Shown: positions 1-47,732, counted from the stretch's first letter. The stretch: 47,732 nucleotides of DNA from Selenomonas sp. (GCF_052169755.1 NZ_JBQNBV010000001.1:1-47732); one strand, 5' to 3'. Made by a program: numbers and translations. The notes: generated by a model not told the origin, from the letters alone.

Positions 1-510
1 ACCGATGCGCCCGGCAGTCTGGATTTTGCCGATCATATATTCGTAGAGATCGCCCTTGAGGTCTTTGTCTTTCAAGGGGAGATCGTCAATGGCGGTGACG
101 ACTTTTTCCGTAATGAGAGGATTCGGCAGGGCGAAGGTGGCATCCTGCATATAGCGGGCATAGGCGCTCTTGCGGCTGTCTTTTTCATGGGGATTTGGTT
201 CTCCTTTCAAGGTTTTAATGAAGGGGAACACCTTTGTTCCAAGGATCTCGTGTATCTCCTCGGCTTTTTTGTCTCGAAAGATATGCCACCGCATGGCTTG
301 TCCTTCGTCGTCTTGGGGGAATATTCGTCTGCCGTTCGTAATGCCCAAGAGAGCGTCGTTCTTTTCCGTATCTGTTTCAACATCATCTAAAGATTTAATG
401 AAAAAAAGATAAGTAAGCTGCTCGATGACGGTCAAAGGATTTGCCAGCCCATAAGAGTACATATCATTCCAGATGCTGTCGATTTTGTTTTTGAGTTCAC
501 CCGTAATCAA
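1..510 (-). CDS. hsdM: Type I restriction-modification system methyltransferase subunit M, N-terminal part (runs off window start)
   Basis: Not in the ORF track because it is truncated. The minus strand reads MITGELKNKIDSIWNDMYSYGLANPLTVIEQLTYLFFIKSLDD...LKGDLYEYMIGKIQTAGRIG, a typical HsdM N-terminus leading toward the GQFRTP motif. TTG start at 510 with AGGAGG at 517-522; alternative ATG at 516. Confidence 0.92.
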   Translation of the reverse strand, partial: MITGELKNKIDSIWNDMYSYGLANPLTVIEQLTYLFFIKSLDDVETDTEKNDALLGITNGRRIFPQDDEGQAMRWHIFRDKKAEEIHEILGTKVFPFIKTLKGEPNPHEKDSRKSAYARYMQDATFALPNPLITEKVVTAIDDLPLKDKDLKGDLYEYMIGKIQTAGRIG

Positions 511-680
511 CGCCATCCTCCTAACTTACATAGATCGTTTGCTGTTCATCATATTTCGCATTTTTCAAAATAGAAGCCCTGCCTGATCTTGGAAAACCGT
601 CTCGCTCATGTAGGAATTGATGCGCACTGCAGAAAATACGCAGTACACGTCCATTGCCTAATGAACATAAATAGTGATAA

Positions 681-709
681 TGTATAATGGTTGAATGATT
701 GACGGTCAA
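681..709 (-). promoter_or_regulatory. Putative sigma-A promoter for hsdM (TTGACC-17-TATACA)
   Basis: Minus strand: TTGACC (709-704), 17-nt spacer, TATACA (686-681). The -35 lies within the palindrome TTGAC-G-GTCAA. Confidence 0.45.
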
Positions 710-920
710 ACTTGTGCAAGGGAAAGCGCAGGTTTTTATTTGAGCATAGTCTATCACAAATCGTAGGCGTTTATCAATGAAAAGCTATATCTTGCTCTTT
801 GGAATAGTGCAGCAGAATGTGTTTTATATGCTTGCGCAAACGATACGCTACATATTTGCGTAAAGCCTTGTGGCTGCAGGGGAGCATGGGCAGCTGTCAT
901 AAGCTGTCTGCAATATGTTA

Positions 921-949
921 TGGATAGGCATTTGCTTTCGTGCTATAAT
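921..949 (+). promoter_or_regulatory. Putative sigma-A promoter with extended -10 at the head of the OM cluster
   Basis: TGGATA (921-926), 17 nt, TGc-TATAAT (941-949), about 70 nt before the ATG at 1017. Confidence 0.6.
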
Positions 950-1016
950 AGGCTTCATCAACATAGTTGCGATGAGAGTCTACGGTGCGTGTGTTTTTTT
1001 GAGGGGCGGCGAGAGT

Positions 1017-2438
1017 ATGGGAAAGACAGTGCTGCATTTGGTTCTGGCTCTGGCTTTAATTTTGGGAGCGGGCAGCGCTGCAGCGGCGCCGGTGCAGACT
1101 TCTGTACCGCGGACGCAGCAGATGGCTGCAAAGACGCTCACGGGTGTGCGCTTCGGTGTAAGCGATGAGTACGAACGCGTTGTGTTTGATTTGACGACCT
1201 TGCCTGCTTACGAGATATATACGGAAAACGATGGACAGACGATCGTCATGTTTCTCTCGGGGGCGCATAGCCGTGCGGTGCAGCCGAAGATTTCAGGCAG
1301 TATAGTTGAAAATGTTCATGTTTCGACTGTGCCGCAGGGAATAAAAGTTGTTCTTAATCTCGCGGCGCCGGCTGCTTACGAGGTCAAGACGCTTGCTAAT
1401 CCGACGCGGCTCTTTATCGATGTGCAGAAAGAGTATGAGCGCATCACGGAGGAAGAGCCTGCACCCGGCTTGAAGCTCTCTACGCTTCGACGCCTTGATG
1501 AACGCGGACGCTTGACGGGCTGGGTGCTTGAGGCTGATCCCGCACGCTACCGTGCTGTGCCCGTGCTCGCGAAAGGCGTTGTTGCAGGCCGCGCTACGGT
1601 CAGTGCGATGTCGGATATGGCGGGAGCCGTCGCTGCCGTCAATGCTTCGTATTTTGCGCCGAGCGGCGACATTCTTGGTCTTTTGAAGATGGATGGCACG
1701 GTCGTTGGTACGACATATTTTCGGCGCAGCGCTGTGGGATTTGATGACGCGGGCAAGACGTTTTTCGGCCCCGTCGATTACAGCGGTACGGTGACGCTCG
1801 GCAGGGTGCGCTTCCCGGTGGGCGGTGTCGACGCCGAGCGTGGTGCGGACAGCCTCGTTATTTACAATCATTATTACAGCGCGACGACGCATACGAACGA
1901 ATATGGGCAGGAGTATATCATCAAGGGCGGCAGGGTTGCTTCTGTCAGCGCATCGAATACGGCGATTCCCCGTGACGGTCTTGTGATCTCGGTGCATGGC
2001 AAGGCGCGCGACGCTTTTGCACAGGTGAAGGTCGGCGATTCTGCGAGGGTGGATGAGCAGATGGGTGCGCCGTGGGAAACTTTGCCGACAGTCATCGGCG
2101 CTGGGCCCATGCTTGTAAAGGATGGCAGAGTCCATGTGACGGCGGCTGAGGAAGAATTCCCGTCCGATATCACTGTTGGACGTGCGCCGCGTACGGCTTT
2201 TGGGGTGACGGCGGATGGGCGCTATCTGCTTGCCGTCGTCGATGGGCGTCAGTCGCATAGTATTGGCTGCACTTTGCAGGAAATGGCGGAGTTCATGCTG
2301 CAATTCGGCGCGGTCGATGCGATCAATTTTGACGGCGGCGGCTCAAGCGCACTCGTTGTCGGCGGTAAGCTGGAAAACAGTCCGTCGGACGGCGCCGAGC
2401 GGGCGGTTGGTTCGGCGCTTGCGCTTTTACCGCGTTGA
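1017..2438 (+). CDS. Exported phosphodiester glycosidase (NAGPA family) with N-terminal AMIN-like domain
   Basis: Signal peptide (MGKTVLHLVLALALILGAGSAAAA), AMIN-like region (ERVVFDL...NPTRLFIDV), NAGPA motifs AAVNASYF, GAGPMLV, RAPRTAFG, VVDGRQ, AINFDGGGSS. Start moved from 915 to the ATG at 1017. Confidence 0.85.
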   Translation: MGKTVLHLVLALALILGAGSAAAAPVQTSVPRTQQMAAKTLTGVRFGVSDEYERVVFDLTTLPAYEIYTENDGQTIVMFLSGAHSRAVQPKISGSIVENVHVSTVPQGIKVVLNLAAPAAYEVKTLANPTRLFIDVQKEYERITEEEPAPGLKLSTLRRLDERGRLTGWVLEADPARYRAVPVLAKGVVAGRATVSAMSDMAGAVAAVNASYFAPSGDILGLLKMDGTVVGTTYFRRSAVGFDDAGKTFFGPVDYSGTVTLGRVRFPVGGVDAERGADSLVIYNHYYSATTHTNEYGQEYIIKGGRVASVSASNTAIPRDGLVISVHGKARDAFAQVKVGDSARVDEQMGAPWETLPTVIGAGPMLVKDGRVHVTAAEEEFPSDITVGRAPRTAFGVTADGRYLLAVVDGRQSHSIGCTLQEMAEFMLQFGAVDAINFDGGGSSALVVGGKLENSPSDGAERAVGSALALLPR

Positions 2439-2494
2439 AGCGGGTTTTGAGTTGCTTCTTTATGGAAAAATCCGTTATAATGGAGGAGATGGAA

Positions 2495-2791
2495 ATGAAA
2501 AGAGTGCTGTTCGCCGGTCTTTTTCTTGGCGTCATGCTGTTCGCGGTCCACGCGCTGATGGCGGGGGCAGTGATGGATGTGAAATCGAGCCTTGCCGGTA
2601 CGGTCACATGGACGGCGGAGCCGGGCAGCACGTTGACGGCGGGCGCAGAAATCGTGCGTGTGCGCACCTTGACGGGCGAAGCGGCTGCGGCGCGTGCTGA
2701 GGATGGCTGCCATGTGAGTGAGGCGCTTGTCGCTGTCGGCGACGATGTTGCCGTCGGGCAAATCGTTGCGCGTGTGGAGAAACAGGAATAA
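2495..2791 (+). CDS. Small exported biotinyl/lipoyl-attachment-like domain protein
   Basis: GGAGG RBS before the ATG at 2495. Hydrophobic N-terminus, then SLAGTV...EPGS...G.EIVRV and LVAVGDDVAVGQIVARV, a barrel-sandwich hybrid pattern. Confidence 0.7.
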   Translation: MKRVLFAGLFLGVMLFAVHALMAGAVMDVKSSLAGTVTWTAEPGSTLTAGAEIVRVRTLTGEAAAARAEDGCHVSEALVAVGDDVAVGQIVARVEKQE

Positions 2792-2835
2792 TATCGGGAG
2801 TCTTTCCGTTTGTACCTTCAGGCAATCTGTACGAG

Positions 2836-5085
2836 GTGATATACTTGCGTAATTTCAAGAAGAAGATGCTTTCTTTGTGCCTTTCCCTGTCGCTTTCGGC
2901 GAACTTGGCAGCGGCGGCGTCCTTGCCGCCGCTCATGCCGCTTTCGGATGTCTATCCGGGCATGGAGGGAACGGCGTATACCGTGGTCGATGAGTCGGGG
3001 GAAATCCTGCCGTTCCATGTCGATATTGTCGGTACTTATGAGGAGGGGTCGTCGACGAACCGCATCATGGCGAAGGCGTCGGGACCTGTCGTGGAGCGTA
3101 CGGGCGGTACGCTCCAAGGCATGAGCGGCAGCCCTGTCTATGTGGACGGGGCGCTTGTCGGCGCACTTTCCGCCGGGATTAAGGGCATGAGCCTCTACAC
3201 GTTTTTCATCACGCCGATCGACGAGATGCTGCCGATATGGAATATGCCTGACTACAAGGCGGCGCATCTGAAGAAGGAAAAGAAGGAAGCGGCAGAAGAG
3301 ACAGTTGCTGACGGCAACGAGGAAGGCGCTGATGCGGGGGAGTCGCAGAAGGATGGGGAAAAGCGCACCAAGCTCGAAAAGGAAGCGCCGCCTGAGCCGG
3401 TGAAGGAAGATATAGAGAAGCCGCGAGATGGGAAGTCTGCCAAGAAGGAAGCGGAAAAAGGCTCGAAGAAAGAAAAGGAAGCAAAGAAGGAAAAGAAGGA
3501 AAAGCCTGCGGCAGATAAGGGGGAAAAGCCTGAGAATGCAGGCAAAAAGGCTGGATCAGCGGATTCATCGAAGAAGCCGCAGCCGGAGAAAAATAGCCCC
3601 GAGGATGCGGCAAAGACGCCGCAGCAGCGCAAGGATGAGTCTGCGAAAGACCAGCCTGCGGAGGAAAAATCACCCCAAGAGCCGCAGAAGCAAAAGCCTG
3701 CGGATTCCGGTGCGCAAGCTCCTGCTGCAAAGAAGCATGAGACGGAACAGAAGTCGGCATTGTATCTTGCAGGTTTCGGCAGCAGCGGCACGTCCTATAT
3801 GGAGGAGAAGCTCTCCGCGCTGGGGTTCAAGGCGGGAGATATGCCTGCTTTTGGGACGCCGACGCGCGATACGCATGTCGTTTATGATGCTGCGCTTGCG
3901 CCGGGCAGCGCCATCGGCGTCGCTGTTTCCTACGGTGATTTTTCCGTCGGGGCGACGGGAACGGTGACGGCGGTCGACGGCAAGCGAGTGCTCGCTTTTG
4001 GTCATCCCTTTCTGCATAAGGGCAATGTCAACTATTTCATGACGGATGCCAAGGTCGTCGGTACGATCAGCGGACCGACGGACGGCATGAAGATCGCGAG
4101 TATCGGCAATATCATCGGACGAATCAATCAGGACAGGGAAGCCGGTGTTGCGGGGATTCTCGGAGCCTTTCCCGAGAGCGTGCCGATGCGCGTGCGTGTG
4201 AAAGATACGTCGCTCGGCTATGATCGGAAGTTCGGCGCACAAATCGCTTACGATGAGGACTTCCTGCCGATTCTTGTGTCGGGCATTGCCTATGCGGCGA
4301 TGGGAAAGACGTCGGACACGGTCGGTGAGGCGACGGCAAGCCTCAAGTTCACGATTCGCACGACGGCGGGAGAGGACGGCAGGATCGAACGCTCGAATAT
4401 GTACTACAATGCCGCTGACGTCGGGCAGGCGTCCGTGGGCGAGCTTGCGCAGATGATGGCGCTCCTCTGTCAGAATGCGGATGAGGAAGCGGATGTGACT
4501 TCGATCGACGTTGACATCGAGATGGAGAGTGCGAGAAAGACGGCGTCTTTGATTTCCGCTGTGCCCGACAAGCCTTCGGCGAAGCCGGGGGAAACGGTGA
4601 ATTTTCGCACGACGATCAAGCCTTTCCGCAAGGATAAGGAGGAGTTGGTGATTCCCTATCGTGTGCCTGAAAGCCAGGCGCCGGGCGTCATGAGTCTCGA
4701 TGTGCGCGGCGGCGGCTTTGTTCCTGTGACGACTGCACTTCTGCAAAATGCGCTCGGCATCGATACGAGCGCTGAAGAGGACAAGACGCAGACGACGGCA
4801 GACAAGGTCAAGCAATTTTTGGAGCTGGGCCGAAACAACGAGATCATCGTCGCGCCGGCAGCCGCCCCGAATTTGCCGCTTTCGCCAGAGGAGAAGAAAG
4901 CGGCGAAGAAGCGTCTGCAAAAGGCGGAGAGTGCGCCGCAGAAGAAAAAGGAAAAGCGTGTCGATCTTTTAGGACAGCAGGCAAAGAAGCGGGGCAATCC
5001 GCGCGAATCGAAGTTTGAAACGGGCTATGTCATAGACAATGTGATTCATGCTTCATTGTTGATTGAGGAAGAGGATAAGAAATGA
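2836..5085 (+). CDS. SpoIVB-like serine peptidase (family S55), exported, with long charged low-complexity insert
   Basis: GGTLQGMSGSPVYVDGALVGAL (Ser motif) and ATGTVT...VLAFGHPF (His motif); signal-peptide-like N-terminus; GTG start after GAGG. Confidence 0.85.
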   Translation: MIYLRNFKKKMLSLCLSLSLSANLAAAASLPPLMPLSDVYPGMEGTAYTVVDESGEILPFHVDIVGTYEEGSSTNRIMAKASGPVVERTGGTLQGMSGSPVYVDGALVGALSAGIKGMSLYTFFITPIDEMLPIWNMPDYKAAHLKKEKKEAAEETVADGNEEGADAGESQKDGEKRTKLEKEAPPEPVKEDIEKPRDGKSAKKEAEKGSKKEKEAKKEKKEKPAADKGEKPENAGKKAGSADSSKKPQPEKNSPEDAAKTPQQRKDESAKDQPAEEKSPQEPQKQKPADSGAQAPAAKKHETEQKSALYLAGFGSSGTSYMEEKLSALGFKAGDMPAFGTPTRDTHVVYDAALAPGSAIGVAVSYGDFSVGATGTVTAVDGKRVLAFGHPFLHKGNVNYFMTDAKVVGTISGPTDGMKIASIGNIIGRINQDREAGVAGILGAFPESVPMRVRVKDTSLGYDRKFGAQIAYDEDFLPILVSGIAYAAMGKTSDTVGEATASLKFTIRTTAGEDGRIERSNMYYNAADVGQASVGELAQMMALLCQNADEEADVTSIDVDIEMESARKTASLISAVPDKPSAKPGETVNFRTTIKPFRKDKEELVIPYRVPESQAPGVMSLDVRGGGFVPVTTALLQNALGIDTSAEEDKTQTTADKVKQFLELGRNNEIIVAPAAAPNLPLSPEEKKAAKKRLQKAESAPQKKKEKRVDLLGQQAKKRGNPRESKFETGYVIDNVIHASLLIEEEDKK

Positions 5086-5852
5086 TGATGCGGCTGTTGG
5101 AGAAAATCGGTTCTTTCGTGCTCGGAATGTTCGAGTGGGTCGGCTCCGTCATTTTGCTCCTTGCCGCTTCTGTCAAAGAGATGCGCCGCCCTTTGCGCCC
5201 GCGCCATATTTTCGCGCAGATGTCGCATCTTGGCGTCGACTCGCTTGCTATCGTTTCTTTGACGATGCTGTTTACCGGCATGGTCATGACGCTGCAGGTT
5301 GCGCATGAGTTCATCCGCTTCGGTGCGCAGTCAACGATCGGCGGCGTCATCGCCATCGCCGTTGGGCGGGAACTCGGACCTGTGCTCGTCGGCGTCGTTT
5401 GTGCCGGACGCGTGGGCTCTGCCATCACAGCGGAGATCAGCACGATGAAGGTTACGGAGCAGATCGACGCGCTGCGCGTCATGGCGACGAGCCCCATCGG
5501 CTATCTTGTCGTGCCGCGCATGATCGCGTGCATGTGCATGGTGCCGCTTCTGACGGTGTTTGGCGATGTCATCGGCATCTTTGGCGGCTGGTTCGTCGCC
5601 ACGCAGTATACCGGCATCGCATCGTACACATTCACGAACTCCATCCAGGTATTCGCCGTGCCGCACGATATTACGGGCGGGCTCATCAAGGCAGCCGTGT
5701 TCGGCGTCGTCATTGCCGTCTTGGGCGCGTGGTACGGGCTTCATGCTCCCGAGGGTGCGGAGGGCGTGGGGCGTGCTACGACGCGCAGCGTCGTAGCAGC
5801 GATTTTCTGCATTTTCTTTTTGAATGTGTTTCTTTCTTTTTTGCTGTATTGA
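5082..5852 (+). CDS. mlaE: MlaE-family lipid ABC transporter permease
   Basis: RELGPVLVGVVCAGRVGSAITAEISTMKVTEQIDALRVM and GAEGVGRATTRSVV signatures. Confidence 0.95.
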   Translation: MMMRLLEKIGSFVLGMFEWVGSVILLLAASVKEMRRPLRPRHIFAQMSHLGVDSLAIVSLTMLFTGMVMTLQVAHEFIRFGAQSTIGGVIAIAVGRELGPVLVGVVCAGRVGSAITAEISTMKVTEQIDALRVMATSPIGYLVVPRMIACMCMVPLLTVFGDVIGIFGGWFVATQYTGIASYTFTNSIQVFAVPHDITGGLIKAAVFGVVIAVLGAWYGLHAPEGAEGVGRATTRSVVAAIFCIFFLNVFLSFLLY

Positions 5853-5876
5853 TATACTTTTGGACGGGGTCGAGAT

Positions 5877-6626
5877 ATGATACGACTGGAAGATGTGACG
5901 AAAACTTTCGCCGCGCATACGGCGGTGCGTCATGTGAGCCTCTCCGTCAAGCGGGGCGAGACGCTCGCCGTTATCGGCGGATCCGGCTCGGGCAAGAGTA
6001 CGCTTCTGCGTCTGATGATCGGTCTGATTCGCCCGACCTCAGGAAAGATTTGGGTCGGCGATGCGGAGATCGCACAGATGACCGAATCCGAGCTTGATGA
6101 GGTGCGGCTCAAAATGGGCATGGTATTTCAGTATTCGGCGCTCTTTGACTCCATGACTGTCGGTGAGAATGTTGCTTTCGGACTGCGAGAGCACAAGAAG
6201 CTCAAGGAGAGCCGGATCGCAAGCATCGTGCGGGAGAAGCTGCATCTTGTGGGACTTGACGGCTCTGAGCACAGGATGCCCGACGAGCTTTCGGGCGGTA
6301 TGAAGAAGCGCGTGAGCTTGGCGCGCGCCATCGCCATCGATCCTGAAATCATCCTCTATGATGAGCCAAGTTCGGGGCTTGATCCCATCACGACGGCGAA
6401 AATCGATGATCTTATCATCACGATGCAAAAGGAGCTTCGCGTGACGAGCGTCGTTGTGACGCATGACATGGCGAGCGCCTGCTATATCGCCGACCGCATC
6501 GCTATGCTCGCCGGCGGTGAGCTCATCGCGCTCGATACGGTCGAGCGGTTCAAACAGATGAAAGATCCGCGCGTGCGTGCGTTTTTCCGCGCGATGGATA
6601 CGGAAGGGAAGGGGGCGGACGTATGA
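5877..6626 (+). CDS. mlaF: MlaF-family ABC transporter ATP-binding protein
   Basis: Walker A GGSGSGKS, MVFQYSALFDSMTVGENV, LSGGMKKRVSLARA, ILYDEP, VTHD; lies between mlaE and the MCE gene. Confidence 0.95.
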   Translation: MIRLEDVTKTFAAHTAVRHVSLSVKRGETLAVIGGSGSGKSTLLRLMIGLIRPTSGKIWVGDAEIAQMTESELDEVRLKMGMVFQYSALFDSMTVGENVAFGLREHKKLKESRIASIVREKLHLVGLDGSEHRMPDELSGGMKKRVSLARAIAIDPEIILYDEPSSGLDPITTAKIDDLIITMQKELRVTSVVVTHDMASACYIADRIAMLAGGELIALDTVERFKQMKDPRVRAFFRAMDTEGKGADV

Positions 6627-7906
6627 CGACGGAAGCGAAGGTGGGCGCATTCACGCTGCTCGGCATCGTGCTCTTGGCGGCGATCTTGCTGCAGTTCGGG
6701 GGATTCTCCTTTTCGACGAGCCGCAGCTATACGATCTATGTGGGGTTCACACAGGTCGTCGGTCTGGCTCCTGAAGCGGATGTGCGCTATGCGGGGGTGC
6801 TCGCGGGCAAGGTCAAGGCCATTGAGCCGGAAGGAACAGGTGTGCGTGTGACGCTTTCTGTGGATCCTGACATCCGAATCCCGCGCGATGCACGCATCAC
6901 GCTGTCGGCGAACAGCGTCCTTGGCGACAAGTTCGTTCTCATTTCTCCGGCGGGATCGAAGAGCACGGAGTATTTGAAGGACGGCGACTTCGTCATCGGT
7001 ATGGATGAGACGAGCATCGACTCTGTGCTGGATAATGTAAGCGAAGCGATTCAGGATGTGCATGATCTGCTCGGCTCCTTGAACGATATCTTAGGCAATC
7101 CACGCATGAAGGAGTCCGTCTTGGGATCGGCGGAGAATGTGCGCGAGGTTACGGCGCATATCCGAGACATGACGTCTGTGATGGGGCGCGTCGCCTTGCA
7201 GAACGAGGGAAGTATGCACGCGATGATGCGTGAGATGCAGGCGATTCTCGCGAACCTTTCGGCGACGACGGAAACTGTGCGCCAGATGGCGGCGGATGTT
7301 TCTGACGGCGGCGCGACGGCGGCGAATCTTCGCCTGACTCTTTTGAACGTCGCCAAGGCGAGTGAAAATATCCGCATGGTGGCAGAAGAGATGCACGAAG
7401 TCACAGGCGATCCGACCGTGCGTGAAGATCTCAAGACGACGATCCATCAGGCGCGCGCCGTCACGGAAAAGGCGAACGAAACCCTGGATAATCTCAGCAG
7501 CATTGAGACGCAGCCGTCGCTCGACGTGCTTTACAGCGGCAAGGAGCGCGACTGGATCACGAACTTCAACGTCGATGTATCAAGGGAAAGCGAGCCGGAT
7601 CGCTTCCTGCGCGTCGGCGTCGAGGATGTCGGCGAAGCGAATGCGCTGAATCTTGAGGTCGGGCGCACCAAGGGCAGGCTGGGGGCGCGCGCAGGGCTGA
7701 TCGCGGGCGATCCGGGCATCGGGCTGGATGCGGCGGTCGGCGGGCGCTGGCACTTCTCCGCTGACGCCTATGATCCGAACGATTTTCGACTGCGGCTTTC
7801 GGCGCAGTATCGTCTGCGTGAGGACACATATCTCATGGGGCAAATTAGAGATTTGAACCGCAGTGAACGGCGTGCCGCCTACTTCGGTCTGCATCAATCA
7901 TTTTAG
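6623..7906 (+). CDS. mlaD: MlaD/MCE protein with long helical region and C-terminal beta-strand (barrel) domain
   Basis: N-terminal TM (EAKVGAFTLLGIVLL), MCE motif GLAPEADVRYAGVLAGKV...LGDKFVLISP, long helical repeat, then amphipathic strands ending AYFGLHQSF. Confidence 0.9.
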   Translation: MTTEAKVGAFTLLGIVLLAAILLQFGGFSFSTSRSYTIYVGFTQVVGLAPEADVRYAGVLAGKVKAIEPEGTGVRVTLSVDPDIRIPRDARITLSANSVLGDKFVLISPAGSKSTEYLKDGDFVIGMDETSIDSVLDNVSEAIQDVHDLLGSLNDILGNPRMKESVLGSAENVREVTAHIRDMTSVMGRVALQNEGSMHAMMREMQAILANLSATTETVRQMAADVSDGGATAANLRLTLLNVAKASENIRMVAEEMHEVTGDPTVREDLKTTIHQARAVTEKANETLDNLSSIETQPSLDVLYSGKERDWITNFNVDVSRESEPDRFLRVGVEDVGEANALNLEVGRTKGRLGARAGLIAGDPGIGLDAAVGGRWHFSADAYDPNDFRLRLSAQYRLREDTYLMGQIRDLNRSERRAAYFGLHQSF

Positions 7907-7918
7907 GGGGAAATCATC

Positions 7919-9490
7919 GTGAAGCAGCCAAAATATTTTTCCAAGAAGCTCTGTGCGCTGGTGTTGGGCGGGTTCGTCTCTTTCGGTCTTGCATCTGCCG
8001 TCTCGGCGCAGCCTCGCTCGCTTGCGCTTGCGGAGAGCGTGGAGCTTGCTCTTGAGAACAACCGCACGATCAAGTCGTCTGTGACCGATGTCGATGCGGC
8101 AAACTGGGCGTACCGTGAAGCGCGCCGCACGGCAGGCCCGAAGCTCACGCTTTCGACGCAGGGCAGCCGTGTCGGCGGCAAGGCGTATGAGCGGTATCCT
8201 TCGGATTATGCTTATCGGAGCAGCGCGGAGCTTTCTTTCCCACTCTACACGGGAGGACGCATTGAAAACGGCATCGAGGCGGCGCGTTACGGCGTGAACC
8301 GTGCGGATCTCGCGCTTGAGGGTGTGAAGCAGGCGGTGCGCTACCAGACGACGGGTCAGTATTTCAAGGCGCTCGAATACCGCAATCTCATCAAGGTCGG
8401 CGAGATGTCCGTCGCAAATTTGAAAAGCCATCTCGACAATGTGAACGCGCAGTATCGCGTCGGTACGGTCGCACGCTCCGATGTACTCGCGTCCCAGGTT
8501 TCACTCGCGAACGCCGAGCAGAATCTCGTAAATATCAAGAATAATTACGATGTCGCCATCGCCGGACTGAACAAGATCATCGGACTGCCGACCGCCACGG
8601 AGCTTTCTCTGGCAGATGAGCTTTCTTATAAGAAGTACGATCTGGCGCTTGCGGACTGCACGGCATACGCGCTCGCACATCGAGCCGATGTCATCGCGGC
8701 GGATTATGCCGTGCGTCAAGCGAACGCCGCTTTGGAAATGACGCGCGGCGCATCCTTGCCGCAGGTCAGTGCGGCGGCGACGCGCACGGTCGGCGGCGAC
8801 AGCTGGTTCTCGAACAATACGGACTCGGCGGACACTTGGTCGATCGGCGTGCAGGCGAGCTGGGCGGCATTTGACAACAACGTGACGGCGGCGCAGGTGA
8901 ATCAGAAGCGTGCGGCGGTGCACAAGATGCAGCAGGCGGCGGAAGATATGCGCGAGCAGGCAGAGTTGGACGTGCAGACGGCGTATCTCAGTCTCTTGGC
9001 GGCAGAGAAGAATATTCGGACGACGAGCGTCGCTGTCGAACGTGCCATCGAGGACTTCAAGATTGCGCAGGTGCGCTACACGGCGGGCGTCGGTACGAAT
9101 CTCGACGTAACGGACGCGGATGAAAAACTCGTCAAGGCGCAGACGAATTACTACGATGCTCTCTACAATTACAACCTCAGCAGGGCGGCGCTCGACCGCG
9201 CTATGGGGCTGCCTGTCGATCTCGACGCCGGTTCTTATCGGGCGAAGGTCGATGCGAAGTATCATAAGGCGGCAGAGGAGCAGGCGGAGATAGCGCTTTA
9301 CCATACGGATGAAGCGGAGGCGAAGATGGCTGCCGAGCAAAAGGCGCTTGATGAAAAGAGTAAACGCAGCGCGGCGAAGGATGACGCCATGATTCCTGTG
9401 ACGCAGGGCGCGCCGGTAAAAACCGCTTCCGTCAAGACGGCGGAAAAGGATGCAGCGGCTGAAGCGGTGCAGGCAGGAAGGTCGATCTAA
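7919..9490 (+). CDS. tolC: TolC-family outer membrane channel
   Basis: Signal peptide, LAESVELALENN, LSFPLYTGG, two OEP repeats (YRVGTVARSDVL; YTAGVGTNLDVTDA), LDRAMG, then an Ala/Lys/Glu-rich tail. Confidence 0.93.
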   Translation: MKQPKYFSKKLCALVLGGFVSFGLASAVSAQPRSLALAESVELALENNRTIKSSVTDVDAANWAYREARRTAGPKLTLSTQGSRVGGKAYERYPSDYAYRSSAELSFPLYTGGRIENGIEAARYGVNRADLALEGVKQAVRYQTTGQYFKALEYRNLIKVGEMSVANLKSHLDNVNAQYRVGTVARSDVLASQVSLANAEQNLVNIKNNYDVAIAGLNKIIGLPTATELSLADELSYKKYDLALADCTAYALAHRADVIAADYAVRQANAALEMTRGASLPQVSAAATRTVGGDSWFSNNTDSADTWSIGVQASWAAFDNNVTAAQVNQKRAAVHKMQQAAEDMREQAELDVQTAYLSLLAAEKNIRTTSVAVERAIEDFKIAQVRYTAGVGTNLDVTDADEKLVKAQTNYYDALYNYNLSRAALDRAMGLPVDLDAGSYRAKVDAKYHKAAEEQAEIALYHTDEAEAKMAAEQKALDEKSKRSAAKDDAMIPVTQGAPVKTASVKTAEKDAAAEAVQAGRSI

Positions 9491-9569
9491 GGCAAAAAAG
9501 CCGCTTTTGAGGTCGCGTATCTGCATATTTCATACAGTCTGACAAATGGAGAATGAGGAGGAAGAGCCG

Positions 9570-12500
9570 ATGAAAAAGGGACGTATCGCTTTTGCGGCAG
9601 TCGTCATCGCGCTCTTCCTTTTTGCGCTCTTTTTCGGCATGGCTCTTTACATTACACGCACGGGCGCCTATGCGGAGGATATGGGCAAGACGATTTCTCT
9701 GCGTGCATCCGAACTTCTTGGCGTACCTGTCGCCGTCGACGGTGTGCGCATCGAGTCCGCGCATAGAATCTCGCTTGAGGGCATTCGCGTGCAGGACAAA
9801 GCGGGAGAAGAGCTTGCCCATGCCGCAGCCGCCGAAGTGGATCTGAGCATCTTCGCTGTCTTTTCTTCCTCGCCCGCCGCCGCCGTATCCCATGTGACGG
9901 TCGTGGAACCTGTATTGTATCTGCGCCAGCGCGAGGACGGCAGTTGGAACGCTGCCGATCTCGTACAGGAGGGAGACACCGCGGGCGATTTTCGCGCTAA
10001 GGTCAGCGTGCAGAAAGGCGCAGCAAGCGTTGTCTTTTCCGGCAAGGAGATCGCTTTTGCGGATATCGAGGCGGAATTTGACTTTGCGGAAGCCTCATCC
10101 GTTGCCGTCGAGGGGCGGGCGACGAGCAAGGGAGCGCCGCTTGTCGTCGAGGGTGAAGTTTCTTCGAAACGGCAGGAGCTTGAGATCACTGGTGAAAATA
10201 TCGATGCGATGGACTACCTTGCATTTTTGCCCGAGGGAACGCTTCCCAGAGAGATCGAGCCGCAGGCGCTTTTCATCGACGAGGCGAAGATGAAGTTCGT
10301 ATGCGAAGGCGGCGACGCATCGCTTGCAGGCGACGTGCGTTTTTCGAATGCACAGGCGCTTGTGTACGGCACGAAGGTCGAAGATGGGCGAGGACTGCTT
10401 CTTCTGGCAGGCGAGGATGCACGCATCTTTTTGCGCGCGCAGACCACAGGGCAAGAGGCGTCTCTGCATGGCAAGATCGCATGGCGAGAGGCGGAGCCGA
10501 GCTTCAATTTCGTCGTGGAATCCGCTGCGTTCGATCCGTCGGCAGTCTTGGCGCAAAGTCCGTTCGAGGGCAAAGTGCGCGTTCTTGCATCCGTTTACGG
10601 TACAGCGCATGACTGGAAAATTGACGGTGCGTGTGAGGCTGCTTCCGGCACGCTTTACGGTCATGCACTGACGGGTGCGAAAGTCAAGGCGCACTTCGAA
10701 AACGGGCTTTTGACGGCGAGCGGCGGAGCGAATGCCTTGGGCGGCGCAGTCGCAGGACAGGGGCTGCTCCATGCGGACGACGGCTCGTACAGCGCACATG
10801 TTGAGGCGAAGGATCTTGCAGGGGAAGAGATCGCTGCACTGCTATCTACCGAGGAGCTTTCCTTGCAGGGACGCTGCGACGCCGATGTCGTGCTTGAGGG
10901 CAAGGGTGCGGATGCAGATGGGCTTCTCGCTTACGGCACTGTCGCCGTCGCGGGGGCGTCGTTTCGCGGCGTCGAGATCGAGCGTGTTTCGACATCCTTC
11001 TTCAAGCAAGGGAAGCTGCTTCATTTTGACAATCTCAATCTTTCTTTTGCGGCGGGCGGCACGCTGGTCGTTGAGGGTGATGTGAGAGACTTTGACAACC
11101 TCGATCTGCGCTTTTACGGCACGGCGCTGCCGCTTGCTCTCGCAGATGCTTTTGTGCCCGAGGCTGCGGCTTCCGGCACGCTCGACATTGCAGGAGCGGT
11201 GCGCGGCGCAGCGGCGAATCCTATGGTCGAGGCAAATTTCGAGGGAGCGGCGGGCAATGCTTTTTGCCAGCCTTTTGATACCTTCCACGGCGCGGTTCAT
11301 GGAAGCGCCGACGGCATTGTGATCGACCATTTCTCTGTGGAACGCGGCGGCAAAGAAACGTGGATCGCCGAGGGCAGCATCGGTCTTACGGGGGCGAAGC
11401 GTCTCGATGTCCGCATCGATTCGATCGGCGCACGCATGGAGGATGTGGCGGCTTTCGTTGCGCCCGACCAGCCGATCACAGGAAACGTCGACAACACGAT
11501 TCATTTCACGGGCACGCTTGACAACCCGTCGGCAGTCGGCTACATTCATTTCTATCGCGGCAGCTACAACGGCTATATCCTCTCGGGTATGGACGGCGAC
11601 TATTATCTGGAAAACGGCGTCGTGCGGCTGCAGGATTTCCACATCTTTTCGCCGCTCGTCGATGTCGACTTGAACGGCGCCGTCACACGGGACGGTGTGC
11701 TCGACCTCTACGCCGACGTACACGACGTAAGTCTCGACCGCTTTGGCAGCAAGCTGCCGTATCCGGTCAGCGGTCATGGCACATTTGCCGGGCATATTTC
11801 GGGTACTCTTGAGATGCCGCAATTCCTCGGCGTGTTCGATGCCAAGACACTCAAGCTCAACGGGCAGGATATCGAAACCGTGCACGGCGAGGTCGTCTTT
11901 GGCGACGATGTGCTGCGCGTGGAAAATACGCATTTCAAGCAAAATGGCGGCAGCTATGCGATGAAGTGCACGGCGAACCTTGAAACGCAGGCGCTCGATG
12001 GCGTTTTGCAGGTGGAAAACGGCGATGTGCGCGCGCTCTTCGCTATCGCGAATCTCAAGAACGATATTCTGGAAGGGCGGCTTGACGGTGCGATTCGTCT
12101 CGCCGGTACGCTGGAAAATCCGCTCGCGGAGCTGGATGCCGTCGTCCGTGAGGGCAAGGCAAGCGGCTATGAGATACGCGATCTCGTGCTCGACGTCAAG
12201 CTTGCTGACCATGTCGTGACGATCCGCGAACTGCACGGCAGACAAGGCGAGGGCGTTTTTGCCGCGCAGGGGCGCATTCCCTTGAACGATGCCGCGATGG
12301 ATGCACAATTTGCGGCGAACGGCGTTGCCGCCGGCATGGTCGCGAAAGCCGCAGGCGCGACTGCCGATGTGCGCGGCACGCTCGATCTCGCCGTGCAGTT
12401 CGGCGGTACGGTTAAAAATCCGAGGGCAAACGCTTCCGTCGAAGTGAAAAACGGCGGTGTGGGCGCATCGACATTTGATGATATGACAGGGCTTTTGAAT

Positions 12501-13904
12501 CTCAAAAACGGCGTCATACATATCGATCAGCTCCTCGTGAAAAAGAAGCTTGGCGATCGCATTTACAGCGCGAACGCCAAGGGAAAGATCCCCGTCAAGA
12601 GCCTGACGGCGGCTTCGGATGAGTGGCTTGACGCGCCCGAGCAGATTGATTTGACGCTGTCCCTTGACCGCGCCGATCTCTCGCTGCTGCCGATCCTCTC
12701 GCCTGCAGTTGATTGGGCTGTCGGCCCGACGAAGGGGAAGGTGCGCGTGACAGGGACGTTGGCGCAGCCCTATTTTGAAGGTGAGATCAGCCTGACGGAC
12801 GGCGCACTGAAACTCAAGGACGTCGCGATACCTGTGACGGAGATGAAGGCGCGTCTGCGCTTTGTCGGCAGTACGATATCCCTTGAGGACTGCACGGGCA
12901 AGATGGGCGCCGGCTCTTATCGCATCACGGGCAGGACGGCGTTCTCCGGTGCGCGGCTGCAAGACTACACGCTCGATTTTACCGCCGATGAACTTGGCGT
13001 CGTCAGCAGCTTCTACAACGGGCCTTTGACGGCTGCGTTTCATATCGAAGAAGGCGAGATGGACGGCGAGAAAATGCCAAAACTCACAGGCAAGGTGCTG
13101 GTCCATCATGCGACGCTTTCGATTCCGTCCATACCCGACAGTGAGAGTGCGCTGCCCAAGATGCTTCTCGACGTCGGGGTGACGCTCGGCGAGCGCGTGC
13201 GGTTTTTCAGTCCGTCGCTCTACGATATGCGTTTGGCAGGAGCCTTCCACTATGGCGGCACGACGCGTCACATTGAGCCGTCGGGCACGATCACCGTCGA
13301 GCGCGGCACGATCACTTACAACAAGACACGCTTTACCATTCGCGACGGCGAGGCATATTTCAATCAGATCGGCTCCTTTTTGCCGAGCCTCACGCTTGAG
13401 GCGGATGCACACTTCGGCAAAGTGCGCATCTTCCTGCACACGAAAGGGCCTATCGGCGCGATGGAGATGCGCCTGACGTCCATGCCCGCGATGAGCGAGA
13501 CGGAGATCCTGCGTCTTTTGACCTTCCAGACCGCCGATTTGCGGACGGAGCAGGCGTTGACATCGCTTCTGAGCTTCGGGCTTTCGATGACGATTCTCGG
13601 CGAGTTGGAAGCGAATGTACAAAACGCGCTGGGGCTTGATGAGTTCCGCATTGCGGGCGAGGATGTGGCGACGACGGATCAAGCGGGGCTGAAATCCGGC
13701 GAGAGGGATCGAAGCCTTGAATACAACTTGGAAGTCGGAAAGTATATCAACGACAAGGTCATGCTGCGCTACAAGCAGGGCATAGGCAACAAGGTGCGCG
13801 AGTTCGGCGTGCGCTACGATTTCAACGACCGCATGAGTCTGTATTGGAATCGCGACGAAGATGCAAACTCGGTCGTCGGTCTTGAAGCGCGTATCAAATT
13901 TTAG
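9570..13904 (+). CDS. tamB: TamB/AsmA-like translocation and assembly module protein
   Basis: About 1440 aa; N-terminal TM anchor, LYLRQREDGSWNAADL AsmA-like motif, repetitive Gly-rich beta segments, DUF490-like C-terminus (LTSMPAMSETEILRLL...LEVGKYINDKVMLRY) ending EARIKF. Start at the ATG at 9570 after GAGGAGG. Confidence 0.9.
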   Translation: MKKGRIAFAAVVIALFLFALFFGMALYITRTGAYAEDMGKTISLRASELLGVPVAVDGVRIESAHRISLEGIRVQDKAGEELAHAAAAEVDLSIFAVFSSSPAAAVSHVTVVEPVLYLRQREDGSWNAADLVQEGDTAGDFRAKVSVQKGAASVVFSGKEIAFADIEAEFDFAEASSVAVEGRATSKGAPLVVEGEVSSKRQELEITGENIDAMDYLAFLPEGTLPREIEPQALFIDEAKMKFVCEGGDASLAGDVRFSNAQALVYGTKVEDGRGLLLLAGEDARIFLRAQTTGQEASLHGKIAWREAEPSFNFVVESAAFDPSAVLAQSPFEGKVRVLASVYGTAHDWKIDGACEAASGTLYGHALTGAKVKAHFENGLLTASGGANALGGAVAGQGLLHADDGSYSAHVEAKDLAGEEIAALLSTEELSLQGRCDADVVLEGKGADADGLLAYGTVAVAGASFRGVEIERVSTSFFKQGKLLHFDNLNLSFAAGGTLVVEGDVRDFDNLDLRFYGTALPLALADAFVPEAAASGTLDIAGAVRGAAANPMVEANFEGAAGNAFCQPFDTFHGAVHGSADGIVIDHFSVERGGKETWIAEGSIGLTGAKRLDVRIDSIGARMEDVAAFVAPDQPITGNVDNTIHFTGTLDNPSAVGYIHFYRGSYNGYILSGMDGDYYLENGVVRLQDFHIFSPLVDVDLNGAVTRDGVLDLYADVHDVSLDRFGSKLPYPVSGHGTFAGHISGTLEMPQFLGVFDAKTLKLNGQDIETVHGEVVFGDDVLRVENTHFKQNGGSYAMKCTANLETQALDGVLQVENGDVRALFAIANLKNDILEGRLDGAIRLAGTLENPLAELDAVVREGKASGYEIRDLVLDVKLADHVVTIRELHGRQGEGVFAAQGRIPLNDAAMDAQFAANGVAAGMVAKAAGATADVRGTLDLAVQFGGTVKNPRANASVEVKNGGVGASTFDDMTGLLNLKNGVIHIDQLLVKKKLGDRIYSANAKGKIPVKSLTAASDEWLDAPEQIDLTLSLDRADLSLLPILSPAVDWAVGPTKGKVRVTGTLAQPYFEGEISLTDGALKLKDVAIPVTEMKARLRFVGSTISLEDCTGKMGAGSYRITGRTAFSGARLQDYTLDFTADELGVVSSFYNGPLTAAFHIEEGEMDGEKMPKLTGKVLVHHATLSIPSIPDSESALPKMLLDVGVTLGERVRFFSPSLYDMRLAGAFHYGGTTRHIEPSGTITVERGTITYNKTRFTIRDGEAYFNQIGSFLPSLTLEADAHFGKVRIFLHTKGPIGAMEMRLTSMPAMSETEILRLLTFQTADLRTEQALTSLLSFGLSMTILGELEANVQNALGLDEFRIAGEDVATTDQAGLKSGERDRSLEYNLEVGKYINDKVMLRYKQGIGNKVREFGVRYDFNDRMSLYWNRDEDANSVVGLEARIKF

Positions 13905-13914
13905 GGGGGACGTC

Positions 13915-14541
13915 ATGAAACTCGAAGAGTATTTGAGCGAGTTGGAAAAAGTTGAGATGCTTTCACTCGAAGAAGAACGCCGACTTTGGCAGGCGTTCAA
14001 GGAGCGCGGTGAAAGGACGGCGAGACAGCGCCTTATCGAAGCGTACCAGCCGCTCGTATTCAAGACGGCTCTTCCGTGGCGCACGAGCGCGAGCATCATG
14101 GACGTCATCCAGGAAGGCACGGTCGGCCTCATCGAAGCGACGGAGAGCTTCGACTGGCAGCGCGGCGTCGCATTCAGCCTCTTCGCCGTCCATCGCATAC
14201 GCGGCAGGATGCTGAACTTCCTGCAAAGGGAAGGGAAGCGTGACGTCGCCTGCATGGATGCGCCGCGAGCTGACGGCAGAGAGCCGTGGGAACTTCTGCC
14301 CGACACGGGGCTTTCCGTCGCCGAGCAGGCGGAATTGGGACTCATGACGAAAGAACTTCATCGGGCGCTCGCGCGACTGCCGCAGAAAGAGCGTCTCGTC
14401 TTAGAGGGCGTTTACTTAAAGAGCGAGGCGGCGGCGAAGCTCGCCGATGTGCTCGACGTGAGTGCGGCGCACATCTACCGCCTGCAAAAGAGCGGCATAC
14501 GCCGCGTGCGCGGTATGCTCACGCGCTTTATGCGCTTTTGA
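13915..14541 (+). CDS. Sigma-70 family alternative RNA polymerase sigma factor
   Basis: Region 1.2-like MLSLEEERRLW, region 2 DVIQEGTVGLIEATESFDWQRGVAFSLFAVHRIRGRM, region 4 LPQKERLVL...LADVLDVSAAHIYRLQKSGIRRVR; GGGGGA RBS. Confidence 0.92.
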   Translation: MKLEEYLSELEKVEMLSLEEERRLWQAFKERGERTARQRLIEAYQPLVFKTALPWRTSASIMDVIQEGTVGLIEATESFDWQRGVAFSLFAVHRIRGRMLNFLQREGKRDVACMDAPRADGREPWELLPDTGLSVAEQAELGLMTKELHRALARLPQKERLVLEGVYLKSEAAAKLADVLDVSAAHIYRLQKSGIRRVRGMLTRFMRF

Positions 14542-14555
14542 GAGGGGGAAAGACG

Positions 14556-15140
14556 ATGGCGGAGGAAAGGGAACGGCTCTGTGCGCACATCAAAGCGGCA
14601 AAGGATTGGCTCGGGCGTGCGGAATCTTCTCTGGAAAGGGAAAACGACATCAAGGGCGGCTTGAGCCTCATGCTCGCAGAGGCGGAGCTGCAACGTGCGC
14701 GTGAAACGCAAAGGATGAAGCGTCTCGCGCAGGTTCTTGCGCCGACGCTCGCGCTCTTTTTCGCTCTGGGCGGCGTCTTTCTTTATCGTGCGTTGGATTC
14801 GCCGGCGCCGTCTGTGGAGCAAAGTTACGCCGAAAGTGCACCGAAAAAAGATCATACGCCCGCAGCGCAGGAAGCGCAGGCATCGCCTGCTGCATCAGCC
14901 GCGGATGCTCCGCACGGGGCGGCGTCGGCTTCTTCCGTGCTGTCGGAGCAGCCTGTCGTCACTTCTGCTCCGGCAAAGGAAGCAAAGATGTCGGCTGACG
15001 TGCAGCCGGCGCATCCTGTACAGGATGCGCCGCAGGTGGAGCCGGAGCAGGCGAAAGTTGCAGCCGCTGACACCGCGTCCCCGCCTGCACACGATCTGCA
15101 GAAGCTCATGCTTTCTGCGGGACGCATCCTCAGAGAATGA
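14556..15140 (+). CDS. Single-pass membrane protein directly after the sigma factor (candidate anti-sigma)
   Basis: About 55-aa helical N-terminus, one TM (LAPTLALFFALGGVFLY), Ala/Pro/Ser-rich linker, short terminal helix LQKLMLSAGRILRE; GAGGGGG RBS 14 nt after the sigma stop. The function is inferred. Confidence 0.7.
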   Translation: MAEERERLCAHIKAAKDWLGRAESSLERENDIKGGLSLMLAEAELQRARETQRMKRLAQVLAPTLALFFALGGVFLYRALDSPAPSVEQSYAESAPKKDHTPAAQEAQASPAASAADAPHGAASASSVLSEQPVVTSAPAKEAKMSADVQPAHPVQDAPQVEPEQAKVAAADTASPPAHDLQKLMLSAGRILRE

Positions 15141-15188
15141 TTGCTCTTATAATTCGATAAAACTCGCCGATAGGTCTTTGCGTCCCCC

Positions 15189-15216
15189 TTGACCTCAACG
15201 GCATTCATGGTAAACT
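15189..15216 (+). promoter_or_regulatory. Putative distal bamA promoter (TTGACC-16-TGgTAAACT)
   Basis: TTGACC 15189-15194, TAAACT 15211-15216, with TG extension. Confidence 0.55.
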
Positions 15217-15295
15217 ATACGTACAAACGTCCACTTTGTGGACATTGTACGTCGCCCTTACCAGAAAGCAGCCAATCAGTCTGCACCCTTCGGGT

Positions 15296-15323
15296 TTGAC
15301 TTCTTGGGCTTTCATGGTAGAAT
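15296..15323 (+). promoter_or_regulatory. Putative proximal bamA promoter (TTGACT-16-TGgTAGAAT)
   Basis: TTGACT 15296-15301, TAGAAT 15318-15323, with TG extension; about 40 nt before the ATG. Confidence 0.65.
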
Positions 15324-15364
15324 AAAGAACATACCGAAGATCATGGGAGGTTGGAAACTTGGAT

Positions 15365-17275
15365 ATGAAAAGAACGCGAATCCTTGCTGGAGCCGCAGCG
15401 TTTGCTGTGGGGGCTGCCGGCTTTTCCGCAGACGTTTCTGCGGCTGTTGCCGTCGTGGGTACGATGCAGAACGATCAGGAGATGAAGAATGCTGCCGCTG
15501 ATGCGGCGGAGATTCATCGGGTGGAAACGCAGTCTGCGGACGAGAATGCCGCCGCCGCCAAGGCGATGCCAAAGGATGCGCGTGTTGAGGCTTGGGAGGC
15601 TGTGCGCCCCGACGAGCGCAAGGTTGAGGAAGATGCGAAGATCGCTGACGGCAAGACCATCGTTGACATCGTCGTCGATGGTGCGGGCGCTGACACGATG
15701 GCGACGGCGCGTGCGGCTCTCGTGCAGCGCGTCGGCGATGCCTATGATGCGCAGAAAGCGCAAAATGACCGTTCCGCCATCTTCGACACAGGCTATTTCT
15801 ACGATCTCTACCCATCGTGGCAGTACGTTCCCGAGGGCGTCGTCCTCACCTATCATGTCTTGGAAAATCCCGTGCTGAAATCGGTGAAAATCGAGGGCAA
15901 CACGGTGGAGACGACGGAAGATCTCGAAAAGCTCATCACGCTCAAGACAGGGCAGGTGATGAACAGCCGCGAGCTGCAGAAGAATGTTTCCGCCATGCAG
16001 GAAAAGTACAGGGCGGACGGGTTCATTCTCGCCAAGATCGAGGATATGAACATCGACGCTTCGGGAGAGCTTACGCTCAAAGTCAACGAAGGAAAACTTG
16101 AGGGTTTTGCTGTCAAGGGCAATACAAAGACGAAGGATCGTGTCATCCTTCGGGAGATGCGCCTTAAGATCGGCGAGCCTTTCGACGTGAAGAAAGCGCG
16201 TCGGAGTATGCAGCGCATCTACAATTTGGGATTCTTCGAAGATGTGAATATGAAGCTCAATCCGGGCGAAGCGCCGGGGTCTGTCATCTTGGAAGCGGAT
16301 GTCGTCGAAAAGCGCACGGGCAACTTCGGCATAGGCGCGGGTTACAGCTCCTCAGACGGCTTCGTCGGTATGCTCAACGTCGGCGATACGAACTTTCGCG
16401 GCATGGGCGATGCGGTGAGCCTGCTCTATGAGATGAGCGGCGACGATACGGATGCGCACGGCTTCGTATTCTCCTATCGCCGTCCTTGGCTGGACAGCAA
16501 GGAGACGACGGGATCGCTTCGCATTTACAACCGCACATACGAGTACGACGACTACGATACCGAGGGCAACCTGCAGGAAGAGTACATGAGGAAGTACTCG
16601 GGCGCTGAGATCACGCTCGGTCGTCCGGTCAACGAGTATTCGACGAACTTCATCACACTGCGCAACCGCACGGACACCTATGTGCATCATAAGAGCGGCG
16701 CCAACCGCAGCACGCCGCGCTGGAAGGCGTGGCGCGATGCGAACTTCGGTACGACGCGCAGCATTACGCTGCAGCGTGTGACCGATACGCGCGACAATAT
16801 CTACAACCCGACATCGGGCGGGCGCATGAGCCTTGAAGCGGAGTTTGCAGGTTTTGGCGGCGACTTCAACTATCAGAAGTTCACGGCAGAGGACAAGCGC
16901 TTCTTCAAGGTCGGCAGGGCGCAGACCATCGCTTTGCGCGGTCAGCTCGGCTATGCGCGCGGCTCGATTTCCGAGTCGAACCTCTATAAGCTCGGCGGAC
17001 AGGATTCTTTGCGCGGCTACCGCGACGATCAGTTCCGAGGTACGCACCTCTTCCTCGCGACGGCTGAGTATCGCTTCCCGATCGTGAACAAGGTGCAGGG
17101 CGCAGTCTTTACCGACTGGGGAAATGCGTGGAGCGGCGAGCGTTTGCCCAATACGATCAAGGGCAGCGTCGGCGTCGGTCTGCAGCTTGAGACGCCGGTC
17201 GGTCCGATTCGTCTCGATTACGGCCGCGGCTCGGACGGCGGGCGTGTGCATTTCAGCGTCGGCGGCTCCTTCTGA
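15365..17275 (+). CDS. bamA: Omp85/BamA outer membrane protein assembly factor
   Basis: Signal peptide, three POTRA repeats (e.g. VKGNTKTKDRVILREM...YNLGFFEDV), GNFGIGAGYSS strand 1, LGGQDSLRGY (VRGY-like motif), ETPVGPIRLDYG, C-terminal FSVGGSF. Confidence 0.95.
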   Translation: MKRTRILAGAAAFAVGAAGFSADVSAAVAVVGTMQNDQEMKNAAADAAEIHRVETQSADENAAAAKAMPKDARVEAWEAVRPDERKVEEDAKIADGKTIVDIVVDGAGADTMATARAALVQRVGDAYDAQKAQNDRSAIFDTGYFYDLYPSWQYVPEGVVLTYHVLENPVLKSVKIEGNTVETTEDLEKLITLKTGQVMNSRELQKNVSAMQEKYRADGFILAKIEDMNIDASGELTLKVNEGKLEGFAVKGNTKTKDRVILREMRLKIGEPFDVKKARRSMQRIYNLGFFEDVNMKLNPGEAPGSVILEADVVEKRTGNFGIGAGYSSSDGFVGMLNVGDTNFRGMGDAVSLLYEMSGDDTDAHGFVFSYRRPWLDSKETTGSLRIYNRTYEYDDYDTEGNLQEEYMRKYSGAEITLGRPVNEYSTNFITLRNRTDTYVHHKSGANRSTPRWKAWRDANFGTTRSITLQRVTDTRDNIYNPTSGGRMSLEAEFAGFGGDFNYQKFTAEDKRFFKVGRAQTIALRGQLGYARGSISESNLYKLGGQDSLRGYRDDQFRGTHLFLATAEYRFPIVNKVQGAVFTDWGNAWSGERLPNTIKGSVGVGLQLETPVGPIRLDYGRGSDGGRVHFSVGGSF

Positions 17276-18573
17276 TGCTTTTGCGAAGGGGCGGGGTGCG
17301 GAAGTTTCTTGCGCTGTTCGCCCTCATATTCTTTTGGGGAGGAAGCGTCGCTTTCGCTTCGGGCACGATCAGAGCGGTTCAATCGGAAGTTACGGCAGAT
17401 GCAGGCTCCTTGCCGCCCGCTGTCAAGGTGCGCATGGAAAAGAGCGTCTCTGCCATCGCTTCACAGCTGATCGAAGGAAAGCCGCTCGCTTCTTATGAAA
17501 GACGCAGGGCAGCGGATGAAGCGACGATCCGTGAAGTGTTCGACAAGGTGCTCGTCGGCTACTCCGTCACGGCTGTCTCCATTGAAGCGGGCGAAGAGGC
17601 GCACGTTAAGATCGCGCTCATGCCGTGGGCGGATCGCGTCACGGACGTCGAGGTGGAAATCGTCGTTGAGGGGGTTTCGCCTGCTGTCGAAGCGATGGCA
17701 AGAGCCGACCTCGCAGGCGTCGATGTCGTCTTTCGCCGGAGCTTGGAAGGGCTTCCGTCAGCCGCTGTCGATTGGACGAACGGCGTCTTGAAGGAGAGTC
17801 TGAACGCCTATATGACGGAGCATTTGCCCGAATTCCGCGCCGACTTTGACGTCGAGACGGCAGAGAAGTCGCACGTTGTTTTGACCGTCTATCCGAAGAT
17901 GCCCGTCGTGCGTACGGTCGATCTCGCCATGCGCTCGGACACGATTCCGAACTTCACGCTGCTCGAAAAACGCAGCATATTGCAGGCAAAAGCCAACGAG
18001 ATGCTCGGCGTTCCCGTCGCCTTTGCGGCGCGTCACGAGAAGCAGTTTGCGCACGCTATGGAAACGGCGCTCGATACATCGAGAGAATTTCGCGCACTCG
18101 GCTTAAAGACGCACACGACGATCGCTGCGGGCGAGCAGACCTCGATCATGAGCCGCAGTGATACCACGCGATATCGTCTGCGGCTGGAAGGCTGGGGCGA
18201 TGTCGGCAGGGGTTCGGCTGACAGTTCTGCGGTATGCTTTCGCGGCCATGCGGGGGCGATGCTCTCTCGTGACGATGAAGTGTTCCTGCAGGCAGATGTG
18301 CTGCCGCAGGATTTCGCATGGAGTTGGGAGCTCGGTTATGAGCGGCGCATTGCGGGGCGTTTTTTTGCACGGCTGCGTTACGACATGCGCAGGCACGCAT
18401 GGACGACGGGGCTGCGCGCCGAACCTTTGCCGCGCGTAGCTCTGCGCTACGAGTATCGTCGCGGCGATTCGACGGGTGAGGCAGGGCTTAGCTATCGTCT
18501 GCACGACTTTCTTCGCGTAGAGCTTGTGAAAGACTCTTCGCAGCAGTGGCTGCGTCTGATTGGCGATTTTTAA
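17275..18573 (+). CDS. Exported hypothetical protein with repeated POTRA-like units and a C-terminal beta-strand domain
   Basis: Overlaps the bamA stop (TGATG). Signal peptide ending AFA, three ~85-90 aa alpha/beta units, alternating-strand C-terminus ending WLRLIGDF. Start could be the GTG at 17296. Confidence 0.7.
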   Translation: MLLRRGGVRKFLALFALIFFWGGSVAFASGTIRAVQSEVTADAGSLPPAVKVRMEKSVSAIASQLIEGKPLASYERRRAADEATIREVFDKVLVGYSVTAVSIEAGEEAHVKIALMPWADRVTDVEVEIVVEGVSPAVEAMARADLAGVDVVFRRSLEGLPSAAVDWTNGVLKESLNAYMTEHLPEFRADFDVETAEKSHVVLTVYPKMPVVRTVDLAMRSDTIPNFTLLEKRSILQAKANEMLGVPVAFAARHEKQFAHAMETALDTSREFRALGLKTHTTIAAGEQTSIMSRSDTTRYRLRLEGWGDVGRGSADSSAVCFRGHAGAMLSRDDEVFLQADVLPQDFAWSWELGYERRIAGRFFARLRYDMRRHAWTTGLRAEPLPRVALRYEYRRGDSTGEAGLSYRLHDFLRVELVKDSSQQWLRLIGDF

Positions 18574-18594
18574 GAGCTTTCGCATTCATTGGAC

Positions 18595-18623
18595 TTGAAT
18601 CCATAAAAAGAGTTTGCTATAAT
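18595..18623 (+). promoter_or_regulatory. Putative sigma-A promoter for the ompH-lpxD-lpxL genes
   Basis: TTGAAT (18595-18600), 17 nt, TGc-TATAAT (18618-18623). Confidence 0.75.
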
Positions 18624-18694
18624 GTTTATCGTTGGGTAATAGAAGAAGGATTGTCTGGCAATCTTCTTCCAAAGAGAAAAGGAGACTAAAAGAA

Positions 18695-19156
18695 ATGGTG
18701 AAACTTCAGAAGACACAGGTAAAGATTTTCTGCGTGGCTCTCGCGCTCGTGTTCATCGGCTCTGTCGTAGCTCTCGGGCTTTCGCAGCTCGGTACGAGCA
18801 CTGCGTCGGCGGCATCGTCGTCTGTCGGCGTCGTTGACTACCGCAAGGCTATGGCAAGTCATCCGGACTACGCTTCGGCGTCGAACGAGATGCAGAAAGC
18901 GATGCAGGAAGCGCAGATGCGCTTTGAGGCTGATACGGCGAACAAGAGCGATGAGGAGAAAGCAAAGGCGATGCAGCAGGCGCAGATGGAGCTGCAGCAG
19001 AAGGAGCAGGATCTCCTCGCGGGCATTCAGAAGAAGGTTGACGCCGCTGTCAAGCAGGTCGCCGAAGCGAAGGGACTATCCGTCGTTCTTGACAAGAACG
19101 CTGTTGTCTATGGCGGACAGGATATCACGGACGACGTCGTGAAGAAGTTCAAATAA
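18695..19156 (+). CDS. skp: OmpH/Skp periplasmic chaperone
   Basis: VGVVDYRKAMASHP...coiled coil...AVKQVAEAKGLSVVLDKNAVVYGGQDITDDVVKK; AAGGAG RBS. Confidence 0.9.
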   Translation: MVKLQKTQVKIFCVALALVFIGSVVALGLSQLGTSTASAASSSVGVVDYRKAMASHPDYASASNEMQKAMQEAQMRFEADTANKSDEEKAKAMQQAQMELQQKEQDLLAGIQKKVDAAVKQVAEAKGLSVVLDKNAVVYGGQDITDDVVKKFK

Positions 19157-19250
19157 GAGATACGGATATTGAGCGCGCGAGCGCATGAGGTACCGGGCGG
19201 GCTTCCTGCCCGGTACTTTTGAATCTCAGGGCTTTTCGGGGGTGGAAGCG

Positions 19251-20330
19251 GTGACGCAGGAAAAAGGAGAGGTGCGCAGCGCGGGTTTTTGGCTCAAGCA
19301 TAGAAACACGCTTTGCGGCGTCTTTGTCGTCGCGCTCATCCTGCTTCTCGGCAGCGCTGGTTTTTTCTTTCGCGCGTCTTTGCAGCCGCCGCCGTCGCCT
19401 CCGGCGCCGCAGGAGCCGGGCGGCATCGGCGTCGTTGATCTTGCGCGTGCGGAGAAGGTGCATGAGGTATACGCGCAAATCGCTGCGCTTGACGCAGAGC
19501 GAGCCGTGATTGCCGCTGATATTGCACGTCTCAGCGCCGATCGCCGCGCATGGAAGCCGCCTGCACTCTCGGACGAGCCGTTTCAGCTTGCGGCAGAGCA
19601 AAAGGAACTGCAGCAGGAGCGGCTTGCAGCGGAAGGACGTGCACGCGAGCGCCGCAAAGCGCTTGCTGCATGGGAAGAAGAAACGAAAGAGGCGTTCCTC
19701 GCCGAAAAGAAGGTGATTGAGGACGCCTATCAAAATCGCATAGTGAATATCGAGATGAAGATCGACAACCGCGAAGCTATGCTTCTCTCGGCTGACGATG
19801 TAAAAACGCTCCTGCAGGAGCTTGAAACCCTGCGCAATGAACGCGGCACACGCATAGAGGCGCTTTTTGCCGCACGCGATGAAAAGAGGCGGCAATATCT
19901 CGCCGCGCTTATCGCGCGAGACGAAGCGCTCGGGAAAAGCAGTGCGGCGCAGGAAGAAGCCGCACGCCAAAAAGCGGAAGCCGACAAACGCAACCGCGAA
20001 GCGCTTCGGCAGGCGATGCAGGGCATTGAGATCGACGAGCTTCTGAACCGCAAAAAAGCAGCTCTCGCGGCGAAAGACGAGGAGATTCGCATCCTGCGCG
20101 AGCATATTCGCAAGGATATTGAGAGCAAGACGGCGAAGCTCGCAATCGTCCATCGGCTCGCTTTTGTCGTCGTAAAAGAAACGGACGAAGCCGTGGGCGT
20201 GCGGCGTGAGGAAGATGCTGCGACGATGCTGCGCTTCCCCGTTCATGTGTCCGATGCAGTAGACTTGACGGACGAAGTTATCGCCGAGCTTGCATCGGGA
20301 ACAATTTTAGAAAGAAGTGGAAAATCATGA
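19251..20330 (+). CDS. Elongated, membrane-anchored OmpH/Skp-like protein
   Basis: TM helix, Pro linker, Skp-like IGVVDLARAEKVH, very long coiled coil, Skp-like end AVDLTDEVIAEL. Start uncertain (19185, 19251 or 19272). Confidence 0.75.
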   Translation: MTQEKGEVRSAGFWLKHRNTLCGVFVVALILLLGSAGFFFRASLQPPPSPPAPQEPGGIGVVDLARAEKVHEVYAQIAALDAERAVIAADIARLSADRRAWKPPALSDEPFQLAAEQKELQQERLAAEGRARERRKALAAWEEETKEAFLAEKKVIEDAYQNRIVNIEMKIDNREAMLLSADDVKTLLQELETLRNERGTRIEALFAARDEKRRQYLAALIARDEALGKSSAAQEEAARQKAEADKRNREALRQAMQGIEIDELLNRKKAALAAKDEEIRILREHIRKDIESKTAKLAIVHRLAFVVVKETDEAVGVRREEDAATMLRFPVHVSDAVDLTDEVIAELASGTILERSGKS

Positions 20331-20770
20331 AGCAGAAAAAGAAACGTGCGGCACTTCTCAGCGTCGTTTTTGCCGCCATGATGCTTGCCGCAGGCTGTGG
20401 CTCCGCCGAGATCGGCTACGTTGACCCGACGCGCGTCGAGAAGGAAGCGCCGGCGATCATGAGCATCGACGCAGAGATGAAGACGAAGATGGAAGAAGTG
20501 CAGAAGCAGGCGGAAGATGATTTCAAGGCGAAGCAGGCGCAGAATGTATCGCCGGATGAACTGCAGAAGATGCAGCAGCAGGTGATGGGGCAGATGCAGC
20601 AGACAGCCAATATCTACAACCAGCAGAAAACGATCAAGATGCAGACCGCCATCGGTGAGATCGCACGTACGAAGAAGATTGACGCCGTCGTTTACAATGT
20701 GGAAGAGCAAAAGCTCGTCCATCTCGGCGGCACGGACATCACCGATGATGTGATCAAGGCGCTTCAGTGA
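20327..20770 (+). CDS. OmpH/Skp-like lipoprotein
   Basis: Lipobox [15 protein letters not shown], Gln-rich coil, [13 protein letters not shown]. Confidence 0.85.
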
Positions 20771-20780
20771 GGATTGGACA

Positions 20781-21812
20781 ATGAAAAAGACATTGGGGGA
20801 GATCGCCCGTTTCTTGGGCGGGCGGCTTGCAGGAGATGAGAACATCACTGTCACGGGCGCGACGAACATCGAAGCGGCAGGCGCATCGGACATCACCTTT
20901 GCTGCGCCGCCCCATATAGAAGAAGCGAAAGCATCGAAGGCGGCGGCTGTCATCCTGCCCGAAGGCGTGCAGGACTTTCCTCTGCCTGCCGTCCATGTAA
21001 AGGAGCCTCGCGCCGCGTTCGCGAAGCTTCTGGAGATCTTCACGCCGCCTTTGCTTCTGCCCGATGGCGTCAGTCCGCAAGCGTTTGTGGCAAAGACTGC
21101 TGCGATTGCGGCGGGCGCGCGCATCCTGCCGTTCGCCGTCGTCGATGCACACGCAAAGATCGGTGCGGACGCCGTACTCTATCCGCATGTTTACGTCGGA
21201 CAGTATGCTGAGGTCGGTGCGGGAAGCGTACTCCATGCGGGCGTGACGGTGCGTGAGCGATGCCGCATCGGCAGGCGATGCGTGCTTCATGCCAATGCGG
21301 TCGTAGGTTCCGACGGTTTCGGTTTCACAACGGCGAGCGGCGTGCACACGAAAGTGCCGCAGGTCGGCAACGTCGTCTTAGAGGATGACGTCGAAATCGG
21401 CGCACACGTCGGCATTGACCGCGCTACGACAGGATCGACCGTCATCGGGCATGGCACGAAGATCGACAACCTCGTACATATCGGACACAACTGTAAGATC
21501 GGTCCGAACAATCTCATCGTTGCGCAGACGGGCATCTCCGGTTCGACGACGACGGGACCGAACGTGACCTTCGGCGGGCAGGTCGGCACGGTCGGACACA
21601 TCCATATCGGCGGCAACTCTGTCTACGCCGCTCGCTCGGGCATCATTGGCGATATGCCGGACGGTGTTTTTTGTGCGGGATTCCCCGTGCAGAGCCATCA
21701 GGAGTGGCTGCGTATGCAGGCGGCGATGAAACGCCTGCCTGAAATGGTCAAGAAAATCAAGCGATTGGAAAAAGCGCTGGCACAGGCGAACGAGAAGGAA
21801 ACGAAAGAATGA
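20781..21812 (+). CDS. lpxD: UDP-3-O-acylglucosamine N-acyltransferase
   Basis: Hexapeptide repeats, [46 protein letters not shown]. Confidence 0.97.
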
Positions 21813-22669
21813 CGTACTACCTCGTGCGCTTTTTGAGCCGCCTCGTCTGCCTTTTGCCTGGACGCTTGTGCGACGCTTTGGGACGAATGCTGGCGCTCTG
21901 CCTCTGGCCTTTTTTGCCTGCAAAGAGGAAGAAGCTGGCACGGGAGCAGGTCGCCATGTGCCTTGGTACGGATGCAAAAGAGTCCGAGCGCATCGCGAAG
22001 GAGAGCGCCGTGCGCTTCGGTCCCATGCTCTTTGAGGTGCTGCGCTTTCCTGTCATCGTGCGCCGCATGGCGGATTATGTCGAGATCGAGGGCGCGGAGC
22101 ACCTGCGTACAATGCTCGAAAAGGGCAAGGGCGCTGTCATCGCGACGGCGCACACGGGCAACTGGGAGCTTATGGGCGGCGCGCTGTCGCAGGCAGGTTT
22201 TCCGATCATCGGCGTCGCCATGCGCCAGCATGACGCGGCGATGGATCGCTTCATCAACGAGTACCGCTGTCTCGTTGGTATGCACATCACTTACAAAGAC
22301 GACGTGCGCGAGATGTTCCGCATGATGAAGAAAGGCTGGATCGTTGGACTTCTTGCCGACCAAGATACGAATCGGCGCGACGGCGTCGTGCTCGACTTCT
22401 TTGGGCAGCCGACGAACTGTGTGCCGGGTCCTGCCGCGATGGCGCGTTCGGCAGGCATCGGCGTCATCCCCGGCTATATTACGCGCAAGAAGGACGGTAC
22501 GCACAAGATCATCCTCCATGCACCCATCGACGTGCCGCGCACGAAGGACAAGCGCAGCGACATCCGCACCGCTGGGCAGGCAGTCAACCGCATTCTTGAG
22601 CAGCATATCCGTGAGCATCCCGAAGAATGGTTCTGGCTGCACGACCGCTGGAAGTCCATGCACGAATAG
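21809..22669 (+). CDS. Lipid A late acyltransferase (LpxL/HtrB family)
   Basis: [37 protein letters not shown]. Confidence 0.9.
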
Positions 22670-22686
22670 TTGTGCGCGGCGGCTGC

Positions 22687-22715
22687 TTGCATGAAAATGG
22701 AAAAGCCTTTATAAT
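22687..22715 (+). promoter_or_regulatory. Putative sigma-A promoter for the yaaR-holB operon
   Basis: TTGCAT (22687-22692), 17 nt, TATAAT (22710-22715). Confidence 0.7.
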
Positions 22716-22756
22716 TTAAGGTAGAATCAGAGAAAGTGCAGGCGGAAGGTGGACTT

Positions 22757-23209
22757 ATGAAGATAGATGCTTTGAGCGCACAGCGCTCTTCGATGCAGAC
22801 GCTTGAGCGCGACGTTGCCGTGCATGAGGTTTCACGTTCGGACACGGACTTCGGTGCGGAGCTTGCCGACCAACATGCGGCGTTTTCCGATCGCCAGCTG
22901 CAGGAAATCTTGAAAAAGATTGATGAGCAGGGGGCGCGTCTTACGAACACGCCGACGTACGATGAACTGAAAGCGTACCGCGATCTCGTCAAGGGCTTCG
23001 TCGATGAGGCGGTCGGACGCATGTATCAGCTTCATGTGCAGGCGGGCTGGGATCGCATGGGGCGTCAGAAGGTCTATACGACGGTGCGTAAGATCGACCG
23101 CAAGCTCGAAGAGCTTGCGGAGAAGATCCGTACGGGGCAGACGGATGCCTTTGATATCGTGGCGAGCCATGACGCGATTCGCGGTATGCTCGTCGATCTT
23201 TATATGTGA
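22757..23209 (+). CDS. yaaR: YaaR/DUF327 family protein
   Basis: IDEQGARL...YRDLVKGFV...IDRKLEEL...IRGMLVDLYM; immediately upstream of holB as in Bacillota. Confidence 0.88.
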   Translation: MKIDALSAQRSSMQTLERDVAVHEVSRSDTDFGAELADQHAAFSDRQLQEILKKIDEQGARLTNTPTYDELKAYRDLVKGFVDEAVGRMYQLHVQAGWDRMGRQKVYTTVRKIDRKLEELAEKIRTGQTDAFDIVASHDAIRGMLVDLYM

Positions 23210-24204
23210 TGGCAGAGACGCTTCTCTGGCAGGACGTCCTTGGACACGAAGGGAATATCAAAAGGCTGCGGATCATGCTGCGGGGCGGTCGTCTGCCTCA
23301 TGCGCTCCTCTTTTCGGGGCTTATGGGCGTGGGAAAGAGGAAAATCGCGCGTCTTGTCGCCGCAGCTTTGCTGTGCGGCAAAGAGGAAGCGCCGTGCGGC
23401 GAATGTCCGTCTTGTCGCGCCCTTCTTTCGGGCACGCATCCCGACTACATCGAGTGCGCTCCCGAAAGCCGCGGCAAAAGTACGCGCGTCATCCGCATCG
23501 ATGCCGTGCGCGAGATCGAGCAGAAGGTCGCGCGAAAGCCGCTCCTTTCAAGACGTTTCGTCGTTGTTATGGATGAAGCGGACACGATGAATGAGGCGGC
23601 GGCGAACAGTCTGTTAAAAACACTCGAAGAGCCGTCGGGCGAGGTCTTTTTCCTGCTTGTGACGGCACGACGCGCAGCCCTTCTGCCGACGATCCTTTCC
23701 CGCGTGCGTGAGATGCATTTCGGTGCGCTTTCTCCGGATGTGATCGAGCGTGCGCTTCTCATGCGCGGCATTGCTGCCGAGAAAGCGCGTGCACTGGCTC
23801 GGACGGCGGACGGCAGTCTCGGTCATGCGCTCCTTTTGAATGAAGAAGACGGCTTGCAGTTGGCAGAAGATGCGGCGCGGACGCTTTTCTTCCTTCGAAC
23901 GCTGGATATGTTCAAGATTTGGGTGAAAGCAGAAGAGCTTGGCAGACTGCCACGCGAGCGTGCTGAGGATTGGCTGCTTGCACTCGCAAGACTCTTGCGC
24001 GACATGCTTGCGCTTCATGCAGGGGGCGGCGTGCTCTTTCATGAGGAAAAGCGAAGCGAGATGGCAAATGCACTTGTGGGATTTTCTGAGGATCGTGTCT
24101 TTTCGCAGATCTCGCTCGTGCAAGAGGCGCTTAAGAGGCTCAGGAGCAACGCGAGTCAGCGATTGATTTTTGAAGGGCTTTTGCTGCGTATGCAGGAGGC
24201 TTAG
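23206..24204 (+). CDS. holB: DNA polymerase III delta' subunit
   Basis: PHALLFSG..GVGK, zinc motif C...PCGECPSC, HPD, AANSLLKTLEEP, LLPTILSR. Confidence 0.95.
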   Translation: MMAETLLWQDVLGHEGNIKRLRIMLRGGRLPHALLFSGLMGVGKRKIARLVAAALLCGKEEAPCGECPSCRALLSGTHPDYIECAPESRGKSTRVIRIDAVREIEQKVARKPLLSRRFVVVMDEADTMNEAAANSLLKTLEEPSGEVFFLLVTARRAALLPTILSRVREMHFGALSPDVIERALLMRGIAAEKARALARTADGSLGHALLLNEEDGLQLAEDAARTLFFLRTLDMFKIWVKAEELGRLPRERAEDWLLALARLLRDMLALHAGGGVLFHEEKRSEMANALVGFSEDRVFSQISLVQEALKRLRSNASQRLIFEGLLLRMQEA

Positions 24205-24268
24205 AAAGGCGAATGATGATGTCAGGCGCACAAAAGCTGCGCTTTTTATAGATGAAGGAGGCAAGGGG

Positions 24269-25093
24269 TTGCAGATGATTGTGGGCGTCCGCTTCAAGAA
24301 AGCGGGCAAGATTTATTATTTTAGCCCCGGGAAATATGCACTTGCACTCGGCGACGAGGTCATCGTCGAAACGGTGCGCGGTACGGAGTGCGGCCGCGTC
24401 GTCTTAGGACCGCGTGAGGCGGAAGAGAACGGCGCGCAGCCGTTAAAGCCCGTGCAGAGAAAGGCGACAGCACAGGATCTTCAGAAGGTAGAGGAAAATC
24501 ACCGACAGGAAAAGGAAGCGTTCAAGATCTGCGAGAAGAAGATCAAGGTGCATGGTTTGCCGATGAAGCTCGTCGATGTTGAGTATACGTTTGATCTGAA
24601 CAAGATCATTTTCTTTTTTACGGCGGACGGGCGCATCGACTTCCGCGAACTGGTCAAGGATCTTGCTTCCGTCTTTCGCACACGCATCGAGCTGCGCCAG
24701 ATCGGCGTGCGCGACGAGGCAAAACTCATGGGCGGCATGGGCTGCTGCGGCAGACCGCTTTGCTGCTCGATGTTCCTCGGAGACTTTGAGCCGGTATCCA
24801 TTCGGATGGCGAAGGAACAGAATCTCTCGCTGAATCCGACGAAGATTTCGGGAATATGCGGCAGACTCATGTGCTGCCTGAAATACGAGTGCGCAGGCTA
24901 CCGAAAGAATTGCCCCAAGCGCCGTACGAAGCCGCCGAAACAGGGCAGCCGCGTGGCTTCGGCTGAAGGGGAAGGAAAGGTCATCTCCCTCAACATGCAA
25001 CGGCGCACGGCGACGATTCTTCTCGACTCGCATAAGACGCTCGTGGCGGCATGGGAGGACATCGTCGCTGTCGAGCAGGAGGACAAAGCGTAA
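24269..25093 (+). CDS. ricT: PSP1-domain protein (YaaT/RicT)
   Basis: VGVRFKKAGKIYYF, GRIDFRELVKDLA, IGVRDEAK..GG.GCCGRPLCC, KISGICGRLMCCLKYE. TTG start 7 nt after AAGGAGG; alternative ATG at 24275. Confidence 0.93.
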   Translation: MQMIVGVRFKKAGKIYYFSPGKYALALGDEVIVETVRGTECGRVVLGPREAEENGAQPLKPVQRKATAQDLQKVEENHRQEKEAFKICEKKIKVHGLPMKLVDVEYTFDLNKIIFFFTADGRIDFRELVKDLASVFRTRIELRQIGVRDEAKLMGGMGCCGRPLCCSMFLGDFEPVSIRMAKEQNLSLNPTKISGICGRLMCCLKYECAGYRKNCPKRRTKPPKQGSRVASAEGEGKVISLNMQRRTATILLDSHKTLVAAWEDIVAVEQEDKA

Positions 25094-25822
25094 GTGGGCA
25101 GCGTGGCGTCTCTGGCGGCATGGCAGGCGGCGCTTCGTGACAGCGAGCGGCTGGACGATCTGCAGTATGCAGGGCGGCGCATCATTCAGAACACGGAGAC
25201 GACATGCTTTTCGCTCGACGCCGTTCTGCTTGCGCGTTTCGCTTGCATCAAGCGCGGCGATCATGTCCTTGAGCTTGGCACGGGCGCAGGCGTCATCCCT
25301 CTTTTGATCGCACGCGACGATCTTACGATTGACGCCGTAGAGATTGACCCTGTGATGGCGGAGCTTGCGATGCGCAACGTGCGCTTGAATGGTCTTGCAG
25401 ACTGCGTGCGCGTGCGTACAGGGGATTTTCGTGCGACAGAAGGATTGGGCAAGCGAGGGAGCTTCGACTGCGTCCTGAGCAATCCGCCGTGGTACCCGCT
25501 GGGGCAAGGCAAGATCGGACGTGCAGCGAGAGCGCATCACGAGATCACGGCGACACTCGCCGACGCAGCGGCGGCAGCGCGTCATGCGCTGCGCTTCGGC
25601 GGACGTTTTGCGCTCGTCCATGTGCCTGCGCGGCTCGACGAGCTTTTTTTTGCCTTGAAGGAAAACGGCATGGCGGCGCGCCGACTGCAATTCTTCGCGC
25701 CGCGCATGGACGCCGCGCCGCGCTTTGTGCTTGTAGAGGCAGTCGTCGGTGCATCCGTCGGTGCGCTGACCGTTCTGCCGCCGCTTCTTGGCGATGCAGC
25801 GCAAGCGGAAAAAGAAGCATGA
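25094..25822 (+). CDS. yabB: tRNA1(Val) A37 N6-methyltransferase-like (YabB/TrmN6)
   Basis: FSLDAVLLARF, LELGTGAGVIP, SNPPW, ARHEI-like motif; conserved position before rsmI. Confidence 0.85.
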   Translation: MGSVASLAAWQAALRDSERLDDLQYAGRRIIQNTETTCFSLDAVLLARFACIKRGDHVLELGTGAGVIPLLIARDDLTIDAVEIDPVMAELAMRNVRLNGLADCVRVRTGDFRATEGLGKRGSFDCVLSNPPWYPLGQGKIGRAARAHHEITATLADAAAAARHALRFGGRFALVHVPARLDELFFALKENGMAARRLQFFAPRMDAAPRFVLVEAVVGASVGALTVLPPLLGDAAQAEKEA

Positions 25823-25860
25823 ATTGCATTTGTCGGCTGTAGAGTGAGGAGTGGGCGATC

Positions 25861-26730
25861 ATGACGCAGACGGAAATCCGCGGAAATATGCTGCACCCAA
25901 AGGGAACTCTCTATCTTGCAGCGACGCCGATCGGCAACCTTGAGGATATGACGTTTCGCGCGGTGCGCATCTTGCAGGAAGCGCCGCTGATTGCGGCGGA
26001 AGATACGCGTCATACGCGAAAACTCCTTGCACGCTATGATATTCACACGCGCCTTACGAGCTATCATGAGCATAATAAACTGGAGAAGGGACCTCGGCTT
26101 GTGGACTTTCTTGTCGAAGGGCACGATCTCGTATGCGTCAGCGATGCGGGATTGCCCGGCATTGCCGATCCCGGCGGGCATCTTGCGGAACTCGCCATTG
26201 CTGCAGGCGTTCAGGTATCACCCTTGCCCGGAGCGAATGCCGCACTCTCAGCACTTATATGCTCGGGAATCGATGCGCGACGCTTCACGTTCATCGGCTT
26301 TTTGCCGCGTACGGCGGCAAAAAGCCGTGAACTGCTGGCTGAAATTGCTGTACGGCAGGAAACCTTGATCTTTTATGAGGCGCCGCACCATCTGAAAAAT
26401 ACGCTGAAAGCTCTGATTGCAGCCTTTGGCGCTTCACGTTCGGCTGTTGCCGCCCGCGAGTTGACGAAGCGCTACGAAGAATTTCGCCGCGGCACGCTTT
26501 CCGACATCCTCGCCCACTACAGCGAGGAAGAGCCGCGCGGCGAGTTTGTTCTCATCGTTGCAGGCGCCGAAGAGAGCGCCGTGAAAGAAAACGCGCTGAC
26601 AGAAACGCCGAAGGAGCTTGTCACATACTTTATGGAAGAGGGAAGAACGAAGAAGGAAGCCCTGCGGGAGACGGCGAAACGTCTCAACATGAGCCGCCGC
26701 GATGTGTATCAGATATTGTTGGAAGAATAA
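25861..26730 (+). CDS. rsmI: 16S rRNA C1402 2'-O-methyltransferase
   Basis: LYLAATPIGNLEDMTFRA, AAEDTRHT, VSDAGLPGIADPG, FYEAPH, RELTKRYEE. Confidence 0.97.
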   Translation: MTQTEIRGNMLHPKGTLYLAATPIGNLEDMTFRAVRILQEAPLIAAEDTRHTRKLLARYDIHTRLTSYHEHNKLEKGPRLVDFLVEGHDLVCVSDAGLPGIADPGGHLAELAIAAGVQVSPLPGANAALSALICSGIDARRFTFIGFLPRTAAKSRELLAEIAVRQETLIFYEAPHHLKNTLKALIAAFGASRSAVAARELTKRYEEFRRGTLSDILAHYSEEEPRGEFVLIVAGAEESAVKENALTETPKELVTYFMEEGRTKKEALRETAKRLNMSRRDVYQILLEE

Positions 26731-26773
26731 AGCCCGTCCATTCCCCTCGTTTAGAAGGGGATGGACGGGCTTT
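26729..26773. terminator. Bidirectional rho-independent terminator between convergent rsmI and abrB
   Basis: AAAGCCCGTCCAT-TCCCCT...AGGGG-ATGGACGGGCTTT long inverted repeat. Confidence 0.8.
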
Positions 26774-26847
26774 GATCTCTGCGTTCCATTTTGCATCGGG
26801 GGGCACAGCACGACAGGGAAACGGCTCTTCGTGCAGCGGAGGTGATT

Positions 26848-27099
26848 TTACGCTCCCTCCTTTAATTCCACCGCGCACTTTTTGCAGACGTTGCGACCTT
26901 TGAATGGTATGACGTCATCGGCGCGACCGCAAAAAACGCATGCGCATGTCGGCTCATATTTTCTGAGCACGATGCGATCCTCGTCGGTGTAGATCTCCAG
27001 GGCGTCGCGTTCTGCGATACTGAGCGTGCGGCGCAGCTCGATCGGTATGACGACACGTCCCAGCTCGTCTACTTTTCTGACGATTCCTGTGGCTTTCAT
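26848..27099 (-). CDS. abrB: AbrB-family transition-state regulator with Cys-rich C-terminus
   Basis: MKATGIVRKVDELGRVVIPIELRRTL...IVLRKY, then CVFCG...CKKC; AAGGAGG RBS; lies between rsmI and metG as in Bacillus. Confidence 0.95.
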   Translation of the reverse strand: MKATGIVRKVDELGRVVIPIELRRTLSIAERDALEIYTDEDRIVLRKYEPTCACVFCGRADDVIPFKGRNVCKKCAVELKEGA

Positions 27100-27250
27100 C
27101 GCTATCTCCTCCTTAGAAGCAGGCCAGCCAACTGCGGGGAAATAGTCATTCAACGTGCGAAAGCAGGGTTGAGTGATTATTTACATCTTTACAACACTCA
27201 TATAGGAAAAACATTATTTAACTAAATCTGTATAGTTTTTCCTACTCCTT

Positions 27251-27279
27251 AGTATAGCATGACTTGGCAAATGTTTCAA
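27251..27279 (-). promoter_or_regulatory. Putative sigma-A promoter of abrB
   Basis: Minus strand: TTGAAA (27279-27274), 17 nt, TGc-TATACT (27256-27251). Confidence 0.75.
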
Positions 27280-27360
27280 GTGGGATAATTAAGAAAAAAT
27301 AATAAATTGTTTGCGGGGGGGGTGCAATGTTTTCCTCACAAGAAACATTGTTGCTTGTAC

Positions 27361-27390
27361 TTGCACTTGAGGAAGGATTTATTCTATAAT
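27361..27390 (+). promoter_or_regulatory. Putative sigma-A promoter of metG
   Basis: TTGCAC (27361-27366), 18 nt, TATAAT (27385-27390). Confidence 0.6.
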
Positions 27391-27437
27391 AAGAAAAGTA
27401 TGTGAATGCGGTATCATGCCGTCAAGGAGGCTTTTTC

Positions 27438-29399
27438 ATGACAAGGAAATCATTCTATATAACGACGCCGATCTACTATCCGAGCGCGAAACTGCATATC
27501 GGACATGCGTACTGCACGACGATCGCCGATGCCGTCGCACGTTTCAAGCGATTGACCGATCACGACGTCTTTTTCCTCACGGGAAGCGATGAGCACGGGC
27601 AGAAGATTCAGCAGAAAGCGCAAGAGGGCGGCGTGACGCCGATCGCTTACGTTGACAAGATCGTTGCAGGCTTTCAGGGGCTTTGGAAAAAGCTCCGCAT
27701 CTCAAACGACGATTTTCTGCGCACGACTGAGAAGCGGCATGAGCGCGTCGTGCAGGAGATCTTTCGCCGCATTTACGAGAAAGGCGACATTTACAAGGGC
27801 AAGTATAAGGGGCTGTACTGTACGCCGTGCGAGAGCTATTGGACGGAGCGCCAGCTTGCAGACGGCAAGTGCCCCGACTGCGGTCGTGCAGTGGCGGAGG
27901 TCGAAGAGGACGCTTACTTTTTCAAGATGTCGCGCTACGCTGATCGCGTCTTGGCGTACATCGAGGAGCATCCCGACTTCATTCAGCCCGTGTCGCGCCG
28001 CAACGAGATGATCAACTTCATCAAACAGGGGCTTGAGGATCTGTGCATTTCGCGCACGTCGTTCGACTGGGGCATCCCCGTGCCGATGGCGCCCGATCAT
28101 GTCATCTACGTCTGGTTCGACGCCTTGACGAACTATCTGACGCCGATCGGCTTCCTCGACGATCCTGAGAAATTCGAGAAATACTGGCCCGCCGACATTC
28201 ACCTCGTCGGCAAGGAGATCGTACGCTTTCACTCGATCATCTGGCCGTGCATCCTCATGGCGCTCGACCTGCCGCTGCCGAAGATGGTCTATGGTCATGG
28301 CTGGCTCATCGTCGACGGCGATAAGATGTCGAAATCGAAAGGCAACGTCGTCGATCCCGTACAGCTCATTGACGAATTCGGCGCCGACGCCATCCGCTAC
28401 TTCCTGCTGCGTGAGATCAATCTCGGACAAGACGGCAACTTTTCGCGCGATGCACTCATTGGGCGCATCAACGCCGACCTCGCGAACGACCTCGGCAACC
28501 TCCTGCACCGCACGCTGAACATGATCGGCAAGTTTCAGGGCGGCGTCGTAGAAAAAGCGCTTGGTGAGAGCGAGATTGACCGTGCGTTCCTTGCTGAGGC
28601 GGAGAATACGATTGTCGCCTACGAGCGCGAGATGGAAGAGATGAAGCTGCAGAGCGCCATCAAGACGACGTGGGCGTTTATCAGCCGTGCGAACAAATAC
28701 ATTGACGAAACGATGCAGTGGGCGCTCGCCAAGGATGCGGCGAAGAAGCAGACGCTTACGAACACGCTTTACAACCTCGCCGAGAGCCTGCGCCGTATCA
28801 GCGTTCTCATCGAGCCGTTTATGCCCGAGACAGCAGAGAAGATCTGGCGTCAGCTTGGCATCGAAGAGGAGTTCGCTGCCGTACGTTTTGCCGATGTCCG
28901 CACATGGGGCGGTTTTGCCGCAGGGACGCAGGTAAAGACTCCCGAGCAGCTCTTCCCGCGCATTGACGTGGAAGCGGAGGAAAAGCCTGCGGAAGATAGG
29001 AAGAAAAGCCCTATGGAAAAGCCTCAAACGTCGCAGAGAAAGCAAAAGGAACAAGCCGCGAAGAAAGCGGAAGCGAGCGACGGCATCGTCACGTTTGATG
29101 AGTTCAGCCGCGTCGATCTGCGCGCTGCCGAAATCCTTACGGCAGAGCGCGTGCCCGATACGGAAAAGCTCATGCGCCTTACGGTGAGCCTTGGCGCAGA
29201 AGAGCGCGAAATCGTTTCGGGCATTGCCGAGTTTTATGCGGCAGACGAGCTTGTCGGCAAAAAGGTCGTTCTCGTCGCAAACTTGAAGCCTGCGAAGATT
29301 CGCGGCATCCGATCGCACGGCATGATATTGTGTACGTCGAGCGAGGAGGGGCTGCGGCTCGTCGAGCCTGCCGCACCCGCAGGGAGCAAGGTGAAATGA
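27438..29399 (+). CDS. metG: Methionine--tRNA ligase with C-terminal tRNA-binding domain
   Basis: FYITTPIYYPS, HIGH, YVWFDAL, KMSKS, C-terminal NLKPAKIRGIRSHGMIL; AAGGAGG RBS. Confidence 0.98.
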   Translation: MTRKSFYITTPIYYPSAKLHIGHAYCTTIADAVARFKRLTDHDVFFLTGSDEHGQKIQQKAQEGGVTPIAYVDKIVAGFQGLWKKLRISNDDFLRTTEKRHERVVQEIFRRIYEKGDIYKGKYKGLYCTPCESYWTERQLADGKCPDCGRAVAEVEEDAYFFKMSRYADRVLAYIEEHPDFIQPVSRRNEMINFIKQGLEDLCISRTSFDWGIPVPMAPDHVIYVWFDALTNYLTPIGFLDDPEKFEKYWPADIHLVGKEIVRFHSIIWPCILMALDLPLPKMVYGHGWLIVDGDKMSKSKGNVVDPVQLIDEFGADAIRYFLLREINLGQDGNFSRDALIGRINADLANDLGNLLHRTLNMIGKFQGGVVEKALGESEIDRAFLAEAENTIVAYEREMEEMKLQSAIKTTWAFISRANKYIDETMQWALAKDAAKKQTLTNTLYNLAESLRRISVLIEPFMPETAEKIWRQLGIEEEFAAVRFADVRTWGGFAAGTQVKTPEQLFPRIDVEAEEKPAEDRKKSPMEKPQTSQRKQKEQAAKKAEASDGIVTFDEFSRVDLRAAEILTAERVPDTEKLMRLTVSLGAEEREIVSGIAEFYAADELVGKKVVLVANLKPAKIRGIRSHGMILCTSSEEGLRLVEPAAPAGSKVK

Positions 29400-30169
29400 T
29401 GGAGCTTATCGATACGCATGCACATCTTGACGGCGAAAAATTCGATGAAGATCGCGCCGCCGTCATTGACCGAGCCGTGAAAAGCGGCGTCATAAAGATC
29501 ATCACGATGGGCGACAGCCTCGAATCCTCGGCGAGGAGCGCCGCGCTCACCGAGGAATTTGCGCCTGTCTATGCGGCGGTTGGCATCCATCCCGAAGAGG
29601 CGCAGCCGATGACGACGGCGACGGACGATCAGCTTGCCGCATGGGCAGTACAGGAAAAGGTCGTCGCCATCGGTGAGATCGGTCTCGACTACTACTGGGA
29701 AAAGGACGAGGAGAAGCGTGCGCTGCAGCGCAGCATCTTCGTGCGCCAACTCGATCTCGCACGGCAGCTGCATCTGCCCGTCTGCATCCACGACCGCGAG
29801 GCGCATGGCGACATGCTGAAGATTCTCAAGACGGAAGGCAAGGGGCTTCGCGGCGTGCTGCACTGCTATTCAGGCAGTTGGGAGATGGCGGCAGAACTGT
29901 TGAAGGGCGAATGGTACTTTGGTATTGACGGTCCCTTGACGTACAAAAACGCCGCGAAATTGCCCGAGATCGTGCAGCGGCTGCCGGCGGAGCGTATTCT
30001 TATTGAGACCGATTCCCCATACCTTTCTCCTATGCCGTTTCGTGGCAAACGCAATGAATCGGCGCATCTTGTTTACATCGCGAAGAAGGCGGCGCAGCTG
30101 CGCGGCGAAAGCCTCGAAGCCTTTGCACGGGCAACGCGCGAGAATACGCGCGATCTCTACGGAATTTGA
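29396..30169 (+). CDS. tatD: TatD family DNase (YabD)
   Basis: IDTHAHL, GIHP, AIGEIGLDY, IHDREA, HCYSG, ETDSPYL; ATGA overlap with the metG stop. Confidence 0.95.
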   Translation: MMELIDTHAHLDGEKFDEDRAAVIDRAVKSGVIKIITMGDSLESSARSAALTEEFAPVYAAVGIHPEEAQPMTTATDDQLAAWAVQEKVVAIGEIGLDYYWEKDEEKRALQRSIFVRQLDLARQLHLPVCIHDREAHGDMLKILKTEGKGLRGVLHCYSGSWEMAAELLKGEWYFGIDGPLTYKNAAKLPEIVQRLPAERILIETDSPYLSPMPFRGKRNESAHLVYIAKKAAQLRGESLEAFARATRENTRDLYGI

Positions 30170-30202
30170 AAGAAAATTACATTTAATGTTATGCTAATAA
30201 AT

Positions 30203-30248
30203 AAGTGGTGAACGCCTGTCACAAAAGGGCTTTCACCACTTCTCTTTT
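30203..30248 (+). terminator. Probable terminator hairpin after tatD
   Basis: AAGTGGTGAA (30203-30212) pairs with TTCACCACTT (30232-30241), followed by CTCTTTT. Confidence 0.6.
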
Positions 30249-30289
30249 CCCTAAATATGGTGTTTAATTCCATCTAAGTGGGGCATATA

Positions 30290-30318
30290 TTGACAAAGCG
30301 GGAAAAAGGTGCTAGAAT
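30290..30318 (+). promoter_or_regulatory. Near-consensus sigma-A promoter of the yabE-like gene
   Basis: TTGACA (30290-30295), 17 nt, TGc-TAGAAT (30313-30318). Confidence 0.85.
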
Positions 30319-30351
30319 AAGCGTGTCGTTAATTTTCTAAGGGGGGATTGA

Positions 30352-31113
30352 ATGACTTTACGGAAACTAGCACTTTGCATGGTGCTGATTCTCGGAGTCG
30401 TATTCACGACAGGCTTTACGGATGCAATGAGGAGTGTCCTCATTGACGTTGACGGAAAGACCTTGGAGGTAAGCACCAGATACTCAAGCCCGGAGCTGAT
30501 CTTGCATCAGGCAGGCGTTGAGATTAGGCACAAGGATGAGTTTCAGTTAAAGAAATCGGACAAAGAAGAGAAAATTATCGTGCAGCGTGCCGTGCCGGTC
30601 GTCATCGAGTTTGAGGGCGACAGGCAGAAGGTTTATACGACTCGCAGCAATGTGGGCGAAGTGCTCAAAGACTACGGATACGTTGGCGACCGTTTTTCGG
30701 CGGAGCTTGACGGGGCAACAAAACTTGAAAAGAATCTCAGCATTAAGATACACGATTTGGTCGCAGAACAAGAGAGAGAAGAAGCAGCAAGACGTGCCCA
30801 GTCTGTAGAAACATCGCGCGGCGCTATGCGCTATGTGCGTGAGTACGATATGGAAGCGACGGCGTACCTGCCGACCGATGGCGGCGGCAACGGCATCACA
30901 GCTTCCGGTATGCTCGCAGAGCGAGGTGTTGTAGCCGTGGATACGGACGTGATTCCTTTGGGAACGCGCCTTTACATCCCAGGTTACGGTATGGCCATCG
31001 CAGGGGATACGGGCGGAGCTATTTATGGCGAGCGCATCGACCTGTGTATGGAGTCCTACGGTGAGGCGATGGAATTCGGCCGCCGTTGGGTCAAGGTGTA
31101 TGTGTTGGAATAA
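30352..31113 (+). CDS. YabE-like cell-wall protein (ubiquitin-like DUF348 repeats + 3D domain)
   Basis: Signal/anchor, VLIDVDGK and IIVQRAVPVVIEFEG repeats, 3D domain MEATAY...TASG...VAVDTDVIPLGTRLYIPGYG.AIAGDTGGAI.GERIDL; follows tatD. Confidence 0.88.
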   Translation: MTLRKLALCMVLILGVVFTTGFTDAMRSVLIDVDGKTLEVSTRYSSPELILHQAGVEIRHKDEFQLKKSDKEEKIIVQRAVPVVIEFEGDRQKVYTTRSNVGEVLKDYGYVGDRFSAELDGATKLEKNLSIKIHDLVAEQEREEAARRAQSVETSRGAMRYVREYDMEATAYLPTDGGGNGITASGMLAERGVVAVDTDVIPLGTRLYIPGYGMAIAGDTGGAIYGERIDLCMESYGEAMEFGRRWVKVYVLE

Positions 31114-31122
31114 CGACATAGA

Positions 31123-31158
31123 AAAAGAGGACGGTTGCGAAAACGACCGTCCTCTTTT
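31123..31158. terminator. Bidirectional rho-independent terminator
   Basis: AAAAGAGGACGGT...ACCGTCCTCTTTT between convergent genes. Confidence 0.85.
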
Positions 31159-31194
31159 CGTTGTCTATGGGGCTATCGCAAGCGTCTGTACGTG

Positions 31195-31611
31195 TCAGAG
31201 CTTTTCGATATACGGGTCTTCGCGGAAGGCTTCAGCATGTTGGATCAGCCCTTTGAGCCGTTCGATGTTTTTCTTATGCAGAACGATGGCGAACTCGATG
31301 CGTGTCCGTTCCTCTTCCGTGAAGTCGCCCTTTTCATGTGATTCCTCAATGCGCTTGAGCCGTTCTTCTACGTCGGTAAGCTCGTCGGCGAGGAGTTTTT
31401 TGTCGTGCATGGCAAGTCCATAGACGGTGCGCAGCCCCTGTCGCACCTCGTATGCATAGCCATCTTCGTGTGTGACGGCCTCAAGCTCCTTAGCGATCTC
31501 GTAGATGATGTCGTAAGGGTTGTCCGCGCCGTTAATCATGCCGAGCATCTTCATTTTGATGTTTTCAAAGAGCGTGTAGTCGATATTTTCGTGGTGGATT
31601 TCTTCTGCCAT
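31195..31611 (-). CDS. Hypothetical acidic helical protein (138 aa)
   Basis: GAGGGG RBS before the ATG at 31611; protein-like composition with a coiled-coil C-terminal half; no family recognised. Confidence 0.75.
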   Translation of the reverse strand: MAEEIHHENIDYTLFENIKMKMLGMINGADNPYDIIYEIAKELEAVTHEDGYAYEVRQGLRTVYGLAMHDKKLLADELTDVEERLKRIEESHEKGDFTEEERTRIEFAIVLHKKNIERLKGLIQHAEAFREDPYIEKL

Positions 31612-31668
31612 AGCTGCCCCTCTTTCCGTTTTAGAAATCACGGCGCCCTCTGCCGTCTTTATATGCGT

Positions 31669-32514
31669 TCAATTTCTGACGAGCGCGGCATATTTCGTAC
31701 GTTCGTTTGCTGGAATTTGCAGTACATCCATCGCTTTTTCCAGCGAAATCCCCAAGTTTTCCATCATGCTGCGGATGGAGGATGCTACTCCCTCGAGTTT
31801 TCCTTCGAGTTTTCCTTCGAGTTTTCCTTCGGCTTTTCCTTCCTTGAAGCCAGCCTTTCTTTCTTCCATCATTTTCATCGCGAAAGTCATATAGCTCACC
31901 CTCTTTTCATTTTCTCGCTTGATTCTCTGAATCGCCTCGTCGATTTCCTGTACGAGCGGATCGTCGCATGCGTACCCGTTTACATAGTCGAGGAACGCTT
32001 TGACGCTTTCATCCACATCGTTCAACGTGCCTTTGGTGTTCAAAAAGATTTTTGTCGCGTCGTCGCAAAGCTCGATGGATCGCTCCTCTAGGCAGAGATT
32101 GCGGAAGGTGTAGATGTGCCGATTCTTACCAAAAGGATCAAAGGAACAGATGAAGATGATGATTGTTTTATTCAAGTCGTCATAGTCTGCGCCCTCTGCC
32201 AGTAGGTCGGCGTCGATCATCGACTGGTAGTAGCGCGTGCGTTTGCAAAGGTTCATTCCTTCGAGCATACGAACCTGCATTTCGATGTTGTAAACCGTCT
32301 CTGCATCATCGCGTACATAGACGTCCAAGCGGATGCCTTTGCCCTGATAGCGAGCGTTCATGGATTTTTCCGTTTCGAGATAGCGGATATCTTTGATTTC
32401 TACGCGAAGAATTCCTTGGAGCAGGTTCAGACATATCGGTTTGATGCTCATGATGAGTTTGAACATATAATCGTCTTGAATCGTCAATTCTTCCCACGGT
32501 TTTATGCGATACAT
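31669..32514 (-). CDS. Rpn family recombination-promoting nuclease / PD-(D/E)XK putative transposase
   Basis: LTIQDDYMFKLIM, GIRLDVY, YNIEMQ, RTRYYQSMID, IIFICSFDPF, C-terminal EGKxEG repeats. ATG at 32514 with GAGGTG RBS. Confidence 0.92.
   Translation of the reverse strand: MYRIKPWEELTIQDDYMFKLIMSIKPICLNLLQGILRVEIKDIRYLETEKSMNARYQGKGIRLDVYVRDDAETVYNIEMQVRMLEGMNLCKRTRYYQSMIDADLLAEGADYDDLNKTIIIFICSFDPFGKNRHIYTFRNLCLEERSIELCDDATKIFLNTKGTLNDVDESVKAFLDYVNGYACDDPLVQEIDEAIQRIKRENEKRVSYMTFAMKMMEERKAGFKEGKAEGKLEGKLEGKLEGVASSIRSMMENLGISLEKAMDVLQIPANERTKYAALVRN
31793..31840. repeat. 12-bp tandem repeat inside rpn (encodes EGKA-EGKL-EGKL-EGKL)
   Basis: TCGAGTTTTCCT three times, plus TCGGCTTTTCCT. Confidence 0.9.
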
Positions 32515-32546
32515 CCGCGTCACCTCTCAAATCGCTTCTTTTCTAT

Positions 32547-32575
32547 ATTCTACGGGGTTTTACGCCTTCTTGCAA
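32547..32575 (-). promoter_or_regulatory. Putative sigma-A promoter of rpn
   Basis: Minus strand: TTGCAA (32575-32570), 17 nt, TAGAAT (32552-32547). Confidence 0.7.
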
Positions 32576-32593
32576 GGCGGTTTTTCGTTTTTA

Positions 32594-32622
32594 TTTACAG
32601 AGCAGGATACACCGTCTATAAT
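32594..32622 (+). promoter_or_regulatory. Putative sigma-A promoter of the amino acid permease
   Basis: TTTACA (32594-32599), 17 nt, TATAAT (32617-32622); implies a leader of about 125 nt. Confidence 0.7.
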
Positions 32623-32756
32623 GAAAGGAGCAATTTTATTATGAAAGTCCGAGAAGTCAAGCCGAAGGCGCAGGCTGATTGGGTAACTTTCCGTAAGGTC
32701 GGCGCACTTTTGACCACGAAGGGGACGTTTGTGCGTGTAGTTTTTGAGGTGATATC

Positions 32757-34103
32757 ATGCAAGGTCGAAAAGAAATGCAGCGCGGCTTGAAGAACCGTCA
32801 TCTGCAAATGATCGCACTCGGCGGCGCCATCGGCACGGGGCTGTTCTATGGCTCGGCATCGACGATCAAGCTCGCGGGGCCTGCCGTCATGCTCGCCTAT
32901 CTGACGGGCGGTGTCGTCATTTTCCTTATCATGCGTATGCTCGGCGAGATGGCGGTCGAAGAGCCTGTGTCCGGCTCGTTCAGTCATTATGCCGCGAAGT
33001 ATTGGGGGGCGTTTCCGGGCTTTTTTTCGGGCTGGAATTATTGGTTCAACTATGTTATCGTCAGCATGGCGGAGCTTTCTGTCATTGGGATTTACATGAA
33101 TTATTGGCTGCCCGATCTGCCGCAGTGGCTCTCGGCGCTCGTCACGCTCGTCGTCATCACGTCGCTGAATCTCGCCGCCGTCAGGGCGTACGGTGAGATG
33201 GAATTTTGGTTTGCGATCGTCAAGGTCGCCGCCATTGTGCTGATGATTATTCTGGGGCTGTATCTCATCTTTTCCCAACCGGCGCCGTTTCCGATGAACT
33301 TCTCCAATCTTTGGATGCACGGCGGCTTCTTCCCGAACGGCGTATGGGGCATGATGCTTTCGATCACCGTCGTCATGTTTTCTTTCGGCGGCATTGAGCT
33401 GATCGGTATCACGGCGGGGGAAGCCGCCGATCCCGACCGCTCGATTCCGTGCGCCATCAATCAGGTGATCTGGCGCATTTTGATCTTCTACGTCGGCGCT
33501 ATGGCGGTGCTTATGGCGCTTTGGCGCTGGGATGAGGTCGGCATGGAGGCAAGCCCTTTCGTGCAGATCTTCTCGAATGTCGGTATTCCCGCCGCCGCGC
33601 ACATCTTGAACTTCGTCGTATTGACCGCCGCCGTCTCCGTCTACAACTCGGCGATCTACAGCAACTCGCGTATGCTCTACGGACTGGCTGCGGGCGGCGA
33701 TGCGCCGAAGGCTCTCATGCGTCTCTCGCGTCAAGGCGTACCTGTCGTCGGCATATTGATCTCCTCGGGTGTGACGCTTCTCGCCGTACTTTTGAATTAC
33801 TTGTTCCCCGGGCGGGTGTTCATGCTCTTTCTCTCCATCGCTATGGCGTCCGTCATCATCAGCTGGGGTACGATCGTCATTACACATTGGAAATTCCGCT
33901 GTCTTTATGCGCGGGAAGGCCGCCGTGCGAAATTTCGTGCGCCGCTTTTTCCCGTTGTCAATTATATCTGCCTTGCGTTCCTCGTCATGATGTACTTCTT
34001 GATGACGCAGATTCCTGACATGCAGTTCGCCGCCTTCGTTCTGCCCGTCTGGCTCTTTGTGCTGTGGCTCGGCTATCGCAGGAGAAAGCGCGGCGATAGA
34101 TAG
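32757..34103 (+). CDS. APC-superfamily amino acid permease (AroP/PheP/GabP/ProY-like)
   Basis: RGLKNRHLQMIALGGAIGTGLF, GEMEFWFAIVKV, FSFGGIELIGITAGEA, ASPFVQIF, SRMLYGLA. Substrate not assignable. Confidence 0.93.
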   Translation: MQGRKEMQRGLKNRHLQMIALGGAIGTGLFYGSASTIKLAGPAVMLAYLTGGVVIFLIMRMLGEMAVEEPVSGSFSHYAAKYWGAFPGFFSGWNYWFNYVIVSMAELSVIGIYMNYWLPDLPQWLSALVTLVVITSLNLAAVRAYGEMEFWFAIVKVAAIVLMIILGLYLIFSQPAPFPMNFSNLWMHGGFFPNGVWGMMLSITVVMFSFGGIELIGITAGEAADPDRSIPCAINQVIWRILIFYVGAMAVLMALWRWDEVGMEASPFVQIFSNVGIPAAAHILNFVVLTAAVSVYNSAIYSNSRMLYGLAAGGDAPKALMRLSRQGVPVVGILISSGVTLLAVLLNYLFPGRVFMLFLSIAMASVIISWGTIVITHWKFRCLYAREGRRAKFRAPLFPVVNYICLAFLVMMYFLMTQIPDMQFAAFVLPVWLFVLWLGYRRRKRGDR

Positions 34104-34251
34104 AAAAAATTGGTTTTTATTATGCCTTTATGATATGATTAAAAGAAAATGCTGAAGAGTTGGAGAAGATGAGGTGAAGCGCCATTGTTCAAGATGCTCA
34201 GTATTTGGATGATCGGGGAATCGTTTTTCAAAAATGATGGGAGAGAAGCGC

Positions 34252-37221
34252 ATGTGCCATAAGACGAGCATCATCATCTTGAGCTATAATACGTTGGAGC
34301 TTTTGCAGCTCTGCATCGCGAGTATACGCGAGTTTACGGAGGCGGGGACGTATGAGATCATCGTCGTCGAGAACGCATCGAAGGACGGCTCGATCGAGTG
34401 GCTGAAGGCGCAGACGGGGCTTACCTGTATTTACAACGAAGAGAATCAAGGCTTTCCCGGAGGCTGCAATCAAGGTCTGGAAATCGCGGCAGGGACGGAG
34501 CTTTTGCTCCTCAACAGCGATACCGTCGTCACGAAGGATTGGCTGAAGAATCTGCGCTTCGCCCTTTACAGCAGCCCGAAGGTCGGCGCTGTGAGCTGTG
34601 TGACGAACCATTGCTCGAATAATCAGCGCATCGATGTATCTTATGAAAGCATCGAAGCGATGCTCGCCTTTGCGGCAGATTACAACCGCTCGAATCCAGC
34701 CCTTTGGGAGAAGCGGACGAAGCTCGTGGGCTTTTGCTTTCTGTTCAAGCGAGAGGTGTTTGAGCGCGTGGGCTTCCTCGATGTCCGCTTCAATCCCGGC
34801 AACTATGAGGATGACGACTACTCGCTGCGCATCCTGCAGGCGGGCTATGATCTGCTTCTCTGCCGAGACACCTTTATTCATCATTACGGCGGAGCATCCT
34901 TTGAAAAGAAGCTCGCTGTACGAAATGCAGCAGAAATGAAAGAGCGCTATAATGCGGCTTTGATGAGAAATCACAAAATATTTTTTGAAAAGTGGCAGGC
35001 GCCTGAGGATTATTGGAAAATGGCGCCGGAAGAGCTGCTTCCTTATCTGCGGCGGCAAGCGCCGGAAGATGTCTCAGCCGCTTCGGCGGCGCAGACGATC
35101 GCCGTTCTTGTGCGCAGGACAAATGAGGAGCGCTATGCGCTCTGCCTGAAATCTCTCTATGCGGCAAATATCCCCGCAGGCTACGCTTTGGAGATTTTCC
35201 CGCTGTCGATAGAGCGATCTTATGCGGCGCAGGTGAATGAAGTCCTTGCCCGCACAACGGCGAAGATCAAAATCTTTATGAGTGATGACGTCTGCCTGAC
35301 CTCGCCTTTGGCGATTGAGCAGATGTTGCGAGTTTTTCAGGATGAGACTGTCGGCATGGCGGGGGTTCTCGGCAGCCGCTCGCTTCCGATGAACGGCAAT
35401 CTTTTGGATGCTCCCGATCTTAGGGGTGGCGTCTATATGCCGATGAAGGGGGATTTGGAGGAGATCCGCTTTGGCAGCGCTGCCGCCGAGAAATTTGTGG
35501 AGGACGTGCGCTTTCTCTGCCCGTCCTTTTTCGCGACGCAGTTCGATCTTGCATGGGACGAGAGTTATGAGGGGCAGTATTATGCCGTTCTCGCGCATTG
35601 TCGCGCGATGGAGGAGCGCAGCAAGAGGCTTGTTGTCCCGCTGCCGCATGAAATCTGGTGCGCCTATCAGCGCGAGAACATATCCTTTGAGGCGGACGAG
35701 AAAGATCGCCGGCGCTACTTTGCAGCCTATCATCCCTATGCGGGGGAGGCGGTCTTTGCCAAGGATCAGCTTGCTCTTTATGCGTGCGGCAAGGAGGCTG
35801 CTGTCGAAGGCTGGCAGAGCTTTTCTCATCCCGAGGGAATCGCCGTCGGCGCTCGGACGAAGTTTCATGAGACGGTGTTGTGCCGGCTGCTGGCAGATAA
35901 TTTCGTGGGCGAGCCGTGCATCTTTGTCGGCGACGACTGCACGATAGACGCATGTTCTACGCTTACGGCATACAATCGCATTGTGCTGGAAAATCTCGTG
36001 ACCGTGGGTGCGAATGTTCATATCAGGGACTATGGCTATGTGGAGGAGGATCTCGGACTCGCCGTGCAAGACCGCATGCTCCTTGGGCATGGGCGCGGCG
36101 TCCATATCGGCTGTGCGGCAGAGATCGGAGCGAATGTCGTCATCGAGGGCGCTGTGCAGATCGGCTGCGGCGCACGCGTCCGCGCGGGAAGCGTGGTGAA
36201 GATCGACATCCCCGCCTACTGCATCGCCGAGGGCAATCCCGCACACGTCGTCAAGGCCTTTTCCTCGCGCGAGGGGAAGTGGCTTGCAACGCCCGACGCG
36301 GCGGCGCTTGCGGAAGTCTTGGCTGAGCGCGAAAAGACGGGGCCGCTTCTGACCTATGCCTTCATCACATACAACCGCAGCCAATATTTGAGAAAGTCTC
36401 TCAGGAGCGTGCTGCAGCAGGCGGCGGACGATCCGCTCGTCGAAGTTCTCGTCTCCGATAATGCCTCGACGGACGAGACGCGGGCTCTCGTAGAGGAACA
36501 GCAAAAGCGGTACAAGAACCTGCGCTATCACTGCAATGAGAAGAATGTCGGCGCGGAGGGCAACATCCATAAGGCGATTGAGAGAAGCCGCGGCGAGTAC
36601 GTCATCGTCGCGGGAGATGACGACTATCTTCTCAATGGTGCGCTTCGTGTCATCTTGGATCATATTCGGAAATATCGGGGAGCGGCGATTTTCCATCTGC
36701 GCAGGGAAGATGTGCCGCGCCGCGTGTATGAGGATGCGGGAATCGTCCCGTATATTGCCTATGTCGGCTATCACATGACGTGGATCGGCGGCATTGCTTT
36801 TCGGCGCGAGCTGTATTCGCTCATTGACGAGCCGCAAAGGTATGATGCTACGCGCTTGCCGCAGGTATATCTGCAGATGGAGATGCTGAAGAAGAATCCG
36901 AAGTTCGTCATCCTCTATGGCATGTTTCTGGCGGAGGGAACGGGCGAGTGCATACCTTCGGGCTTCAATTTCGCTGAAGTTTTTGTCAAGAACTACCTCG
37001 ATATTTTGCAGGAAATTCCTGAAATTCCAGCGTATTTGCTGTCCGACGAAAAGAAGCGCCTGATGGACGAGCTGGTTTACGATTGTTTGGAGAGGATCGT
37101 GCGATATCAGCATGATTTATCGCTGGACGGAATCTTTGACATCGTGCGCGACTATTACGGTGAGGAGCCGTACTACGAAGAAGTCGTAGCGAAGATGAAG
37201 GAGATCTTGCAGGGAGTGTGA
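34252..37221 (+). CDS. Multidomain glycosyltransferase: GT2 (A) + degenerate GT-A-like (B) + hexapeptide acyltransferase-like (C) + GT2 (D)
   Basis: SIIILSYN...VVENASKDG...LLLNSD...YEDDD (A); IAVLVRR...FMSDD (B); LbH repeats ending IAEGNPAHVV (C); FITYNRS...VSDNASTD...AGDDD (D). Confidence 0.88.
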   Translation: MCHKTSIIILSYNTLELLQLCIASIREFTEAGTYEIIVVENASKDGSIEWLKAQTGLTCIYNEENQGFPGGCNQGLEIAAGTELLLLNSDTVVTKDWLKNLRFALYSSPKVGAVSCVTNHCSNNQRIDVSYESIEAMLAFAADYNRSNPALWEKRTKLVGFCFLFKREVFERVGFLDVRFNPGNYEDDDYSLRILQAGYDLLLCRDTFIHHYGGASFEKKLAVRNAAEMKERYNAALMRNHKIFFEKWQAPEDYWKMAPEELLPYLRRQAPEDVSAASAAQTIAVLVRRTNEERYALCLKSLYAANIPAGYALEIFPLSIERSYAAQVNEVLARTTAKIKIFMSDDVCLTSPLAIEQMLRVFQDETVGMAGVLGSRSLPMNGNLLDAPDLRGGVYMPMKGDLEEIRFGSAAAEKFVEDVRFLCPSFFATQFDLAWDESYEGQYYAVLAHCRAMEERSKRLVVPLPHEIWCAYQRENISFEADEKDRRRYFAAYHPYAGEAVFAKDQLALYACGKEAAVEGWQSFSHPEGIAVGARTKFHETVLCRLLADNFVGEPCIFVGDDCTIDACSTLTAYNRIVLENLVTVGANVHIRDYGYVEEDLGLAVQDRMLLGHGRGVHIGCAAEIGANVVIEGAVQIGCGARVRAGSVVKIDIPAYCIAEGNPAHVVKAFSSREGKWLATPDAAALAEVLAEREKTGPLLTYAFITYNRSQYLRKSLRSVLQQAADDPLVEVLVSDNASTDETRALVEEQQKRYKNLRYHCNEKNVGAEGNIHKAIERSRGEYVIVAGDDDYLLNGALRVILDHIRKYRGAAIFHLRREDVPRRVYEDAGIVPYIAYVGYHMTWIGGIAFRRELYSLIDEPQRYDATRLPQVYLQMEMLKKNPKFVILYGMFLAEGTGECIPSGFNFAEVFVKNYLDILQEIPEIPAYLLSDEKKRLMDELVYDCLERIVRYQHDLSLDGIFDIVRDYYGEEPYYEEVVAKMKEILQGV
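34258..34890 (+). repeat. Direct repeat copy 1 (GT2 domain A coding region)
   Basis: Begins CATAAGACGAGCATCATCATC and aligns colinearly by eye with 41461-42093. Confidence 0.85.
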
Positions 37222-37270
37222 GATCTAGGAGGTCAAGCGGACGCAGAAAAGAAAGATGCGGTGAACAAAA

Positions 37271-39187
37271 TTGATAAAGAGACTCAGTATGACAGCGTTT
37301 GCTCTTGTGGAGCAAAATATCTTCGAGGATGAGGAGAAGACGAAAAGGCTTGCTACATTGGGAAGGCGTTCGTACCTGGTGGATGGCAGCATGGAATATG
37401 GAAATCGTGACTGCCACGTTCTGATCGGTAGATATTGCGCTTTGGGACATCGGCTTGTTTTCGAGATGGGACTTAATCATGACTACCATTGTGTCACGAC
37501 GTATCCTTTTGAAGATGTGCTGCAAATCGATGAGGACACTTTGAATCATGCCAAGGGGGTCAATCGCAATCAGATCGTCATCGGCAACGATGTTTGGATT
37601 GGCTGCGATGTGATGCTGATGGGCGGCGTGCGTATCGGCAACGGTGCCGTCATTGGAGCGGGGGCTGTCGTGGCGAAGGATGTGCCGCCCTACGCCGTCG
37701 TCGTGGGGAATCCGGCGCGCGTCATCAAGTATCGATTTCCGCAGGAAATCATCGACAAGCTGCAGAAGATCAAGTGGTGGAACTGGCCCGATGAAAAAAT
37801 CTTGTCCTTGCTGTCGGAACTAAAGGATGTGCGCCGCTTTGTCGATAAGTTTACCGAGGGTGTGCAAGAGGAGACCCGAGATGCGGAATTGACGGCCTCG
37901 CTGAAGGAACTGCAGGCACAAGGATATGCGATTTACTATTGCATCGCTGACGTTGATATGCCGGAGCGGGTCTGGCAAAGGGTGTTTGAGAATTATTTGA
38001 AGGCCTATCGTTATGAGGATAAGACAGCCTTGCTGTTCGGCGTACGGGAAGGACAGGAGACAACGGCTGCGCTATCGTACATGCAGGAGACGTTGGAAGC
38101 GGCGGGAGATGAGGCGCCGCTCGTTCTGACACATTCGTTGGAAGAGAGACTTTCTGTCCCGGTGCTGCGGCAGGTAGATTGTCTCATCACGACGAAGGCA
38201 GGGATCTCTTCTGAGGCCGTCGATCATGCAGGCGATGCGGGGATTCGGATCGCCTACGGTATGGACGAGCAGGAGATGGTCTTCCATCCTAGAAAACTGT
38301 TGACGATTGCTTTCATCACCTACAACCGCAGACAGTATCTTGCAGAATCACTGCCGCGCGTACTGGCTCAGGTCGGGAATCTTGCGCAAGTCGAAGTTCT
38401 CGTCTCGGACAACGCTTCGACCGATGACACACGAGCATTCGTTCAAGAGATGCAGAAGATGTACAAGGAGCTTCGCTATCACTGCAACGAGAAGAATGTC
38501 GGTGTGGAAGGAAACATCCATCGAGCTATGCAGGCGAGTCGCGGCGAATATGTTCTCATCGCGGGCGATGACGATTATTTCTGTGACGGCGCGTTGCATG
38601 TCCTGCTCGATACGATCAGAAAGAATCGCGGGGATGCACTTTTCTATATGGCGCAGAATCCGACGCCGATGCATGTGCACCGTGGTGCGGGCGCTTTGGG
38701 ATACATCGCCAGGCTCAATTACGCCATGACGTGGCTGACTGCTGTCGTCATGCGGCGAGACCTTTATCTTGGCATAGAAGAACCGCAGAAGTATGATGAT
38801 ACGCGTATGCCGCAGGTGTACCTCCAGTTGGAGATGCTCAAACAGAAGGCAGAGTTCACGATCATCGAGGGGCATTTTTTTGCTGAAGGGACGGGAAACC
38901 ACGAACCTGCCGGCTACAACTTCGCCGAGGTATTCATCAAGAACTACCTCGACATCCTGACGGCATGTGTCGATATTCCGCCTGAGCAGATGACGAGGGA
39001 GAAGAAGCGGCTGATGGAGCAGATGATTTTTCCTTGGTGTGAGAAAATCAAGAAGGAAAGACTCGACCTCTCGTTGGCAGGAATCTTCGAAATCGTGCGC
39101 GATTATTATGGGAACGAACCGTACTATGCACAGGTCGTTTCCATCTTGAAAGACCGGGTGTTGAAATCGTCCGACCGTGAAGATTAG
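37271..39187 (+). CDS. CatB/Vat-like O-acetyltransferase fused to GT2 (D) domain
   Basis: [51 protein letters not shown]; then a linker domain; then FITYNRR...VSDNASTD...AGDDD. Start TTG 37271 or ATG 37289. Confidence 0.88.
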
Positions 39188-39299
39188 CGGATGGGGGAAT
39201 CGCCTGCGCTTCTGTGACAGAGAAGTTGGAAATAGCGGAAGCCTTGGCGATGTCTCCGCAGATCATCCCTGACGTGATGTATGAGAAAGGATTTCTTCC

Positions 39300-41465
39300 A
39301 TGAATGGAAAGAAGATTGCCGTCCTTGTGCGCAAAAGTCATCCGGCAAAGTACGCGCAATGCATAGCCGCCCTGCAGAAAATGAAATGGCCGCAAGATCA
39401 TGTGGCAGAGGTCTTCACGCTCTCTGCGGGAGAACCGTATGCAAAACAGGTGAATGCTGTCTTGAAGGAAACAGACGCCAGGGTCAAGATTTATATCGAC
39501 GACGATCTGCGTCTTGTGTTTCCACAGGCGGTCGAAGAAATCCTGACGATCTTTCAAGACGGAAGCATCGGCATGGTCGGCTTCCTCGGCAGCCGGTCGC
39601 TTCCTGTGAGCGGAAATCTCATGGAATCGCCGTATGTATGCGGCGCCGTGTATGTTCCGTCAGAGAAGGGACTTCAGGAAGCTTGGTTCGGCAGTGGTGC
39701 GGTTGGGGAATGTCAGGATGTTCGCTTCCTTGCGCCTTCATTTTTTGCGACGCAGGGCGACTTTTCGTGGGATGAGGCTTACAAGAATCAATATTATGCC
39801 GTGCTCGCATATAGCAGGCGCTTTGAGCAGCAGGAGAAGCGCATCGTTGTGCCGACCGTAGAGAAGCCGTGGTGCGCTTACCGGGGGCGACACATTTCCT
39901 TCGATGCTGACGAGGGGGATCGCAAGAGGTTCTTTGCCGTGCATCATGCTTATTTGACGGATGATGTGTCGCCTGACAGGCAGATGCTCTACGCGTGCGG
40001 CGAGGATTCTGCCGTCGAAGGCTGGCAGAACTTTTGCCTGCCGGAGGCGATCTCCATCGGTGCGCACACGAAAATTCACGAGAAGGCGCTGTGCCGCGTG
40101 GCGCAGGCGGAGTTTGCAGGTGTCCCACGCATCGTCATCGGAGATGCATGTGCGGTGGATGCGTACAGCACGTTGACGGCGGCTTCCGGCATCGTGCTCG
40201 AAAACTTTGTGACGCTGGCACCGAATGTGCATCTCGTGGATTTCGTGCAGCGAGGCGGGGCTGTCGGCCTTGCCGTGCGCAGCCGCAGCAGCGTCTCGGA
40301 GGTGCGCGGCATACGCATCGGCTATGGGACGCGTCTGGAGGAGAATGTCGTCGTTCGAGGTGCCGTGCAGATCGGACGCGGCTGCATCGTGCGGGCGGGT
40401 TCCGTCGTTCGGATCGACATCCCCGATTACTGCGTGGCGGAAGGGAATCCCGCGCACGTCGTGCAGGCATTTTCTTCGAAAGAAGGACGTTGGCTTCCGG
40501 TAAATTGTGTTGAGGATCTGGCGGCTCTTTTGGCTGAACGGGAAAAGACGCCGCCGATGCTGACGTACGCCATCATCACGTATAATCGCAGTCGCTTCCT
40601 CGCCAAATCGCTAGAGAGCGTCCTGCAGCAGGCGGGCAATGATGCTCTGGTCGAGGTGCTCGTCTCGGACAATGCTTCTACAGATGATACGCGGAGTTTA
40701 GTGGAGGGGTTGCAGAAGAGATACCGGAATCTGCGCTATCATTGCAATGAGCAGAATATCGGCGCGGAGGGGAATGTTCATGTCGCCATGCGCGAGAGCC
40801 GGGGAGAATATGTCATCGTGGCGGGGGACGACGATTACCTGGTGGATGGCACGCTGTATTCGTTGATAGATCTCATGTATCAGTATCGCGGCTATGCGCT
40901 CTTCTACCGCGTATGGTCGGACGATCCTTCGGTCAAGAAGGTCTATACGGGGAGCGGCTGCCTGAACTACCTAGCGCTCCTTCGCTGCGGCATCACATGG
41001 CTGAGCACTATCGCCATGCGGCGCGAATTGTACGATGCCATCGAAGAGCCGCACAAATATGATGCAACGCGCCTGCCGCAGGTGTATCTGCAGATGGAGA
41101 TCTTGAAGCAGAAGCCGGAATTCGCCATTCTCGAAGAGGATGTATTCACGGCGGAAACTGGAGATCATTTTACGACGGGATTCGATGTTGCAGAGGTTTT
41201 CATACAGAATTATCTGCATATCCTGCAGGAGACAGCAGATCCGTCCCCCGAGCAGATGACTCTGGAGAAAAAGACGGTCATGGAGCGTGTCATCTATCCG
41301 TGGTGTTGGAAGATCAAAGCGGGATATTCCACGCTGTCTTTGGAAAAGCTGTTCGACATCGTAGAGAGATATTATAGAGACGAGGCGTTCTACCCGGAAA
41401 TCCTTGCAAAACTCAAGGAAATCTTGGGCGGGAATCCGTCGGGAAGGGGAAGTCATGCGTCATAA
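39300..41465 (+). CDS. Multidomain glycosyltransferase: domains B + C + D (paralogue of the C-terminal three domains of 34252-37221)
   Basis: IAVLVRK...IYIDDD, GFLGSRSLPVSGNL, LbH repeats with VAEGNPAHVV, IITYNRS...VSDNASTD...AGDDD. Confidence 0.88.
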   Translation: MNGKKIAVLVRKSHPAKYAQCIAALQKMKWPQDHVAEVFTLSAGEPYAKQVNAVLKETDARVKIYIDDDLRLVFPQAVEEILTIFQDGSIGMVGFLGSRSLPVSGNLMESPYVCGAVYVPSEKGLQEAWFGSGAVGECQDVRFLAPSFFATQGDFSWDEAYKNQYYAVLAYSRRFEQQEKRIVVPTVEKPWCAYRGRHISFDADEGDRKRFFAVHHAYLTDDVSPDRQMLYACGEDSAVEGWQNFCLPEAISIGAHTKIHEKALCRVAQAEFAGVPRIVIGDACAVDAYSTLTAASGIVLENFVTLAPNVHLVDFVQRGGAVGLAVRSRSSVSEVRGIRIGYGTRLEENVVVRGAVQIGRGCIVRAGSVVRIDIPDYCVAEGNPAHVVQAFSSKEGRWLPVNCVEDLAALLAEREKTPPMLTYAIITYNRSRFLAKSLESVLQQAGNDALVEVLVSDNASTDDTRSLVEGLQKRYRNLRYHCNEQNIGAEGNVHVAMRESRGEYVIVAGDDDYLVDGTLYSLIDLMYQYRGYALFYRVWSDDPSVKKVYTGSGCLNYLALLRCGITWLSTIAMRRELYDAIEEPHKYDATRLPQVYLQMEILKQKPEFAILEEDVFTAETGDHFTTGFDVAEVFIQNYLHILQETADPSPEQMTLEKKTVMERVIYPWCWKIKAGYSTLSLEKLFDIVERYYRDEAFYPEILAKLKEILGGNPSGRGSHAS

Positions 41466-42270
41466 GACGAGCATCATCATCCTGAGCTATAACACGCTGG
41501 AGCTTTTGCAGCTCTGCGTCAACAGTATACGCGAATATACCGAGGTGGGAACGTATGAGATCATCGTTGTAGAGAATGCCTCGAAGGACGGCTCTGCCGA
41601 GTGGCTCAGGGAGCAGATGGATCTCCGCTGCATTTACAACGAGGAAAACAGGGGCTTCCCCGGGGGCTGCAATCAGGGACTCACGGCAGCGACGGGCAGA
41701 GATCTGCTGCTTTTGAACAGCGATACCGTCGTCACGAAGGACTGGCTGAAGAATCTTCGCCTTGCGCTTTACAGCAGCGCCAGGGTCGGCGCCGTGAGCT
41801 GTGTCACGAATTACTGCTCCAACAGCCAGCAGATCGAGGTGCCCTACGAGCGCTTGGAAGATATGCAGGCATTTGCAGCACGCCACAACGTGCCGAATCC
41901 CGCCCTTTGGCGAAAGAGGACGACGCTCGTGGGCTTCTGCTATCTGTTCAAGCGAGAGGTGTTCGAGAAGGTAGGCTTCCTCGATGAGAGGTTCAGCCCC
42001 GGCAACTTCGAGGATGACGACTACTCCCTGCGCATCCTGCAGGCGGGATACGATCTCCTGATCTGCCAGGACACCTTCATCCATCATTTCGGGCACGGGA
42101 GCTTCCTGAAGGGGGGCACGGAGCAGGAGATGCTGGAAAAGCTCAAGCGCGCGGAAGCCCTGGTCGAGCGCAATCAGGCGTTGTTTCAGGAGAAGTGGCG
42201 CGTGCCGGAAATGTATAAGGCGATGGAACCGGAAGAGCTTCGCCGCTATTTGCAGGATGCGAGCCGGTGA
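41455..42270 (+). CDS. GT2 family glycosyltransferase (stand-alone domain A)
   Basis: MRHKTSIIILSYNTLELLQLC..., nearly identical to the N-terminus of the 34252 protein; GGGGA RBS. Confidence 0.9.
   Translation: MRHKTSIIILSYNTLELLQLCVNSIREYTEVGTYEIIVVENASKDGSAEWLREQMDLRCIYNEENRGFPGGCNQGLTAATGRDLLLLNSDTVVTKDWLKNLRLALYSSARVGAVSCVTNYCSNSQQIEVPYERLEDMQAFAARHNVPNPALWRKRTTLVGFCYLFKREVFEKVGFLDERFSPGNFEDDDYSLRILQAGYDLLICQDTFIHHFGHGSFLKGGTEQEMLEKLKRAEALVERNQALFQEKWRVPEMYKAMEPEELRRYLQDASR
41461..42093 (+). repeat. Direct repeat copy 2 (GT2 domain A coding region)
   Basis: Begins CATAAGACGAGCATCATCATC; shares long identical runs with copy 1 (e.g. AACAGCGATACCGTCGTCACGAAGGA, CTGTTCAAGCGAGAGGTGTT). Confidence 0.85.
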
Positions 42271-42323
42271 TGGGGTAGGGGCAGGCGTTTCCCCGAATCC
42301 ATAAAGACAAAGGAGATGAAATC

Positions 42324-43097
42324 TTGAAGACAGTTCTTTTGGCGGGTGGCTTCGGCACGCGCATCACGGAAGAGTCGGAAAGACGACCCAAGCCGATGGT
42401 GGAGATCGGCGGTATGCCGATTCTCTGGCATATCATGAAGGGATACAGTCATTTCGGGTTCAATGAATTTGTTATATGCGCGGGTTATAAGCAGCATATG
42501 ATAAAGGAGTGGTTTGCCGATTACTTCCTGCACACCTCGGATATCACGTTTGACTTTACGCAGGAAAACCGTATGATTGTGCACAACCAGCACACGGAGC
42601 CGTGGAAGGTCACGATCGTCGATACGGGGCTTGACACTCTGACAGGCGGGCGCATCCGGCGCATCCGCAAGTATGTGGATGACGAGACTTTCATGATGAC
42701 CTACGGCGACGGTGTGGCGGACGTCGACATCGGTGAGCTCGTGCGCTTCCATAAGTCGCACGGCAAGGCGGCCACCCTGACGGCGATCATGCAGAAGCAG
42801 CAGAAGGGCATCCTCGACATTGGCTACGACAACTCCGTGCATGCGTTTCGCGAGAAGTCGATGGAGGACAGCGCACCGATCAATGCGGGCTACATGGTGC
42901 TTGAGCCATCGGTCTTTGACTTCATCGACGGCGATTCGACCGTGTTTGAGCAGAAGCCGCTGGAAGAGCTGGCGAAGAGAAGCGAACTCAAGTGCTATCT
43001 GCACAGCGGCTTCTGGCAGTGCATGGATACGCTGCGCGAGAAACTTTTGCTTGAGCGCCTTTGGCAGAATGACAAGGCGCCATGGAAGCTTTGGTGA
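42324..43097 (+). CDS. rfbF: Glucose-1-phosphate cytidylyltransferase
   Basis: LLAGGFGTRITEES..RPKPMVEIGGMPILWHIMK, VDTGLDTLTGGRI, TYGDGV, GFWQCMDTLREK, APWKLW; TTG start after AAGGAG. Confidence 0.95.
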   Translation: MKTVLLAGGFGTRITEESERRPKPMVEIGGMPILWHIMKGYSHFGFNEFVICAGYKQHMIKEWFADYFLHTSDITFDFTQENRMIVHNQHTEPWKVTIVDTGLDTLTGGRIRRIRKYVDDETFMMTYGDGVADVDIGELVRFHKSHGKAATLTAIMQKQQKGILDIGYDNSVHAFREKSMEDSAPINAGYMVLEPSVFDFIDGDSTVFEQKPLEELAKRSELKCYLHSGFWQCMDTLREKLLLERLWQNDKAPWKLW

Positions 43098-43139
43098 AGA
43101 GTGACGTGCGCTCCGCACAGTTTGCAGAGAAAGAGGAAT

Positions 43140-44111
43140 ATGATGAAACTGGAAAAGCTCTATGATTTGTACCAAGAGGGGAAGGCGCCGAAGCGTCTTT
43201 ATTGGGAGCTGGCGCGCGAGCGGCTTGTGCCTCTCTTGGAGGTGCAGCAGATCGTCAAGAAAAATCCCTATTGCAGGAGCGTCGAGATCCGCGAGGACGG
43301 CATCGTGCTCAAGACGCAGGATATTGCGCTCTTCTTCGACATGACGCAGAATATCTGCCGTGCGGAGACGATTCTCATCGGCACGGAGGGCGAGGAGATC
43401 GACTTTATGAGCCGCTTCATCCCGACAAATGCCGTGATCTTCGACATCGGTGCGAACGTCGGGCGCGTGAGCCTGGGGCTGGCGAAGGCGCATGAGGATG
43501 CGACGATCTATGCCTTTGAGCCGGTGGCGGACACCTTCTGCGGCTTGGAGAAGAATCTTCGTCTGAATGCGTGCGAGGAGCAGATCAAGGCGCATCACAT
43601 GGGCTTCTACAGCGAGAGCGGCGACCTCAAGTTCTTTGTGCCTGCGGCGAACGAGGCGGCGTCTTTGCGTCCCGTCACCGATACATACTACTTCAAGGAA
43701 GGCGATCAGGGGCAGGGCGAGCGCAGGGATCGCTTGGACGAGGTCATCTGCCCCGTCGATACGCTCGACCGCTTCGTTAAGGCGAACGGCATCACGCGCA
43801 TCGATTTCATCAAGTGCGACACGGAGGGCGCCGAGAAGATGGTCTTCGCTGGCGGCGCACATGTGTTCAGCGAGCTGCGCCCCGTCGTCTATACGGAGAT
43901 GCTTAGAAAGCACGCGGCGCGATTCGACTACCATCCGAACGATATTATCGAGATGTTCAAGGGCTGGGGCTATGCGTGCTATACGTCAGAAGGAGAGAAG
44001 CTGTTTCCTTTTGCAAAGATGGACGAGACGACGCAGGAGACGAATTTCTTCTTCCTGCATGGCGAGAAGCATCGGGAACTTCTGGATAAATATGCCGATG
44101 GAAGCGTGTGA
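43140..44111 (+). CDS. FkbM family SAM-dependent methyltransferase
   Basis: IFDIGANVG, IYAFEPV, TLDRFV, IDFIKCDTEGAE, RPVVYTE. Confidence 0.9.
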   Translation: MMKLEKLYDLYQEGKAPKRLYWELARERLVPLLEVQQIVKKNPYCRSVEIREDGIVLKTQDIALFFDMTQNICRAETILIGTEGEEIDFMSRFIPTNAVIFDIGANVGRVSLGLAKAHEDATIYAFEPVADTFCGLEKNLRLNACEEQIKAHHMGFYSESGDLKFFVPAANEAASLRPVTDTYYFKEGDQGQGERRDRLDEVICPVDTLDRFVKANGITRIDFIKCDTEGAEKMVFAGGAHVFSELRPVVYTEMLRKHAARFDYHPNDIIEMFKGWGYACYTSEGEKLFPFAKMDETTQETNFFFLHGEKHRELLDKYADGSV

Positions 44112-44215
44112 TGAAAATGCGCTTTCGCTTGTCAGCGTAGGATGCGGGAAAGATTTCCCGTTTGGAAGCGGTGGCGTTTGACCGATGAATCATTTGATGT
44201 TTTGAGGTGAATGGT

Positions 44216-45234
44216 ATGGAAGAGTATATTCTATATGCTGATGTGCCGGAGAAAAATCGACAGGTTAGGGATTTTATTGCTAATACCGGGGGGGGTATAT
44301 TGGCTGCGTTGATCGCGATCCGAAAAAATGGGATGTAGATCAGAAGATATATGCTCCTTCTTTTCTTGCAAAGCATCCCGAAGCAAAGGTCGTTATCACG
44401 AGTTTTGATATTGAGGGAATTGCAAAGTATATTCGCCAACAAGGTTGGATGAATGAGATCTTTGTCTATCCTTATTGGCGATATCCGTTTTTCTTTGATG
44501 CGGGAGAAGATCCAAGGGACTGGGCTGAGGCGAATCGAGAAAAGCTGCTGCAAATCTATGATAGCTGCGATCCTTGCAATTTGGCTTATATCGAGGAGCT
44601 TGTTCGTCAGCGGCGCATGGACTTTGCGCCGATTCGTTTGCAGGATTTGTGGGATTATCTTCCGTATGAGCGTTATTTCGTAGATGGTGCGCTCGTTTCG
44701 CATCAAGGCGATGTGACGTTTGTGGATTGCGGCGCTTATGATGGAGATACGATTGCTGCTTTTTGGCAGAGTGTTGGCGAGCGGCTGAGGAGGGTATATG
44801 CTTTTGAGCCGAGTTCCGAGAATTATCGCTCCCTGCAGCAGAATTTAAGGCACTTGGGTCTGCTGGCGCAGACGGAGTCTTTTTGCTGCGGCGTTTCTGA
44901 TCGACGGGGCAGGGCGCGATTCACGGAAAACAAGACGATGAGCTTCATTGATTCGAAGGGTGTGACGGAGATCGACCTTTGCAGACTGGATGACTGTGTA
45001 GGCGAAGTAGAAGGACATCTTTACATTAAGATGGATATCGAAGGTTTTGAAGTTCCTGCGCTGCAAGGTGCAGCTCATTTGATTGAGAAGCATCATCCGT
45101 ATATGGCGATTTGCACCTACCATAAGTGGAATGATTATATAGAAATACCTGAAACCATAAAGTCTATTCGTGCGGATTATGATTTTTATCTGCGTGGGGG
45201 TATGCATACGATATGCCATATCGTGCCCCGTTGA
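44216..45234 (+). pseudogene. FkbM family methyltransferase frameshifted at a G8 tract (44288-44295); C-terminal ORF 44449-45234 intact
   Basis: The ATG at 44216 (GAGGTG RBS) reads MEEYILY...NTGG and stops soon after the tract. The FkbM frame (FVDCGAYDGDT, YAFEP, IKMDIEGFE) is open back to 44284 and reads YIGCVDRDPKKW from 44296. One extra G joins the two. Confidence 0.8.
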
Positions 45235-45312
45235 TTAAGTGCATGTCGTTTGCAAGATCGGTCGACGGGTATCATTCGTGCAAGGGTTTTTCAACGACGG
45301 GAGGGATTTGCC

Positions 45313-46932
45313 TTGGGAGAACGGCTGCTGCTTGACTGTACGCTGCGTGACGGTGGCTATGTAAACAATTGGGAATTTGGTTACGATCAGATCGTGGAAA
45401 TTTTTAATCGGCTCGTAAGTTCGGGCGTGGAGTTTATCGAGGTGGGTTTTCTCGATGAAAAGAGCACCTTTGATCGCGGACGTACCGTCCTGCCCGATAC
45501 GGCTTCTGTCAATCGGATGTTTGAAGGGGTGGATAAAGGAAGCTCGCTTGTTCTCGGCATGATCGACTACGGCGCCTGCGGCATCGAGCGTTTAGAGCCG
45601 TGTGAAGAGACGTTCCTCGACGGCATTCGCGTGATTTTTAAGGAAGCGAAGATGAAGGAAGCTCTGGCTTTTTGCGCCGAGGTCAAGAAGCTCGGCTACA
45701 AAGTCTTTGCCCAGATGGTTTCCGTCACGACGTATACGGATGAGAAGCTCGCCGAGTATGCGAAGCTTGTCAACGAGGTCATGCCCTATGCGACGTCGAT
45801 GGTCGATACTTACGGACTGCTCGACGAGGAGCATTTGTGCCATATATACGGCATCCTGGACGCAAATCTCGACCCGCAGATTCTTGTCGGCTATCACGCG
45901 CACAACAATTTCCAGCTCGGCTATGCGAATGCGAAGCACTTTCTCTCGCTCGATTCGGAGCGCGGTCTCTTGGCGGACGGCACGCTCTACGGCATGGGAA
46001 AGAGCGCGGGCAACGCGCCGCTGGAGCTTCTGCTGATGTTCCGCAACGACAAGCAGGGTGCAGGCTACCATGTGACGCAGGCGCTTGAAGCCATCGACAA
46101 CGTCATCATGGAGATCTATCAGAGGCAGTATTGGGGCTACAATCTCTTCTACTACATCGCGTCCTCGATGCACTGTCATCCGAACTACGTAAGCCGCCTC
46201 ATGAACAAGCGCACGCTGTCGGTCAAGCAGATCCGCGATATTTTGAAAACCCTTGAGCCAGCGAAGAGTCTGCTCTACGACGAGGCGTACATCGAAAGGC
46301 TCTATCGCGAGTATCAGAGCATTGAGTGCGACGATCGGGAGACTCTTCGCATCCTGAAAGAGAAGCTAGGGCGGCGTCCGCTTCTGCTCCTTGGCCCTGC
46401 GCGCAGCATGACGAAGGAACGTGCGACGGTGAAGCGGTTTATCGAGGAGAAGAAGCCGCGCGTCATCGCCGTGAACTATGCGCCGCCGACGATCGAGGTC
46501 GATGCCATCTTCATGGCGAAGTCGAAGCGCTACATGCAGCTTTTCAGCGACCTGCAGCACAACGTCAACCGCGATAAGCCGATCGTCGCGACGTCCAACA
46601 TGACGAAGTCGGACGGCAGCTTCCCCTATGTGCTCAACTACAGCTCACTCATCGACCGGGACGCGGAGATCATCGACAACGCGCTCGTCATGATCTTGAA
46701 GGCGATCCTGCGCATGGAGGTGCCCGCCGTGACGCTCGCGGGCTTCGACGGCTACTCGAAGCGAAGCCGCAACTACTTCGACGAGAACAAGGAGTACCGC
46801 GTCGACGGCAGCCGCGCCGAATATCTGAACAAGTACATCGGCGGCTTCCTGCGCAGCATCGCGGGCAAGATTCACATCGACTTCCTCACGAAGACGCGCT
46901 ACGAGTGGCAGGCGGAGGAAGGCGAAAGATGA
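45313..46932 (+). CDS. DRE-TIM (HMGL-like / 4-hydroxy-2-oxovalerate aldolase-like) enzyme with C-terminal Rossmann-like domain
   Basis: LLDCTLRDGGYVN, VDTYG, HAHNNFQL, GMGKSAGN; C-terminal LLLGPARS...IAVNY...LAGFDGY. TTG start after GGAGGG. Confidence 0.85.
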   Translation: MGERLLLDCTLRDGGYVNNWEFGYDQIVEIFNRLVSSGVEFIEVGFLDEKSTFDRGRTVLPDTASVNRMFEGVDKGSSLVLGMIDYGACGIERLEPCEETFLDGIRVIFKEAKMKEALAFCAEVKKLGYKVFAQMVSVTTYTDEKLAEYAKLVNEVMPYATSMVDTYGLLDEEHLCHIYGILDANLDPQILVGYHAHNNFQLGYANAKHFLSLDSERGLLADGTLYGMGKSAGNAPLELLLMFRNDKQGAGYHVTQALEAIDNVIMEIYQRQYWGYNLFYYIASSMHCHPNYVSRLMNKRTLSVKQIRDILKTLEPAKSLLYDEAYIERLYREYQSIECDDRETLRILKEKLGRRPLLLLGPARSMTKERATVKRFIEEKKPRVIAVNYAPPTIEVDAIFMAKSKRYMQLFSDLQHNVNRDKPIVATSNMTKSDGSFPYVLNYSSLIDRDAEIIDNALVMILKAILRMEVPAVTLAGFDGYSKRSRNYFDENKEYRVDGSRAEYLNKYIGGFLRSIAGKIHIDFLTKTRYEWQAEEGER

Positions 46933-47669
46933 GGCGGCTCGAAGGCAGGATCGCCCTCATCACGGGCGCGACGTCGGGCATCGGTCGCGCGTCGGCGCGC
47001 CTCTTCGCCGCCGAGGGTGCAGAGGTCGTCTGCGTGGGCAGGGACGAGGCGCGCGGCGCGACTGTCGTGCAGGAGATCGAAGAGATGCATGCGGGGCGCG
47101 CACGCTTCATCGCAGCGGATGTAACACTTGCTGCTGACATCGCGAAGATTCTCGAAGTAGTGAAGACGGAGTACGGACGGCTCGACGTCCTTTTCAACAA
47201 TGCGGGCGTTTTCGTGACGCGGGCGATCGATGAGATCGACGAGGCGGCATGGGAGCGCGTCTTTCGTACGAATGCGAAGGCGGCGATGGATATGACGGCG
47301 GCGTTTTTGCCGCTCTTGCAGGAATCGAAGGGCGTGATTTTGAACACGGCTTCGATCGGCGGCCTGCCTTATCATATCGCGGGAAGCAAGACGTACCTCT
47401 ACGCTTCGTCGAAGGCGGCGCTGATTCAGTTCACGAAGCTCTGTGCGCTGAATTTTGCGCCCGATGTGCGCGTGAACTGTCTCGCGCCCGGCATCACGGA
47501 CACGCCGATCTACACGAATCGCGACTTTTCGCGCTTTTCGGGCATACCGATGGGGCGCGTCGCCGACGCTCTCGAGGTGGCGCGTGCGGCGCTCTTTCTC
47601 GTCTCGGATGAGGCTTCTTACATCACAGGCGCGGTGCTGCCCGTTGACGGCGGCGCGTCGCTGAAGTAG
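46929..47669 (+). CDS. SDR family NAD(P)-dependent oxidoreductase
   Basis: TGATSGIG, FNNAG, YASSK, VRVNCLAPG, ITGAVLPVDGG. Confidence 0.93.
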   Translation: MRRLEGRIALITGATSGIGRASARLFAAEGAEVVCVGRDEARGATVVQEIEEMHAGRARFIAADVTLAADIAKILEVVKTEYGRLDVLFNNAGVFVTRAIDEIDEAAWERVFRTNAKAAMDMTAAFLPLLQESKGVILNTASIGGLPYHIAGSKTYLYASSKAALIQFTKLCALNFAPDVRVNCLAPGITDTPIYTNRDFSRFSGIPMGRVADALEVARAALFLVSDEASYITGAVLPVDGGASLK

Positions 47670-47681
47670 CGGAGGTGTTTC

Positions 47682-47732
47682 ATGAAGGTCAAGGTATCGG
47701 ACTATATCGCGGATTTTCTTGTCAAAAAAGGC
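47682..47732 (+). CDS. Probable thiamine-diphosphate-dependent enzyme (acetolactate synthase-like), N-terminus only
   Basis: GGAGGTG RBS, then MKVKVSDYIADFLVKKG, matching the usual start of ThDP-binding proteins in sugar-biosynthesis loci; only 17 codons visible. Confidence 0.6.
   Translation, partial: MKVKVSDYIADFLVKKG

Follow-up and report, generated by a model that had tools for sequence, protein, structure and literature searches.

The analysed window, one strand of 47,732 nt from Selenomonas sp. (GCF_052169755.1 NZ_JBQNBV010000001.1:1-47732), carries an outer-membrane gene cluster in which genes for an alternative sigma factor and a membrane protein, SonB, lie between tamB and bamA, co-directional with the gene of an exported S55 protease. 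The first-pass annotation had proposed an envelope-sensing circuit made of these three; their open reading frames and their arrangement were confirmed, all on the + strand, and the features of the locus are the following.

2836..5085, + strand: S55/SpoIVB-like protease gene, product exported, a core gene of the outer-membrane cluster
5082..13904, + strand: mlaE, mlaF, mlaD, tolC and tamB, the already known core of the cluster
13915..14541, + strand: alternative sigma-70-family factor of 208 aa (Pfam/NCBIfam)
14556..15140, + strand: sonB, single-pass membrane protein gene
14556..14723, + strand: SonB residues 1-56, cytoplasmic two-helix hairpin, predicted anti-sigma domain (conserved residues, predicted complex)
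14724..14780, + strand: SonB residues 57-75, single transmembrane helix, predicted N-in/C-out (hydropathy 1.92, charge bias)
14781..15140, + strand: SonB periplasmic low-complexity linker and conserved terminal helix (alignment)
15189-15216 and 15296-15323, + strand: two sigma-A-like promoter matches upstream of bamA, in place of the family's alternative-type motif
15359..17275, + strand: bamA (Omp85; Pfam Omp85 and POTRA)
17275..18573, + strand: sonA, encoding a signal peptide, three POTRA-like domains and a 10-stranded outer-membrane barrel
18632..20770, + strand: two skp/ompH genes either side of a 381-aa gene at the skp2 position

The mlaE/mlaF/mlaD/tolC/tamB core is described in the accessible text of PMC10665443, and the Pfam OmpH matches lie at 18632-19156 and 20327-20770. 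All intergenic gaps from 915 to 15140 measure at most 55 bp, and 218 bp lie upstream of bamA. The order tamB-sigma-sonB-bamA-sonA is kept in 20/20 Negativicutes loci, which had been selected for carrying the sigma factor.

From its sequence, SonB seems to be a bitopic protein of the inner membrane with its N-terminus inside. Its only hydrophobic segment (residues 57-75 in the window) begins at median residue 64 and reaches a hydropathy of at least 1.6 in 104 of the 122 family members, with more positive charge before the helix than after it in 115. The Ala/Pro/Ser-rich linker, about 105 aa long in the family, leads to a conserved C-terminal helix (about 20 residues), the motif of which was found in 120/122 sequences. 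Thus, the single pass and the small N-terminal domain assigned in the first-pass annotation hold, whereas the tail is not merely flexible. The two proteins without the terminal helix are a frameshifted copy and the SonB of genome G070, which has the sigma factor and SonB and lacks SonA. Within the hairpin, L19, A22, L40, A43 and E44 are invariant among 49 homologues, none of which has an anti-sigma Pfam match, and searches of Pfam, NCBIfam, PDB and ESM Atlas returned no family for SonB or SonA. The HxxxCxxC motif occurs in 0/122 SonB sequences and the predicted anti-sigma domain comprises about 50 residues in two helices, not four, so that it is not of the RseA-type ASD/ZAS; the RsiG c-di-GMP motif E(X)3S(X)2R(X)3Q(X)3D is likewise found in 0/122 within the first 70 residues. 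A SonB profile tried as a sequence mimic of the beta-prime clamp helices had no match to the genome's own RpoC there.

A 2026 study (PMC13018214) lists SonB among proteins co-expressed with BamA and labels it a putative outer-membrane lipoprotein, which would fit a role of SonB and SonA as structural helpers of outer-membrane assembly, with the sigma factor a bystander kept by gene linkage. The family alignment contradicts the lipoprotein assignment, because both a lipobox in the first 45 residues and an N-terminal hydrophobic window are found in 0/122 sequences; from the helix onwards, something like a lipobox is seen in only 6/122, and the Lol pathway is reported absent in the same study. 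Moreover, in three genomes with the sigma gene relocated outside the cluster, sonB-bamA-sonA is still kept and the sigma factor is intact, and the predicted sigma-SonB complex passes its controls. We consider the structural-helper role very improbable.

The sigma factor matches Sigma70_r2 and r4 in Pfam and combines region 1.2, sigma2 and sigma4, with domain 3 deleted: sigma2 and sigma4 are 14-25 aa apart, as against 69-78 in FliA/SigF/SigG/RpoD, and its best PDB matches, WhiG and FliA, are aligned by skipping the sigma3 stretch. In a tree built without ECF or SigH rows, its clade is sister to FliA/WhiG at 95/94 (tree values 98/97 and 95/94). It is nevertheless not a member of that family, as it scores 68 bits against the TIGR02479 cut-off of 189.6 and domain 3 is missing. 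Membership of SigE/SigK/SigF/SigG was rejected (49-78 bits, all far under the cut-offs, with separate clades). Domain 3 is absent as in ECF (group 4) factors, but a region 1.2 match is present; this comparison stands beside a tree that has no ECF rows. By its sequence, the protein is a FliA/WhiG-related, unclassified factor and not a sporulation sigma, and a label of ECF-like or sporulation-related seems to fit it poorly.

The pairing of this sigma factor with the N-terminal part of the membrane protein, suggested earlier, is supported by structure prediction. The modelled complex with the SonB hairpin scored 0.83, as against 0.00 for the best control, with at least 97% of contacts agreeing between runs and a partner pLDDT of at least 69. 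The mark for this score was reached by 116/157 solved and 2/215 mismatched pairs, counts that are only roughly valid for the alignments used, and the score may partly reflect likeness, because many solved complexes of a sigma factor with beta-prime or with an anti-sigma present a similar picture of helical hairpins on sigma2. The predicted interface takes in sigma residues 5-10, 34-45 and 65-77 (regions 1.2-2.2), the region contacted by the beta-prime coiled coil (PMC4598750). Across 74 triples (effective number 50), inter-protein co-variation placed no top pair on this interface for the SonB hairpin and the sigma factor, which served as the positive control; the method was therefore without power, and its results for SonA and BamA were discarded. 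On the predicted topology and interface, the sigma factor and SonB probably form a cognate inhibitory pair. Of the circuit proposed earlier, the sigma/anti-sigma part is supported by co-occurrence, N-in topology and the predicted complex, and the protease part is not.

The N-terminus of the S55 protein is signal-like, and the PF05580 match is confined to residues 45-112. Its GMSGSP serine motif is present and aligns with the SpoIVB structure 9LNF (residues 30-138 against 311-424: Z 9.1, rmsd 2.8, 106 aligned), and S97, H390, D368 and D433 are invariant among 18 homologues. As a true SpoIVB the gene product was rejected: it scores 30 bits against the TIGR02860 cut-off of 305, a PDZ domain has no Pfam match, and the order of Ser and His is reversed. 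The Ser motif (Ser97) precedes the His motif (His390) in 43/46 family members, the remaining three being unmatched by the His regex, whereas His comes before Ser in 4/4 true SpoIVB proteins. The His half is in register with the SpoIVB His motif, although weakly (hhalign probability 0.6%, E 0.096), and Foldseek with the whole model gave only half-domain trypsin-like matches with weak E-values. The protein also carries a Lys/Glu-rich insert and an extra C-terminal domain of about 290 aa. It is apparently a circularly permuted SpoIVB paralogue without PDZ, which is found in non-sporulators and coexists with true SpoIVB in spore-formers. An origin from sporulation parts finds no support for the sigma factor, which is sister to FliA/WhiG.

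An exported protease with conserved Ser/His/Asp in the same cluster could be a dedicated site-1 protease for SonB, in the manner of DegS on RseA or of SpoIVB at the sigma-K checkpoint; it is present in 20/22 sigma-positive genomes of the phylum sample, both exceptions being fragmented genomes, and is up 1.5 log2 in Acetonema longum germination. However, it also occurs in 72/73 Omp85 (BamA)-bearing Bacillota genomes of this sample, including all 52 without a sigma match (21 of the 73 have one), and in 20/20 sigma-less loci. Likewise, V. parvula has no gene between tamB and bamA (Vpar_0526/0527) but does have S55 (Vpar_0521) in its outer-membrane proteome (PMC5491611). The lack of a PDZ match and the published co-elution of S55 with BamA (weak, 3 peptides) point the same way, and in the near-complete genomes G019 and G318 S55 lies more than 350 kb from the sigma gene. 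A dedicated role is improbable, and the protease part of the circuit fails because the phyletic pattern of S55 is independent of that of the sigma factor. Most likely, S55 is a general BamA-associated periplasmic protease, with SonB at most one among several substrates. As a near-universal BamA companion in diderm Firmicutes, it is a candidate quality-control protease.

The third partner that tracks the sigma-SonB pair is sonA, which sits just outside the region considered by the first-pass annotation. The sigma factor and SonA occur in the same 126/151 Negativicutes genomes, and the SonB hairpin was found in 18/80 sampled genomes, exactly those that bear the sigma factor. On a quick BamA tree, the sigma factor and SonA are jointly lost at about seven separate positions; bamA loses its neighbours on either side, and 8 loci are reduced to tamB-bamA-skp. 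SonA was never found whole without the pair in our samples. Its joint absence with SonB in V. parvula and A. fermentans was pointed out by the authors of PMC13018214, whose SonA, shown there to self-insert into liposomes, is matched by ours in gene order and architecture. The SonA model (mean pLDDT 91.3) has POTRA-like domains and a Foldseek match to BamA/TamA (E 2e-11); with 10 strands and no Omp85 Pfam match, it is not a 16-stranded Omp85/BamA barrel.

A conserved candidate promoter of a non-sigma-A type, GYNARAAWT-N13-gGAnTATA, stands upstream of sonB-bamA(-sonA) in most Negativicutes. It is missing from the window, from the other loci with a short gap between the sigma gene and sonB, and from 3/3 genomes with a relocated sigma gene, all of which keep the sigma factor; a sigma-A-like site upstream of bamA occurs in 6/6 loci of this genus, as against 2/100 loci with a long gap. 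Among sigma-less genomes, 4/27 reach the motif threshold upstream of bamA, but the deletion itself removes the stretch that holds the motif, and so its loss carries no information. A genome-wide search in genome G000 found no enrichment (101 sites, as against 99-109 in shuffles). The -10 box and spacing resemble sigma-H sites upstream of dnaG in the same genomes, and SigH is present in G000, so that the motif might be a weak sigma-H promoter and the sigma protein a decoy or SonB-tethered factor without a transcription role, which the loss of the motif where the sigma factor stays would also suit. Against this, regions 2.3-2.4 and 4.2 of the sigma factor are under strong conservation, and the strict sigma-H pattern fits 27/30 dnaG regions and only 3/83 sonB regions; we regard a decoy as extremely improbable. 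In A. longum, the sigma gene, sonB, bamA and sonA are up 2.6-3.2 log2 in germinating versus sporulating cells, although this co-expression is not specific, because tamB and tolC are induced equally strongly.

Taken together, these observations suggest that the sigma factor, SonB and SonA are likely a cross-envelope switch for outer-membrane building. In such a switch, the SonB cytoplasmic hairpin would sit over the surface by which the adjacent FliA-related sigma factor binds RNA polymerase, and the periplasmic tail would reach SonA, the POTRA barrel in the outer membrane. Release of the sigma factor from its membrane-anchored anti-sigma would then report outer-membrane protein assembly; for this reading as a whole we see the chances as evenly divided. 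Binding of SonA by the SonB terminal helix, which the co-loss and the natural case of G070 suggest, is about an even call. That the freed sigma factor would read GYNARAAWT-N13-gGAnTATA before sonB-bamA-sonA in most Negativicutes is conceivable, though we lean slightly against it, and exposure of SonB by unassembled SonA to periplasmic and then intramembrane proteolysis is a more tentative step.

Alternatively, the sigma factor and SonB may be a cognate pair of which SonA is merely a regulated output, for instance an accessory BAM barrel, lost with its regulator and making no contact with SonB, whose tail would instead sense BamA POTRA, TamB or unfolded outer-membrane proteins. The sigma factor and SonB of G070 persist without SonA, which moreover resembles a small, self-inserting BamA, and the powerless co-variation did not separate SonA from BamA as partner. 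Nevertheless, SonA never occurs whole without the pair (in genome G141, only a weak barrel-like match of 185 aa turned up), and the SonB terminal helix is gone exactly where SonA is missing and BamA and TamB are still there. We therefore hold SonA as a mere output to be unlikely, though by no means negligible.

Our search of the literature turned up no regulator of envelope stress or of the outer membrane described for diderm Firmicutes. The switch of sigma factor, SonB and SonA might be their own sensor of BAM capacity, in which the POTRA domains of folded SonA, a reporter client of BamA, would hold the SonB tip and keep the sigma factor off, and missing outer-membrane proteins, as in a germinating spore, would free it and turn bamA on. 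This extension is speculative and on balance unlikely; if true, it would be old enough for both Negativicutes and Halanaerobiales, and it touches on the question, raised in PMC13018214, of how germinating spores rebuild the outer membrane without pre-existing BamA. With SonB as anti-sigma and SonA as its outer-membrane partner, two recently named proteins would gain a testable role, for which SonB L40, A43 and E44, sigma residues 65-77 and the candidate promoter offer specific handles.

Compared with known systems, S55 shares with SpoIVB (PF05580, PDB 9LNF) export, a trypsin-like fold and a Ser-containing barrel with GMSGSP, and differs in the apparently reversed barrel order, the lack of a PDZ match and the added C-terminal domain of about 290 aa. 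FliA/FlgM and WhiG/RsiG comprise the closest sigma family and a helical anti-sigma over sigma2, but FlgM and RsiG are soluble, whereas SonB, predicted to span the membrane, matches neither the FlgM family in Pfam nor the c-di-GMP motif of RsiG (motif: PMC8325347). A membrane-anchored anti-sigma for a FliA-type sigma, here one without domain 3, would be an addition to this group. The E. coli sigma-E system controls bamA and skp. Sigma-E/RseA/DegS/RseP resembles the proposed switch in its envelope function and in a bitopic anti-sigma on the beta-prime coiled-coil site of sigma2 (PMC4598750); it uses a group 4 sigma, an anti-sigma domain of four helices and a sensor protease with PDZ, as against a group-3-derived sigma, a two-helix hairpin and no dedicated protease tracking the pair. 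In FoxA/FoxR/FoxI, as far as the accessible text of PMC11637429 describes it, the periplasmic domain of the barrel attaches to the C-terminus of the anti-sigma and protects it against proteolysis, the same logic as proposed here, with a TonB-dependent receptor, a folded anti-sigma C-domain, an ECF sigma and an iron signal that have no counterpart at this locus.

The A. longum SonA/SonB locus (Beskrovnaya et al. 2026, PMC13018214) has the same order, S55, mlaE, mlaF, mlaD, tolC, tamB, sigma, sonB, bamA, sonA and skp, and the same SonA architecture, the likeness being one of order and architecture. In the accessible parts of that publication, the main text has 0 mentions of the sigma gene, which is listed solely as F7NM25 in a supplementary table, and SonB is named a lipoprotein, with no anti-sigma role put forward. 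Dma1/Das1 of Bacteroides (PMC10927553) has a sigma-binding cytoplasmic N-terminus, an inner-membrane helix, a long, disordered periplasmic stretch and, beyond it, an outer-membrane barrel, as proposed here; however, the Dma barrel is in the same chain and its sigma is of the ECF type, whereas SonB ends in a short helix, with the POTRA barrel on the separate gene sonA and a FliA-related sigma, so that the likeness is one of layout and no homology is claimed. If it does sense BAM capacity, the system would be a split, non-homologous counterpart of Dma and sigma-E that uses a group 3 sigma.

The source of the window is a Selenomonas-like Negativicute, whose nearest named sigma-factor matches are Selenomonas records and whose BamA clusters with that of S. 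sputigena in a BamA tree. The protease, sigma factor and membrane-protein genes that the first-pass annotation joined into an envelope-sensing circuit are present where it placed them, inside a known outer-membrane cluster.

Features of the window
915-22669, known outer-membrane cluster, in the order phosphodiester glycosidase-like, small lipoyl-like, S55, mlaEFD, tolC, tamB, sigma, SonB, bamA, a 432-aa gene (SonA), skp genes, lpxD, lpxL
915-2791, AMIN/phosphodiester-glycosidase gene and small exported lipoyl-like gene upstream of S55
2836-5085 (+), S55, exported SpoIVB-like serine protease
13915-14541 (+), FliA/WhiG-related sigma factor
14556-15140 (+), SonB, single-helix membrane protein
15359-17275 (+), bamA, Omp85 gene
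17275-18573 (+), SonA, POTRA barrel protein
19185-20330, 381-aa coiled-coil-like gene in the skp2 position, without an OmpH Pfam match
34234-47669, glycosyltransferase, FkbM methyltransferase, nucleotidyltransferase, HMGL-like and short-chain dehydrogenase genes; likely a surface glycan locus

The A. longum locus F7NM31 to F7NM21 has the same order gene for gene, and Beskrovnaya et al. 2026 named the genes flanking its bamA SonB and SonA, the latter with three POTRA domains and a 10-stranded barrel (PMC13018214); the window genes were equated with these by order and architecture rather than by sequence alignment. The main text of that paper nowhere mentions the sigma gene, and the accessible part of Antunes et al. 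2016 (PMC5007114) mentions neither sigma nor SpoIVB. Literature searches, whose coverage mostly excluded subscription papers, returned no paper on this sigma factor or on a permuted SpoIVB. The AMIN/phosphodiester-glycosidase and lipoyl-like pair also precedes S55 at many other loci, sigma-less ones included, and the two look like additional members of the cluster core with no assigned function.

Of 301 Bacillota genomes sampled evenly, 73 carry Omp85 and 22 the sigma factor; all but one of these 22, an assembly of 350 contigs, are Omp85-positive. SonA gave strong matches in 22 genomes of this sample, plus one weak match. Full-length S55 is present in 72 of the 73 Omp85-positive genomes, with or without sigma, including 52/52 of those without a sigma match, although one genome counted there (G315) has a sigma gene truncated by the contig start. 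The SonB hairpin occurs in 18 of 80 sampled entries, the same ones that have sigma, and sigma and SonA share an identical set of 126 among 151 Negativicutes genomes; these counts are given without a P value because related genomes are not independent. Profiling thus does not bear out the protease as third member of the circuit, as the first-pass annotation had it: S55 is present irrespective of sigma, SonA tracks sigma and SonB, and therefore the third member is SonA. We accordingly rejected S55 as a dedicated partner of the pair.

At loci L081, L101, L102, L103, L107, L226, L227 and L229, which read tamB-bamA-skp, the module has been lost cleanly on either side of bamA. Negativicutes without it occupy about seven positions on the BamA tree (quick, 88 rows, SH-aLRT only), one being a long-branch pair and another depending in part on a genome of 89% completeness. 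In three genomes sigma lies outside the cluster and sonB-bamA-sonA is kept; in G409 (L232 and L236), tamB-sigma and sonB-bamA-sonA sit on different contigs, separated yet retained. SonA is missing from one genome that carries sigma and SonB, G070, and there SonB is devoid of the terminal helix. Judged by named relatives, SonA reaches Anoxybacter fermentans and a Halanaerobiales genome. Directly 3′ of bamA in G141, which is without sigma and SonB, a 185-aa gene (L108:8495-9052) gives a weak match to SonA that is confined to the barrel, and is possibly a SonA remnant or an unrelated small barrel.

The published label for SonB is putative outer-membrane lipoprotein (PMC13018214). A lipobox within residues 1-45 and an N-terminal hydrophobic stretch are both absent from all 122 distinct homologues; their single helix begins at a median of residue 64, with the positive side preceding it in 115, and this sequence pattern is that of an N-in inner-membrane protein. 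A conserved hairpin of ~50 residues lies ahead of the helix, which is followed by ~105 low-complexity residues and, in 120/122, a conserved terminal helix. Complex prediction for sigma with SonB 1-56 scored 0.83, 0.83 and 0.82 versus 0.00 for all three controls, values perhaps inflated by likeness to solved sigma complexes and judged by a mark that 116/157 solved but only 2/215 mismatched pairs reach, counts only roughly valid for the alignments used here. Contact agreement between runs was at least 97% and partner pLDDT at least 69. The predicted interface (sigma residues 5-10, 34-45 and 65-77) lies on the surface to which the beta-prime coiled coil docks (PMC4598750), and the modelling supports binding of sigma by the SonB hairpin.

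The sigma factor comprises region 1.2, sigma2 and sigma4, and its DNA-binding regions are strongly conserved in 43 homologues. The sigma2-sigma4 stretch measures 14-25 residues in 12 family members, compared with 69-78 in FliA, SigF, SigG and RpoD and 27-29 in SigE/SigK. A 34-row tree of concatenated sigma2 and sigma4 segments, built without ECF or SigH rows, recovers the family as monophyletic (98/97) with FliA/WhiG as sister (95/94), the sporulation sigmas falling separately. WhiG and FliA are the top PDB matches, and the protein falls under the cut-off of every sigma subfamily model scored.

The sigma-sonB gap is at least 100 bp in 104 of 122 loci. In 83 non-redundant long-gap loci, a bipartite motif, GYNARAAWT-N13-gGAnTATA, lies ~30-45 bases upstream of the sonB start, scoring at least 9 in 68 under cross-validation and reaching 9 in 3/5 held-out loci. 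It is not sigma-A-like and resembles sigma-H sites; the strict sigma-H pattern fits 27/30 dnaG regions versus 3/83 sonB regions. The dnaG sites come from Negativicutes (L191-L220), non-sporulating ones included, and similar sites occur upstream of mlaE at some loci. Mean A. longum counts step from 3110 at sigma to 24448 at sonB (PMC13018214), in line with a promoter between them. From sporulating to germinating cells, the same data rise by 2.8 log2 units for sigma, 3.2 for sonB and bamA, 2.6 for sonA, 3.1 for tamB, 2.4 for tolC and 1.5 for S55, with no rise for mlaEFD. Within L031-L048, a sigma-A-like site precedes tolC in 13/17 sigma-positive versus 0/7 sigma-less loci, which suggests that tolC, tamB and sigma form one unit. 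In the window the gap is 14 bp and the motif is absent; two sigma-A-like sites lie upstream of bamA there, as in 6/6 loci of its genus. The motif is also missing from all three relocated-sigma genomes and is not enriched in G000, findings that count against reading it as the promoter used by sigma; either sigma acts on different targets here, or it does not use the motif.

S55 carries its Ser motif (S97) ahead of its His motif (H390) in 43/46 homologues, the opposite of the order in true SpoIVB, and has no PDZ match. Structurally, residues 30-138 match the barrel at the C-terminus of SpoIVB and HtrA-type proteases (9LNF 311-424: Z 9.1, rmsd 2.8, 106 aligned). The His half is in register with the SpoIVB His region, and because that alignment is weak, S55 is likely rather than provenly a circularly permuted SpoIVB-like protease. 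It has no counterpart of SpoIVB Asp363, an absence that says little since the catalytic role of this residue has been questioned (PMC12502668). True SpoIVB accompanies S55 in three spore-forming-type Negativicutes and is absent from G000. A Lys/Glu-rich, low-confidence insert (window 3250-3750, residues ~140-303) joins the two protease halves and is far longer in the window protein (749 aa) than in most relatives (~600 aa). Four genomes without Omp85 (G173, G208, G319, G342) encode S55-like proteins that are shorter (open frames 366-445 aa) and match the protease part of the profile only. Poppleton et al. 2017 (PMC5491611) flagged the V. parvula S55 protein as a conserved one of unknown function that is associated with the outer membrane. 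Two proteins co-eluted with A. longum BamA, S55 (3 peptides) among them, and the authors concluded that no major partner was detected (PMC13018214); we infer a role in BamA-associated quality control.

Sigma, SonB and SonA are linked at the gene level, sigma and SonB are predicted to be in contact, and we interpret the three as a three-part switch. By analogy, SonB would tether sigma to the inner membrane, reach across the periplasm with its linker and contact SonA through its terminal helix; lagging outer-membrane assembly could break the SonB-SonA contact and open SonB to proteolysis, which would free sigma. In this reading SonB, which belongs to no known family, is a candidate membrane anti-sigma whose partners are a FliA-derived sigma and a POTRA barrel. 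The analogy draws on the published accounts of Dma1 (PMC10927553) and FoxA/FoxR (PMC11637429): the proposed switch would work like each of them, but it is a member of neither system.

Follow-up and report, generated by a model that had tools for sequence, protein, structure and literature searches.

The window, by which we mean the whole stretch of 47,732 nucleotides from Selenomonas sp. that was analysed, contains the outer-membrane cluster of a Selenomonas-type Negativicute (closest named match S. sputigena, 75%). The cluster runs in the order peptidase S55, mlaEFD, tolC, tamB, sigma, sonB, bamA, sonA, skp, a 381-aa gene with no Pfam match, a second copy of skp, and lpxD. The genes of interest all lie on the plus strand: tamB (9546..13904), which serves here as context and is kept where the other genes described below are absent; a sigma-70-family alternative sigma factor with regions 2 and 4 (13915..14541); sonB (14556..15140); bamA (15359..17275); sonA (17275..18573); and, again as context, skp/ompH (18632..19156). 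SonB, named by its position, has 194 aa and consists of an N-terminal hairpin, a transmembrane helix, a Pro/Ala/Glu-rich linker and a C-terminal helix (aa 176-194). Two promoter-like sites that match the sigma-70 consensus, and are known as consensus matches only, lie upstream of bamA-sonA (15189..15323, plus strand). The first-pass annotation had noted that bamB-E and tamA are absent from the window, and indeed none of its 33 ORFs has a BamB-E or TamA Pfam match; a search of the whole genome for TamA also gave nothing above the cut-off.

The start codon of sonA shares a single base with the stop codon of bamA (TGATG), an overlap that had been read correctly in the first pass, while the existence of a 425-aa record of the same protein means that a start seven codons downstream is possible. 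The 432-aa product is a predicted outer-membrane protein, on the basis of its AlphaFold model and its homology to F7NM22 (UniRef100_F7NM22, 30% identity, pairwise E 1e-61). It would begin with a Sec signal peptide (17275..17358, aa 1-28, ending in AFA), assigned by eye, in which the helix at residues 8-21 has low pLDDT; a Sec/SPI signal is also predicted for F7NM22 (PMC13018214). Three POTRA-like repeats follow, at 17362..17628 (aa 30-118), 17629..17901 (aa 119-209, with an invariant W167) and 17902..18168 (aa 210-298), all delimited by AlphaFold and hhalign and the second also by Foldseek and VIA. The remainder is a predicted 10-stranded beta-barrel with very short loops (18169..18570, aa 299-432), for which the model, conservation and a structural match agree.

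The model, built from an alignment of 108 homologues, has a pLDDT of 94, and in it each repeat folds as beta-alpha-alpha-beta-beta. The repeats are mutually homologous (hhalign probability 96-97%), which bears out the three similar strand-helix-helix-strand-strand units proposed earlier. When repeat 2 was modelled alone, its top six VIA matches were the POTRA domains of TamA and BamA, with modest Z scores of 5.8-6.4 and superpositions on solved POTRAs at rmsd 2.6-3.6 over 68-80 aligned residues; the top Foldseek match was TamA (TM 0.52, E 0.02). The suspected POTRA topology is thus present, at modest scores. At the level of profiles there is no such similarity, as the SonA repeats reach at most 2% hhalign probability against BamA POTRA profiles, and the POTRA families PF07244 and PF08479 are absent among the best 25 of 26 family matches for the 108 members. 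Sequence searches of Pfam, NCBIfam and the PDB with SonA returned nothing useful, there being no Pfam family for it, and the name 'acylphosphatase' carried by some homologues is unsupported by any family match. A word-index search started from distant homologues recovered only its own members, and the family has too few conserved words for broad alignments to serve in scans of genomes and metagenomes.

Residues 299-432 form ten amphipathic strands whose alternation is conserved across the 108 homologues, and among structures they are matched best by a designed transmembrane barrel, likewise of ten strands (Z 13.2, 130 of 134 residues aligned, rmsd 3.0). Modelled loops are 2-9 residues long, there is no plug domain, and the barrel has conserved charged lumen residues, e.g., E335, E402, E416 and R427. 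The C-terminal residue is F in 41 and L in 54 of the 108 homologues. The first-pass annotation had seen in this region about half an Omp85 barrel, perhaps completing a hybrid barrel with BamA or TamB. Ten strands fitting a closed barrel over nearly their whole length do not agree with that, the barrel profile is unlike either half of the BamA barrel (probability at most 5%), and the loop-6 motif of Omp85, (V/I/L)RG(F/Y), occurs in 133/136 BamA sequences and 3/108 SonA sequences; we reject the view that SonA at rest is a half-barrel or forms a hybrid barrel. The barrel profile does match the C-terminus of TamB (hhalign probability 92%), but it matches the MlaD barrel equally well (93%), so the likeness to TamB may reflect generic hairpins.

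Judged by sequence and gene order, the protein is an orthologue of the Acetonema longum SonA, already published (Beskrovnaya et al. 2026, PMC13018214), and the label 'novel' given in the first pass does not hold for a protein named in February 2026. Pairwise identity to F7NM22 is 30% over 407 aa, and the library search found the same match at E 1.1e-50 and 30-31% identity, within the cut-offs that the paper used for SonA (E 1e-30, 25% identity). The gene order is that of A. longum, including the synteny sonB-bamA-sonA-skp, and the SonB of the window is assigned as the counterpart of F7NM24 by this synteny. In size, in its three POTRA-like repeats and ten strands, and in its place after bamA the protein resembles the published one, which was itself predicted to have 10 strands and three POTRAs and was detected in a carbonate-enriched membrane fraction with 9, 15 and 14 peptides (PMC13018214). 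The fold and outer-membrane location proposed in the first pass therefore agree with the published account. In its available text the paper gives SonA no function and treats SonB as a putative outer-membrane lipoprotein; its survey covers 36 Negativicutes only, among which V. parvula and A. fermentans are reported to be without SonA and SonB (PMC13018214).

The sigma factor has zero occurrences in the main text of that paper, and its supplement annotates F7NM25, which lies between tamB and sonB in A. longum, as a sigma factor; locus tags there give the order tamB-sigma-sonB-bamA-sonA-skp (PMC13018214). The three genes sigma, sonB and sonA rise together in A. longum, with log2 fold changes of 2.8, 3.2 and 2.6 in the second of three contrasts, for which the germination label is taken from the text and not from the column header, and sonB reads lie approximately 2.7 log2 units above those of sigma (PMC13018214). 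Earlier work describes the cluster as tamB-bamA-skp (PMC5491611, PMC5007114). Within the open-access literature we found no paper that ties SonA to a sigma factor, and no outer-membrane stress response of diderm Firmicutes tied to these genes.

SonA is present in 237 of 301 Negativicutes; the remaining 64 are negative also by profile, and 58 of these have bamA. The family extends beyond the Negativicutes to other classes of Bacillota and to Ca. Sysuimicrobiota, and in a phylum sample of 401 genomes it was found in 30 (one with the barrel only), all among the 100 with Omp85. Being restricted to genomes with Omp85 and missing from others with bamA, SonA needs an outer membrane without being essential to BAM, and as it is missing in bamA-positive genomes we reject the idea that it is an essential BAM subunit. 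Strong SonB matches (E 2e-18 or better) occur in 235/237 SonA-positive vs 0/64 SonA-negative Negativicutes, the two SonA-positives without one being fragmented assemblies; 13 weak matches (E 7e-6 to 8e-4), 11 of them in SonA-negatives, were left out as low-complexity. The sigma orthologue is likewise found in none of the 58 bamA-positive SonA-negative Negativicutes vs all 22 SonA-positive controls, and the best matches among these negatives (up to E 5e-23) are partial matches to other sigma factors. Outside the Negativicutes, 66 of the 69 Omp85-positive, SonA-negative Bacillota lack the sigma factor, and the other three, from three families, keep sigma and SonB.

The fetched SonA loci read tamB-sigma-sonB-bamA-sonA-skp, with gaps at contig ends and in G187, G283 and L255, and sonA always directly follows bamA, even where the locus has moved and in L255, in which bamA-sonA-skp is present and both sigma and SonB are absent within 6 kb upstream. 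The order is the same in 21 of the 21 long-enough loci (of 33) from Ca. Sysuimicrobiota and from Armatimonadota-labelled and unlabelled MAGs. In one locus, L147, a truncated SonB lies beside an intact SonA. Among SonA-negative Negativicutes loci, tamB directly adjoins bamA in 15/19, and all of 20 other SonA-negative loci are without both sigma and sonB. As sigma-sonB and sonA flank bamA, which sits between the two halves of the module, their joint loss needs two deletions around bamA. On a BamA tree of 135 rows there are 12 state changes, at least 10 of them forced by strong branches and one a loss within a single genus. In G187 and G283, where bamA-sonA has moved and no longer lies next to sigma-sonB, none of the three genes has been lost, which argues against hitch-hiking. 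While related genomes in these counts are not independent, sonA, sigma and sonB are gained and lost together.

The architecture of SonB was counted over 92 loci. Its N-terminal domain is a conserved helical hairpin of 50 residues, the transmembrane helix starts at a median of residue 65, with K and R richer before than after the helix in 91/92, and a Pro/Ala/Glu-rich linker (median 86 aa) is followed by a conserved terminal helix. With 53/92 having no Cys and a lipobox-like motif in only 6/92, we reject a lipoprotein; SonB is likely an N-in inner-membrane protein. The sigma gene thus has as its neighbour the gene for a co-inherited membrane protein, predicted to be bitopic and N-in, whose cytoplasmic domain is conserved, as in a sigma/anti-sigma trans-envelope system. 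A hairpin, a transmembrane helix, a linker and a terminal helix in this succession are the layout of an anti-sigma, and by this analogy SonB looks like one, although no match to anti-sigma families was found in Pfam, the PDB or the Atlas.

The three Bacillota that keep sigma and SonB without SonA point to a division of labour within SonB. In all three the hairpin is kept and the tail motif is gone, a motif that is present in 130/135 SonB from SonA-positive genomes against a background of 4-9%, counted in the same alignments from which it was defined. The hairpin being kept with sigma and the tail lost with SonA, the former would be tied to sigma and the latter to SonA. A held-out tail profile did not separate the non-Negativicutes positives from the three exceptions, while a simple tail pattern is carried by 15/15 non-Negativicutes SonA-positives. 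Gaussian DCA between the SonB tail and SonA repeats 1-2 gave z of 6.1 and 6.3, with within-clade permutation maxima of about 4.5 (5-6 permutations each), but this covariation collapsed on omission of a single clade of 36, and we do not take it as support. No signal was obtained for SonA repeat 3, the barrel, BamA (maximum z 5.0) or sigma, with 5-6 permutations each, or for sigma vs the SonB N-domain, where power was low.

Where the gap between sigma and sonB exceeds 100 bp (81/92 loci), a motif of the form G-n-C-n-A-n-A-A, 14 nt, (G/T)GA(C/T)TATA precedes sonB. It holds in leave-family-out tests, with 11/18, 38/54 and 4/9 above all shuffles, and was not found upstream of bamA, skp, tamB, tolC, lpxD or sigma, the one skp match (12.2) coming from a negative locus. 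The motif is a candidate non-sigma-A promoter of this sigma factor. In loci with a gap of 12-35 bp no internal promoter was found and sigma is kept nonetheless. The lineage of the window is of this kind, with a gap of 15 bp and no motif, and a motif scan of its genome revealed no regulon; given also the sigma-70-type sites before bamA, this genome gives no sign of feedback on bamA.

Given the co-inheritance of the three genes and the layout of SonB, we lean towards a reading, probable by a modest measure, in which SonA serves, at the outer membrane, as anchor and sensor for a trans-envelope switch formed by sigma and SonB, with the binding between the parts inferred. That the switch reports the assembly of outer-membrane proteins is likely. 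SonA would be exported by Sec and inserted as a client of BamA, after which its repeats, perhaps where repeats 1 and 2 join, would hold the C-terminal helix of SonB across the periplasm, while the cytoplasmic hairpin of SonB would hold the sigma factor. If barrel assembly lagged, or if the outer membrane contained no proteins, as happens when a spore germinates, the SonB tail would be left unbound and sigma released, and sonB-bamA-sonA-skp could then be transcribed from the conserved promoter before sonB. Of this scheme, the sign of the signal and the manner of release are conjecture.

The same protein could instead be a dispensable accessory of BAM or TamB, passing substrates to BamA or pairing strands with BamA or TamB, with sigma and SonB only regulating or assisting. 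Such a role is one suggestion of PMC13018214 and was also the proposal of the first-pass annotation. It draws on the translational coupling of sonA to bamA, on the unfailing place of sonA directly after bamA, on the POTRA-like fold and on the TamB-like barrel profile, the last of these offset by the equal match to MlaD. We consider it unlikely, because the barrel is closed and lacks the Omp85 motif, because 58 Negativicutes with bamA and 69 further Omp85-positive Bacillota do without SonA, whose repeated absence leaves bamA and tamB in place, and because the co-loss of sigma and the SonB tail would go unexplained; SonA tracks sigma and SonB. Moreover, cross-linking co-immunoprecipitation of A. 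longum BamA is reported to have yielded a porin and peptidase S55 only as partners, and SonA is not named among them in the available text (PMC13018214). Of the earlier proposal, the fold and location stand and the role is disfavoured.

SonA and SonB might otherwise form a structural tether between the inner and outer membranes, with sigma as their dedicated transcription factor that is lost along with its targets. The SonB linker could be long enough to span the periplasm, the tail is lost together with SonA, and the promoter-like motif stands before sonB, all of which would suit a tether. We nevertheless rate it as improbable, somewhat more so than the accessory role, as a pure tether does not need a strongly conserved cytoplasmic domain, three SonA-less genomes keep sigma and that hairpin with the tail gone, and sigma is kept where the short gap before sonB has no internal promoter that we could find. 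In the model of PMC13018214, SonA inserts itself and acts as a seed from which the outer membrane of a germinating spore is begun. This accords with the partial protease protection of SonA in liposomes and its induction at germination, yet the model is very improbable, given that the paper itself reports SonA to be unlinked to sporulation ability and spontaneous insertion to be general among small barrels, and that the link to sigma and SonB is left unexplained. Equally remote is the idea that SonA binds or admits a solute from outside, as a receptor or small pore, and signals via SonB. The charged lumen residues and the FecA-like three-part layout lend themselves to it, but against it stand loops of 2-9 residues that offer little extracellular surface for an external ligand, the lack of a plug, and a fixed place in a core outer-membrane biogenesis cluster instead of beside uptake genes.

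SonA can be set beside several known systems. With Omp85 proteins such as BamA and TamA it has in common that POTRA-like repeats precede a C-terminal barrel (Foldseek E ~1e-10 at full length), but it has ten strands where they have 16, it lacks matches to PF01103 and PF07244, and its profile is unlike those of the BamA domains encoded in the same genomes. In FecA/FecR/FecI an outer-membrane barrel with a periplasmic domain, a bitopic anti-sigma and a sigma factor are encoded together, as are SonA, the putative anti-sigma SonB and sigma here. Unlike FecA, SonA is not a TonB-dependent 22-strand receptor and has neither plug nor STN domain, SonB has no FecR domain, and the sigma factor of the window scores best with RpoH/SigF/FliA-type models, in a further difference from FecI-type signalling. 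RsgI of the SigI/RsgI pair in Firmicutes has an N-terminal anti-sigma domain, a transmembrane helix, a Pro-rich linker and a terminal sensor, a layout like that of SonB, while the proposed logic, in which outer-membrane protein assembly would be read across the periplasm and bamA and skp controlled, resembles that of sigmaE/RseA and RcsF. Family searches found no homology of SonB to RseA or RsgI, and in contrast to the sigmaE/RseA, RcsF and SigI/RsgI systems the sensor here would be a dedicated barrel.

While SonA itself was published already, what is new here is the proposed three-gene signalling module of sigma, SonB and SonA. The link offers SonA and SonB alike a function that can be tested, reassigns SonB from a lipoprotein to a likely inner-membrane anti-sigma, and makes the module a candidate for a stress response of the outer membrane in diderm Firmicutes. 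If true, it would account for the activation of bamA in a spore that has to make its outer membrane anew. As a more tentative extension, possible though we would not yet expect it to hold, the module may be an ancient and dedicated gauge of BAM activity common to diderm Firmicutes and Ca. Sysuimicrobiota, in which insertion of SonA captures the SonB tail and sigma turns on bamA and skp at any time when barrels are missing from the outer membrane, one such case being the outer membrane of the germinating spore, which is free of protein. That the module also occurs in a second phylum has a bearing on how far back surveillance of the outer membrane goes.

SonA-like genes are also found with neither the sigma-70-family factor nor the predicted inner-membrane protein SonB nearby. 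Downstream of bamA in genome G386 lies a 185-aa SonA-like gene that encodes the barrel only (locus L077, 8495-9049), and this genome has no sigma orthologue and no SonB; the gene is possibly a relic from which the repeats have been lost. At another locus, from a distant uncultured lineage, the order is bamA-sonA-skp (L255, 6105-9320), with unrelated genes upstream and no sigma or SonB inside 6 kb.

SonA is absent from loci of three Bacillota families (L256, L257 and L258), which retain the sigma factor and a SonB without its C-terminal tail helix. Elsewhere the module is rearranged, bamA-sonA having been relocated apart from tamB-sigma-sonB with no gene lost (L200, L260 and L261, in genomes G187 and G283), or sigma and sonB being separated by two additional ORFs (L063). 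SonB is truncated to 131 aa at L147, where it adjoins an intact SonA. At the Bacillota loci L082, L087, L088, L095, L096 and L098, bamA is adjoined by a peptidase S55 and tamB is absent.

A search of the window's own genome recovered three more Omp85-family matches, all partial (contigs C101, C52 and C107), which are likely two-partner secretion pores. The bipartite promoter motif, found upstream of sonB in many module loci, also matched on contig C181 near 2568 (minus strand; 13.2 bits), 119 nt 5' of a GroES-like gene, and this match may be due to chance.

Within the window, a 381-aa coiled-coil gene (19185-20330) flanked by two skp genes had no significant match in Pfam and NCBIfam searches, and most loci carry a similar-sized gene at this position. 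In a gene cluster at 34234-47669, multi-domain glycosyltransferases of family 2 occur together with FkbM methyltransferases, one HMGL-like enzyme and one short-chain reductase.

Five SonA homologues (P0055, P0062, P0068, P0077 and P0102) are labelled 'acylphosphatase' in NCBI/UniRef, a name with no family support. In profile comparison, the SonA barrel resembled the C-terminal strands of MlaD (6623-7906; probability 93%) and TamB (9546-13904; probability 92%), a likeness that may reflect either shared ancestry or generic hairpins.
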